A DNA stretch of 64,000 nt, taken from contig OX597818.1 of assembly GCA_951406725.2 (NCBI GenBank), positions 122,636,001 to 122,700,000 on the forward strand, in the 5' to 3' direction. The position numbers and the translations under genes were made by a program. Origin of the DNA: Octopus vulgaris (lineage: Eukaryota). Shown piece by piece: positions 1 to 64,000 of the stretch; position 1 is the stretch's first letter, and the number at the start of each line of letters is the position of its first letter. A model generated the notes under the pieces. It made no database searches. It saw nothing but the letters and a program-made list of their open reading frames with translations, and was not told the origin of the DNA.

Positions 1-60
1 TGGCTCAGTGGTTAGAGCGTCGAACTTACGATCGTAAGGTTGTGAGCTCGAATCTAGCTC
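1..60 (+). mobile_element. tRNA-derived SINE head fragment (cut by window edge)
   Basis: A-box TGGCTCAGTGG followed by ttagagcg...gagctcgaatc (degenerate B-box); no complete cloverleaf or acceptor stem. Confidence 0.6.
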
Positions 61-204
61 GCATGCAAAATCACTTGTATTCATATAGACTATAAGCAAA
101 ATTCATGGATGGGGAAGGGGCGCTCTTATTTACTAAAGCTAAATACATAAGTAAGGGTGGGGGGATGTAAAGGTACGGGGTTCTATACAAGTATATATAT
201 ATAT

Positions 205-370
205 AAAACGGGATTCTTTCAATTTCCTCTTACCAAATCCGCACACCGGGCTTTGGTCGGCCCGTGGCCATAGTAGAAGACACATAACCAAGGTGCCATG
301 CAGTGAGACTGAACGTAGAACCATACGGTTGGAAAGCAAACTTCTTACCACACACTCATTAACAGGTATA
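205..370 (-). mobile_element. tRNA-derived SINE family B, 5' part
   Basis: Matches copies at 43478-43635 (+), 54736-54920 (-), 15858-16010 (-) and 19975-20076/25514-25548 (-): ctaccaaatccactcacaaggctttggtcggcccg...gaaccatgtggttgg. Confidence 0.8.
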
Positions 371-1059
371 TGTGAATTTCTACGTATATAAATGCACAGA
401 CATAGGCACACAGGCACAAACACAGATACACACACAAACTCATGTGTGTGTATTTGTATGATATATGTATATTGTTTTTTGTCGTTTCTCCCAAATAATT
501 AATAAAAGTAGAGACTACCACCTGTCACTTTGGTTTCTACTTTCTTAAGATATATGTATATATGTGTGGGGAAATATGTGTTTGTGTGATCCGTGTGAAT
601 GGGGTTTGAGTGCATATATATATGTATGTATTTCTCTGTGTATGAATACGGTTGTGTGTGTATGTGATTCCGTGTGTTCTTGTGAGTATCTGTGTGTAAC
701 ATTTTGCACACTTTTCTTCCTCGGAATTTAAGTGATTAGAAGAAAGAAAAGGAGAGAAAAGACGAGGAAATGGGAAAAGTAGATAACAATAGATAATAAA
801 TATAACGATAAAAAACACAAAAAATTGCAGGTGAAATTGGTTGCAAAATTTGTTTCTTTAACATGATTTTACTAATGGATAGATTTATCAAACTATCACA
901 GTAAAACACACATATATATGTGAAATATGTGAGTGTATACACACATATACATACACAGACACATGCTGAAAATTCCAGCCAGGATCTAAACCATATGGCA
1001 CATGGAATTCGGAAGCCGGCATTTTAAACTGGTCATGATGCATACGTGCTGTATTTATG

Positions 1060-1178
<119 letters not shown>

Positions 1179-1220
1179 CTGTCTGTGTGTGTGTCTGTGT
1201 GTATGTTTCTCTCTACGTAT

Positions 1221-1279
1221 ATTCCACTGATGAGGCGAAGCATTTCTAAATGCAAAGTCAGAAATCCAGGATCTTGAAT
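1221..1279 (+). ncRNA. minimal type-I hammerhead ribozyme motif (PLE pLTR-type)
   Basis: attcca-CTGATGA-ggc..gcattt/aaatgc..gtca-GAAA-tccagga-TC-ttgaat; stem I has 1 mismatch; quasi-palindromic stem III TCC(A)GGA. Confidence 0.6.
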
Positions 1280-1511
1280 TATCCAATAATGTTTTACTAG
1301 TTTTACTTTTGTCTTTTTGTCTTCTCTCCTTGTGCTATATTTAACACTTAAGGTGGTTTTAGAGTCAGATCGTGGCTGCTATTTTCCGCATGGCTGTATC
1401 TCGTATATACCCTAAGTTATAATTTTAATAATAATTATTACATTTGAAGGTTCTTATTTCCATTCTGGCCACTTGATAAGATCGTTATTTAATTTAAATT
1501 AACGATCTTAT

Positions 1512-1545
<34 letters not shown>

Positions 1546-1552
1546 ATTTTAT

Positions 1553-1611
<59 letters not shown>

Positions 1612-2011
1612 TGTGCGTGTGTGTATGTGTGTGTGTGTGTGTGTACTGGTCCGGTGGATGAAAAATAGGAATGGATACATTTATGTATATATTCGTATGT
1701 GTATTTTATGGAAAAAGCCGGTTATGGCATGCTTTGTGCCGAAACATCATGCTGTTGTTTTGGGCAAAGCTGAGTGTGCAGGATCAAATTCCATAAGCAA
1801 TATGTGGTGGACCAGTAATTAAGCATTTATTTCTTTTCATCTGAACAGGATTAAATTTGTGTTTTCCGCAGTCATTGCAGGTATACGGGTGAAGAATCTG
1901 TATTCTGCCTTTGAGTACAGAGATTTTCTGCTGAACGCCGAGACAGGGTATTGCCTAACTTTTGTGTGTAAAGCCGGTTGCCGAATTTCGGTCAAATGGC
2001 TCTATAATATT

Positions 2012-2243
2012 TATTTCTTTACTACCCACAGGGGGATAAACAAAGAGGAGACAAACAAGGACAGACAAACGTATTAAGTCGTTTATATTGACCCAGTGCG
2101 TAACTAGTACTTAATTTATCGACCCCGAAAGGATGAAAGGTAAAGTCGACTTCGGCGGAATTTGAACTCAGAACGTAACGGCAGACGAAATACGATTATG
2201 CATTTCGCCCGGCGTTCTAACGTTTCTGTCAGCTCGCCGCCTT
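2012..2243 (-). mobile_element. tRNA-derived SINE family A with Meta-type core
   Basis: Sense core gtcgactttacctttcatcctttcggggtcgataaattaagtac; perfect 17-bp TSD AATGGCTCTATAATATT at 1995-2011 and 2244-2260. Confidence 0.9.
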
Positions 2244-2991
2244 AATGGCTCTATAATATTGTTATGTATATGTTCAAGTTCACCCCCCCCCAACACACAC
2301 ATACAAACAAACGCACATACATGCACAGCCGTACATAGATACAGAGATATATGTGTATATTTGTGTATATGTATGTATGCATATGCATGTACACGTTCGG
2401 GAATGGATAGACATATTGTTGTTATGTATGCGTAACACCTGGCTTCAACGAATTTGCTGTGTTTTGAGATTTGTTATTATCAATATGGATATTTTGCTTA
2501 TACAATTTTCATTTCAATCAGTAAGAAAGAAAAAAAAAAAAACTAGCGAGCGCGGAAGGCACGTGCGACTTGGCCGTCCAGGCTGTATGAGTAAAGGTAT
2601 GTGGGCGCACGGCTGCGACGACGTCGAGTAGGCGCAGGCGAAGAAGAAATATATACATTCAACAACAATTGAGGAATGGCCTTAATAGGCCATTCGACCC
2701 ACTAGAAAGAGCAGCCAGGACTCAAACCGCCAAGTAGTAGTAATTCAGAAATTAAAGGAAAATTTAAAAACATTTACCCTAATTCATCTTTAGACAATGC
2801 ATTGTTTCGGTGTTTTTAATGGCAAACCAGCTTAATTAAATTAAATTAAACTAAGTCAATCCACCAAAGGCTACACCTCATCGGTAAAGAAGCCAAGGAG
2901 GGACAGATATACACGAGGCAGCTGTATCTATACCCTAGGAATATTTGGCCTAAAATTTTCAAAACTATCGTACTCGCGCCAACTTATCAGC

Positions 2992-3022
<31 letters not shown>

Positions 3023-3712
3023 AAATGCTGTGAGTCTCGTATGACACCTCACTCGCGGTGCTAAAAATGAAATGAACTAGTGAGCGACCCCTTGCAACCT
3101 ATAGCTAAGGAATTTATTCTATACCAGATTTGTCATTACCATCTATCGCCAACTGGCAAAAAAATTGGACGCTGACACATTCCTTTTCCTCTTATCTGAA
3201 ATATAAATCAAGCTTTTGTAAGCAACGTTATGTGGAGAAATATGTTCATTTTTTTATTGCTAGTTTCCACTATCTTCATATGAATTCTTGACACTGGTAA
3301 CATTTCGTTGGACCAGTCGATCGATATTTGTCAATGGCTTCATCGTTCGTTTCTTGGTAGTTTATCGCAAATATAGTGCTGCAAACTTCACATAACCTTG
3401 CCATGCGTAAGACAACGACGTTCGAAGAGCTGGAGATGGTAAGAAGAAGCTGAATAACAAGAAATAGTAATTCAAACTCGCCTAAGTTTATTTGGAAGCC
3501 TAAAAAAAAAACGAAATTATTTACCAACCAAGACCTCAGCCCTAACATAACAACTAAATTTGTTCCAATTAACTTTTATTCTGTTCTTTATTTAGTTTCT
3601 GAATACATCAATATCTGGCAAAGTTACAAGACAAAATATTTTGGATTCAAAGCAAGAATAATGTGATCGCAATTTAAGTTATTATCCATTTATTATTATT
3701 ATTATTATTATT

Positions 3713-4532
3713 CAGTAGTTTTATTTTTATTTTTATAGCGTGCTTTCACTTCACTACCGAGCGCAGCTCTGTGTGCCTTGGGTATGTGCTGTGATTTGTT
3801 GTGATGGTTATTGTATGGAAAGTGTTCTGCGTAGGATGTGTGCAGTGCCTAGTAGTGCAATTTTCTGTATGTTATATGTGTTTGTAAGTCCTGGTGTTTT
3901 TGTTATGTATTTGTCTGAATATTTTTTTATCATGCCTAATGCACCTACTATGATAGGAATTGTTTCTGTTTTCAGATTCCACATTCTAGTTACCTCTATT
4001 TCCAGGTCTTTGTATTTTGAGAGTTTCTCCATTTCTTTTAGAGACACGTTGTCATCTGCCGGTACTGATACATCAATTAGAAAGCATTTTTTTTCTTCAT
4101 GGTCTCTGACAACTATATCTGGTCTGTTGGCCTTAATTTCTCTATCTGTGTGTATCGGCATATCCCAGAGTATGGTTGCTTTCTCGTTTTCTGTGACCTT
4201 TTCTGGTGTGTGCCTATACCATCTTTTTTCTGTTGTTATTCCATAATGTTGGCATAGCTTCCAATGTATGTAAGTTCCAACTCTGTCATGTCTGTGAATA
4301 TATTCCTTCTTAGCCAGGACTGGGCAGCTAGAGATAATATGATTTATTGTTTCTGGTCCATCTCCACATATTCTGCAGTTACTTGTAATATTTCTTTTCA
4401 TTACATGTTTTTGGTAATTTCTGGTGGGGAGGCTTTGGTCTTGTGCTGCAATTAAAAATCCCTCTGTTTCTGCTTTGAGTCCTGAGCTTCTCAACCATTG
4501 CTGGGATTTTTCTTTGTCTATTTCTTTTGCGT
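3713..4532 (-). mobile_element. 5'-truncated R4/Dong-like non-LTR retrotransposon (CCHC finger + restriction-like endonuclease)
   Basis: ORF 3808-4532: AAQDQSLPTRNY, CRICG..ETINHIISSC, RHD, RPDIVV, IDVSVP, EK..KY (PD-(D/E)xK RLE); bounded by (TAA)n tracts on both sides. Confidence 0.9.
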
Positions 4533-4570
4533 TTATTATTATTATTATTATTATTATCATTATTATAATA

Positions 4571-4621
<51 letters not shown>

Positions 4622-7329
4622 ATGTTGGTAGAGGAATATTGAGAAATATATAATTCTTCCTCTTTGTATTTTATACTTATGGAAACAAAAATTTGCTTAG
4701 CTTTGTCTTCCAATTAATATTTGTTCATTCTTAGCTTATTTGCTATTTGCAAAGCAAACAAAATTACTGAATAGACAGATCTGTATTGCCCAGATATATC
4801 ATTGGAGTTGTATTTTGTATTTTTGTGACTCTAATGGAAATAATGCTGATAGAAATCCATTGAAAATTGCCAAACAATTCTTTGTAGATTAATCCAATCT
4901 ATCTAACTATATATAAAGGATTTAATGATGGAGATTGACTGCCAGGAATTGTAAAACTTACATGAATAATGCTGATGCAAAGTGCAATACAGAAGAAAAA
5001 ATCGGTATCGAAAAAATGTCACAAAATATTTTTATCCTCGGTAGTGGGAAAAAATTTGGTTGGCCCCATTCTGTCATTTCTTTCTTCGTTCTAAGTTCAA
5101 ACTCCACCGATGTCAGTTTGTCTTTCATTGTTTCGATAAAGCCATTTGGCTTCTACTTGTTTCAAAAGTGAATTATATTGGTCGATAATAGATTCAATCG
5201 AAGTCTGAAGTTGACCGGATCGACTATTACATAGTCACCCACATTTGTAACCGTGCTACAAATCAGTATGGATACTAAAGGTAAAGTCGTTTTAAATCAC
5301 CCTGAAATAAAAGTTATTAAATGCATATTCTCCCGGATATTATGGGATGCGGGGAGTTTATATCCCACCAAATATATTACAAAAGAACGAACGAAAGGAA
5401 AACATTGCGAGGCGTACTGCGTAGTATTTTAAAATATTGGTTTCAAATTGTGGCACAAGGGCAACAATTTCAGGGAAGGGCTTCAGTTGCAAAATATTTT
5501 GCCCGACGTGCCAAGGATTCTGCCAACTCAATGCCTAGTATTTTAGAATATTGAGAGATGAGGTTACCAATTCAAAATTTCACAAAGTAAGAAAAAAAAA
5601 AAAGAAAATGATAATCTACGGTAACTCTAGTCCAACTTTCTGAAATTTTCTTTACAAATCGATAATATTATAACGATTTTCTTTGTATGAAAAATGACTT
5701 TTGAGCAAGGATTTTGCGATTTAAAAGAACTAGGTTGATAACTCGACTTATCTTTCCTTCTGATAATAACCTTACTTAGAATGTATCGCAGGTTTTTTTA
5801 CATTACAGATCAGATGCAATTCAGCTAACAAGCATGCATGTTTGAAAATGTTTTGAATATTTATGGACCAGGAGAATGAAATATGTGCTGGGGCCTATAT
5901 CATCTTTTTGAACATTAATTGACAAAAATCTAATTTCGTGAATAATAAAACGTTTCTGACAAAGTACTTGCTTTGAATAGGAAAGTGAGCAATAATGTAA
6001 CGCAATGTCTCTGCAATTCTTTGCGTTACATTTTATAGATTTATTGCAAGGTGGACAGAACATCAAAACAAGCGCTTTTACAGTGGTTCCTTGATTAACG
6101 GCAATTATAAGAAACACACAGGTAACTTTGTTTTTATAGTTTTATCTAAAGAACTCCAAGATCTTGTGTTACATGGTACTGTTTCACCTTGGATTTCTAA
6201 AAACATAAAATCTATACATTTCCAGTTACCAGGGTATGAAGTGTTACATAATTTTCCACGACGGAACAATAAAATAAGATAAAATAAGATAAAATAAATA
6301 AAAAAGAAATAAATAGAAATAAATAAATTATTGTTGCTGTGAAGATAATATTTTCAAGTGCTGGTGCTGTTATACGTGTGAAAAAGAATGCCTTTCCTAA
6401 AGATTTATCAAAAAGTAGCGACAAAGATGGAACGGAAAGAGAAAGAGAAAAGGGAGAAAGAGAGAAGGGGAGAGGTAGAAGAAAGCTAGAGACAGACAGA
6501 GAGAAGGAGAAAAAAGAGAAAGGGTGCAAGAGAGAAAGAAAGAGGGAGAAATGAGACAAACCCACAGAAGCGGAGGAGAGCGGTTGATAGTAGTGAGTCA
6601 TTCAAGTTATGTATGATCGATGTAGTTTGGTGAATGCTGTAGAAATAGTGAGAGAAACGGTATAGAAATAAGGATTCTGCTGAATACCGAATCTTCAGTA
6701 GATTTAAATTATTAATTTAATAAATGTGGCTATTCAACAACAGATCAAAGACAATAAATTGAGTAGAAATACCACATTGCATTATGGAACTTCTTATATC
6801 TTAAGTACGACCAATATTTCGCCCTCAGTATTAAATAATAAAAATAGACGGTCAATTAGTAGAATTGTTAGATGCCAGACAAATGTCTCGTAGTAATTGC
6901 TTCGGCGCCTAATGTTCTGAGGTCAAATCCCGTCGAGGTCACACATAAGTCTTTCATCCCATTGTAGCTGTCTCAATATATAAGTCCTCTACTGATGTGG
7001 ATTCTTATAACTCGCAGTTTCGGTTTCGTTTACGTTACATTCTAAGAAGCGTGTGTAGATGATGCATAATATCTCCTGTAGCGTTGTCAAAGGGAAGTAT
7101 TACGATCTGGTAATCCCTTCTCCTCCATGATGTTAGAATACAAGAATCTCTGTAAAGATGCGACTAATCGCGACCGCCTTTGACGGACTGACTGGTTGCA
7201 TAGCATTTGAATGGAACGGTTAGTTAATATTCTTATTCTGATATATACCGTTAATCACTTCATTTTTATTCCCTTTCTGTTTTTATATAATCAAAAACGG
7301 CCTTCCCGAAACATAAGCTTATATGGTCG

Positions 7330-7540
7330 GTTTCCTGGATTCTGTGCTGTATTTATTCCTTACCGGACGGTACACGGGTCCGTCGCAGGATTACTCAGGT
7401 TTGCCAGCTGAGTGAACTGGAGCAATGTGAAATAAAGTGTTTTGCTCAATAACTCAATGAATCGCCCTGTCCATAAAAACCTGAATCAAAATCTGTTGAA
7501 CGTGAGTGTAACACGCTAATCACAAAAGCACGCGTACCAC
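7330..7540 (-). mobile_element. degenerate SINE fragment (family D-like)
   Basis: gccagctgagtgaactggagcaatgtgaaataaagtgttttgctcaa resembles 46270-46400 and the reverse complement of 41870-41925. Confidence 0.5.
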
Positions 7541-9577
7541 GTCTTTATAGAATACACACACACAAAAATACTTGACCCTCTCTACACTCACACACACAGG
7601 CACACATATACACAGATGGATTCGGGTCAAGATTTTCGTTTATGTGTGTTTTGTTGTTCAATCAGCTAACCTATCCGGCTTGACTTGTAGGCAGCTGAGT
7701 AATTAAAAGCCACAGTACATTCTCAGGCAAAATCAGCGCGATCGTCGACTTAGATTCACTTACAAGATATGGATTACACCGAGGCTATATATAATATGGA
7801 TTATCGATTCAGCCAGTCAACAGATTCGAAACTAGAACATAAATTAATGTGTAGCGAACTACCGAGCCATTCGGCCATACTGCGCTTATGCACACACACA
7901 CACAGACACACAGACATACATATATACGCACATATACACACATATACGCACATACACACACATACGCACACGCATTCACAAAGACATTTACTTACATGCA
8001 TACGCATACACATACACACAATGCACAAATATGTGTATGTATCTATGGGTGTATATGTGTGTGTCGCTGTGTTTTGTTTGCATCTTTATATATAAATATA
8101 GTTTACCCACAAAATATTACCAAACACGCTTGAAGCTCTTGCCTCAGTTTCCAAATCCTGTAGATTTGTTGAATTTTGTAGTGACTTAATTTGAACAATA
8201 TATAAAACCTTTTGAACCTATTGTGCGTGAGCTATCAAAGAACAAATAATATATTATACAGAATTTTAACCTTACATGTACGAATTCAATTGTCACTAGG
8301 TTCGTTTACTGAACAAAGAGAATTTGATGCACTGGCTTAGATGCACACAATGGAACGTATATCCTTCGTGGGCCACAGGCAACTTAACCCACCCAAGGTG
8401 AAGCTGGGTACTAAACTTGATAACCTCACTACTTAAACCGAGTACTACATTTTATGACTCCACTGCTTATTTTCCTCTTCCTAGTTATGGATGAGATAAA
8501 TGGTTCTTTAAATTAATTAAAGAAGAATTTTATTGGAAAAGCCAATTGAATTGGAACTTACGAGCGCACGAACGGCAGAACTGGCCAAAAAGAATAATTG
8601 ATATTTATCACATCTACATAGCACCAAGTTAACACTCTATTATCTAAGCCAGCACGATCCCCATGGAAATGCGAAGATATTTATGTAAGATATGAAAAAG
8701 CGTAAATATATTTCAGATGGTGAAAATTCACATTAAGTTGTTACGCTAAGACATGGTAAAGGAAATATTATGCTGGACGTTGAGAAGATATTTCTAATAT
8801 TTATGCATTCTTCGTGTTCTTGCACATTTGCAACTAATTCTTAGATGCTTCATAAGAAGATGTATTATCTTCCTTTAGGATGCTGCATTCTAAATTACGA
8901 TACTGCATTTTAAATCTCAGGGATTTCCATATTGCCAATGTTTAAGAACGCATCATAATACATTATAAAATATAATATGGCATTTCTATAGATTCTCTTG
9001 ATTGCTGAACTCTGATGAATACCTTTACAACCTATCGACTATATTATCATTGAGGTCCATGTTCATACGGATATTTCTCATATAAATGCAGTCAGAATAG
9101 AAAGTTTCCATTTTTCAAACCACATCTAAACAGTAATATCTTGGATGGATCTTCTTTCGCTGTTTCAATGATTCTCTGGTTTCAATGACTGCAGCTTTGC
9201 TTGAGCAAAGCTGTTGAAGAATTTTCCAGTATATATTCTAGTTTCATACTCTATTTTATCATGAAGTTATGTGATATAAAGGAGCGTATCGTTAACATTA
9301 ACACTGGTTAATTGGCGCAAACAAAACACGTAACCACATTGTTACACTTGCGTCTATATAATCTATCTATTTTGCGGAGCAGCAAAATATATTACAAGAC
9401 ACCAAAAGAAGTACGAAGAATTAGAATATACTTTAACAACACCTTATGACAAATTACGTTCTAATGAACACACATACAAACAAATGATAGCTTAATAAAA
9501 CATCGTATATGTTGGTTAGACTGATTCAATGCTCGCGGATTGGTTCAAAGCACATCTGTCCGATGATCGATGCAATA

Positions 9578-9810
9578 TATTTCTTTATTACCCACAAGGG
9601 GCTAAACATAGAGGGGACAAACAAGGACAGACAAAGGGATTAAATCGATTACATCGACCCCAGTGCGTTAGTGGTACTTAATTTATCGACCCTGAAAGGA
9701 TAAAAGGCAAAGACGACCTGGGCGGAATTTGAACTCACAACGTAACGGCAGACGAAATACCGCTAAGCATTTCATCCGACGTGCTAACGTTTCTGCCAGC
9801 TCGCCGCCAA
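9578..9810 (-). mobile_element. SINE family A (Meta-type core)
   Basis: Homologous to 2012-2243; 15-bp TSD ATGAT(C/G)GATGCAATA at 9563-9577 and 9811-9825. Confidence 0.9.
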
Positions 9811-10469
9811 ATGATGGATGCAATAGTCCTGCTCTTAAATCTGTCGCACGCCCATTTTATACCACTGCTGGAATTCACCAATACGATAGCGTCAAGTCAT
9901 CCAACACTTCCATAAGTAGTTCTTAATTTTCGAGTGGTACTTCTATATGATGCTCGATCTACTAAGAATAGCAACCAAACACATTCAATTAGTGCTTTAC
10001 CACAGTAAGAATACAAAAGAGACATTATGTAACATACTCCTAGATAGAACTGTCTGAAATATAGGCAGGATGATTACAAATGTAAAGCTTTTGTTCAGTC
10101 AGAGCTCATCTGGTGATACGCAGCAACAAAAGCAATTGTTTTTCTAGTAGCGGATCATCATCCAGCTGGAATCAACGAATGGTTAGTGTTTTGTAACTGT
10201 TTATCTCCTTTAAATCCTTCCTCACGTTTCAACACATACACACACACACGAGCATGAAGTTCATGCTTGTCCTTTACTCCATCAGTCATACATGCATAGT
10301 GTTGCTTCCACATGCGCCTAAACATAAGACTCCACTAACAATCCACTCGCACACATTATCTGTCGCCATTATTTGCAGCAATATATTCTATTCACTCACT
10401 CAGTTATACAATCTAGCACATGCTTCTATTATCCACTTCTCTCCTCTTTCTCTTTCGGCGATGATCGAC

Positions 10470-11405
10470 AGTCGAGAACCGTTCACCTACACAATTTCCT
10501 CTCTTTCACTAGGAAGAGTACTGTTCACCTCCACTATTTAATTTCCTCCACTAGAAACAGTACAGCTCACATTTACTATATACTTTTTTTCACTAGAAAG
10601 AGTACCGTTCACCTTCACTATTTACTCCTCTCCACTAGAAGGAGCACCATCCACCTACACTATTCACTCTCCTTCACGTTCATCTCCACTATTTACTTTC
10701 CTCCACTAGAAAGAGTACCACTTACCTCCACTATTCATGCTCCTTCAAAAGGAAGAGTATCGTTCACCTCCACTCACCTCCACTAGGAAGAGGACTGTTC
10801 GTTTCCACTGTTCACTCTCCTCCACTAGAAAGAGTACAGTTCAACTCCACTATTTGCTCCTATCCACTAGAAGGAGTACCGTTTACCACCACTATTCAAT
10901 CCGCTCCGCCGAGAAGAGTACCGTTCACCGCCACTATTTACTCTCCTCCACTAGAAACAGAACCGTTCCCCTCCGCAATTCATTCTCATTCACTAGAAAG
11001 GCTACACTGCCTCTTCACTATTTACTCTTCTTCACTAGAAAGAGTACTGTTCATCTCCACTATTCAGTCTCCTTCACTAGAAAGAATACGGTTTACCTTC
11101 ACTATTCACTCTCCTTCACAACAAAGAGTATCGTTAACCTCTACTATTCACTCTCGTCTGTTAGTAAGAGTACCGTTCACCTCCACTACTCACTCTCCTT
11201 CCCTAGAAAGAGTACCGTTTACCTCCATTATTCACTCTCTTCAATTAGAAACAGTACTGCACACCTCCATTAGAAAGAGTACCATTCAACCCCACTATTC
11301 ACATTCCTTTACTAGAAGTAACAGTACCGTTCACCTCCTCTATTCACTCTCCTCCACTAGAAAGAGTATCGTTCGCCTCCACAATTCACTCTCCTCCACT
11401 GAAAA
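10470..11405. repeat. 42-bp minisatellite, roughly 20 degenerate units
   Basis: Consensus ctagaaagagtaccgttcacctccactattcactctcctcca; gives the TRKSTVHLHYSLSS repeats in the ORF track. Confidence 0.9.
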
Positions 11406-12153
11406 TTATAATCACACTACACACTTCCACATGTTTTCAATCATGACTTCTGAATAATATCTGCGTAATTTTTTGCTTGACTCTTTTCTAATTTCCTAAC
11501 TACTTTATCTGCACCTTGTAAAATGGCTTTGCCCAAAAAATCTTAACTGATATTCTTTACTGTGATACATCAATATGAAGTTTTAATAATATCATCTTGA
11601 AAACCTCAATGACTCAGCACTATAAAACAAATTTTTTAAATGTGCTAATTTCCATTTAGATAAACTAAACATAGCATTACCTGATACAACTTGTCTTACC
11701 AAAATCGTTATTATGTTGATACAGTCCTAACGTAATTTAGTGTAAAATGTTCTTGCTAAAACATCTATTCGCTAATCAACGACCTATGAACGATGAATGA
11801 ATTTTAAACAGGTACTTAATCTTGTGGAAAATATTTTCCCCAGTTTTTTTACTAGCTCGTTAATGGTGTTCAGTCGAATGAATTAATATAAAAGTGTTCT
11901 CTAAATTCATATCATCATGATAAATACGAAGGATTCTGTTTTCCTGGCGAAGGGCGTATTAAATCGACGTTGAGTAAATTAAAGAAAGTTACTTTTATTA
12001 CTTAATTAATGTATATTGCATTTCCAGAATGCAAAGAAACTTAACATTTTGATAATGTATTGTTTTGTTCTCAGACTATGTTTGGATATTTGTGTGTGTT
12101 TGTGTGTGCAACCGTGCATGTATATTTGTTTCTACATACACACACACACAAAC

Positions 12154-12188
<35 letters not shown>

Positions 12189-12360
12189 CACACAAACACA
12201 CATATTATATATATACACATACTTGAAACATTTGATAAGAGACATATAAGTTAAAGCAAATTGATTTAGCCTTATGCAAATTAATGTTTCATTTGCATAT
12301 TACAGGAACCAAGTTTACCTGCCTCAGGCGGCTTAATGGGAGCGAATCACGATGTTTTAA

Positions 12361-12404
<44 letters not shown>

Positions 12405-12406
<2 letters not shown>

Positions 12407-12562
12407 ATAACAAAAACACCAGGACTTACAAACACATATAACATACAGAAAATTGCACTACTAGGCACTGCACATCCTACGCAGAACACTTTCCATACAA
12501 TAACCATCAGAGCATCACAACAAATCACAACACATACCCAAGGCACACAGAGCTGCGCTGGT
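12405..12562 (+). mobile_element. short 3' fragment of the same R4/Dong-like LINE, embedded in (TAA)n
   Basis: Reverse complement of about 3760-3910 (ITKTPGLTNTYNIQKIALLGTAH.. plus 3'UTR); TAA tracts on both sides. Confidence 0.85.
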
Positions 12563-12629
12563 ATAATAATAATAATAATAATAATGAATAATAATAATAA
12601 TAATATTAAAAAAATTATAATAATAATAA

Positions 12630-14078
12630 TATTTGACGGAAGTACACCAACATTTTGCTGAATCCCTAACTGATGTCATCCAGAACTCAGAGCAACTACT
12701 TGCCTGGCTGACCGAAGGAACAACATACCTTCTACCAAAAGCTATCTCAACACCACCTACAAGATCCTCACATCCATACTAACTGAAAGAATATACACTT
12801 TCCTTGAACAAAACTTTAATCATTTCACAAAGCTCAAAAAGGTTGTAAAAGGAATTCTTATGATTGCAAAGATCAATTACTCATAAATAAAAGGATTGTT
12901 GAGAATTGCCAGAGCATGGTATGGATAAACGACAGGAAAGCGTTTGGTACTGTATCATATAATTAACTACTCAAGGTTCTTGAGATATATAAAATCTCGC
13001 CTGTCGTTTCCAAATTCTTACAAGGTAGCATGGCCAAGTGGAATACACATCTCCTTCTACACCATAGTAATGGAATGAGCCAATGTAACAACACCAATAT
13101 CAAACGAGGCATATTTTTTAGGTGACTCCCTTTCCTCATTACTCTTTTCATGGCACTGATCCCACCCTCAAACGAACTGAGTAACACCAGGTATGGGTAA
13201 AAAATATAATATTATAGTAAACCATCTGTTTTATATAGATGATCTGAAGCTGTTTCCTAGAATTGACTGAGAGCGAGTAGGCCTGTTAACAACTGAGTAA
13301 GACTCATACTAAAAACTGAACTCAACTCCAAAACTTGCATCGGACTGGCCACTTCGAGTAGTCAAATACGGTTTTAACATCATTTACTGGAATCTTACAG
13401 AGCTCCAACGCCTGGGCAGGAAGACAAAAGAAAACAACTAATGTCTAACAACAGGCACCACCCTAAAGCAGATGTTGATCATCTGTACCTACCTAGAAGT
13501 GATAGGGGAAGAGGAATGATGCAGGTAGAACTGTGCTATAAAACCTCCACAACAGCAATGAACAAGTACTTATCTAGTACAGAGGACTTGACGCTACGGC
13601 TTTTGTGCAAACACGAAAGCAGCAAAAAATCACATTCTATTGTCAAGGAAGTTTGCAAATTCGCAAGGAAACTCGGCATTAACCCTGAATTAAATGGAGT
13701 AACTGAAACCACTGCCACCAATCATTCAAAATAGATCAAACTGCAAAAAAGAACGGGCAGAAACAAATTGAGGAGCGGCAGAGCCAGAAGGTTCTGCATG
13801 GACAGTATATACTTCGAAGGCGAAATGCTGATGCAGAACAAACAATAACTCATCAGTGTCTGTCGAGCTCAGGACTGAAAAAAGAGAGTCAAAGTTTCCA
13901 AGCTGACATTGTTTAAAACCGTTCTGACGCTAAATGCAGATTCTGCGATGAATTTGATGAAACAATACATCATCTCATCTGGGGATGCCCTCTGCTGACA
14001 CCAAATGAATGCAAAAATCGCCACGATAAGGTAGGACGGTAATTATATTGGAAGTGGACAGCTGACTCTTTCCCGCTG
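12630..14078 (+). pseudogene. decayed R4/Dong-like RT-RLE retrotransposon
   Basis: WLTEGTTYLLPK, CKDQLLINK, IKRGIF.GDSL, HLFYIDDLKLF, HHPKADVDHLYLPRSDRGRG, CRFC..DETIHHLI.GCP; many stops and frameshifts; starts after (TAA)n. Confidence 0.8.
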
Positions 14079-14177
14079 AAGAAGAAGAAGAAGAAGAAGA
14101 AGGAGAAGAAGAAGAAGAAGAAGGAGAAGAAGAAGAAGAAGAAGAAGAAGAAGAAGAAGAAGAAGAAGAAGAAGAAG

Positions 14178-14208
<31 letters not shown>

Positions 14209-14520
14209 CGAAGAAGAAGAAGAGGAAAGAAAGAAAGAAAGAATGAGAAGAAAGAAGAAGAAGAAAACAAAGACGAAGAAGAAGTCGAAGAAGAAAAGAA
14301 GAAGAAAGAAGAAGAAGGAAGAAAGAAGAAGAAGAAGAAGAAAAAGAAGAAGAAGAAGAGGAAGAAGAAGAAGGAGAAGACGAAGAAGAAGAAGAAGAAG
14401 AAGGAGAAGAAGAAGAAGAAGAAGAAGAAGAAGAAGAAGAAGAAGAAGAAGAAGAAGAAAGAAGAAGAAGAAGACGAAGACGAAGAAGAAGAAGAAGAAG
14501 AAGAAGAAGAAGAAAAAGAG
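14078..14520. repeat. (GAA)n purine microsatellite, about 440 bp
   Basis: Direct inspection. Confidence 0.95.
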
Positions 14521-14602
14521 GAATGATTTTATATATTCTCCTAAATGAATTTCGTTTAGATAGTATAGTAGTATACAGATATCTCTATACATTTATCTAT
14601 CT

Positions 14603-14638
<36 letters not shown>

Positions 14639-15621
14639 TTTAAAATCCTCCATTTTAACTGAGAATGTTTTAGATTTCTAATAATTCATTCATAATAGAA
14701 CTTTCATGTTTGTTTAATTTTATCAACATTTGTAGCAGTATATGATTAGTCATTATATGTGCATGTTTACTTCGGCATTGTTCATATTTGATACTCTGTA
14801 ATATTATGATTTGCATATTAACTGCTTCGTAGATTAGCTACACAATTGCTAATAGCTTGTTGAACGAACTTCATTAAAAATTGCCAACTAATTAATTACT
14901 ATGCAATTGTAAACTTATATGTGATTTAATGTGGATAGTCGAAATGTTACACTTTCGCATATAATTTTTCACTCTCACCAACTCTATGAAATATGGATTT
15001 GTTGTTCTTGATATGTTTGCTTGGTCGTTGTTTCATCACATATCACAATTTATGCTTCTTCTATATCAAAGTAATGATCAGTGAAAACGAAGAAGGAAAA
15101 TATTCATAATAAATTAGATACATTTATTGTGTCTTGTTTATTGTATCCAATTATACTGAGTAATAGATTCTGTTTTCTAAAAACAGTTGAATAATTTGGT
15201 TTGTTAATTGTTGTTGTTGTAACTGTATACAGACGCAGTTGTAGACGTAAATACAAATTTACATCAAATGTCAAAATGTTACAAGGTCAATGTCGCATGA
15301 AAACATGAATGTCTTATCACCTATAAAATTTGTTGTAGCGAAAATCTGTTTTTTCACAAGATTTTAAAGTATTCTTTAAAATTGATATTCCCATGATATG
15401 ACAATGTGTGATCCTTTTCTATTAACTTAATGATCGTCTTCCACGGAATTACAATCATAATTAAATGACAAAATTCCTTATCAAGGAGTCTTCAAGTGTA
15501 TTGTATCAAACCATGCAGGACAAGAATACTTTTATTGAAAATAATTGGAGAAATTTGGTTGGACGTTGAAATCCATTGTTAGGGAATATTCATATTTGTA
15601 ATATCAAGCTATTCTCAACAT

Positions 15622-16012
15622 ATCTTTTATCTTTCACTTGTTTCAGTAATTGCACTGCGACCAGTCTAGGGTAATAACTTGAAATGTTTTGCTGAACAAA
15701 TCGATCCTAAGAATTATTTTCAAGTATGGTACTTATTTTGTCGTACTGTTTTGCCGAACCGCTTGTCAAGCGGTAGGGGGACAAGCACGGTTACAAAGGC
15801 TCAGATACAGGTACGTGCACAGACACACACACACACACACACATATATGGATATATACACGAGGGGCTTTACACAGTTTCTGTTTACCAAATTCACTCAA
15901 GAGCAATTGGTTGGTCTGGGGCTATAGTGGACACACAATTGTTGCAAGTCGCTGTACAATGGAACTGAACTCGAAATCATGAGATTGCGAAGTAATCTTC
16001 TTAATTATACCT
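15622..16012 (-). mobile_element. degenerate SINE family B, both halves around an internal (CA)n
   Basis: cttgtttcagtaattg...gccgaaccgc...(CA)n...taccaaattcactcaagagc homologous to 19765-20076. Confidence 0.7.
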
Positions 16013-16374
16013 GTACACACTTTTAAAGATATTAAATAAATGTTTGTCTCCCGATTTCGTTGTTACAGTAGTAGAATGGGAGTGTGAAACGAATAACGAT
16101 ATAGGCTTTGTTATTTTGTAACTTATTTCACTGTTTTCTTCAGTGATCTGCAGTATGGAGATTTTTGTCTACGTACGATGTGACACAGTTGAATACGCAA
16201 ACGGATATCCGCCGCTCACAAAATTGATTACACAAATTTCTTTAATTGTCTTGGGATCAACATTTTATAATACAAATTTTAAAATGTCCTTATATTTATT
16301 TTATTCTTTCTTTTGTGATTAGAGTTCTATAACATTGGGTGGAAGTGTATCAGTAGTGTATGTTTCATATATAT

Positions 16375-16556
16375 CTGTTTCCTCTGTCTTCCCTTCTCTG
16401 GATCTTTCCTTCTCCTATGTTTCCGACGAAAAGCCCCGCTCGAAACGTTAAAGCCTCCTTCTTTCCTTCTTTCCTGAGCGTCCAATAATACTATATTTGT
16501 TCCATGTCCTCGCGTTGTTGTGTTTTTTTTTTGTGCTTTCATGTTTGGATTAACCT
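16375..16556 (+). mobile_element. short non-coding PLE-pLTR-like repeat with hammerhead variant (16419-16453)
   Basis: Same family as 26345-26550 and 28375-28500; gttt-CCGACGA-a..gctc-GAAA-cgtt-aaa; next to (TA)n. Confidence 0.65.
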
Positions 16557-16557
16557 G

Positions 16558-16590
<33 letters not shown>

Positions 16591-16714
16591 TATATAGAGA
16601 GAGAGGGAGAGAGAGATAGATAGACAGACAAACAGATAGATAGATAGTTAGATACATGCATACATACATACATACACACATACATACATACATACTTACA
16701 CATATACGGACGCA

Positions 16715-16773
<59 letters not shown>

Positions 16774-17089
16774 ATATATATGCGCGTGTGTGTATGTACA
16801 CACACATATATATATATATATATAAAACTGATTTGCGTCTTGGACTCTAATGAAGCGCTAGCATAATATATTACACTTTGTAACAAGGATTCCAAGAACT
16901 GTTTTAAGGCAAAATGCCGTTAAAAGAATCCCTTTACCATCTTTAGCCATTGATAATGTTTTGAAGTAACTATTCAACTGAACAGCCTTCTCCAAAGACC
17001 TTGACATGTGATAAAACTTCTAAGACTACACAATATAAAGGTAATGAAAGTATTGCAAATAGTGCTCTTGTTGATTGCTAGAGTGTGAA

Positions 17090-17700
17090 GCTGGTTTTAG
17101 AGTTCAAGGAGAAATATGGTTTACCTTTTATCAACAGGAAACACGTTTGTGAATGATGTGCCAAATTTGTGTCCATAACCATTAAGTGGATGCATATATC
17201 AAAAGAAAACAGAAGTTACTGTGCTGAAGCATCGGGAAAGAATAAAGTCGTTCTGAAAACATCTCTTAGAAAAAGATGAACTATGTATTTTTTTGTTTTA
17301 TCAAAGGCATTCAGTATGTGATGGAACTGAAAGAATGGAAAGGTTGCAGTCATGAAAACTATAGATAAAAATAAACAAAACTATTAAGCTCCATACGTAA
17401 ATTTTTAATGTCTACATTGTAGCAAAACGAAACAAGCCAATTTCCCTGATATTGTTGAAAGTGATGTGCAAATATTATAACAGATTGGATATGGAAATGA
17501 ACTCCTTAAATAGAAAACGTCTACTAAAATAACTGAAAATATGAAAGAAATTAATAATGAAATATTTGTTAAAATAACTCCATAGAAATTGTAACGTTGT
17601 CAATAATGTATCTTCAACGATATTTATTCAAAACGTTATTTTTGTTAAAGATGGCAACAGCAATTTCTTTTTTCAATCAACATTTTAGGTGGGAGTGCTG
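17090..17700 (+). pseudogene. decayed hAT-type (ZNF862/KIAA1586-like) transposase fragment
   Basis: Patchy translation FKEKY..., IFNVYIVAKRNKPIS..., QI.NRLDM...LNRK.STKI.E resembles the FN.AY.IAK.N.P...LQ..NG.DMG...SR block; highly degenerate. Confidence 0.35.
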
Positions 17701-18996
17701 GGTGTGGAGAGATGAAATGGTATGGTCCTGAATAGACTTGCACTTGTTTAGTCAAAACTTTACATTTTGCAACGTTTGGTAACACATTGTGATGACATAT
17801 TCTTTCGTTGGAGTAAGTGTAAATTTAGGCGAGGTGAATGTTGGAATGGATAATTGTCTTCTTTAGATCATAAGACGTTACCGTTTCTGTCATTATCTGC
17901 AACTCTATCTGAATGTTTTTGACAAATATATTTATCATTTCAAACAAATTAATCGATTTAAATTACTTTGTGTATGAAACATACAGGAGTTTTCACAAAA
18001 GAAATAGAAACAAAAGGAAATTTCAGTATTTAAATCGATACGATTAGCACCCTCTGCTGGTCGCCTTGGATTTACATTTCAGTATTAAATGCTTCTTGAG
18101 TATTGTTTAAATATAGTCTTATATAGGAAACATTTTACAGGAATAGAAAACGATCTTTACCGCAATTGTTTTTCTGATAACTTACAATTTCAATAAAAAA
18201 AAAAACTACAATCACACACACGCACATGCAGGCGCGCATGTACATACACACACAAACACGCACACACAAACTCACATACACTAACACACATATCGATTAA
18301 AATATTCAAACGTACAAACACACAGAGGCACACACACACAGAGGCACACACACACACACACAGGCATATATAATACTACACAGACATATATACATGTATA
18401 TATATTAAAAGGAAGGAACAATAGTCTAAGCTACGTCTTCGTGAAGCACATCTGCGTATTGTAATAATTCAATGAATGCATGAAGATGTTTACTTAAAAT
18501 GAGTGAATCTTAGATGAAGTTGAGATTCCTGGGGAATTCTAACATTTAGAAAGTTTCTATGTTTAAACAAAGATTGGAATATGAGATACCATTTTAATAT
18601 TTGTAATTCAGAGTTACACAAGTTTCACTGCAATATTGGGTATTCATTTTATGAATATAAATATTAATACTCATAATAGTGTAAATGTAAATTCATAACG
18701 GGTATACACATTCAAGATATAAATATGGAATATTATCGAAGCAATGTTCAAACGGATACAATTAAACACTTGAAAATTTCCTTATATATAAAATACATAT
18801 AGAAATTACCTAGAGGGAGAGAGAGAGGAGACGGATAGAAAGAAGGAGGAGGAGAGAGATTAAAGGAGAGGGAGAGAGAGGAGGAGGACAGACAGAGAGC
18901 GTGACAGGATCAGTAGAAGGGGAAGGAAAGAGATACAGGAAAAATCTAAGTTAGGAGGATGTACAAGATAGGTTATTTCATACATGTGGGAAGAAG

Positions 18997-19733
18997 CCAG
19001 TGAAATCTGGAGGAGGCCGTGTGATAGTATGGAAAGTGATCTCTGCTGCTGGTCCTGGTACACCCATTCGCCTTCAATCGACTCTCAATGCCGAAATCTA
19101 CAAGCAGATTCTTAGCATGCCTTTCCACATCTCCGATTCTCGTCACTTCAACCTCCTATCTTCGTGCAGGACAACGCTACCTGTCACACTGCAAAGAGAA
19201 TAAAAAATATTTTGAATGTTCAAGGGGTTGATCGCATGTGATGGACACCGCAAAGTCCCGATCTGAATGCTACAGAAAATGGTTAGAAAATTAATGGAGA
19301 TGGGGTGTGAAGGAGAAATACAAAGAAACAAGTTGAATTCTGGGAAATATTGAAAATCAAATGGAACAATATTGCTCCATCATTTTGCAAGAAATTAATT
19401 CAGTCCTGTGGTAACAGATGTCAAGAGATTATTGATAGTAAAGGGATGTTCACAAAATATTATTGCAAGGGTTTCTTTTTTGTTCTTGGTCCCTTTTTCA
19501 TTGTTTTCTAAGTGACCCTTAACTTTTGGCCGTTGCATTTTGGAAGCTTATTTGTTTATTTCCTCGTAACGTACGAAATATTTATTCCATTGACTTGAAA
19601 TTTTTTTTTATGAATGATAGATATGGGATATATCCAAATATGTGTAAAATATATAGTCTCAGTGTTTTCTTAATCTATAATAAATATTTCAATACATTTG
19701 TTCTTACTAACCCTTATATTATGGTTGCTACTG
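18997..19733 (+). mobile_element. Tc1-family (DD34E) transposon remnant, 3' half
   Basis: VKSGGGRVIVW, FVQDNATCHTAK, WTPQSPDLNATEN, KKLIQSCGNRCQEIIDSKG..TKY; ends ...ggttgctactg, consistent with a CAGT-starting TIR. Confidence 0.85.
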
Positions 19734-19764
19734 CATATATACACATCTCTCTTTCTCTTTTCTC

Positions 19765-20076
19765 TCTTTTACTTGTTTCAGTCATCTGACTGTGGCCATG
19801 CTGGAGCACCGCCTTTAGTCGAGCAAATCGACACCAGGACTTATTCTTTGTAAGCCTAGTACTTATTCTATCGGACTCTCTTTTGCCGAACCGCTAAGTT
19901 ACGGCGACGTAAAAACACCAACATCGGTTGTCAAGCGATGTTTGGGGGACAAACACAGACGCACAAATATATACACAAGGCTTTGATCAGCCCGAAGCTA
20001 TAGTAGAAGACACTTGCCCAAGGTGACACGCAGTGGGACTGAAGCCGGAACCATGTGGTTGTTAAGCAAGCTACTT
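19765..20076 (-). mobile_element. SINE family B copy interrupted by the L1/Tx1 insertion (remainder at 25514-25548)
   Basis: SINE sequence ...ggttgttaagcaagctactt resumes as agcaagctacttaccacacagccactc at 25514. Confidence 0.85.
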
Positions 20077-20304
20077 TATTTCATATAATTTGCCATTTAG
20101 GCATTTACAAAGAGGGGACAAACAAGGACAGACAAATATAAAGAGTGAAGTAGCTTAACACAGTTACAATTTTCGAATGAAATTACGGATAAGATTATAA
20201 ACAATGAATTTTACGAAGGCAATGTTTAAAAATATTAATGATCATGTCGAAGGACGGACACCCAGCCATCCGGGTAGAACCTTTACTTTCTGATCCGGTC
20301 ACAC

Positions 20305-23300
20305 TTACCTGGTGCCAAACATACCCATCTTGTATGCCACAGGCTTCCATCTTTTCACAAACATATCTCGTGACAGACACCTCTTCTCCAGCCTGATTTT
20401 GCTACTGAGGTGGTAACTAAAAAAGTTAATCAACCCCTGGCCGGAGACAAAGGTGCCTGTCACTATACCTTTCGTACGCGTCTTCCATACTGTTTCTTTC
20501 AGTATGGCTACTACACAGAAAAAACAAGCCTTTCTTTCCCTGTTAAGGAAAGGGGGCGGCACAATCTCGATGATAGACTCAGCCGATAGCTGTACTCTTC
20601 CCATCACTGACAACAGTTGTTCAACAAAAGCTATCAGTCCCGATAACTCCGGACATTCCACGAATGCGTGCAAGACGGTCTCCCTATCCTGCTCACATCG
20701 CGGGCATGTCGGCGAGACGGCACTACCGTGCCTTGACAGCTTGTCGCGAACAGGTAAAGCCGCACGGAAACACTGCCAGGCCAGGGATTTCTGGTAATTA
20801 TCCAGATACCCCGGCCCGAAGTCTTCCGGAACATGTTGACCAACTGATTTTCATCGTAGCCCAGGGTCTCCCCCAAGGCGTCTTCGGACTTAATCTCCAC
20901 TAACCCGCTGTAGAAATCCGTGGTGGAACTCCTGTTGCCGGCGTTGCCCACCCGAGATAGTAGCTGGAGCGCCTGACGGCACTCCAAATGCCATTCACTC
21001 AGTTTAGGTCTCCGCTTGATCCATGCACCGATGTCCGTTAGGGATGTTAACTGGGGAAGGTAGAACCGGACGTGCGGCGACCACACCTGCTCTCCATCCA
21101 GGTAAAGCCAGAGGTGCCTCAACCTTAACGCGAGTTTTCGCATCCTCAGCCAAGGCATCCCTAGCCCACCCTTTAGCGGTTTCTGGCAGCAGACAGAGCG
21201 CTTTACAAGTGGCTTTCCTCCTTTCCACAAAAATCGGAAAAGGATTCTCTCCAACTTGTTCAGCCACAAATCGGGGCAAGGCACCACGGTCAGACGGTAG
21301 GTGATTACTGATGCTATAAACATCTGCACCACCTCCGCCTTCCCTAGCAGGGATAACGCCCGCCCAGACCAGGTCTGGGTTAGAGCGGTCACCTTGTTGG
21401 CCACCTCACTCCAATTTTTCTCAATCTGGAGGTCTGGCCCGAACCAGACTCCGAGCAGCTTAACAGGACCTTCCGTCCAACGTCCTACGACGTTATTGGA
21501 CTGCACCGGCTTGCCCCTCCAGGTGCCGAGTTGCAAACCGACCGACTTGTCCTTGTTAACCTTTGCTCCTGCCACCGCCTCGTAGCTTTTGATGGCCTCT
21601 TCCACCACTGGAAGCTGGCCTTCGTCTGCCACGATGATGGAGGTGTCATCCGCATACGCCGTAGCTCCTCTTCCACACCATAGATCATGCGGCGCGCCCC
21701 CTAGTGCCTCCAACTTCCGCAGCAAAGGCTCAAGAGCCAATACGTATAGGAGCGAGGACAGGGGACACCCTTGACGAACTGAACGCTCGATCCTGAACGG
21801 CTTCGAAAAGGAACCGTTCACCTTGACTACAGACTCGATGTCGCTATACAAAGCAGCGATCCAACCTCGAAAGGTCGGGCCGAGGCCAGCCTCTCCGAGG
21901 ACCGCCGCCAGGTACCGATGGTCGACCCTATCAAATGCTTTGGACAGGTCTAAATGTACCAGTGCTCCCCCTGCGCCAGAAAGCTTCCCCACCCTCTCTA
22001 AGGAGTAGCGTATAAGGTGGAGATTGTCGTGGATCGTTCTGCCGGGGATAGCGCACGTTTGCGCTTCCCCGACAAGTTTGTCCACGACCCGCGCCAACCT
22101 TTTTGCTAGCACCTTGGCCAGAATCTTTAACTCTGTGTTTAACAGAGTTATGGGCCTGAAGTTCCCTATCTCGTCCCCCTTGTTCGGGTCCTTCCTGATC
22201 AACGTCACCGCCCCCCGGCTCGCAGACTTGGGAATTCTCCCATTCTGCTGCCAGTTGGCGTAGACGCTAGCCAGCAGGTGCCCGAACAAGTCTGGCATAC
22301 TTCTATAAAATTCATAGAGCAGACCATCGAGACCCGGCGACTTCTCCCCGGGGCACTTGCCCAACACCTCGATTACTTCCTCGGCTGTGATTGGCCCCTC
22401 ACAGCACTCAGCCTCTCGTGTCGAGAGGCGCGGGCCACCAGACAGGAAGTCCCTAAGGGCCTCGCCATGATCCAGCGTCCCGCACCTCCCGAACAACTCG
22501 GCGAAGTGCTTGTGAAGTGCATCACGCATCTCGTCCCGGTTCTTGATCGTGCATCCGTTTTCATCAACAAGAGACCCAATTGTGGCATCGTTTCCACGCT
22601 GTGTTTCTATCGTACGGGCCCATCCGGCAACATTAATTCCCTCACGGCCCAATGCTCGTACTTTAGCCCGGACTCTACATCCCTCATGTTTGGTTTTGAG
22701 GTGACGGTCTAATGCCGTTCTCGCCGCTAAAATGTGAGATGCAGAGCCCAACCTCAACGCCTCCTCTAAGTTCTTAACTATTTGCCCTTCTATTCTAGCC
22801 CTATCTAGTCTTAGTTGTTTACTAAATCTAATGGACTCGAATCGAATGGCTCTTTTGAGGGTGAACCACCACCGGTTATTAACCACGGCTCCGTCTAACG
22901 CCCTCTGCACTAACACCTTAATCCGGCTACGGTATGCCTCGCGTGTCAAAATAGACTTGTTCAGCTTCCAGTAGCCGGTTCCTATCTTAAGTGTGCTATC
23001 TATGTCCAGTCTACACGTGACCATTCTATGGTCAGTATAGGGCACCTGGACGAGCTGTGGACAACTAAAACTAGACTTATCTCTAGTTCTTATCACTATC
23101 CTGTCTAGATAAGACTTGAACCTTCCGTCGCCACTCATCCAGGTCCACTCTGGGACGTTCGGATGGTCAAGTCTGTAACGATCTGCTAGCTGAAACCACT
23201 TAAGCAGATCCACGAGACGTGAGTTCACTTTCCTATAGATCGAGCCAACGCTATCGATGTGTACGTCAACGATAGCATTAAAGTCCCCTAATATCACTAA

Positions 23301-23705
23301 AGTCTTCGACGTCACGAGAAAGCCCTCTAGGCGCCGATAAAAATCAGTTTGGAAACCTCTAGCACAAGGTGCATAGAGTCCGATCAACCTGAAGGCCTTA
23401 CTGCTGTATGTCACATCAAGGACGACCAGCCCACCTTCTGGGTCTACATAGACTGTACTTGTCTGTAGAGCCAAGTCTTTACGGATCAGTACCACTACGC
23501 CCCCTCGCCCTCCGGTCTGGCCAGGAGACATGATTTTCTCGTAGCCATTCAGGAGAGGCGAGAAGGTTTGTAGGCTGTCCAGCTTGGTCTCTGTAGCAAC
23601 CATCACATGTATATCATGTGATCTGAGGTCGTCGAGGAAACAAGCCTGCTTCCACTTCGAACTCAGACCACGCACATTTAAACAACCAAGGTTAAGCGAA
23701 GCCAT
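20305..23705 (-). CDS. LINE ORF2: APE endonuclease + reverse transcriptase + C-terminal CCHC (one frameshift near 20810)
   Basis: NVRGL, GDFN, YLDR, TDH (APE); PGLDG, FRPITLLN, KAFDRV, RQGCPLS, YADD (RT); CPRC..ETVLHAFVEC continues in the 20305-20673 frame. Confidence 0.92.
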
Positions 23706-23722
23706 TACAAAAAGTAAAAGTT

Positions 23723-25144
23723 CTACTTACATTTCGTTGGAGAAGTGGGGGCCGACCTCACACGTTTGTGGGCCCCTTCTTTCTCCTCTTTCTTCAGATA
23801 GTCCGGCAAGTTCGCGATATGCCGGATGGCGTTTGGGTGTCTGTCTTTTAATTGTTTGAACGTTGTTTCCGCAATCCACGCGTGTCTATTTCGATCTTTG
23901 TATTTGTTGTACAGTCTTGCTGACTGATGCTGAACCACAATATCGTTTATGTATTTGTCTTGTGTGTCGAATTCAATTAATATGAGTTCATTTTCTTTTT
24001 TGTCTTCTTTTTCTGGGCCAGTTGAGCGGGATTTTTTTTTCCGTGTCTGTGGTGTGTCTTTGTTTTTATTATTTTTTGTAGGGGATGTGGACGGGGATGC
24101 TGCACGAATTCTTTTATGAACTGGTGTAAATCCCCCCTCTGATACCTCCATGGTATCGTCTGGGGTAGCAATAGTTTGTTCGGTAGGCGCCGCAGTTTTT
24201 AGGGGGTGGGAGGTTTTAATAGTGTAGGGGTTTGTGAGTGCGAGGGCTGGGTTTTTTCTTCAGTCTGTTTTGGGGTTGGCACCGTAACAGCAGGAATGGG
24301 ATTTTTTGTTTTTGTAGGGGTAGGTGTGTTTGCAAGGGTAGGGACTTTTTTATTATCTGAGGGGCCTGGTGTCTGCGGTTTCTTTTGCTTGTCTGGACAG
24401 TCTACACGAATGTGGCCCTTTTTGCCGCAGGCGTAACAGGTGGGTTTTCGGCCTTCGACCTGTACCCTGAGGGCTACGTTCTCGCCCACGAGCACCCTCT
24501 CAGGAAGGAGCTGCAGGTCCTCCGCTGTTCCTTGAATTAATATATTAATGTTACGCCCGAGCCAAAATAGAGGGGTAGAGCATGTTACTTGAAGTATTTT
24601 TATTTTGTCCCCTTTTATATAACAGGGCGGCCACTACCTCTACCGGATCTACTTCCGGCGGGGCTTCTACAATCCTGACCCGGGACGACCTGCGTCCCCT
24701 ATAGCTTGGGAAAAGTACCACCTCCTTGGTTTTTAGGGGGTTCAAAGAATGCCCGCGGGCCATTTCTTCCCCCGAGAAGCGGACATCCACAGTGCCATAT
24801 GCCCGTCCCCTGGCGACGTACACGATGTCCTTCCAAATCGGGGACAGGCATTTCTCGATGGTGCTTTTTTCAAAGTGTTTGAACCTTCTGCTTTGTGGAC
24901 AGAAAGTTTTAAACACTACAGTCCGCTTCTCGGTCTCCACGATACTGGCGGAGGGTGATATTTTAACATCACCACCCTCCTCTTGCATTCTTTTAAATAG
25001 CTCGACGAGCTGGTTGACATCGATGTCAATGTTCTCGGTAGCCACTGCGGCTACCGCAGAAAATCTTTTAACATTGCTCTCCTCAAGAGCACTACTTTCG
25101 TGGATAATTTCAACAGGCATTATTCTGTTGAAATTAGACAACAC
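23723..25144 (-). pseudogene. LINE ORF1 (RRM-like region + CCHC zinc knuckle + Pro/Lys/Thr-rich tail), frameshifted
   Basis: Fragments 24551-25144, 24199-24495 (CYACGKKGHIRVDC) and 23723-24151; ends 17 nt before the ORF2 ATG. Confidence 0.85.
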
Positions 25145-26279
25145 AAAAATTACGAATATTGGTTTCCCACAAAACTGGGAAACCTATAGAAAGTTTTTCT
25201 TCCAAAGTAGTTCAAAAAAGCAGTTCAAAAATTCCAATTCCCACCCCCATTCGGGGGAGGGGCACGAAAATAGTCTGGCAGGACTATATATAGTCACGTA
25301 AATAAAAAGCCACAATGGCTAACAGTTCAACGGTAAGAAATTATTCAATTATTTCCCGGTAAAACCGGAGAACAAGACAGTTCAGCAACGTTTAAAGGCA
25401 AATTTTCAGTAGTAGGAATTCAACAATTAACAACACAGCAAAACTCTTACCGGGAAGAAAACGCGTCCAAACCGTAGTACGGTAAGCAAAGTCACTCTTC
25501 TGTCAGTGAGGTTAGCAAGCTACTTACCACACAGCCACTCATGCACCTATGTGAATAAGTATACATATTTATTTGTTTACACACCCACTCACCCATACAT
25601 ACATGCATATGATTGAGTTTGTGCGTTTTCATATATAAGGATATGTATAGATATGTATATGTATAGATATGTATATGCATATATACACAGGTATATATAA
25701 TGTAGGTATTTATATGTATATATTCATATATTATTTCTTTGTACCTATGTATAAATCAAGTTAAATTTTAAATCACGTTTACATATTAAGTAAATTTTTG
25801 AGAAAATTAAATTTTATTCAATAACTTACAATTATGAATAATTTTATTAAATGATTTCTATGTTATCCTAAATAAACTTGAATATGATAACAAATGTTTA
25901 TAAATTGCCCATTCTATCTTGTGTATCCTGCACATTAATTTTTTCCTCTATCTCTGTCTCCCCTTTCTTTCTCTTTCTATATTTATCTATCTATTATTTT
26001 CTTCTCTGTTCTTTTCTTTCTCTAGCTCTCTATACTCAAAGTAAATTCTATAAGCTGTATATAAATAATTTTTCCAAGTATTTGACAGCATTATATTGAA
26101 TGTACATTTAAAGATTAGGACTTGCAACATTTTCTACATGTTTATATATTTATATATCTATTATGAATTTATCATATTTATAGTATAATTACTATTTATA
26201 TTTTTATTTATGAAATTTAATTCTCCTATGGTAATACAAGGCGAGTAGCACAGAGTTAAAATACTAACAAATATTCCAT

Positions 26280-26344
<65 letters not shown>

Positions 26345-26348
<4 letters not shown>

Positions 26349-26550
26349 CAAATGTGACCTCGTGTGTACCGTTGGCGATTTTTTTCCTCTGTCTACCTTT
26401 CTCTGGATCTTTCCTTCTCCTATGTTTCCGATGAAAAGCTCCGCTCGAAACGTTAAACCCTCCTTCCTTCCTGAGCGTCTAATAATACTATATTTGTTCC
26501 ACGTCCACGCGCTGTTGTGTTTTTTTTTGTGCTTTCTTGTTTGGATTAAG
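26345..26550 (+). mobile_element. PLE-pLTR-like repeat with hammerhead variant (26424-26458)
   Basis: gttt-CCGATGA-aaagctccgctc-GAAA-cgtt-aaac; (TA)n on both sides. Confidence 0.65.
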
Positions 26551-27417
26551 TATATATATATATATATATATATATCACCTACTGTAATTTCGGAAGGACC
26601 GTCGTAGTTAGACTCTCAGTTCGATAATAGCACGAGTCGAGAGTCTAATGCGGATCTTGTATGAGCACGTATGTGTTAAATAAAATGAGATAACAAACCA
26701 AGGCTGTGTGGAATTTTTAGAACATTTATAAAGAGAATGTTAGTGATACAGCTATTTCTGGAATATTAGGATTATCCCTTTATCAGAGAGGATATGAGAG
26801 AGTTAAATAGAGGGATATAATAAAGTTCAATGTAAGGGGCTATTTTGGAAAATGCATGCATATAGGAAGTAAAAAGGAAAATATGAGAATAAAAGTAAAA
26901 ATAAAAATATATGGAGGGTGTTACAGTTGAAGTTATACCACAAGACCCATTTGAATGAACAGTACTTGTAATAACAAAATATGAACGTGTATCGGAATTT
27001 ACATACTATGGACAAGAAGCATTTCTACCCATTCTACACACCACTTTCCTTGGATGACAGTTTCCGAATGACAGTTCCGAGAGTCAAAGCGAAAGATCGC
27101 CATTCACTAGAAAATTAAAAAAGAAATATTAATATATTGTGCTTAACGAAAGATAAAATATAAACAACTTACATTTTTGAAATTACATTGAGTTAAAAAT
27201 ATTTCTAAAAGATTAAAATATTGTGAACATCAAAATGTCGACGTTTTTGTTTTTCTTAGATAGCGGGCGTGTATTTGTGTTCATTGACACGCCATTACAT
27301 TCCTTATATGTGTGTGTATTCTGTATGTGTGTATAATGTGGTAACGTCACGGAAGCCATGTTTTTTGTCGTCAAGAAATAACAAAGAAAAATTTTGTTTA
27401 ATCATTTTTATTAATAA

Positions 27418-28345
27418 ACTAGCTTAAGGTGACCCGCTCTACGCGCGGGTAAAAGTGTGGTTGTTACTTTCTGTTGCTTCCTTTCTACTTTTTATCACCA
27501 CATTCTCCCTCTTTGTTTCTCTCTCCTTTCTTTCTCACTTTCCCAGTCTCTTACTCTTCATTTCTCTCGGACTCTCCCTCACTTTCTCTTAATCTCTATC
27601 TTTCTCTATCTATATCTCTCCCATTTATAAACAACAAAAGATATTGAGTAAGTTGAGAAAGGAAATATTTTGAAAGATCAATCATAAATATCAGGCAGTG
27701 ACGACGGAAAGGTAAGCTTCAAGGCAGACAGCAAAACACTAACATTTAAAAGGGACAGACGAACTTGCGAGCTGAATAAAAATTTTTTTAAAATATTGGA
27801 AACCAAAGTTTGAAGGGATAGAATCTGAGGATCTGAGGATAGTAGAGTCACCATGGCTGGCATTTCTTAACGACGGAGAGCAACGTAGTGGCAGATTAAT
27901 GGCTGGCGTAAAATTTTGAACTTGATGTAAAAGAAAATTCCTAAACACCAAGTTTTGAAGTGATTCTTTCTCAGGACAGTAGATTCACCATGGCAAGCAT
28001 TCAAAACTTCTTCATGATGGACGGCAACACATTGAAGATTTAAGGGCTGGCGAAAATTTTTTATCTTGATATAACAGAGAATTCCTAAACACAAGCTCCT
28101 TTAAATTTTAATCCCCTTCCAGCCCCATTTGGACCCCTTTTCACATTTTGGTTAATATAATCCGATTTCTTTCGGGTCTAATCAGGTCACATTTTATAAG
28201 ATGAGGAATTTTGTCCTAGAGGTCACGCCTTTCATTTGAGGAAAAAAATAGTTGCCATGCAAACTCACCAGCACTTTTAACATAGGTGTGCATATTTTCA
28301 GCTAAACCGAACACATAATGCACACATTATATATTTATATATATA
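27418..28345 (+). mobile_element. Helentron-associated / DINE-1-like non-autonomous element (HINE-like)
   Basis: Starts ACTAG with subterminal hairpin ACCCGC(27432-37)/GCGGGT(27445-50), then a CT-rich tract, an internal ~145-bp tandem duplication, and ends in acac..tatatttatatata. Confidence 0.5.
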
Positions 28346-28374
28346 TGTGCATATATATATGTACATATATATAT

Positions 28375-28500
28375 GCACATGTGACCTCGTGTGTACCGTT
28401 GGCGATTTTTTTTCCTCTGTCTTCCCTTCTCTGGATCTTTCCTTCTCCTATGTTTCCGACGAAGAGCTCCGCTCGAAACGTTAAATTCTCCTTCTATCCT
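28375..28500 (+). mobile_element. PLE-pLTR-like repeat with hammerhead variant (28452-28485)
   Basis: gttt-CCGACGA-a-gagc-tcc-gctc-GAAA-cgtt-aaa; perfect stem II. Confidence 0.65.
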
Positions 28501-31325
28501 TATATGCGCATTATATATATATGTGTGTGTGTACGCATTATATATACAAATAATATATATATATATAAATACAGATATATACACTTTGTATATATACATT
28601 ATATATACATATTTATATATAGAACACACACACACACACACACATACATATATATATATAAATTAACCCAATAAATATCTGATTCATAATATTTGTTCTC
28701 ACGTTTGAGTGGTGGTGGAGGCGATAATAATTCTCTCTATGAATGCAGACAGACGTAGAAAGAGAGAGGTGATATGGAAGAAAGAGTGAAGGCGGCGGGG
28801 GAAAGATAGTAGACGTTGTCAAAGGACGTTATAAAGAGAATGTGAAAGGAAGGGAGGAAAGAGAGAGACACGAAGGAAGACATGCAGATAAGAGAATGAG
28901 CGTAGACTTGTCAAAGTGTGCGTTTTATGCCCTAGTAATGACACCTTTTAAGATAGGGATTTCTAAATTAGCTCAATCACATCCTCACCTCATTATAAAT
29001 AACCTTGCCCGCACTTGTGCCTCGGAGGCGACCTTCCTAGGTGCAATCCCATGGTCATGTATGACAGAAGGCGGTCTTTATACTTTACTCCACACATCCT
29101 ACCTAATCTTCCTGATCCATGTCTGCAGATATATCCATGTCTGCTTTTCAGATATGACACGCATTGAACTCAAATCTGTGTATGTGTGTATGTTTGTATG
29201 TGTGTTTGTATGTGTGTGTGTGTGTGAGAGAGAGAGAGAAAGAGAGTGTGTGTGTATTTGTATGTGTCGGTGTATGTGTATGAGTAAATGCATGTGTAGA
29301 ATATGGTACTCTTGTAAATAAAGTATAGAACTGTCTCCTGTGTGAATGAAGACGGTTTGAAATTCTCTAGTGTCGCTCGACCCCACAAAGTCTGTGTCCT
29401 TTTTAAGGTTATCTTTACATATCTTTCATCGAATTTATACCCAGCATCGATTCTACTACGATGTTTCGTATTAGATTAGGCGTCTCTGATACGAAACGTC
29501 GTAACAAAATCTGTGCTGGCTATAATTGCCAAAGAAGATCTGTTGAGAGAACCTGAATAAGTGATGCAAAGTGCACTGCTAACACAGTAGAATACAGTAT
29601 TATAAAAACATTTAATATACTTATAAAAACGTTTAATATGCTCTGTAGTATATTATAGTTGCATAAAGAAATATAGTCTCCCTACAGATCCTTAATACTG
29701 TTTCCTATTCCACGTTCCCCTTTGACATGATTTCAAGAACGGTCACGCTATGTTGTGTCGCTCTTTCGGCTAGAAATAGCTATTTTACCTCAAATCAGTC
29801 AATAGCATTTTTTTTTTTAAAAGGACAAGTTGTAAAATATCGTTCGGGGTTTTCTGTTCATAGAGAAGTTAAAGGATGATTGTTGCTAGAGTGCCTTTGA
29901 TAATGGTTAAATAGATTTTAGTTGCTGGATTTGGGTTGCTTTCGGGACAAGTAAGAAAACATCTATCAACAACTGCAAAAATATCTACATGTCATCAAAC
30001 GCGAGAATTGTATTCCTGATGTTCCAGCTGTGACCATCCATTCTTATTCATATATATCTATATTACACAATGTGTCTTTCTTCTCTTAATACGAAAGTTT
30101 AGGAATTCAGGGAGATCTGACTACTATTTCTGCAATAAAGGCAGCCTCGTTGATTCATTTCTGATCTGGTTGTTATATCTGTAATTTTGAACTGAACTCT
30201 GAAAGTTTATTGCTGTATTTCAGCCCCAGATCAGCTTTAAACTAGCAGACCTATTGTCAAAGGTATTCTTCTTGTGACTGTTACGTACCTTTTGTATATT
30301 TGAGATTAAACTGCAAACTTCTAATCGCTGTTTTATTAAAAAGAATTGTTGCTAGTGATTCAGACAGATTTGGCTACTACCCCTACCTGGTCGACGGAAA
30401 TGTTATCTCCTTTTATGGGAGGTAACTCGAGGCAGTAGCCGGTCAATGTATTTGTTAATCATCAAAATTCTATGAATGTAAATCTGTCTCCAGTCAATAT
30501 ATTCCTTAAGTTGAAGCTTATCTTGATCTGCAAAACATTTAGCCCACTGAAATACATGACTTCTGCGTGGCATAGTTTATTCTCTTTATTTGTAGGTATG
30601 TATCTTCGATTTGGGAATCGAAGACAGATATCTAACGATCATAAATACTCTCCAACAAACCACTCATTATGCTACGCGAATTGTCATTGACAGCACACAA
30701 ATCTATTGTTCTTTATTCCGTAATTAGATGATGTTCATTTGACCGACAGTAATCGTAGGAGTAACAATTTTAAAATGCAGTACATAAAGCAAAGAGACAA
30801 AAATAATTAACAGCCAGGTATGTGAATTAATACGGCTGTGATCGCCAATGGACAGAAAGCAGTTTCTCTGTCTAGGAAACAGTTGCCTTGGTAACTATGC
30901 TTCTACTGATATAAGCGATCGATTCAACAATATTTCAAAATCATAGCGACTTGGTATTTCTATGACTACGTAAACAAGACAGTGCAACATTATGTAGTCC
31001 GTATAATGTTCTGACCTATTCTATACACATGAGGTAAGCACACGTATGTGTATGTGTTGGTGCATGTGTTTCTGCGAGCTTGCATGAGTATGTGTGTATG
31101 TGTGTGTGTGTGTGCCAATAGATGTAGGTATACGTCTGTGCATACATACATATATGCATACATACAAAGATACATACATACAAACACACGCATATGCAAA
31201 CATACATACATACATACATGCAGAAGAAAATATATACACTTAAGTGGATGTGCTTACATGTATTAATCTATGTGTGTCTTTTGTCTTTCTGTCTGTCATT
31301 TGTCTGTCTGTCTGTGTGTAAATAT

Positions 31326-31400
<75 letters not shown>

Positions 31401-31406
<6 letters not shown>

Positions 31407-31678
31407 ATCACGTGACCGACCAGACCATCAGATGCACTTCGCATTGTTTTAGCCTTCGAATGACGTCACCCCGCTGGTTAGACGAGCAGGGCAACAGAAG
31501 AAAGAGTGAAGGAAAGAGTGGTGAAAGAGTACAGCAGGAATCACCACCCGCTGCCGGAGCCTCGTGGAACTTTAAGGTGCTTTCGCTCAATAAACACTCA
31601 CAACGCCCGGTCTGGGAATCGAAACCGCGATCCTACGACCGCGAGTCCGCTGCCCTAACCAGTGGGCCATTGCACCTC

Positions 31679-31681
<3 letters not shown>
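31401..31681 (-). mobile_element. tRNA-derived SINE family C
   Basis: Sense head tggaggtgcaatggcccactggttagggcagcggactcgcggtcgtaggatcgcggtttcgattccc (A and B boxes); inserted in (TA)n. Confidence 0.8.
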
Positions 31682-31753
<72 letters not shown>

Positions 31754-31789
31754 TGTCTCAACAATTCCTATTCATAAAGCAAAGGCAAC

Positions 31790-31992
31790 CTTGATTTACT
31801 GAATGCATTTGGGGTTCAAGCCATGTCATGGTCAGCAAGAAGTCCCGACCTTAATCTTATAGAGAATGCCTGTGGCTATCACACAAATGTTGTGTTCAGT
31901 GAAAGTAAGGAGTATTCATCTGTTGATGAAATTCAAGTGGCAATAAAGGAGGCCTGGGAAGAGCTTCTGCTTGATCAGTTGCATAAGTTGAT
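31790..31992 (+). pseudogene. Tc1 transposase fragment
   Basis: WSARSPDLNLIENA...AIKEAWEE..LHKLI. Confidence 0.75.
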
Positions 31993-32656
31993 ATGCATGC
32001 ATGCATGTATGTATGTATGTATGTATGTATGTATGTATGTATGTATGTATGCATATGCGTGTGTATGCATGTATGTATGTTTGTATGTATGCATATATTT
32101 ATGTATGTATAAGAAGCATAAAATGGAGAAACTGACATATAGACACCAAGTTATTAGAACGTAATACAATTCTGAACAATATCTAGCTCAATTTCATCTA
32201 CAGCCGTTTCCATGTCCAAGTGAATCAATTTGAAAAATTAAATTGAAGTAAATTAAATTAAATTTCCCTATCAAATATCGTTAATTGGGTATTTCATCAG
32301 GGGAAGAATTTAATGGAATAGAACTACATTCCGATGTGTTTTTTGATCCTTGATAGACTCAATATGTACGTTTCAGCAACCAATGTATTTAAAAATCCAC
32401 TACTAATGTATATGTAAATAGAAACTAGTTTAATGCTTTTGCGCGCGTGCGGCTTAATGTGTTGAAAAAAACAAAAACAAAATACCCGTTAGTTAGCTTA
32501 AACGATATTTCGATACGATTACTTTAAACTAGAAGCTAAAATACATTATTATCAATTATACTATCACTTATGATAGACCAAAATGTCGTTAACGTATTTA
32601 ATCGCTTAAAATATTTAATTATAAGTCACCCAGTTGCGATCTAGATATTATAGTTA

Positions 32657-32838
<182 letters not shown>

Positions 32839-33379
32839 TAATTTTTATTTTAAGATCATAGTTACGTATATGTAATATTAACATTATCTATTTGTGCGCG
32901 TGGGTGTTAATGCGTTGGAAGCTACTAGACTATAACGAATCATAACTGCTTACTAATGACCAGAATTGAATATTACGACATCAGTACTTGTACACAATGT
33001 ATTTACATATAATGTGGACAGATATACACAACCCTGACAGAGGAAAGCGCTAACGTTAACAAATGAAAATTAGTTAAATTAATAAATTAATAAAAGTGAA
33101 ATCATTATTGAATCAATACGCAGCATCTTTAACTTAAGATTACCAATTATTTTTTTAAAATATATTAATCAGATTCTTAAGATACGTATTTAGGTTAAAA
33201 TACCATTAATTTTTATATAATACAGTTAACTGTAAATAAAGCCATATATTAATACTTAATTTATATTTTACGATTATGATATCTAATAAGAATTATCTAA
33301 TATTTAGTTACATTTGTTAGTATATTAATCCTGAGACACCGCTTAAATATATAGTCCTGCTAACTTTAACATTGTATTG

Positions 33380-34980
33380 GATGGTAGGCTTTGAAAACAG
33401 GTTTATAGACGCGAACACCTTTGCTCTTTGAGTTAAGGAGTCTACATTTCAAATTTAAGATTTGGTATAATTCTTCAATGCAAAGAAAGCAAAAGGTATT
33501 GCCAATTTTATAGGCATTGGCCCTGCTTACTTACTCCCATTCCACAGTAATCATGTTTTCTTGTCCTTTATATCCCAAATAAACTTACTAAGACTAGCCT
33601 AAGACGAAGTATTATAATTATTATTAAATGTATAATTGGGACTAGCGGTGTGCTTTCATATAGTTTTTCGTAGCACCGATGTAAAAGAAATTCTTAACTC
33701 CAGAATTCACTTTACGTCTATACACTACGCTGTTTTGATAACAACAACTATTAAACAAACATTTATTTCTATCTTTGCAATCACAATATATATTTTCCTT
33801 TTTATTCATATTACTATTAGGATTCATATGATTTGATTCAGTATAAGTATTATTTACATCATTACTTCTATTCTTCAGGTTAAGATGCGATTTAAAGGTG
33901 GTTTAAGAGAATTATTTTTACATTTTTCAGTAACATTATTTCTTAGATTATAATCGTTGCATTTAGTCGGATAATTATTGTTAAAAAAATTGATAATTTC
34001 CTCTCCATACAGGAAGAAAAATCTGGAACATATTCTTAGAAACAAAAAAAAAAACACTCGGAAAAAAAACTGGCGTTAATTACATCATAATATCTATTTT
34101 CTTTGATAAAATACTTAGAAAAAGTTTGTATAAAGATCAAACTAGATTGCTCGTAATTTGTTAAGCGAATGGAACAATGAGCTAAATAAAATTATTCTTA
34201 TCAGAAATTACATTATAATTCTCAAAATTTTTAATTCTATTTTTATACAGAGTGGAGTGTGTCTTTTAATTCCATTATTCCTATTACTAATTTCATGAGC
34301 ATTATCCGATGTACGATGCAATAAATTGGTTTTCATATTTTATCTATATGGCGTTTATTTTTAATTACTTCGTTTTTGTCCTTACTTCTATTACTATAGG
34401 TTTCTTAAAAATTATAGCTATCGTGAGTGACTTCCATGTTATTATAGCCACTACTGTCATCATCTTGTGCACAATACTTTAAATTCTGGTTATAGGCAGC
34501 TTTGTTGAGGGCCATATTATAATAGGCAGTATTTTTGCTAAAAATATTGCAGTTGGATGATGAATTAGACATTCTTATAGATATATTGTAAACGAAGAAT
34601 TTATTTTTACAGAACAAGGATAATTATTTCCAATATTGATATATTTAACATTGGAGTTAAATATATCAATCGTAATGAAGTTTAGGTTAACATCTAGGAC
34701 GTTAACCGACTTATGTTCATTTTCAATTGTTATGAAGAGCCCTTGTTTTTTTAAACCCGGTAAAAAGGGCATTGACCCTATATAAACCTCTCACAAGCTC
34801 AGGAAAATCCATTCCTAAAATATAGGAAATATAAATATCTACTAAATCAGTAACTTGATCAGAATCTGAGGAACCCATAGCAATACCAAAACAGTCACAA
34901 CTATTTTCCTTAATCCAATGCTTGTTTTCAAACTCTATAACCATTCTTCTGGTAACTAAATAACGTTAATTTCTTCCATG
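33380..34980 (-). pseudogene. decayed Penelope-like element (Neptune-type RT + GIY-YIG endonuclease)
   Basis: RT: FGIAMGSSDSDQVTDLVDIYI..GLYR, VNVLDVNLN; EN: CDCKDRNKCLF..CYQNSVVY...FYIGAT, LSKFIW, CFLCIEE. Confidence 0.85.
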
Positions 34981-35019
34981 TTTAGATTGTAGTTATGATA
35001 GTAGTAGGATGTTACTATT

Positions 35020-36700
35020 ATCATACCATTACTCCACTCGAGATACAGAAAATGCCGACAAAAACAGACACAATCACTACCATAAATGAAGGAATACTGA
35101 AAGAACTCAACAAAATCAACACAAATCTGTTAACGTTTTTGAACAAATTCAACTCGACACATGAACCCAATCGAGAAAACAATGAGATAGACGATGCGAA
35201 AAATACAACCTCCGAAATCGTCGAAAACCTTGGAAACTTATGCAAAACAGAACATTCTTCTCTGACAACGCGAACCAATGACCTCCAAACGAGACAGCAT
35301 ATGGGATCAATACTCTGACAGCATACCAAAGGAAATACCACATAGTACCACAATGGAACAAATCACTCAGAGATAGAAAGTGCGCCTTTTGGAAGATGAT
35401 CCAAAACAACAAAGCGGATGTATACGAAAAATGGCTCAATCGGAAACCGTTAATTCTCCAGATCAAAGCCATTACAGATGAACCTCAAACACGAAGAGGC
35501 CTTAGAGAAAGAATGGCACTGGAAAAAATGAAAAATGGAAATAGAACTTTCAAAATTGAGGATCCAGACAAATGAAGGTAAAGTAAAATCTATCGATGAA
35601 GAGACCGACCAAGAAATTAGAAAAATGACCTAAGAGAAGATCTACAAAGTATGCAAAGAGGATTGAGATAAATAAGAACTGAAATGTCTCCAGCGCTGGG
35701 AGAAAAGCGCCTCTTGGTTCTCAAACTGTGAAACCAGCCTTCAAACCGAGCACTCTTCCAACAACCCTTTCCTGAAAATTTCAAAATCAAAACAACACTC
35801 AAACACTGCTTCATACCTATCTAAAAAACGGCCCCATCACTCCTACCAAAAAATAATTCAGGACCTCACCCTAACTTTGTAAGCCACCAGCGATACAATA
35901 GCGAGAGTATCTCAAATTCAAATAGAGAAAAGAAAAATCACTACCCGCCTGATAGACATTGCAAACTCCTCGCCACCATAAGGAGTTACCAACGAAATTT
36001 TCGTTCCAACAATCTCCTAAACAACCATGCACAACAAACCCGTACTACACGCAATAATTACCAACGACGGCTCCCTAAAATACCACATTCGAACATGAGA
36101 TATCGGGACAAACCTTTCAATACCGTTCTGAGAACCCACACCATAAATCACAACACAGCACCCCGCAACAATAAGGAACAACTACATAACGTCTACAGTC
36201 CAAACCACCGCAATAATTTTTTAGATACAATACGCAAACACGAGACAATACGAGACACAAGATAACACCAAACAGACAAGAGGAACCCAAAATGAAAAAA
36301 AAATATCAATCTACCTCAAAGAAATAAGAGCAAACCAAATCAATATACTCTCCAAAGGGATCAAGTTTACACCCACTCCACAACGCCCCAACTACAACGA
36401 AATGAAACAAGACATTGCGGAATTTTGTAGAAAATTACAACTTGCTGAGGATATATACGACAAATACGACGAGGACGAACGTTGGTCCGAAATAGAAGTA
36501 ACGACACCACCCTCAAAAGGTAAGAACGAAACTCTTGATCATTTCTGTGAACACATCTCGAATTACCCAAACACCATATGAACAAACAAAAACACAAACG
36601 AAACTTCAGCAAAAAAGAATGGGTTGAGCTGAACAAATTAAAAAAGGACAAAACAATAACAATCAAAGAGGCTGATCAAGGGAGTGCAATGAAACAGTCA
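35020..36700 (+). pseudogene. 5' part of a second Penelope-like element (N-terminal pol region plus upstream coding remnant)
   Basis: 36340-36690: ILSKGIKFTPTP..DIAEFCRKLQLAE..NFSKKEW..LKKDKTITIKEADQGSA (typical PLE pre-RT segment); A-rich decayed coding sequence upstream. Confidence 0.75.
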
Positions 36701-36811
36701 TCCAGGTATCTCTTCCAGTTATTTTCTATGTAGAGGGAGAATGGCCTGCCGTATTTTTGTAGAACATTACGATAAATCCTAATCTCATGACTAGGTTAGT
36801 TGAAAAAGTCT

Positions 36812-36846
<35 letters not shown>

Positions 36847-36955
36847 GACATATACATATGTAGTTCTTAAAGAGGACAACAAACAGTAATCCGTTACCGC
36901 ACTTACCTAGCTTACCTAGTCTTCCAGATCACCTATGAACTAAATCCACATATCT

Positions 36956-37004
<49 letters not shown>

Positions 37005-37005
37005 A

Positions 37006-38093
37006 CGAGGGGCGTTCAATAAGTAATGCCTCTGACCCACTTGCCGTTGATTTTGCATGTGTAATTATTTATATCTCTATAGATTAAGTGGCAAATTACA
37101 GCTCCGAACTAATAGAGGTTTCTGATTTACATGTGTTTGAAATGAGTCAAGTGGGAAATGGAGCCTGTTGAGTGTCGAGAAGTGATCCGGTTTTTGTATT
37201 TGAAATGACGCACACCACAGGAGACTTTTGATGAAATGAAAATAACTTATGGTGATGATGCCCCATCATATGACCTTGTATAACGCTGGCATCGTGAATT
37301 CAAACATGGTCGGAACTCTGTGGAAACAGCTCCCAGATCTGGTCGCACCCTTTCTGCCATTGATGAGGCATCTGTCCGTCAAGCTGAGGCTGCCATTTTG
37401 GAAAATGGACGCATAACTATTCGCCAAATAGCCCATGAGGTCAAGATTAGTACCGGGTCTGTGGAAACTATCATTCATGACCATTTGCATATGCAAAAGG
37501 TGTCTGCCAGAGGGATTCCCAGGTTGCTCACCCTTTTCCTGAAGCAAGAACGCGTCGAGTGCTCGAGGATGAATTTAGGGATGTGCCAAGAAGATGAGTC
37601 AAAGTTTTTCAAAAGACTGATTACACAGGATGAGACCTGGGTCCTTCACCATGATCCAGAGACCAAAGCCCAGTCAATGCAGTGGAAGCACCATGCCTCA
37701 CCTCCTACAAAGAAGGCAAGGGTGCAGCCCTCCGCTGGCAAGGTCATGCTCACAGTCTTCTGGGACCAGGCGTGCGGCTATGAACACTTCCCCCATCCCC
37801 CTACTCTCCTGACATTGCACCCTCAGATTTTCACCTCTTTCCAGCCATGAAGTTGTTTTTGAAAGGAAAGCGTTTCCCAGATGATGCAGCCTTGGTTTCT
37901 GAAGTAACGTCGTGGTTGAAGGACCAAGCTGGGGTCTTCTATGAAAACGGTCTCCAGAGCTGTATCAAACGATGGGAGAAATGCGTAACTCTGGGTTGTT
38001 CCTATGCTGAAAAAGACAAATGCCTGTGCCAAGTTTCGTTGCTCTACTGCTATGGGAAGTGGGTCAGGTGCATTACTTATTGAACGCCCCTCG
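37006..38093 (+). mobile_element. mariner (DD34D) transposon, internally deleted, non-autonomous
   Basis: TIRs CGAGGGGCGTTCAATAAGTAATGC, TA TSDs; ITQDETWV, KVMLTVFWD, PYSPD.APSDFHLF; lacks the QDNA segment. Confidence 0.95.
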
Positions 38094-38119
38094 TATGTGT
38101 ATGTATGTATGTATGTATG

Positions 38120-38150
<31 letters not shown>

Positions 38151-38407
38151 TGGATGGATGGATGGATGGATGCATACATGCATGTATGTGTGTGTCTGTG
38201 TGTAAAAGTGTAAAACCCAACTTCGGTCACAAATGACAATGGGATAGCATCTACAACATCCCCTCTGTGGCACAAGTCTGGGCAAAGACGTTCATGGAAG
38301 AGCAGCAGTCAACTATGCATACCAGCATTGCCTTTCCACGCCATACCTCCATGCAGGCGTACATATATATATATATGCATATATAGATTTACGTGTACTA
38401 CATACAT

Positions 38408-38445
<38 letters not shown>

Positions 38446-38548
38446 TACTTGGAGAAGAGAAATAACGCGTGCGTTCGGTCTTATAAATAAAATATATGCA
38501 TATATACATACATATATGTACATACTTACATCTACATGTATATATACA

Positions 38549-38588
<40 letters not shown>

Positions 38589-38594
<6 letters not shown>

Positions 38595-40300
38595 CGAGAA
38601 AGAAGCAACAAGAATGGATAGGTTTTTAGTACAATCGTTTCATACAAGGACAGGCTTTATTAAAAGTTGCAAAAATTGCAGCATATAAACGTGTCCCGTA
38701 CTCATCAGCTAAAATACATGTGAGTTCTCTAGACATCCTAGTGGTTGAGGCTATACTCATGAAGTAATGTAGATAATTAAGTAACATAAACAGATTTCCA
38801 AAGTTCATTAAGTTTTTTTGAGAACAGGGAAATGAATAGTACTGATACGCTGCTTAATTGAGGCTTTATTTAATTTCAAACTCATAATTTTAAATTTTTA
38901 AATCTTAATTTTAAATCGTAATTTTAATTTTTAATTTTAATTCTTAACTTAATCTAATTTAAGTAGCATAACTTTAATAAAATAAAATGAGTTACTAAAG
39001 CCCCATAATTCTATTTCAAAATTAAATAAATAAGGCTACTCCCTCGTTGATAATATGATTAGCTTCATTATGATAGACAATTCCCTAACACCTTGTAAAT
39101 GATCTTCTAAGATTTGACATGTAGTCCGTCAATGTATGAATAATAACGGCAACTCCTTAAGACAGTATAATGAATAAATTAAATAAATAAATTTTAATGA
39201 CTTTTTGATTAGATTATACTTAGATTTTCCTAATGTATTTTCTTTTGATTTTAGCCTTTGACCCCTAAACCCCTAAACCCCTGACCGTGTTATCTCTTTA
39301 GATTCTCTTTAAATTCATAGCTGCTTTCGACAGCAATAAATTAGCTGTTTTACTGGTCAAAGAATAATATTCTCCTCTAGTTCCTAGATGCCTGTAAATT
39401 AAGACCAGACTTGCCGTCTACTAATTCTTCTGTATAACTAGAACCCTCTTTTTTTCTTTTTCTTTTTTTCCCTTCTTTCCTTATTTCTTTCTCTTTTCTC
39501 TTCTTTCTTTTTCTTCTTCTTCTTCTCTTTTTCTTTTTTTCTTTTTCCTTTTCTCTTCTCTTCTAGCCCCCCTCCTTTTGCTCCCTCCCCCTTTATTTTC
39601 TCTCTTTCCTTCTCTTTCCTTCCCTTTTCTGTTCTTGGCCTCTCTAGAAAGCCCTTCAGCCTTTAAAAGTTAAATAGCTACAGTCTCTTGAAAATAGCAG
39701 TAATGTGATTAATGTGGCAAATACTTAATCATATAGCAAGAATTGATACCCACCTCATTGTGTTCAACCATTGATAAATTTATCGCCTGTGAATATGAAA
39801 TTCCTCTTCATTTCTCTGGAAATTTACATCTACACCATTGGAAATTGTGCATCTATACAAAGGATTAATTCACCCTCTCTGTAATGCTAATAAGCAGGAA
39901 TTGAAACCCACCTCGTTGTGATTAGCAATGGATAAATTTGTCGTCTGTGAGTATGTAATCCCTCCTCATATCTCTGGAAATTCATATGTACACTATGGAT
40001 TAAGTCACCTTCTCTGTGATGCTATTAAAACTTTTTTTAAATTCTGTGATAAGACTGTAAATCATCTTTAAAGAACTTTAATGAACTTTGGAAATCTGTT
40101 TATGTTACTTAATTATCTACATTACTTCATGAGTATAGCCTCAACCACTAGGATGTCTAGAGAACTCACATGTATTTTAGCTGATGAGTACGGGACACGT
40201 TTATATGCTACAATTTTTGCAACTTTTAATAAAGCCTGTCCTTGTATGAAACGATTGTACTAAAAACCTATCCATTCTTGTTGCTTCTTTCTCGCTTATA
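38589..40300. mobile_element. fold-back element with ~225-bp inverted arms, each containing a hammerhead
   Basis: 38589-38812 is the reverse complement of about 40076-40300 (near-identical); HHR at 38624-38714 (-) and 40175-40265 (+). Confidence 0.85.
40175..40265 (+). ncRNA. minimal type-I hammerhead ribozyme
   Basis: ttttag-CTGATGA-gtacgggaca...tgtccttgtat-GAAA-cgattg-TA-ctaaaa; 6-bp stem I; AATAAA inside loop II. Confidence 0.8.
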
Positions 40301-40411
40301 ATCACCCCACATTACTGTATTGTTAAAACCGTATAGTTTGTTTTGGTGCATCTAAGTTAGGTACCATATTCAAGTAAATTCATTTAAATTAACTTGAATC
40401 TTTATTGCTTT

Positions 40412-40468
<57 letters not shown>

Positions 40469-41814
40469 TACAGGACACCACAAATAAACGTAGAACACAA
40501 CAAGAAACGAAAACATAAAATCAAACAAAGAAATGGACTTTTTTAACAACGAAAAAACAAGGAAACGGACTTTGTTAAAACAACGAATAAGCAGAGTACA
40601 GGACAAACAATACACGGAAAATTCCCCTTCATCAGCTGTCCCTGGTTCGACTCAATGCGTGTTTCGAAGGTAAATTAGTTAGAACGCATGTGAAAAATCG
40701 GCTTGCGAAGGACAGGGAAGTCGATCCATTCTTGTTGAAGCACGAATCTGAAAGAAAGTTTTAATAGCCCTCTGGTCAGGAGGAGGAGGATATATATATA
40801 TATATATATAATTAGATACATACATGCAAACATACATACATATATACATTCATACATAAATACATACATACATACATACATACATTCATACAAATATACA
40901 TACATACATACATACATACATACATACATACATACATACATACATACATACATACATACATGCGTGCATACAAGATTACTTTCCTTCTAAGCTAGGAACA
41001 GCAACATTCTCCTTTAGTGAAGAAGTCAGAAAATGAAAACAAAAAAGAAACAAAAAGCCAATACGAGGACACAAGCATGTTCATACACACACACACACTC
41101 ACACTCACACACACATATATATATTTAAATAAACGCCTACAACCACATATATATATATATATATGCAAACAGTCACACCAATATATAACCAGAGTAATAA
41201 AATGAAATGAAGTCCAATTCTCACCAAAAGAAATATTTTATACGTAGTATAATCAATCAACGTTTAGTTATCAACATAGGATATCAACATGTCTGCCAAC
41301 AATAGACATACATAACCAAAAGAAACGTCTGACTCATTACACTTAACTGTCTGATAGAATTTATAACCTCTCTCTCTCTCTCTCTTTCCTTCATCCCCTC
41401 CAGTGCGCTCTCTTTCACGTTCTCTCTTGATAGTGCGGCTTTCTAAAGTTTGTGTTCTAATTTACTTCACTGAATTGATGAGGGATTTGCCAAAGTACGA
41501 TTCACTTAGACACAAAAAAAAATCTGTATTTTTACTTTTCTTTCATTTTGTTTTTAATTTTTTAATGCCAGTTTTTTTATTTTTTTTTATCAAATGCCAT
41601 CCGATATCGAAATTAATCTCAGAATAGTAAATATATATTGTGCAAGCACGTGCGCGTGTGTGCATGTGTGCGTGTATGCACTTTATGTATGTATGGTATG
41701 TATGTATGCATGTATGTGCGTGTATATATAACTACATACGCTCACATATATAAATGTATATGTACACACACAGGCATACATACAGACATACATGCAAATA
41801 CATTCCTAAATATG

Positions 41815-41985
41815 AGCGCAGTATCGGGTTTACAATCATGAGGTAGTAAGTTCGATTCCCAATGTGTGTGTTGGGTTCTTGAGCAAGACACCTTAGTTCA
41901 CATTGCTCCAGTTCACTTAGCTGTTGACATGAGTTGCGACGTCACTGTTACCAAACTATATCGGTGCCAACCTTTCCCTTGAATT
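41815..41985 (+). mobile_element. degenerate tRNA-SINE
   Basis: gttcgattccc B-box, cttgagcaagacacc..cacattgctccagttcacttagctg. Confidence 0.55.
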
Positions 41986-41989
41986 CTAG

Positions 41990-42905
41990 GTATTACTCTA
42001 TTATCAATTCACATACGGTTAGGATTGGTTTTTCTAACAAAAATCTCTTACAAATTATCTCTTCACATAATAACAACCTGATAAATATTAATACATTTAC
42101 TAAAACTAACATTAATTTAGTTAATACCATCCATCCCTCTAGAAATATTGATAACAAGGTTATTGTATCTTAAGTCAATTCCAACAGAATTAAGTTAAGG
42201 TCAAGTAACTCTAAAATTAAAAATTCTATATACCAGTGTAAAATCAGTACTCAGAATAAAGTACGATTCTACATTGGAAGCACGTCGATACAGTTAACAT
42301 GACGAATTTCTATCCATTACTCAACATTTAGGGATAGGAATAAACGTAACAGTACAGGGCTCAAAAAATTAATTTGGGATCTATGAACAATTTGATTTAG
42401 AATGGTTGATTCTCTCAATCTCGATACCTTATGACAAAGGCAATGAATTCTGTCTTCTCTGTAATGCTGAACTATTTTCCATTATTTTTTCTAAAAAAAA
42501 TCCCCTAGTAAACACAGTTATAGAGCATGCATACCGATGTAAACATTGGCAAAAACACACCTTTAGTTCATATAAGTAATCTCTATCATCATACATAATT
42601 TAAACATTAATTTTCTTTTTATATTTAACATTCACTAAAAAATATTCCTCCTCTTTCTATAGGCTACTTCTGACGTTACATCATATAACGTTTTTTCAGA
42701 CAATATTAATAGCGTTCAGCAAATCACTATACATATCCATCATTTTCTGTTAGAATGTCTTATTGACGAGTTCCATTTCTGCACTTCCCTGAAGAGAAGA
42801 TTACGTTGTTTTACACCATTTATTCCTTTGGAATAATATCAGTGAAATCTTCGAAACATGTGTCGGAAGTAAAAGTTTTTGAATCATACTTGCGTTAAAC
42901 TCCAT
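41990..42905 (+). mobile_element. 3' remnant of a Penelope-like element: GIY-YIG endonuclease (to 42579) plus pLTR
   Basis: RFYIGST...HYSTFRD..NSTGLKKLIWDL..EWLILS..PYDKGNEFCLLCNAE..CKHWQK; hammerhead about 200 nt after the stop. Confidence 0.85.
42783..42870 (+). ncRNA. minimal type-I hammerhead ribozyme (canonical core)
   Basis: acttcc-CTGAAGA-gaagatt...aatcttc-GAAA-catgtg-TC-ggaagt; perfect 6-bp stem I, 7-bp stem II, GUC site. Confidence 0.88.
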
Positions 42906-43109
42906 TTATATACATATATATATAAATGAATGCATGTATGTATATATAATAAGATGAGAAAACAGAGAGGTAATTAATAAATTATTATTTATTGATTAAA
43001 ACGTTGACAAACATCCCTTAGGAACTGAAAACCTATTTTGTAATTCTTTAACTACCTCTGAAGAGATTCAACTTTCAAATAAATATTTGAACATCATAGC
43101 CTAGAATAT

Positions 43110-43897
43110 TACTAGGCTTACGAAAAATTAGTACTGGGGTCGATTTGTTAGACTAAAAACGGTGCTCCAGCATAGCCGCAGTCAAATGTCTGAAACAAAT
43201 AAAAGGATAAAAGAATAAAATAATATATATATGGTATACGTATGTATGTATACATATATGTTTGTGTGTCTTTGTGTCTGTGTTTTTCACCCTCATCCCT
43301 GTTTTAGACAACCGGCTTAAGAATATTAGGCTTAAGAAGTCCTCGTGTCGATTTCTTTGACTAAAACTCTCTAAAGGTCGTACTCCAGCATGGCCAAAGT
43401 CAAATGACTGAAACAAGTAAAAATATGTGTGTGTGTATGTGTGCGTTTGTGTGTGTATGTACCTATGTATACATATATGGGCGCTGGCGTGGTAAGTAGC
43501 TTGCTAACCAACCACATGGTTCCGGGTTCAGTCCCACTGCGTGGCATCTTGGGCAAGTGTCTTCTGCTATAGCCTCGGGCCGACCAAAGCCTTGTGAGTG
43601 GATTTGGTAGACGGAAACTGAAAGAAGCCTGTCGTATATATGTATATAAATATATATATATATACATACATATATATATATATATGTATGTATGTGTGAG
43701 TATATGTTTGTGGGTGTGTGTTTGTCCCTCTAGCATTGCTTGACAACCGATGCTGGTGTGTTTACGTCCCCGTCACTTAGCGGTTCGGCAAAAGAGACCA
43801 ATAGAATAAGTACTGGGCTTATCGATTTGCTCGACTATAGGCGGTGCTCCAGCATGGCCGCAGTCAAATGACTGAAACAAGTAAAAGAGTAAAGAGT
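43110..43897 (+). mobile_element. cluster of SINE family B copies and tails
   Basis: Three ggtgctccagcatggccgcagtcaaatgactgaaacaag tails (about 43160, 43380, 43845) and one complete copy at 43478-43897. Confidence 0.8.
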
Positions 43898-43909
43898 ATA
43901 TGTATGTTA

Positions 43910-45180
43910 CGAGGGGCGTTCAATAAGTAATGCCTCTGACCCACTTGCCGTTGATTGATCTAGGTGAGATTTTGCATGTGTAATTATTTATATCTCTATA
44001 GATTAAGTGGCAAATTACAGCTCCGAACTAATAGTGGTTTCTGATTTACATGTATTTGAAATGAGTCAAGTGGGAAATGGAGCCTGTTGAGTGTCGAGAA
44101 GTGATCCGGTTTTGTATTTGAAATGACGCACACCACAGGAGACTTTTGATGAAATGAAAATAACTTATGGTGATGATGCCCCATCATATGACCTTGTAAA
44201 ACGCTGGCATCGTGAATTCAAACATGGTCGGAACTCTGTGGAAATAGCTCCCAGATCTGGTCGCACCCCTTCTACCATTGATGAGGCCATTTTGGAAGAT
44301 GGACGCATAACTATTCGCCAAATAGCCCATGAGGTCAAGATTAGTACCGGGTCTGTGGAAACTATCATTCATGACCATTTGCATATGCAAAGGGTGTCTG
44401 CCAGAGGGATTCCCAGGTTGCTCATACTTTTCCTGAAGCAAGAACGCGTCGAGTGCTCGAGGATGAATTTAGGGATGTGCCAAGAAGATGAGTCAAAATT
44501 TTTCAAAAGACAAAATGATTACACAGGATGAGACCTGGGTCCTTCACCATGATCCAGAGACCAAAGCCCAGTCAATGCAGTGGAAGCACCATGACTTACC
44601 TCCTCCAAAGAAGGCAAGGGTGCAGCCCTCCGCTGGCAAGGTCATGCTCACAGTCTTCTGGGACCAGGACGGAGTAGTGATGACAGATTTCCTGGTAAAG
44701 GGTACCACAATTACAGGAGCCTATCATGCTTCACATTTGAGGAAATTAAGAGAAGCTATCAAAACCAAGAGGCGGGGCAAGATCAGCAAAGGCATCCTCC
44801 TCCTACAGGACAACGCTCCGGTCCACAACTCGCGTGTCGCCAGATCAGAAGCACAGGCGTGCGGCTATGAACACTTCCCCCATCCCCCTACTCTCCTGAC
44901 CTTGCACACTCTGATTTTCACCTCTTCCCAGCCATGAAGTTGTTTTTGAAAGGAAAGCGTTTCCCAGACGATGCAGCCTTGATTTCTGAAGTAACGTCGT
45001 GGTTGGAGGACCAAGCTGGGGTCTTCTATGAAAACGGTCTCCAGAGCTGTATCAAACGATGGGAGAAATGCGTAACTCTGGGTTGTTCCTATGCTGAAAA
45101 AGACTAATACCTGTGCCAAGTTTCGTTGCTCTACTGCTATGGGAAGTGGGTCAGGGGCATTACTTATTTAACGCCCCTCG
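43910..45180 (+). mobile_element. mariner (DD34D) transposon, near full length, defective
   Basis: Same TIRs as 37006-38093; ITQDETWV, LLQDNAPVH, frameshifted HPPYSPDL; premature TGA near the N-terminus. Confidence 0.95.
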
Positions 45181-45514
45181 TTCATCAGATCTCTCTTAGT
45201 GCTACTTGCGTCATGTAACCCGTTACAATTGGTCACGTAGTTTTTCCACAACCACTGGAATTTCAGTCTTCCTCAACACACTAACTTGAGAGTACATGTT
45301 TCTAGGATTTCAGATTGAATTCTGCACAGGAACTTTTTACCTGATCAAGACCTTAATACTACACATACATACATGAACATACACATGGCGTACACGCACA
45401 CACATATGTATGCATTTCTGCATGTGTATAGACCCATGGGTTTAATACTTTTGCTGTGTCTATAGCTTTTGTTGTATAGTAGTGTTAGTAGCAGAAGTAG
45501 CAGCAGCAGCTGCA

Positions 45515-45530
45515 GTAGTAGTAGTAGTTA

Positions 45531-45602
<72 letters not shown>

Positions 45603-45620
45603 AAGTAGTTGTTGTTGTAG
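45515..45620. repeat. (AGT)n microsatellite
   Basis: Direct inspection. Confidence 0.95.
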
Positions 45621-46099
45621 TAAGCACGTACCTTAGTGATTAAGTTGTTCTTATGGAAGTAAGCTCAAGGTCCCAATACGGGACTGGGAGCTGGTGTGCT
45701 ATGTCCTTGTCACACGCAATTTCACGTTATTTACAACTGTAAATAAGCACCACCCGGTTGCTATTGCAATTCTCTCTGTCTGTTTTTCTTACTTTCTTTC
45801 ATTCTTTCTTTCTTTCTTTCTTTCTGTCACTCTCTCTTCTCTCCCTCTCATCTCACTCCTTGCTCATTCCTCTCTCGCACTCGCTTTCTCTTTCCAGTAA
45901 AGAGCATAAGTAGAAATGGAGGAAAATACCGAAATGATGTATATAAAATATATATTGTTTTAAAGTAATAGATTTATGAAAGATGTCCTATTAGCTTCAC
46001 AATACTTACACACATCGTCAGTATCGTATCCTTGGATGATTATAACCGTACATCCTCATCTAAATGACCAGATTTGGTTTGGTCTATTCCTGGATGACC

Positions 46100-46400
46100 G
46101 TCGGTTACGACGAGTGTCCCAGATGATTCGGTCGACGGAACAACCTGCTCGTGTAATTAACGTGCAAGTGGGTAACTACGCCAGAGACATGTGTGCCTTT
46201 AACGTAGTTTCAGAGTCACACAGAATGTGACAACTCTAGCCCCTTTGAATTACTGATACAACTCATATTTTCCAGCTGAATGGATCAGAGTAACGTAAAA
46301 TATATTGGCTTGCTCAAGGACACATTGCACTGCCTAGAATCGCACTCAGGACTTTACAATCGTGAGCTGAATACCTTAGCCACTAAACCACATAACTTCA
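46100..46400 (-). mobile_element. tRNA-derived SINE family D
   Basis: gattcggtcgacggaacaacctgctcgtgtaattaacgtgcaagtgg homologous to 57330-57520. Confidence 0.7.
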
Positions 46401-46928
46401 CTAAACAACATTCCAGTGATCCACCGATTACTCCTTTTATCCAGATCTGGCTGTATGCTTTGACAATAGTCTCTGTGTTTTTCCTGTTGGCTCTACGTCT
46501 GTTCCTTTCTTTAGTGCCTGGGATTCCATCAACCATACCAGGGTACGATTTGTCAATACTTTCCTTGAATAAACTACCACTCCAGTTATGGATTCTATAA
46601 AATCGAGCACATCATCTATCTCTAAATTATATGTTCCTTTGTGTCTATACTAAATATCATTTTGAAAACCTATTGGCTTCATTTTATCTGGCTCTAAGTC
46701 GGTAACCATGTGATGCCTCAAACATTAATCTATTAAAAAGAACGAATTGGTCTCCCAGCTGCTGTTAAAGATGACGATGCAAAGTAGCATAATTAATAAG
46801 AAAGACAGAAACAACACAAACACAAACAATATATATTATACATGCATACACATTCATACACACATATACACATTTACGTATCATAGCGTATGCTCTGTAG
46901 CTGTATACCTAAACTGATATATATAGTG

Positions 46929-46982
<54 letters not shown>

Positions 46983-47023
46983 CATACATACATACATATA
47001 TATATGTATGTATAAATATATAC

Positions 47024-47058
<35 letters not shown>

Positions 47059-47232
47059 TCTTTGTATGTATGTAAGTATTATAAATATGTATAGATATGC
47101 GTGTGTTGATGTATGTTTTTGTATATTTATGCCGAATACTTAATTTGCAGATGCAATATATGCATATACGTGTGTGTGTACGTATATATCTACACACAGA
47201 CACACATAGACACACCTATGTGTATGTGTGTG

Positions 47233-47278
<46 letters not shown>

Positions 47279-47665
47279 AATACATATATATATATATTTA
47301 TATATATATATATATATACAATTATATATATGCATATGCATATATATGTATTTGTGTGTGTGTATATATATAAAGTGAGAGGGAGAGAGAGAGAGGGAAG
47401 GAGAAGAGAAAAGAGAGAGAGAAGAAAAGAAAGAGGAAGAAAGAGGGAAAATATCATTGCAATTCTGTATATATAAACTTCTCTTGATTCATTTTGCTCA
47501 ATCGAGATATTTGCTACGTCAATTATTTCTAGAATTTGTTTACGATTCTATTGTAAATTCTGTTCACATTATTATAGTTCAATAATCGCAATTGTAATTA
47601 AAATTTTAATTTAAATTTTGGCGGCACGTTGTTTGATTTGTTTTGTAATTGGATTTACTCCGAAA

Positions 47666-47705
<40 letters not shown>

Positions 47706-47810
47706 TGTGTGTGTGTATGTGTGTGTGTTTGTGCTTGTAAGTATGTAAGAATTAAATGTACAAACGTATATATATATACATATATATATATATATGTGTG
47801 TATGTATATG

Positions 47811-47882
<72 letters not shown>

Positions 47883-47917
47883 TACATGTATATACATATA
47901 TACATACATATACTTTT

Positions 47918-47967
<50 letters not shown>

Positions 47968-47971
<4 letters not shown>

Positions 47972-49910
47972 AATTGCAGCGTGGGAGGTGTTTATAAGCC
48001 ATTTAAGAAACACACAAAAGCCGTTCGATTCACTCCAACATTTAAGTTTAATTTGTCAAAATATTTTCGTCGCTAAAATCCGCGACCTGTTCACTGACAA
48101 AGTCCGTGCTGCATCTAAGAAAGTAACAGTTAGTTCGTCATATATATGTATGTACGTATGTATGTGTGTATGTATGCATATATGTGTGTATGTATGTACG
48201 TATTCATGTCCGCACATACGCCTGTGTATGCATGTATGTATGTATGTATGTATATATGTATGTGTGTGTATAAGCACGCACATACACTCTATAAAACATA
48301 AAGTTATAAACCTGTAGCGATGGATGGATGTAGAGTGACCACTCATCACAACGCTATCAAATTTCAACTCCCTACGGCCGAGGCTAGAAAGTGAATTTAT
48401 GACGCTTGCTCACAAGAACTATACCCTAAAATCTATTATCAGATTTTTATCTCTATATCACAGAACTAATGTTTTACTATTGTTCGTATGTATGTATGTG
48501 CGTATGTATGTATGTATGTATGTATGTATGTATGTATGTATGTATGTATGTATGTATGTATGTACATACGTACGCATGTGCGTATGTATGTATACGCGCC
48601 CGTATGCATGTGCCCATGTATGTGTGTGTGTACATGTACGTGCGTATGTACGTGTGTATGCCCATACGTAGGTATGTATGTATGTTTGTATTCATGTGCT
48701 ACGTATGTATGTGAGTGTCTAGGAGAATGGGCAGATGTGTCCGTGAGAGTGTGTACATGTGTATGTGTATGTGAACGTATGTCCGTGTACTGGCATGTGT
48801 CCGTCCAAGTTGTGTACATGACTGTTACTTAGCTGAAGGTTGTATACATATTTACATATATGTTTGTATAGACGCACACACATATATATATATGTGTGTG
48901 GGTGTGTGTTTGTTCCTCTCATCGTCGTCTAACCGTGAGACGACGGTTAGACGACGATGAGAGGAACAAACACACACCCACACACATATATATATATGTG
49001 TGTGCGTCTATACAAACATATATGTAAATATGTATACAACCTTCAGCTAAGTAACAGTCATGTACACAACTTGGACGGACACATGCCAGTACACGGACAT
49101 ACGTTCACATACACATACACATGTACACACTCTCACGGACACATCTGCCCATTCTCCTAGACACTCACATACATACATGTAGCACATGAATACAAACATA
49201 CATACATACCTACGTATGGGCATACACACGTACATACACACGTACATGTACACACACACATACATGGGCACATGCATACGGGCGCGTATACATACATACG
49301 CACATGCGTACGTATGTACATACATACATACATACATACATACATACATACATACATACATACATACATACACATACGCACATACATACATACGAACAAT
49401 AGTAAAACATTAGTTCTGTGATATAGAGATAAAAATCTGATAATAGATTTTAGGGTATAATTCTTGTGAGCAAGCGTCATAAATTCACTTTCTAGCCTCG
49501 GCCGTAGGGAGTTGAAATTTGATAACGTTGTGATGAGTGGTCACTCTACATCCATCCATCGCTACAGGTTTATAACTTTATGTTTTATAGAGTGTATGTG
49601 CGTGCTTATACACACACATACATATATACATACATACATACATACATGCATACACAGGCGTATGTGCGGACATGAATACGTACATACATACACACATATA
49701 TGCATACATACACACATACATACGTACATACATATATATGACGAACTAACTGTTACTTTCTTAGATGCAGCACGGACTTTGTCAGTGAACAGGTCGCAGA
49801 TTTTAGCGACGAAAATATTTTGACAAATTAAACTTAAATGTTGGGTGAATCGAACGGCTTTTGTGTGTTTCTTAAATGGCTTATAAACACCTCCCACGCT
49901 GCAATTGTTT
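47968..49910. repeat. 1.94-kb near-perfect palindrome (arms about 970 bp, 6-nt centre 48937-48942) with hammerhead variants near both ends
   Basis: Symmetry about 48939.5 (atcgtcgtctaaccgt-gagacg-acggttagacgacgat); mirrored ORFs in the track; HHR-like motifs at 48052-48101 (-) and 49778-49827 (+). Confidence 0.92.
49778..49827 (+). ncRNA. minimal hammerhead ribozyme variant with G3-C8 core swap
   Basis: tttgtca-GTGAACA-g-gtcgc..gcgac-GAAA-atat-TT-tgacaaa; 7-bp stem I, 5-bp stem II, palindrome AAAATATTTT. Confidence 0.7.
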
Positions 49911-50031
49911 TCGTTTCAGCACACGATCTCAGATCAAATTACTTGCTATGCGAGTACATCTCCGTAATATATATATATATATATATATATATCAATATAT
50001 ATGTTTATGTGAAATAGAGTCGGTGAGAAAG

Positions 50032-50066
<35 letters not shown>

Positions 50067-52639
50067 TAGATTGAAAAATAGATATACAGACAGATAAATT
50101 AGCAGCTGGTTAGCTTGATAAGTAGATAATATATGAAATGGAAAACGATTATGTGTTTCATCGTATCACTGTCACTGAACTACGTCGAATATCTGAAGAA
50201 TAATCAACTACTCTCTAGGCTAACGTAACTCTAGAAACTTCAAATGATTGTATTGCATCTACCAACCAAGTAATATCAATGTCAGCGTGTCTTTTTCGAA
50301 TAAAATGACTTTCTAAGCATTTTAGAAGCAATGTCAACCTTGAAAATATATCTAACTCGCTTAATCAATTATTCGGTCTGTATACGAGATTATCGTATTC
50401 CCAGCCTCAAAATAGACATATCTGATATAGTTCCGTTTTGCCTATGGAAATGTATCTTTCTTAATTCCCGTTTCAGCGTTTTCATTCCAGAAGCACTACA
50501 CATTCCCAAACAAAGCTCGGCTCCTTTCTTCCGAAGAATATCATCACAAAGGGACACAAATGAATATTCGGTCCTTATATCATTAAACAGTCGTTTAGTA
50601 GTTTCAGCCATCTGATTATCTACTAAATTTTTATCAGCTTGTAGTAAAATTGAGAAATTCTCAGTATACAAATAAAAGACTCGACTGACATTTAATTCAT
50701 TCCATAAAGTAAGCGTTACTATTTTAGTTCTTCTTCCAAATATATAATTGTGAATGTATAATTTCCTCAGAATATATTTGAGATTAGATGTATTGTTTTC
50801 ATGGGTCACATGGAACTGAATAATTAACAAGAATTTGTTAAACGTAATCAACATATACTATCCATTTAGTTACGTTTAAAGTCATGACTAACTGTAATTT
50901 CAGATTCTTTTATGTCTCATCCTCAAAATTTACCAAGCATACATTCCCATTTTAGGGAATATTTCAATAGCTGAAAGTATCCACTTATCCTTTCCGTTGT
51001 TCATTTTGGCTGACAGTATTATACATTGCATTGTAGTTTCCTTCACATGTAAACTCAAATAAAGAAAGGCTTGATAATGTTTTATTGAAACCTTCGTTTA
51101 AAAACTTTAAAACATTCTGGGTCTCTCTCGATTTTTCTCCACAAATATTGCTTGCTTTTACAATGCATACTAGCACTCTTACTAGCACATCAATGATAAA
51201 TCAAAATGTTGATTACGAATTTGTGTTTGCGTAGCAATAAAACCCCCCACAAATCTGCATTTACATCAAACGTTTGTCGACTCTACGAGCACGTGAAATA
51301 GCTTTTCATTTGTGTTTGGTAGATCAAAATAATAATATTAGATACAGGCTTTCAAACAACGTTTTACTTAAAATTATAAACTTGACAAGTTAAATCAATT
51401 TAACTATTTCCTCATTGACACTCAAAAAATAAAACTTCCATAACTATAGTATCAAATATGATCCACCATGTAAATTGACCGTTAAAACACAGTATAACGA
51501 TTCTGATATCGTAAACCCGTTGGCTAGTTGCGAAATCAGTGACAGGAATAACACTGAAATCGTATATATATATATAGTGACAGCGATATGTGTTTAGTTT
51601 GTGGTCACCAGAAGCCCATTGGTGACAAAGTCCAGTGCACACAAATTAAGAGATCCTCTAGTTCTGGCATCCATAACTGACGATCCTGATCTGCTACGAT
51701 ATATGTGTGTGCTTTTATACTCTACTGCAATATCCAGCCTTCTAACAAAACATACTCGTGAATTTGGATATAAAGATTGCCTTTTTGTACTAATACTGCT
51801 TCCATCACTAATAATCATTTTACTATTTATTCCAGAAAAAAAATGAATCTTGTTTCACAATAATTGTTAATCGCAATCGAAATATGATTTGACACTTTAA
51901 GAAATTAAACAAATTACTATCGAAATGGTTTTCAGAATTCTGATTATAATCTATACATTTCCCACCTGTAATGTCGATATTATCACTTCACACCTGAACC
52001 AATTTAATCATAAAAACACTTTCTCGTATATAAAAAGAAGACAATTCAGGTTTTAAAGGTTAAATAATAGACTAAAACAAGTATTAGAAGTATGATTATA
52101 ACACTTCATAAAAGAAACTAACTACTTACTTTCTGCTAATATTTATAATGCATACAAACTGAATATCAAATAATAAGAGTATTCTATATTTTACATATTA
52201 TTCAAGTGCTGTAAACAAATATGAAATAGCCGTTTTATCGTTCTCGAAAATTACTAATCATCAAAATGTTTTTTTTTCTTTTACCTGTTGATACTTCAGT
52301 ATTTTCTAATTATCCTTCATATTCTTGAGTATGTTCTGTGTAGTCACTTGGCATAAAGTGTTTCAATACTATAATTTCCTATTCTTTTTATAGAAAATGT
52401 GTGAGATATATATACATACATATATGTATTTATGTATTTATGTATGTATGTATGCATGCAGAAATTGATTAAACGGATATGTATTTATGTATTGAGATAT
52501 TTCTTCCATCAAGCTTATACATAGACGTACATATACATATTTACACACATACATGCATATACATATCCACAAACATACATACATACATACATGCATGCAT
52601 ACATACATACATACATACATACATACATACATACATACA

Positions 52640-52670
<31 letters not shown>

Positions 52671-53074
52671 GCACACATATATACAAACGTGCAACAAGAA
52701 ATACTCATATATTCGAAAGATTAGCTATAAAATAGATATATCTATAAAATTAACGATTCGAATAGCAAATTATATTTACAACACGCAGCCATAATTGTTA
52801 CATATAATAATAATCAACCTAGCACCGCCAACAAGGTACATAGCAGCCATTTTAATGTTTCTATGACATTATCTTTACGCTGATAGTATGTGTGTGCGTG
52901 CGTGTGTGTGTATCTGCAATGTTCGGCTTCGGTGAACCTTTCAGTGATGTAGAGTCGTGCTGATCTGATATTAAACACAAACACTCCCCACACACACTCA
53001 CATAAACACACTCACACACACGCGCCCATACACACACACTCACACACAAACAAACACATTCGTATATAAATACT

Positions 53075-53280
53075 CTTTACTCTTTTACTTGTTTCAGTCA
53101 TTTGACTGCGGCCATGCCGGAGCACCGCCTTTAGTTGAGCAAATCGACCCTGGGACTTATTCTTTGTAAGCCCAGTACTTATTCTATCGGTCTCTTTTTT
53201 GCCGAACCGCTAAGTGACGGAGACGTAAACACACCAGCATCGGTTGTCAAGCAATGCTAGGGGGACAAACACAGGCACAC
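53075..53280 (-). mobile_element. SINE family B, 3' half
   Basis: ttactcttttacttgtttcagtcatttgactgcggccatg...; its 5' half lies at 54736-54920. Confidence 0.85.
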
Positions 53281-53308
53281 AAGCACACACACACATACAT
53301 ACATATGT

Positions 53309-54517
53309 ATAAATGAAAGAATGGAGTCGAACGACGATTTAACAAAATTCCTTTATTCTCGACATACGTTTCGAAGACTGCATATTCTTAATTCCGAAGG
53401 AATAAAGGGTGCATTATGCCGCCTTCTCAACAGGAAAGACAAGGAACTTATGTCAGCATCATGACGAACAAAAACTTTTAGTTGACTGCCCACACGGAGT
53501 CCATAGTGATAATGAGTGTTTCTTTAAAATATTCCGTTATAAGCAGTGACGTCAAAATTGGTTGGATGAAGAATATTCTAAAAAGTTCAAGAGTTCAAAA
53601 ATGGATGGAAGGGGAAAGTTCTAAGAATAGGAAGGTGACAGAGTGCAAGTCGTATGTATGGGGGTGGGTTGTTGTTTGCTTTTGCTAATGAGATTGAGTG
53701 CCTATGTGTGTGTATGTATATAACTGCATTCGTGTCTATATGTGTGTGTGTGTGCGTGATTGAGTGTGTGGGGGGATAAATGCCAAATACATCTAGTGGT
53801 GAAGTGACAGGTTTGTGTCTGTGTTTGATTGTGCTTATGATAGAGAGAGGGAGACAGAGAGAGGGGGGAGGTAGAGAAACAAAGGTAAAACATATCCCGA
53901 CGAAATTTGGTTGTAGGCCTTCATGTAACGGGGTATAAAAACTGTGTCTATGGTGCTGTTGTAGGAGTGGAACCAAATTATTAAACTCAAGGAGGTTATC
54001 TATATTAATCATCATTCAAATGAGTGGAAGGTGTGATTCTGCCAGTGCATGCACCTATAGGATTTTTCTGCCATTGTGTTTACCAAAGGGAATTTGGTGA
54101 AAAGTATATAGAAAAGCTCGGAATTACAGACGCCACAATGTTTTCTGCTCTTATCAAAAGCAAAGGATACAGACAATATGGACCATTCCAGCTTGAAAGT
54201 TATATTGCTGTCCTTTTTTTAACCATTTTGAACTCTTGAACTTTTTAGAATATTCTCCATCCAACCAATTTTGACGTCACTGCTTATAACGGAATATTTA
54301 AAAAAAACACTCATTATCACTATAGACTCCGGGTGGGCAGTCATCTAAAAGTTTTTGTTCGTCATGATGCTGACATAAGTTCCTTGTCTTTCCTGATGAG
54401 AAGGCGGCATAATGCACCCTTTATTCCTTCGGAATTAAGAATATGCAGTCTTCGAAACATATGTCGAGAATAAAGGAATTTTGTTAAATCGTCGTTCGAC
54501 TCCATTCTCTCATTTAT
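53309..54517. mobile_element. fold-back element with ~295-bp inverted arms, each containing a hammerhead
   Basis: 53309-53604 is the reverse complement of 54223-54517; HHR at 53356-53438 (-, core mutated to CTGTTGA) and 54388-54470 (+, intact). Confidence 0.88.
54388..54470 (+). ncRNA. minimal type-I hammerhead ribozyme (canonical core)
   Basis: tttc-CTGATGA-gaaggc...gtcttc-GAAA-catatg-TC-gaga; palindrome ACATATGT; GUC site. Confidence 0.85.
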
Positions 54518-54669
54518 TTATAGTAATAAAACACACAAATTTCCACACGAAAGCACGTGATTTCTGCTCTTGGCATGTAGCTTCAACCGTGTTTTCAGAC
54601 GTAAATTTGCTACCCGGGTATCGGTTAACCGAATTATCCATACTAGGATAATTCACTCTTATATATATA

Positions 54670-54735
<66 letters not shown>

Positions 54736-54756
<21 letters not shown>

Positions 54757-54920
54757 CGACAGGCTTCTTTCAGTTTCCGTCTACCAAATCCACTCACAAG
54801 GCATTGGTCGGCCCGGGACTATAGCAGAATGCACTTCCCCAAGATGCCACGCAGTGGGACTGAACCCGGAACCATGTGGTTGGTTAGCAAGCTACTTACC
54901 ACACGGTTACTCCTGCGCCT
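54736..54920 (-). mobile_element. SINE family B, 5' half
   Basis: Reverse complement of 43478-43635. Confidence 0.85.
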
Positions 54921-55129
54921 ATAAATGTGCACATTTATAAACACAAAAGTGTGAAAAACTTTGTATGTTTGCGATTGTGTAACTTCATATTAAATCAATG
55001 TACTCTGCAAAGCAACTACAAAATATATCTCGCTGTCGACACACGATTTCCCATAAAGAATGAAGTATACCTACATATATGTCGATATCCAGATATATTC
55101 TATAGTTCTCTCTTTCTGTCGCTCTCTCC

Positions 55130-55175
<46 letters not shown>

Positions 55176-55823
55176 GAGAGAGAGAGAGAACCATAGAACA
55201 TATTTGCATGTGCACATGTATGTGCATATGCACACACACACACACATATATATATATGGGGCCACTACTATTTTGGTGGTCCTCTCAGACATGCCCTTCG
55301 CAGTAAAGACATGCTCTTCGAAGTGTGTGTGTGTGTTTGTGTATGTATGCATATGATAATAGAACATATGAATCAATTGATAAATAAGGTGTTGTGGCGC
55401 TCCATTCCACAACACTGGTGTTAACTTTACCTTCTCCACTCGTCTGCCCATTTTATCTATTTTACCGCAGTTCATTCCTCCTATGTCATAGAAATGCAAC
55501 CCATCTCCCCAGGTTTTGCTTTTATTCTTCTTACTCTTATTCATCAAACTTTAAATCTCTGACGCTATTATATGAACTGTTTTTGTCAATTTTCTTTTGG
55601 TGAAGGATGCCGGACTAATGATAATATCTCTACGCAACAGTTTACTGGTTGCATACCCAAAACCGTTTGCACCATCTAGCTACAAATTATGAGGTAAATC
55701 TGAGCTACGTGAAACAACTGTCGAGTTAAAAAATTATGTATTTCTTTCTTAGTATTCTGTACATTATATTTCCTATGCAAATATGTTTGCGAGTGTATAT
55801 ACATTTGTATATACATATATGCG

Positions 55824-55875
<52 letters not shown>

Positions 55876-55892
55876 TGTATGTACATATGTGC

Positions 55893-55955
<63 letters not shown>

Positions 55956-56096
55956 TGTATGAATGAATATGATTAAATCATTTGTGTACAACTTTAGACT
56001 TGCAATATCTCATATAGTGTAGATTTATCATTTTGAACACACACACACAAGCACACGCATACACACACACACACATGCACGCACACTCACACACCC

Positions 56097-56150
<54 letters not shown>

Positions 56151-57324
56151 TTATACATATATATACTACATACACTCACACACACATATATGAAGAGGGC
56201 GAGTAATATATTGTTACCAATATGCTAGGCTTGAATAGAGATTATTACATTGTAATGTAAGGTCATAAAGGAAATGATATCGTTAACAAGGAATCATTAA
56301 CAAAGCATAAATATATAGAGAGTTACGTACACACACACACATACATATATCATGTGTGCATATCATATGTATGCACACATGATGTATTTGTGAGTGTGTT
56401 GGTGTAAGGGGAGTTGTCCTAACACCAGTAAAAGTGTGAACTTTGGCCATTTAACCAATATATATCATTGTTCCTACTGATACACTTTGATCGCACTTAA
56501 TAAAGTACCGGAAATTCTTCGAAATTCAATATCACTTGTCACGTCTTCACCGTATTAAATCAACTTGCGAAACACCTGTTACTATCAAGTATTCGTTCAC
56601 ACACCTATGTTTCTGCCTGTAGATAATATCGCATCCACTCTTGGCCATTCTTAATTATTAATTCCTAATTACGTTTCCGTAATATACGATGTTGAAAATC
56701 TTCGTATTTAATCGTAATATTGTATTTTGTTATTGTCTCCTACTAATCATGGAGGAAAGCCGCATAACATATTTCTGTTCTACGCCCCACTAATATTCTT
56801 CGACCAACTTAAGATGCATCCCCCATCAGTCAAAACTGACCGTATTTCTATCCATGAAAGTGCAAGATTATTCTAAGAAGTCTGACAGTATTCTATAGAT
56901 GCAAGGTTCACTTCTCCACATCACCTCTGTTTCTGCGAAGAAAAAACCGCCGTCATGCAACTATACAGCTTCATACCTGCGTCATCATAGCCTTTACCGT
57001 GAGAATGCAAAAACCAGGGCACATCCGGCAAGATTTCCTACTTCGCCTTCTCAAAGTTCCGGCAATCCACAGCCTTGGATTTGTGCATTTTATCCATTCT
57101 GAAATGATGAAATTGAGCCCGGTGGTATTTGGACTCATAGCGTAGAGAGTCGAAGGATTCTACCCGATTCTCTTAAAATTATACCAGTTAAATGTGTTTA
57201 TATGCAATCCAATGATAGGTCTCTGAGGCCGGCCAATCAGCAAGAAATACTAGACTATGTCTTTCATTTCACTCTCTAGTGCCTAAAAAATAAAATAAAT
57301 GAATAAATAAATAAATGGCACTAC

Positions 57325-57525
57325 GTCAGTTACGACGACGAGGGTTTCAGTTAATCCGATCAACGGTACAGCCTGCTCGTGAAATTAACGTTCTTGTGGC
57401 TGAGCACTCCACAAACACGTGTGCCCTTAGTGTCTTGTTGAAGGACACAACGCGTCGCCAGGAATTGAACTCACGATCTTGCAATGGTGAGTCGAATATC
57501 CTAACTACTAAGCCATTCGCTTTCA
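57325..57525 (-). mobile_element. SINE family D, internally deleted
   Basis: Homologous to 46100-46400. Confidence 0.65.
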
Positions 57526-58215
57526 CTAAAGAAAAAAACATAATGTTGTCAAATAAGATTGAGTAATGGCGTTCGTATTAATGCAATTGGGATTATTTTT
57601 ACTTAAATATGGCAGATTTAAGAGTAAGCATTAACAGCAACAATAACATCAAAATCAACAAGATTGTGTTTACACTAATTGAATGACACAGCTTGCTGTG
57701 TTAAATTGCCAGTTGAAGGAAAGAGTCAAACGCAATGGCGCCATCTACATTTCTGTTTTTATGAAAATACTCCTAGCAAGATATGGATCACACACACTCT
57801 CCCACAAAAAGAAAAAAACACTTAAAAATATGTACCTCTGCCCTCACACACTGCTGCAAGACAAATGATGGAACAAGTAGTGCTGTAACGCCTTAAGTTA
57901 TATATCTCTTAATCAAGCCTGAGCTAGGGCTAAACATTAATAAAAACAATGGCTGTTGACAGAAGCAACATTGCACTATTTCGTACACAGTCTCCGTTCA
58001 CTTCTTTATACAAACTAGTCATATTTCTTCTTCTTACAAGTACTTTCTGTGCTCGTCTTCCAATTGAAAATGATGTGATGAAACGTATATTTCCTGGTCA
58101 CTCCATCGCAGTTTGTATTGTGATACGGAGTGGACATAAGAATAAATTAATTATGTCAGCAAAGGAAAACATTTCAGTAAATTTCAGCATCGCACGTAAT
58201 GTGTAGGCACTCGAA

Positions 58216-58447
58216 GGCGGCGAGCTGGCAGAATCGTTAGCACGCCGGGCGAAATGCGTAGCCGTATTTCGTCTGCCGCTACGGTCTGAGTTCAAATTCC
58301 GCCGAGGTCGACTTTGCCTTTCATCCTTTCGGGGTTGATCAATTAAGTACCAGTTACGCACTGGGGTCGATATAATCGACTTAATCCCTTTGTCTGTCCT
58401 TGTTTGTCCCCTCTATGTTTAGCCCCTTGTGGGCAATAAAGAAATAA
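58216..58447 (+). mobile_element. SINE family A (Meta-type core)
   Basis: ggcggcgagctggcagaatcgttag...gttcaaattcc...cctttcatcctttcgggg...ttgtctgtccttgtttgtcccctct..aataaagaaata. Confidence 0.9.
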
Positions 58448-58650
58448 GAATCGTTAGCACACTGGGCAAAATGTTTAGCTGCATTTCGTCCATCTTTACG
58501 TTCTGAGTTCGAATTCTGCCGAGTTCAACTTTACCTTACACGCTTTCAGGATCGCTAAAATAAGTATCAGTTGAGCACGGGTCGATGTAATCGACTTACA
58601 CACTCTCCCGAAATTACTGGCCCTGTGCCAAAATTTGAAACCGATATTTA
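58448..58650 (+). mobile_element. related Meta-core SINE with a different 3' tail
   Basis: Same head and core but ends ggccctgtgccaaaatttgaaacc; the same tail occurs reversed near 5440-5460. Confidence 0.7.
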
Positions 58651-58704
58651 GGCATTCATAAATTGGACAATTATATTTTCCCGTTGTTGCCAAATAAATT
58701 TATA

Positions 58705-58938
58705 TATATTTCTTTACTACCCACAAGGGGCTAAACACAGAGGGGACAAACAAGGACAGACAAACGGATTAAGTCGATTACATCGACCTCAGTGCGTAAC
58801 AGGTACTTAATTTATCGACCCCGAAAGGATGAAAGGCAAATTCGACCTCGGCGGAATTTGAACTCAAAACATAACGGCAGAAGAAATACGGCTACTCATT
58901 TCGCCCGGCGTGCTAATTTTTCTGCCAGCTCACCGCCT
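58705..58938 (-). mobile_element. SINE family A (Meta-type core)
   Basis: Homologous to 2012-2243; imperfect ~18-bp TSD ttgccaaa(t/g)aaat(t/g)tata. Confidence 0.9.
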
Positions 58939-61414
58939 TTTGCCAAAGAAATGTATACAGTCGTTAGAGTATCGGATAGAATGCATCGCGGTATTCATTC
59001 TGAGTCACTGTTTTGTGAGTTCAAATCTCACCGAGGTGAAATTTGACTTTCATCGTTTCGAGAACGTTAAAATATTACCTATTCTAAATTTATCGTACAA
59101 TCTACATTTAGTCTTTGCATTCTGACTTCAAATATGCCCATTGTCCACATGGGTGGTAGACATAATCTCTAATCCAGTATACCACAACCATCTGAGACCT
59201 TGAATTCGTTTGGAAGAATCTACTGTCTATAAGCACTTGAGCAAAATCTCTCGTTTGAATATACCGTCATCCCACAGGAGGTTCTGCAAATTGTTATGCT
59301 CATTGTCTTTCCTTCTTGACAGCATGATTAAAACCCACAACTGAATTTTGTAGCTAGGGTATAGAAAATGATTTTGATTTCTTTGAAAATGGATTACATA
59401 TTGTTGCAGAACCCTTACACAATTTTCCTAAAATTTCACAGAATCCTATTAAAAGTAATAAAAATTATTTCAAAGAAAGATTTTATTAATATTGAAACAA
59501 TATATTATTTTAAGAAAGGTGAACACTATATTTCATTAAATAAATGTTAATGGAATTTTAATAAAAGAACTGCAGAATATTCTCAATGAACCCAGTTTTA
59601 GAAAGCTTGCGTATAGGAAAATATGTAATCCATAATATAATTATGATAATACGTGGTTTTGTTTGTAAGTAAGCTGAATATTGTTGGCTTTTAGCGATTG
59701 TTTTATTTTTTTTTATACGCACTCACATTATAAACATTTTCACCCTGGAACCTAATTGGCATTTGTATTCCAATCAGAGAAACATTGAATATCACGCACC
59801 TCATTAGACTGTACTGAAGGATTTGTTTCGCCTTTGTTTGCAAGATGCTGTTTCTGATTTGTCATGTACTGGAGGGTTTAATAAAGCTGAGATTCTTTTA
59901 TATTTACATTTCCAATTGGAGATATAATTAATCTATACAAAACGACATGCCGTTTCGCTGCTTTGCACTATCCATGTATTTGTGGAAACCAAGATTATAA
60001 ACCAATATGAACTATCTAATTAGTTTCTCAGAATTCTTTGTGGCAGACTGAATTCACATTAGTAAGTTCATGCTGGTGAAAAGCGTATGTATATGTGTCA
60101 GAATTTTGTGAACGGATGTCGTAAAATATATGTGCGTATTATTTAGAATCATTACACGTCTCCCATAGAAAAACGATTATGTCGGGAAAATTAGCTATAT
60201 TTTTATGGGCTTTATACATTTATTACATTCGTGTAATATAAGTAACATTTCATTGATTAATTGACTGTTAAAATATTCAATGGAATACGAGATGGATTCC
60301 ATTTTGATAACTAAATTGTCCTTATGATTCTGTGGGGTTAATTCTGAAAACGGTTTACAGCTTTATCGATATAATCTAAATAGAATCCAGCTAACCATTG
60401 TTTTTGAAATCTGCGAATCACGTATTTCTGCGTGTGATTATTTTCGTCTATTTCCCAGCACAATAAAAGTAGTATTGTTTCCAATCACTCGACAAATAAG
60501 ATTTTCGACGGTGCAGTTCGTTCGTCATGTCTTAATTAATGATAGAGAAACACTAAAATAGTTCCTAGTATTAAACCTGTTTTTGTGTGTGTTTTCATAT
60601 GAAAGAATAAGTTAATATATGACGTCTTATATAAACGAACGACTGCAAACATTGGGTAAATGTGAGAAAATTATTTAGGAATTGGGCTAGCACTTGTAAT
60701 GTAAAAGCGGTAATCTCTGTATAATGAATAGCCGATATAAATGTTAGCTGGTCGCTTACTCCAGTCACGCTTTACATCATATTGAGTGAGGAAGATAACG
60801 AGGAAAATAGGGATACAGAAAGAGTTAACGTCAGAAATTAAAGTCAATTGAGCAATGCTCAAATTGAAGGCATCTTAAGGAGTTCATAAAGATGAGACAA
60901 GCTACGTAGTTGACACACACTAAATAGGTGATGACGCATACAAGCACACGCTTACATGGGAGACATATTTAGAAAGCAAAGGGGATATACAGAAATAATT
61001 AATACATGAGACGCACGATGCGTGTCATATAACTTTATGAAGAATACACATTTGTATATGCAAAGCAGGAATAGAAGGTTGCGATTATATTAATAAAAAT
61101 TAGAAAAAAAAACTGTTTATTGCGAATATAGAATTAAGAAATTTATTCTATTAATTGTATTTAAGGCAATAAAAATTTTCGTTTTGAAAATTAATGTCCA
61201 TTTCAACATTTTGGACAAGTCAGGGAGAAACTTGGTAAAATTCAAATCATAATGTAGGCCATATTTTCTGATACCACTCATGGAAGGAAAACTATACTTC
61301 AAATTTTACCCGTCATATGACGTAAGGGTAACGTATTTTCTATATTTCATGTACGGGTGTAGATTATATATTCATATTATTACGTGTACATAAACACACA
61401 CACATATAGATGGC

Positions 61415-61480
<66 letters not shown>

Positions 61481-61564
61481 CGCATCAACAAACAGAAACA
61501 CACATGTATTCACCCACTTCATATTCATACATACATACATTCATACATACATACATGCATAGAT

Positions 61565-61644
<80 letters not shown>

Positions 61645-62578
61645 GTATAGATATAGATATATATACATACATAATTAAGATTCAGTTGAATTAGGTACTT
61701 AAATCGAGGCACCAACCCACTTCGGTATAGTCCACGCAACTCGAAGTTAGATTTAGAAAAGCAAATAAGTAACAATGATGTCCAGTTATCAATGCATTAC
61801 GGCCGTTTCAAGTAGCTTCGTTTAATCGATCATTGCAAAATTTACATAAATTTGAAAGCAACCATTCTTCTGAAGTGCAGACGACCATATAGCATTCCAA
61901 TATGAAGGATAAACCATTTTTTAGCAAAATTTACATCAGTACTAGAAACCAAAACACTTACATCTCTTTGTTTTGCTATGCTTGTGGCAGCATGAAATTA
62001 TGGGAAAATATATTTCTAAAGCCTGTTATCATTTAGAGAGGAGCAGAGTAAAATATTGGGGATCAAAAAAAAAAAGAAAAAAAGGGAATGGTCTCATAGT
62101 TAATTTATCTTTATCTTTATTTTATTTATAAGATTTTATGCAGCATAAATTCTAAAACCTTTTAGAGTTAAATCAATTGGGTGTTGACAGTTAAGTTGCA
62201 GTTGCTGATGATGAATTAATTAATGTCAGATGCTCTGCTCGGCCATTATTTTACTGAGTACATAGTTTATATTAAATCAAAACCAGGATTATTTTCCTCA
62301 TTACTAGACGGTAAGTATAAGATATCTAAATATAGAATCGACTGTAAGGGGTAATTAAATTAGAGGTGTGCTAACTCTATAATATAGTACAAGCGGAGGC
62401 AGAAATTAAACCGATGTGGGCATGTAGCTACATCTTAAATATTACAAGCTAAAAAATAAAAATAGTATTTTTTATCGAGTAATCTGATATAAAAGAACAT
62501 TGAAAATAATTTTTTTATATGAAATATTACCATCGTTATGAAGAAATCATGAAAGGATATAAAAATGTATGAAAATAC

Positions 62579-62710
<132 letters not shown>

Positions 62711-63428
62711 ATATATATACATAAGAACATTTTATAAAGTTTATCAAACATATAGTGCAATTATAAATATATATAAATACCATATTGTATTATATTTTAC
62801 AGTGAGTTTTACGAAATTATAAAACTCTCTATAATCTGTAATCTGTATGTATGCATGTATGTATGTATGTATGTATGTATGTATGTATGTATGTATGCAT
62901 AGTTTTTATTCTGTTCTCTTAGAAACAACTACTAGAGCACAGAATGAAATGTGATTTGTCGGTGATACAAATATAATTAAACGGATTGAATAAAGAATGC
63001 ACTAAATAAATGCATTAAATTAAATTGTGACCTGTTTTATGTTCTTGCATAGTATAAAAGATATAAATGTGTGTGCCTGAATGTGTGCGCGTATCTGTAA
63101 TTCAGTGTGTGTAGCTGTATCCACATTAGGAAGATGTTGGGTATAAAGATATGTAGAGAAGAAAATAAAGTATTTGAGAGGAAGGAAAGGATGAGCAATA
63201 GGATGAGATTAGCAATTCAAAGAGTTCGCGGCATGAAAATAAACAGTTTTAATATATAAATATGGGTAATATTTTCGAAGAAGTTAGTCAAATAGAAGCT
63301 CTCAAATCGTTTAGACTAATAATTTAAGGATAAAAATTATATATACATACGTTTATGAATTTGTGTTACAAGACTCGATGTGAAATCGTGTCTTGAAACA
63401 GATATTGTTTTATTTCGGGATGTTGGTC

Positions 63429-63780
63429 ATTATTTTTTTGCCAAATAAACACACGCGGTATATACTCGTTCTTCACTCGTTTATTTCTGTGCTTATTCTA
63501 ACTCATGTCCATTGTCCAGAAATCTTTCGTCACACATATATGACCTCTTCAGCGACACACACTTTCCCTTTCCGTGTGTGCTCTTGCTCCACTTATTTAA
63601 TTTTCATATTTCATGAAATGACTGGAGCAAGAGCACTCACGAAGACAGAAAGTTTCGCTGAAGCGGTTACAGATATGTGACAAAAGATTTCCGGAGGATG
63701 GACACGAGTTAGAATAAGAACAGTAATAAACGAGTAAAGAACGAAGATATAGTGTATGTTTAGTTGGCAAAAAAAATAAT
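63429..63780. repeat. ~350-bp imperfect palindrome (old MITE or fold-back)
   Basis: attatttttttgccaa...gtgctcttgctcca (63429-63590) pairs with tggagcaagagcac...ttggcaaaaaaaataat (63623-63780). Confidence 0.85.
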
Positions 63781-64000
63781 AAAAACGAATACACACACAG
63801 ACACACATTGCATACGCACATAATTATTATTTGGATGGAAATGAACCTGTATCTAGTTAAATGAGTTATGATATATTAAAGAATAGACAAAATGATACAA
63901 GAAAAGGTGTATATGATAAGATTTATATATCAGAAATATCTTAAAATTAATGATAGAACAAAGATGTCTTAATTACGGAGCGGTTGTTTACATGCAAATG

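Follow-up and report, generated by a model that had tools for sequence, protein, structure and literature searches.

Fold-back arrangements of the kind considered here have already been published for endonuclease-bearing (EN+) Penelope-like elements (PLEs) (PMC8557442; PMC3846280). Cervera and De la Pena (2014, PMC4209133) describe dual hammerheads in opposite orientation, separated by 100-700 bp, and ascribe them to truncated PLEs. A PLE assayed in vitro was able to cut and extend both strands of its target, with RT starting at two sites that have the tail between them (PMC11167929). Here, we analysed a window of 64,000 nt from Octopus vulgaris (contig OX597818.1, positions 122,636,001 to 122,700,000), in which three fold-back units follow one plan: arms in inverted orientation, hammerheads that face outward, (TA)n on the flanks and a tail on one side. 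We consider these units to be almost certainly 5'-truncated, head-to-head insertions of autonomous endonuclease-bearing PLEs in (TA)n, and they do not form a new element class.

The geometry given in an earlier note on this DNA held up well. Arms put at about 225, 970 and 295 bp measure 231, about 970 and 296 nt; one-sided tails put at about 115, 55 and 145 nt measure 114, 56 and about 143 nt in units 1, 2 and 3, with (TA)n flanks present; and hammerheads placed 35-85 nt from the outer ends come, at their nearest edges, to 35, 83 and 48 nt of the tail-less end. A hammerhead in every arm, minus strand on the left and plus on the right, was recovered in 5/6 arms, the core being mutated in the left arm of unit 3. 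In unit 1 (arms 38589-38818 and 40070-40300, 98.7% identity), the left flank is a TA array ending at about 38592, the long and short arms overlap by 5 nt at the junction, and the hammerhead core is identical in 53/53 arms read:

38589-38818, minus strand: short arm, tail-less 3' end (pLTR) of the Hydra-clade PLE family E1 (family positions -230..0, 99% to parent L092)
38624-38714, minus strand: left hammerhead, type-I minimal, core CTGATGA...GAAA (descriptor scan; predicted cut after 38630)
38814-40300, plus strand: long arm, 3' UTR and pLTR of family E1 (family comparison)
40175-40265, plus strand: right hammerhead, type-I minimal (descriptor scan; predicted cut after 40259)
40301-40414, plus strand: tail, 114 nt, equal to the 5' pLTR-to-ORF segment of full-length copies
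40416-40465, no strand: right (TA)n target flank

Unit 2 is a single palindrome (47968-49910, 98.8% identity between arms) around a 6-nt loop, and its hammerhead has the same G3-C8 core in 44/44 arms read:

47968-48938, minus strand: tail-less arm, 3' UTR and pLTR of the Neptune/Nematis-type PLE family E2 (family comparison)
48052-48101, minus strand: left hammerhead, swapped core pair G3-C8 plus one extra base (GTGAACAG; descriptor scan)
48937-48942, no strand: fold-back junction loop, unique in the genome
48943-49910, plus strand: tailed arm
49778-49827, plus strand: right hammerhead, G3-C8 core (descriptor scan; predicted cut after 49820)
49911-49966, plus strand: tail, 56 nt, with an ATG that shares the reading frame of the parent ORF

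In unit 3 (arms 53309-53604 and 54223-54517, 96.6% identity), the interior extends the left arm, which has no tail; the tail follows the short arm:

53309-54215, minus strand: long tail-less arm, comprising endonuclease C-terminus, 3' UTR and pLTR of the putative Hydra-clade family E3
53357-53437, minus strand: left hammerhead, mutated core CTGTTGA (vs CTGATGA), missed by the descriptor scan; coordinates mirrored from the right arm
54015-54215, minus strand: last 67 codons of the GIY-YIG endonuclease domain, in the interior (87% identity to parent, E 1.6e-34)
54221-54517, plus strand: short tailed arm
54389-54469, plus strand: right hammerhead, type-I minimal (descriptor scan; predicted cut after 54465)
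54518-54660, plus strand: tail, about 143 nt (family: 151 nt)

The hammerheads are known by motif only, and their cut sites are predicted. Both strands of the window were scanned with a descriptor, which yielded 8 type-I hammerhead-like matches, 5 of them inside unit arms, one in a solo PLE end outside the units (42783-42870, plus strand) and 2 weak, at chance level. No hammerhead family appeared among the 150 of 321 Rfam cmscan matches listed, which microsatellite-like miRNA matches dominate, and single-strand folding did not recover the full hammerhead fold for monomers, as expected for motifs with a palindromic helix III. Target-site duplications are unreadable inside the (TA)n flanks. An inverted pair at 58214-58939 was set aside, having no hammerhead match and resembling dispersed repeats in the window.

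Judged by sequence comparison, every unit represents the 3' end of an autonomous PLE family present in high copy, in line with the earlier proposal that the units derive from PLEs with an inverted, tail-less pLTR rather than ordinary TIRs. Beyond the unit sequence, 26/30, 27/30 and 23/30 genome loci continue upstream into an ORF with RT and GIY-YIG, and full-length or near-full parents were found for E1 (L092), E2 (L102) and E3 (L130). The parent ORF is single and was assigned to RT plus GIY-YIG endonuclease by motifs and homologues; a Pfam scan of 6 proteins returned no RT or GIY-YIG family. Full-length L092 reads pLTR, tail, 957-aa ORF, 3' UTR, pLTR, and the partial tandem pLTR-tail-ORF-pLTR occurs in L092, L098 and L183 (E1) and in L102 (E2), and was not seen for E3. 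The pLTR hammerhead is present in the parents as a motif, and the 3' ends of E1, E2 and E3 are all bimodal, with two fixed ends and the tail between them. Motifs place E1 and E3 in the Hydra clade and E2 with a Neptune/Nematis type. As previously claimed, the DNA of unit 1 is unrelated to that of unit 3, although their parent RT regions are 44% identical. Likewise, the units contain no RT, but the interior of unit 3 does code, for the 67 C-terminal endonuclease residues.

The new observation is a count. All head-to-head pairs with both outer ends visible join one tailed and one tail-less end (67/67), a census drawn from the best 30-40 of 1200-3900 candidates and biased to young, long copies. 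Of 86 seed insertions, 49 were head-to-head, and every one was tailed plus tail-less (38 tailed seeds with tail-less partners, 11 tail-less seeds with tailed partners; Fisher P = 3.4e-11), while the other 37 had no partner end within the fetched 7.5-10 kb. Further pairs followed the same pattern (15/15), as did 3/3 in a held-out set of 14 new loci, in which 11/14 did not show both ends and were left uncounted. Duplicate views of one insertion (L008, L056, L060, L073) were removed before counting. The one apparent tailed/tailed pair (L166) proved to involve an internal pLTR, and its outer end is tail-less. (TA)4 adjoins 119/126 outer ends. The tail-less arm reaches further in 20/62 pairs and the tailed arm in 31, with 11 equal; arms range from a tail-only stub up to 4.5 kb, and a whole hammerhead is missing from one arm in 9/64 pairs. 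Across the three families, minority alleles common to both arms number 112, 26 and 89, against 11, 9 and 3 recurrent discordant ones, indicating that both arms of a pair trace to one source copy, although gene conversion between arms after insertion could mimic such sharing.

As the best explanation overall, to which we assign a probability of about 0.9, we propose truncated head-to-head PLE insertions, likely made by priming from both strands. In a target cut within (TA)n, each strand would prime RT, one at each of two fixed start sites, and the two cDNAs would extend toward the 5' end and halt early. Joining would involve short microhomology or filler in the Hydra families and, in the Neptune/Nematis-type family, often cDNA snap-back. 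Each pair of outward hammerheads is the pLTR ribozyme copied twice, and finished units would not be mobile again as wholes. The paired-priming step itself, in which both strands of the cut target prime reverse transcription, we regard as an even call. More tentatively, and with a likelihood slightly below even, one PLE dimer may use the two start sites of a single RNA exclusively, one per target strand, yielding exactly one tail in every inverted insertion, with the joining specific to each clade (Hydra microhomology, Neptune/Nematis-type snap-back).

A self-primed hairpin intermediate, of cDNA or antisense RNA, could instead double the 3' end, with the endonuclease trimming one arm at the tail-less site on resolution. 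Self-priming was proposed in PMC3846280, and PMC8557442 speaks of 'EN-mediated resolution'; such a route would likewise yield single-source arms. The E2 hairpin junctions fit it equally well, with stems of at least 9 bp in 10/22 pairs vs 3/150 control positions, and E2 arms often reach equally far. In the Hydra families, however, only 1/41 pairs has such a stem, and with the tail-less arm longer in those 20/62 pairs, the simple version must trim either arm. Either arm may be longer, and a single primed cDNA folded back cannot explain both patterns. We regard self-priming as a serious though unlikely rival.

The earlier note favoured a class of non-autonomous, PLE-dependent ribozyme fold-back elements moving as units, for which three units within 16 kb, none with an RT inside, might speak; non-autonomous PLE derivatives do exist, according to the abstract of 10.64898/2026.07.22.740005 and to PMC8557442. 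Yet the units are filled with 3' UTR and ORF-end sequence from autonomous families, arm length varies continuously, and one arm may lack a hammerhead. Moreover, the whole-unit recurrence with identical junctions that was looked for genome-wide failed to appear: with exact patterns and a variable gap, each internal junction was found at 1 locus in the 2.8-Gb genome, and the units were therefore not copied whole. We consider such a class very improbable. If anything more improbable still are TIR DNA transposons (MITE or foldback) and, likewise, fold-back artefacts of the assembly. Long inverted ends and TA flanks resemble them, and contigs from four public runs, which extend into the ORF at 54215, are short, none crossing the unit 3 inversion. 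The arms, however, are retroelement 3' ends that differ by 1-3% within a unit, the mirror symmetry halts precisely at the family's tail-less end with the flank excluded, and an artefact would not follow the one-tail rule in every pair. The suggestion that read-through gives hairpin RNA for ADAR or RNAi is geometrically possible; over unit 3, the short contigs show 7 A>G places in one run guessed to be RNA and 5-7 in the other runs.

Truncated head-to-head insertion bears modestly on the way in which PLEs complete their integration. The one-tail rule, the freedom of either arm to be longer and the single-source arms together constrain models and lead to a sharp prediction for the in vitro PLE system already established. 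If the exclusive use of the two start sites is true, PLEs would have a fixed-site twin-priming cycle readable from genomes, and E2 would also have a natural, conserved G3-C8 hammerhead. In the literature searched, with most subscription papers outside its reach, we found neither a strict one-tail or twin-priming statement nor a natural G3-C8 PLE hammerhead. Repeat annotators should be cautious, as such units mimic TIR transposons.

Among known systems, the Hydra clade, including Hydra-1_Obim of Octopus bimaculoides (PMC8557442), shares with E1 the RWK and DKT motifs, the CxCX5C linker, CxxC and CxH, as well as a GIY-YIG at the C-terminus, a hammerhead and insertion into (TA)n. The E1 monomer is about 4.6 kb vs under 3 kb for that clade, and N-rich inserts (16% Asn) and a 1.5-kb 3' UTR are further differences. 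E3 lacks the CxCX5C linker (protein L107), and we file it as a Hydra-related variant because it retains DKT, CxxC and CxH and the RT identity to E1. E2, placed by motifs, resembles the Neptune/Nematis clades in its C-terminal EN, its CX3CxxC linker (CX2-5CxxC being a Neptune or Nematis feature), and a CCHH pattern, in which a pair of cysteines lies between GIY and YIG and histidines follow downstream, but has DKS. The supplement of PMC8557442 contains none of the exact 8-residue RT motifs of families E1-E3, so these are other families than those in it. PMC4209133 describes minimal hammerheads that, as here, are type I with a palindromic helix III and an extra base after position 9; the variant it names is U3-A8, whereas E2 has the core swapped to G3-C8, which in the literature searched occurs only as an engineered rescue (PMC11167929). 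Finally, EN+ PLE insertions (Craig et al. 2021, PMC8557442; Arkhipova et al. 2013, PMC3846280; Schostak et al. 2008, PMC2377424) share with our units 5' truncation, an inverted 5'-truncated neighbour copy, a tail that often occurs at just one end, insertion into (TA)n, palindromes where the inverted copies meet and asparagine-rich ORF inserts. They differ in tail length, quoted as 30-40 bp for them but measuring 56, 114 and about 151 nt in our families, and in that the single tail, described there as occurring 'often' or 'optionally', is here without exception in the 67 pairs.

Three inverted pairs proposed in an earlier note are borne out in the sequence as fold-back units, each with two arms arranged head to head, hammerheads outward. 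Arms measure 231 nt (98.7% identity) in unit 1, ~970 nt (98.8%, loop of 6 nt) in unit 2 and 296 nt (96.6%) in unit 3, and the one-sided tails, claimed at ~115, 55 and 145 nt, at 114, 56 and ~143 nt. A type-I hammerhead descriptor gave eight matches on both strands of the 64-kb window, five of them outward-facing within unit arms; a hammerhead in every arm had been expected, and the sixth, in the left arm of unit 3, has a mutated core (CTGTTGA). The unit 2 core, GTGAACAG, has its 3-8 pair swapped plus one extra base and was identical in 44/44 arms read; a natural G3-C8 hammerhead from a Penelope-like element (PLE) was not found in the literature searched, where most subscription papers were lacking. 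The units, which derive from PLE families E1, E2 and E3, and their neighbors are:

38589-40414: unit 1 (E1)
47968-49966: unit 2 (E2)
53309-54660: unit 3 (E3)
34474-34959 (-): RT fragment, 45-47% identity to E1 and E3
37784-38083 and 44127-45107: presumably Mariner-like transposase remnants, from motifs in the translations; more sequence upstream in fetched locus L001
40467-40790: end of a high-copy repeat, flanked by TA tracts and adjoining unit 1, that lacks ~190 nt present in other copies; read on the minus strand, GAAAC comes ~30 nt ahead of CTGATGA, opposite to the type-I arrangement, and inspection by eye found no convincing stems; opposite-strand pairs of the repeat occur at other places
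41970-42900 (+): another, older PLE fragment of Hydra-like type, the fourth here, with an endonuclease remnant (56-64% identity to E3), a 3' UTR and a hammerhead (42783-42870); it terminates in (TA)n, and an inverted arm was not seen
58214-58939: SINE-like dispersed repeat in two inverted copies (91%), with further copies at 2007-2243 and 9575-9808; the descriptor scan of the window found no hammerhead in this pair

Searching the 2.8-Gb genome, which named protein matches suggest is octopus-like, with each unit gave 2000-3900 candidates, the best 40 per unit being scored and the best 30 fetched. Upstream of the window's junction, sequence continues in common with other copies at 26/30, 27/30 and 23/30 of these best loci for units 1, 2 and 3, respectively, and leads into an ORF with a terminal GIY-YIG domain. 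A complete E1 copy (L092) consists of a pLTR (the repeated, hammerhead-bearing PLE end), tail, 957-aa ORF, 1.5-kb 3' UTR and pLTR; the tail is therefore the sequence directly after the 5' pLTR, and in E2 it includes an ATG that shares the reading frame of the ORF. The interiors are free of RT, as described earlier, but not wholly non-coding, since the minus strand of the unit 3 interior encodes the final 67 residues of the endonuclease; where this coding stretch breaks off, contigs of four public runs carry on into the ORF.

In each family, 3' ends lie at two fixed sites, and we show that every head-to-head pair with both outer ends visible combines one tailed with one tail-less end. After removal of four duplicate views, 86 seed insertions were counted, of which 49, including the window's three units, had an inverted partner and both outer ends visible; all 49 obeyed this rule (38 tailed and 11 tail-less seeds, each with a partner of opposite type; Fisher p = 3.4e-11). 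So did 15 further pairs chosen from match tables (including L166) and the three complete pairs at 14 new loci, giving 67/67 overall. For the remaining 37 seeds, no partner end was visible in 7.5-10 kb of sequence, and 22 of them have (TA)n at the 5' junction; 119/126 outer ends adjoin (TA)4. The rule is a useful quantitative constraint on PLE integration; a statement of it as exceptionless was not found in the literature searched, which lacked most subscription papers.

The earlier note's class of non-autonomous fold-back elements does not stand: interiors are parental 3' UTR or ORF, junctions are unique and arm lengths vary. Whole units with identical junctions do not recur, as junction-spanning patterns matched only the window's own locus in the whole 2.8-Gb genome. 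In other insertions an arm may be as short as a tail-only stub or as long as 4.5 kb, and one arm lacks the whole hammerhead in 9/64 pairs. The units are not mobile as wholes, and their two hammerheads are an effect of arm length.

Minority alleles shared between the arms of one insertion far outnumbered discordant recurrent alleles (112:11, 26:9 and 89:3), which points to one source template for both arms, a pattern that later gene conversion could mimic. The 63 junctions comprised 34 overlaps of 1-11 nt, 5 blunt joins and 24 with filler; stems of at least 9 bp occurred at 10/22 E2 junctions, 1/41 in the Hydra families and 5/450 control positions. The short E1 arm begins 128-143 nt from the tail-less end in 5/28 pairs (L012, L014, L016, L020, L161), immediately 5' of the hammerhead (stem I from -125, counting upstream from that end), and fillers in L020 duplicate the same spot. 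E2 breaks fall within 7 nt of -960 in 4/29 insertions (window 48937-48943; L069, L081, L082), a possible RT pause site, and E3 breaks cluster likewise at -905 (L031, L042, L050), although query edges may bias both clusters. E1 tail-less ends mostly read CGCG before (TA)n, versus CGCT internally, and truncated end L162 retains GCG, suggesting that the first bases may be added or re-primed.

Parents, fixed ends, tailed/tail-less exclusivity, unique junctions and shared alleles are the observations bearing on mechanism. Each target strand may prime at one of two start sites; both cDNAs would stop early and be joined head to head. A PLE protein, a predicted dimer, cut and extended both target strands in vitro and started RT at two internal sites bounding the tail, hammerhead cleavage being dispensable (PMC11167929); start-site use showed no difference between strands, which counts against the priming proposed here. 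Fold-back of one cDNA on its own would not make the tail-less arm the longer of the two after priming at the tail end, and would produce no tail after priming at the other site. The main rival, a self-primed hairpin followed by endonuclease trimming (PMC3846280, PMC8557442), agrees with the E2 junction hairpins and is a less likely but plausible route. Of the 62 pairs that could be measured, 31 have the longer arm on the tailed side and 20 on the tail-less side, and in 11 the arms are equal within 40 nt; these proportions are skewed by the queries, while the occurrence of both directions is clear.

The units are real features of an already known architecture. PLE 5' ends are often adjoined by an inverted 5'-truncated copy, tails are often present at one end only and (TA)n is a preferred target (PMC8557442); one inverted pLTR may carry an optional tail, with palindromes at the junction and Asn-rich inserts (PMC3846280); dual minimal hammerheads on opposite strands have been attributed to truncated PLEs (PMC4209133), and Penelope has variable inverted terminal repeats (PMC2377424). 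Derivation from PLEs with an inverted, tail-lacking pLTR, as invoked previously, is borne out. A read-through transcript of a unit would, from geometry alone, form a long hairpin.

E1, E2 and E3 are apparently three families without a catalogue entry, and a Pfam scan recognized none of the parent proteins. The E2 protein carries CX3CxxC, CCHH and a C-terminal endonuclease, i.e., it would be a Neptune or Nematis type PLE by these motifs. The E3 RT region is 44% identical to that of E1 and lacks the linker motif CxCX5C. E1 has RWK, DKT, CxCX5C, CxxC and CxH, thereby sharing all these marks of the Hydra clade, whose catalogued families include Hydra-1_Obim (PMC8557442). In both Hydra families here, Asn-rich in-frame inserts (16% N) lie between RT and endonuclease (L092:4019-6892 in E1; L107:6461-7783), resembling those described for Adineta vaga Penelope elements (PMC3846280).
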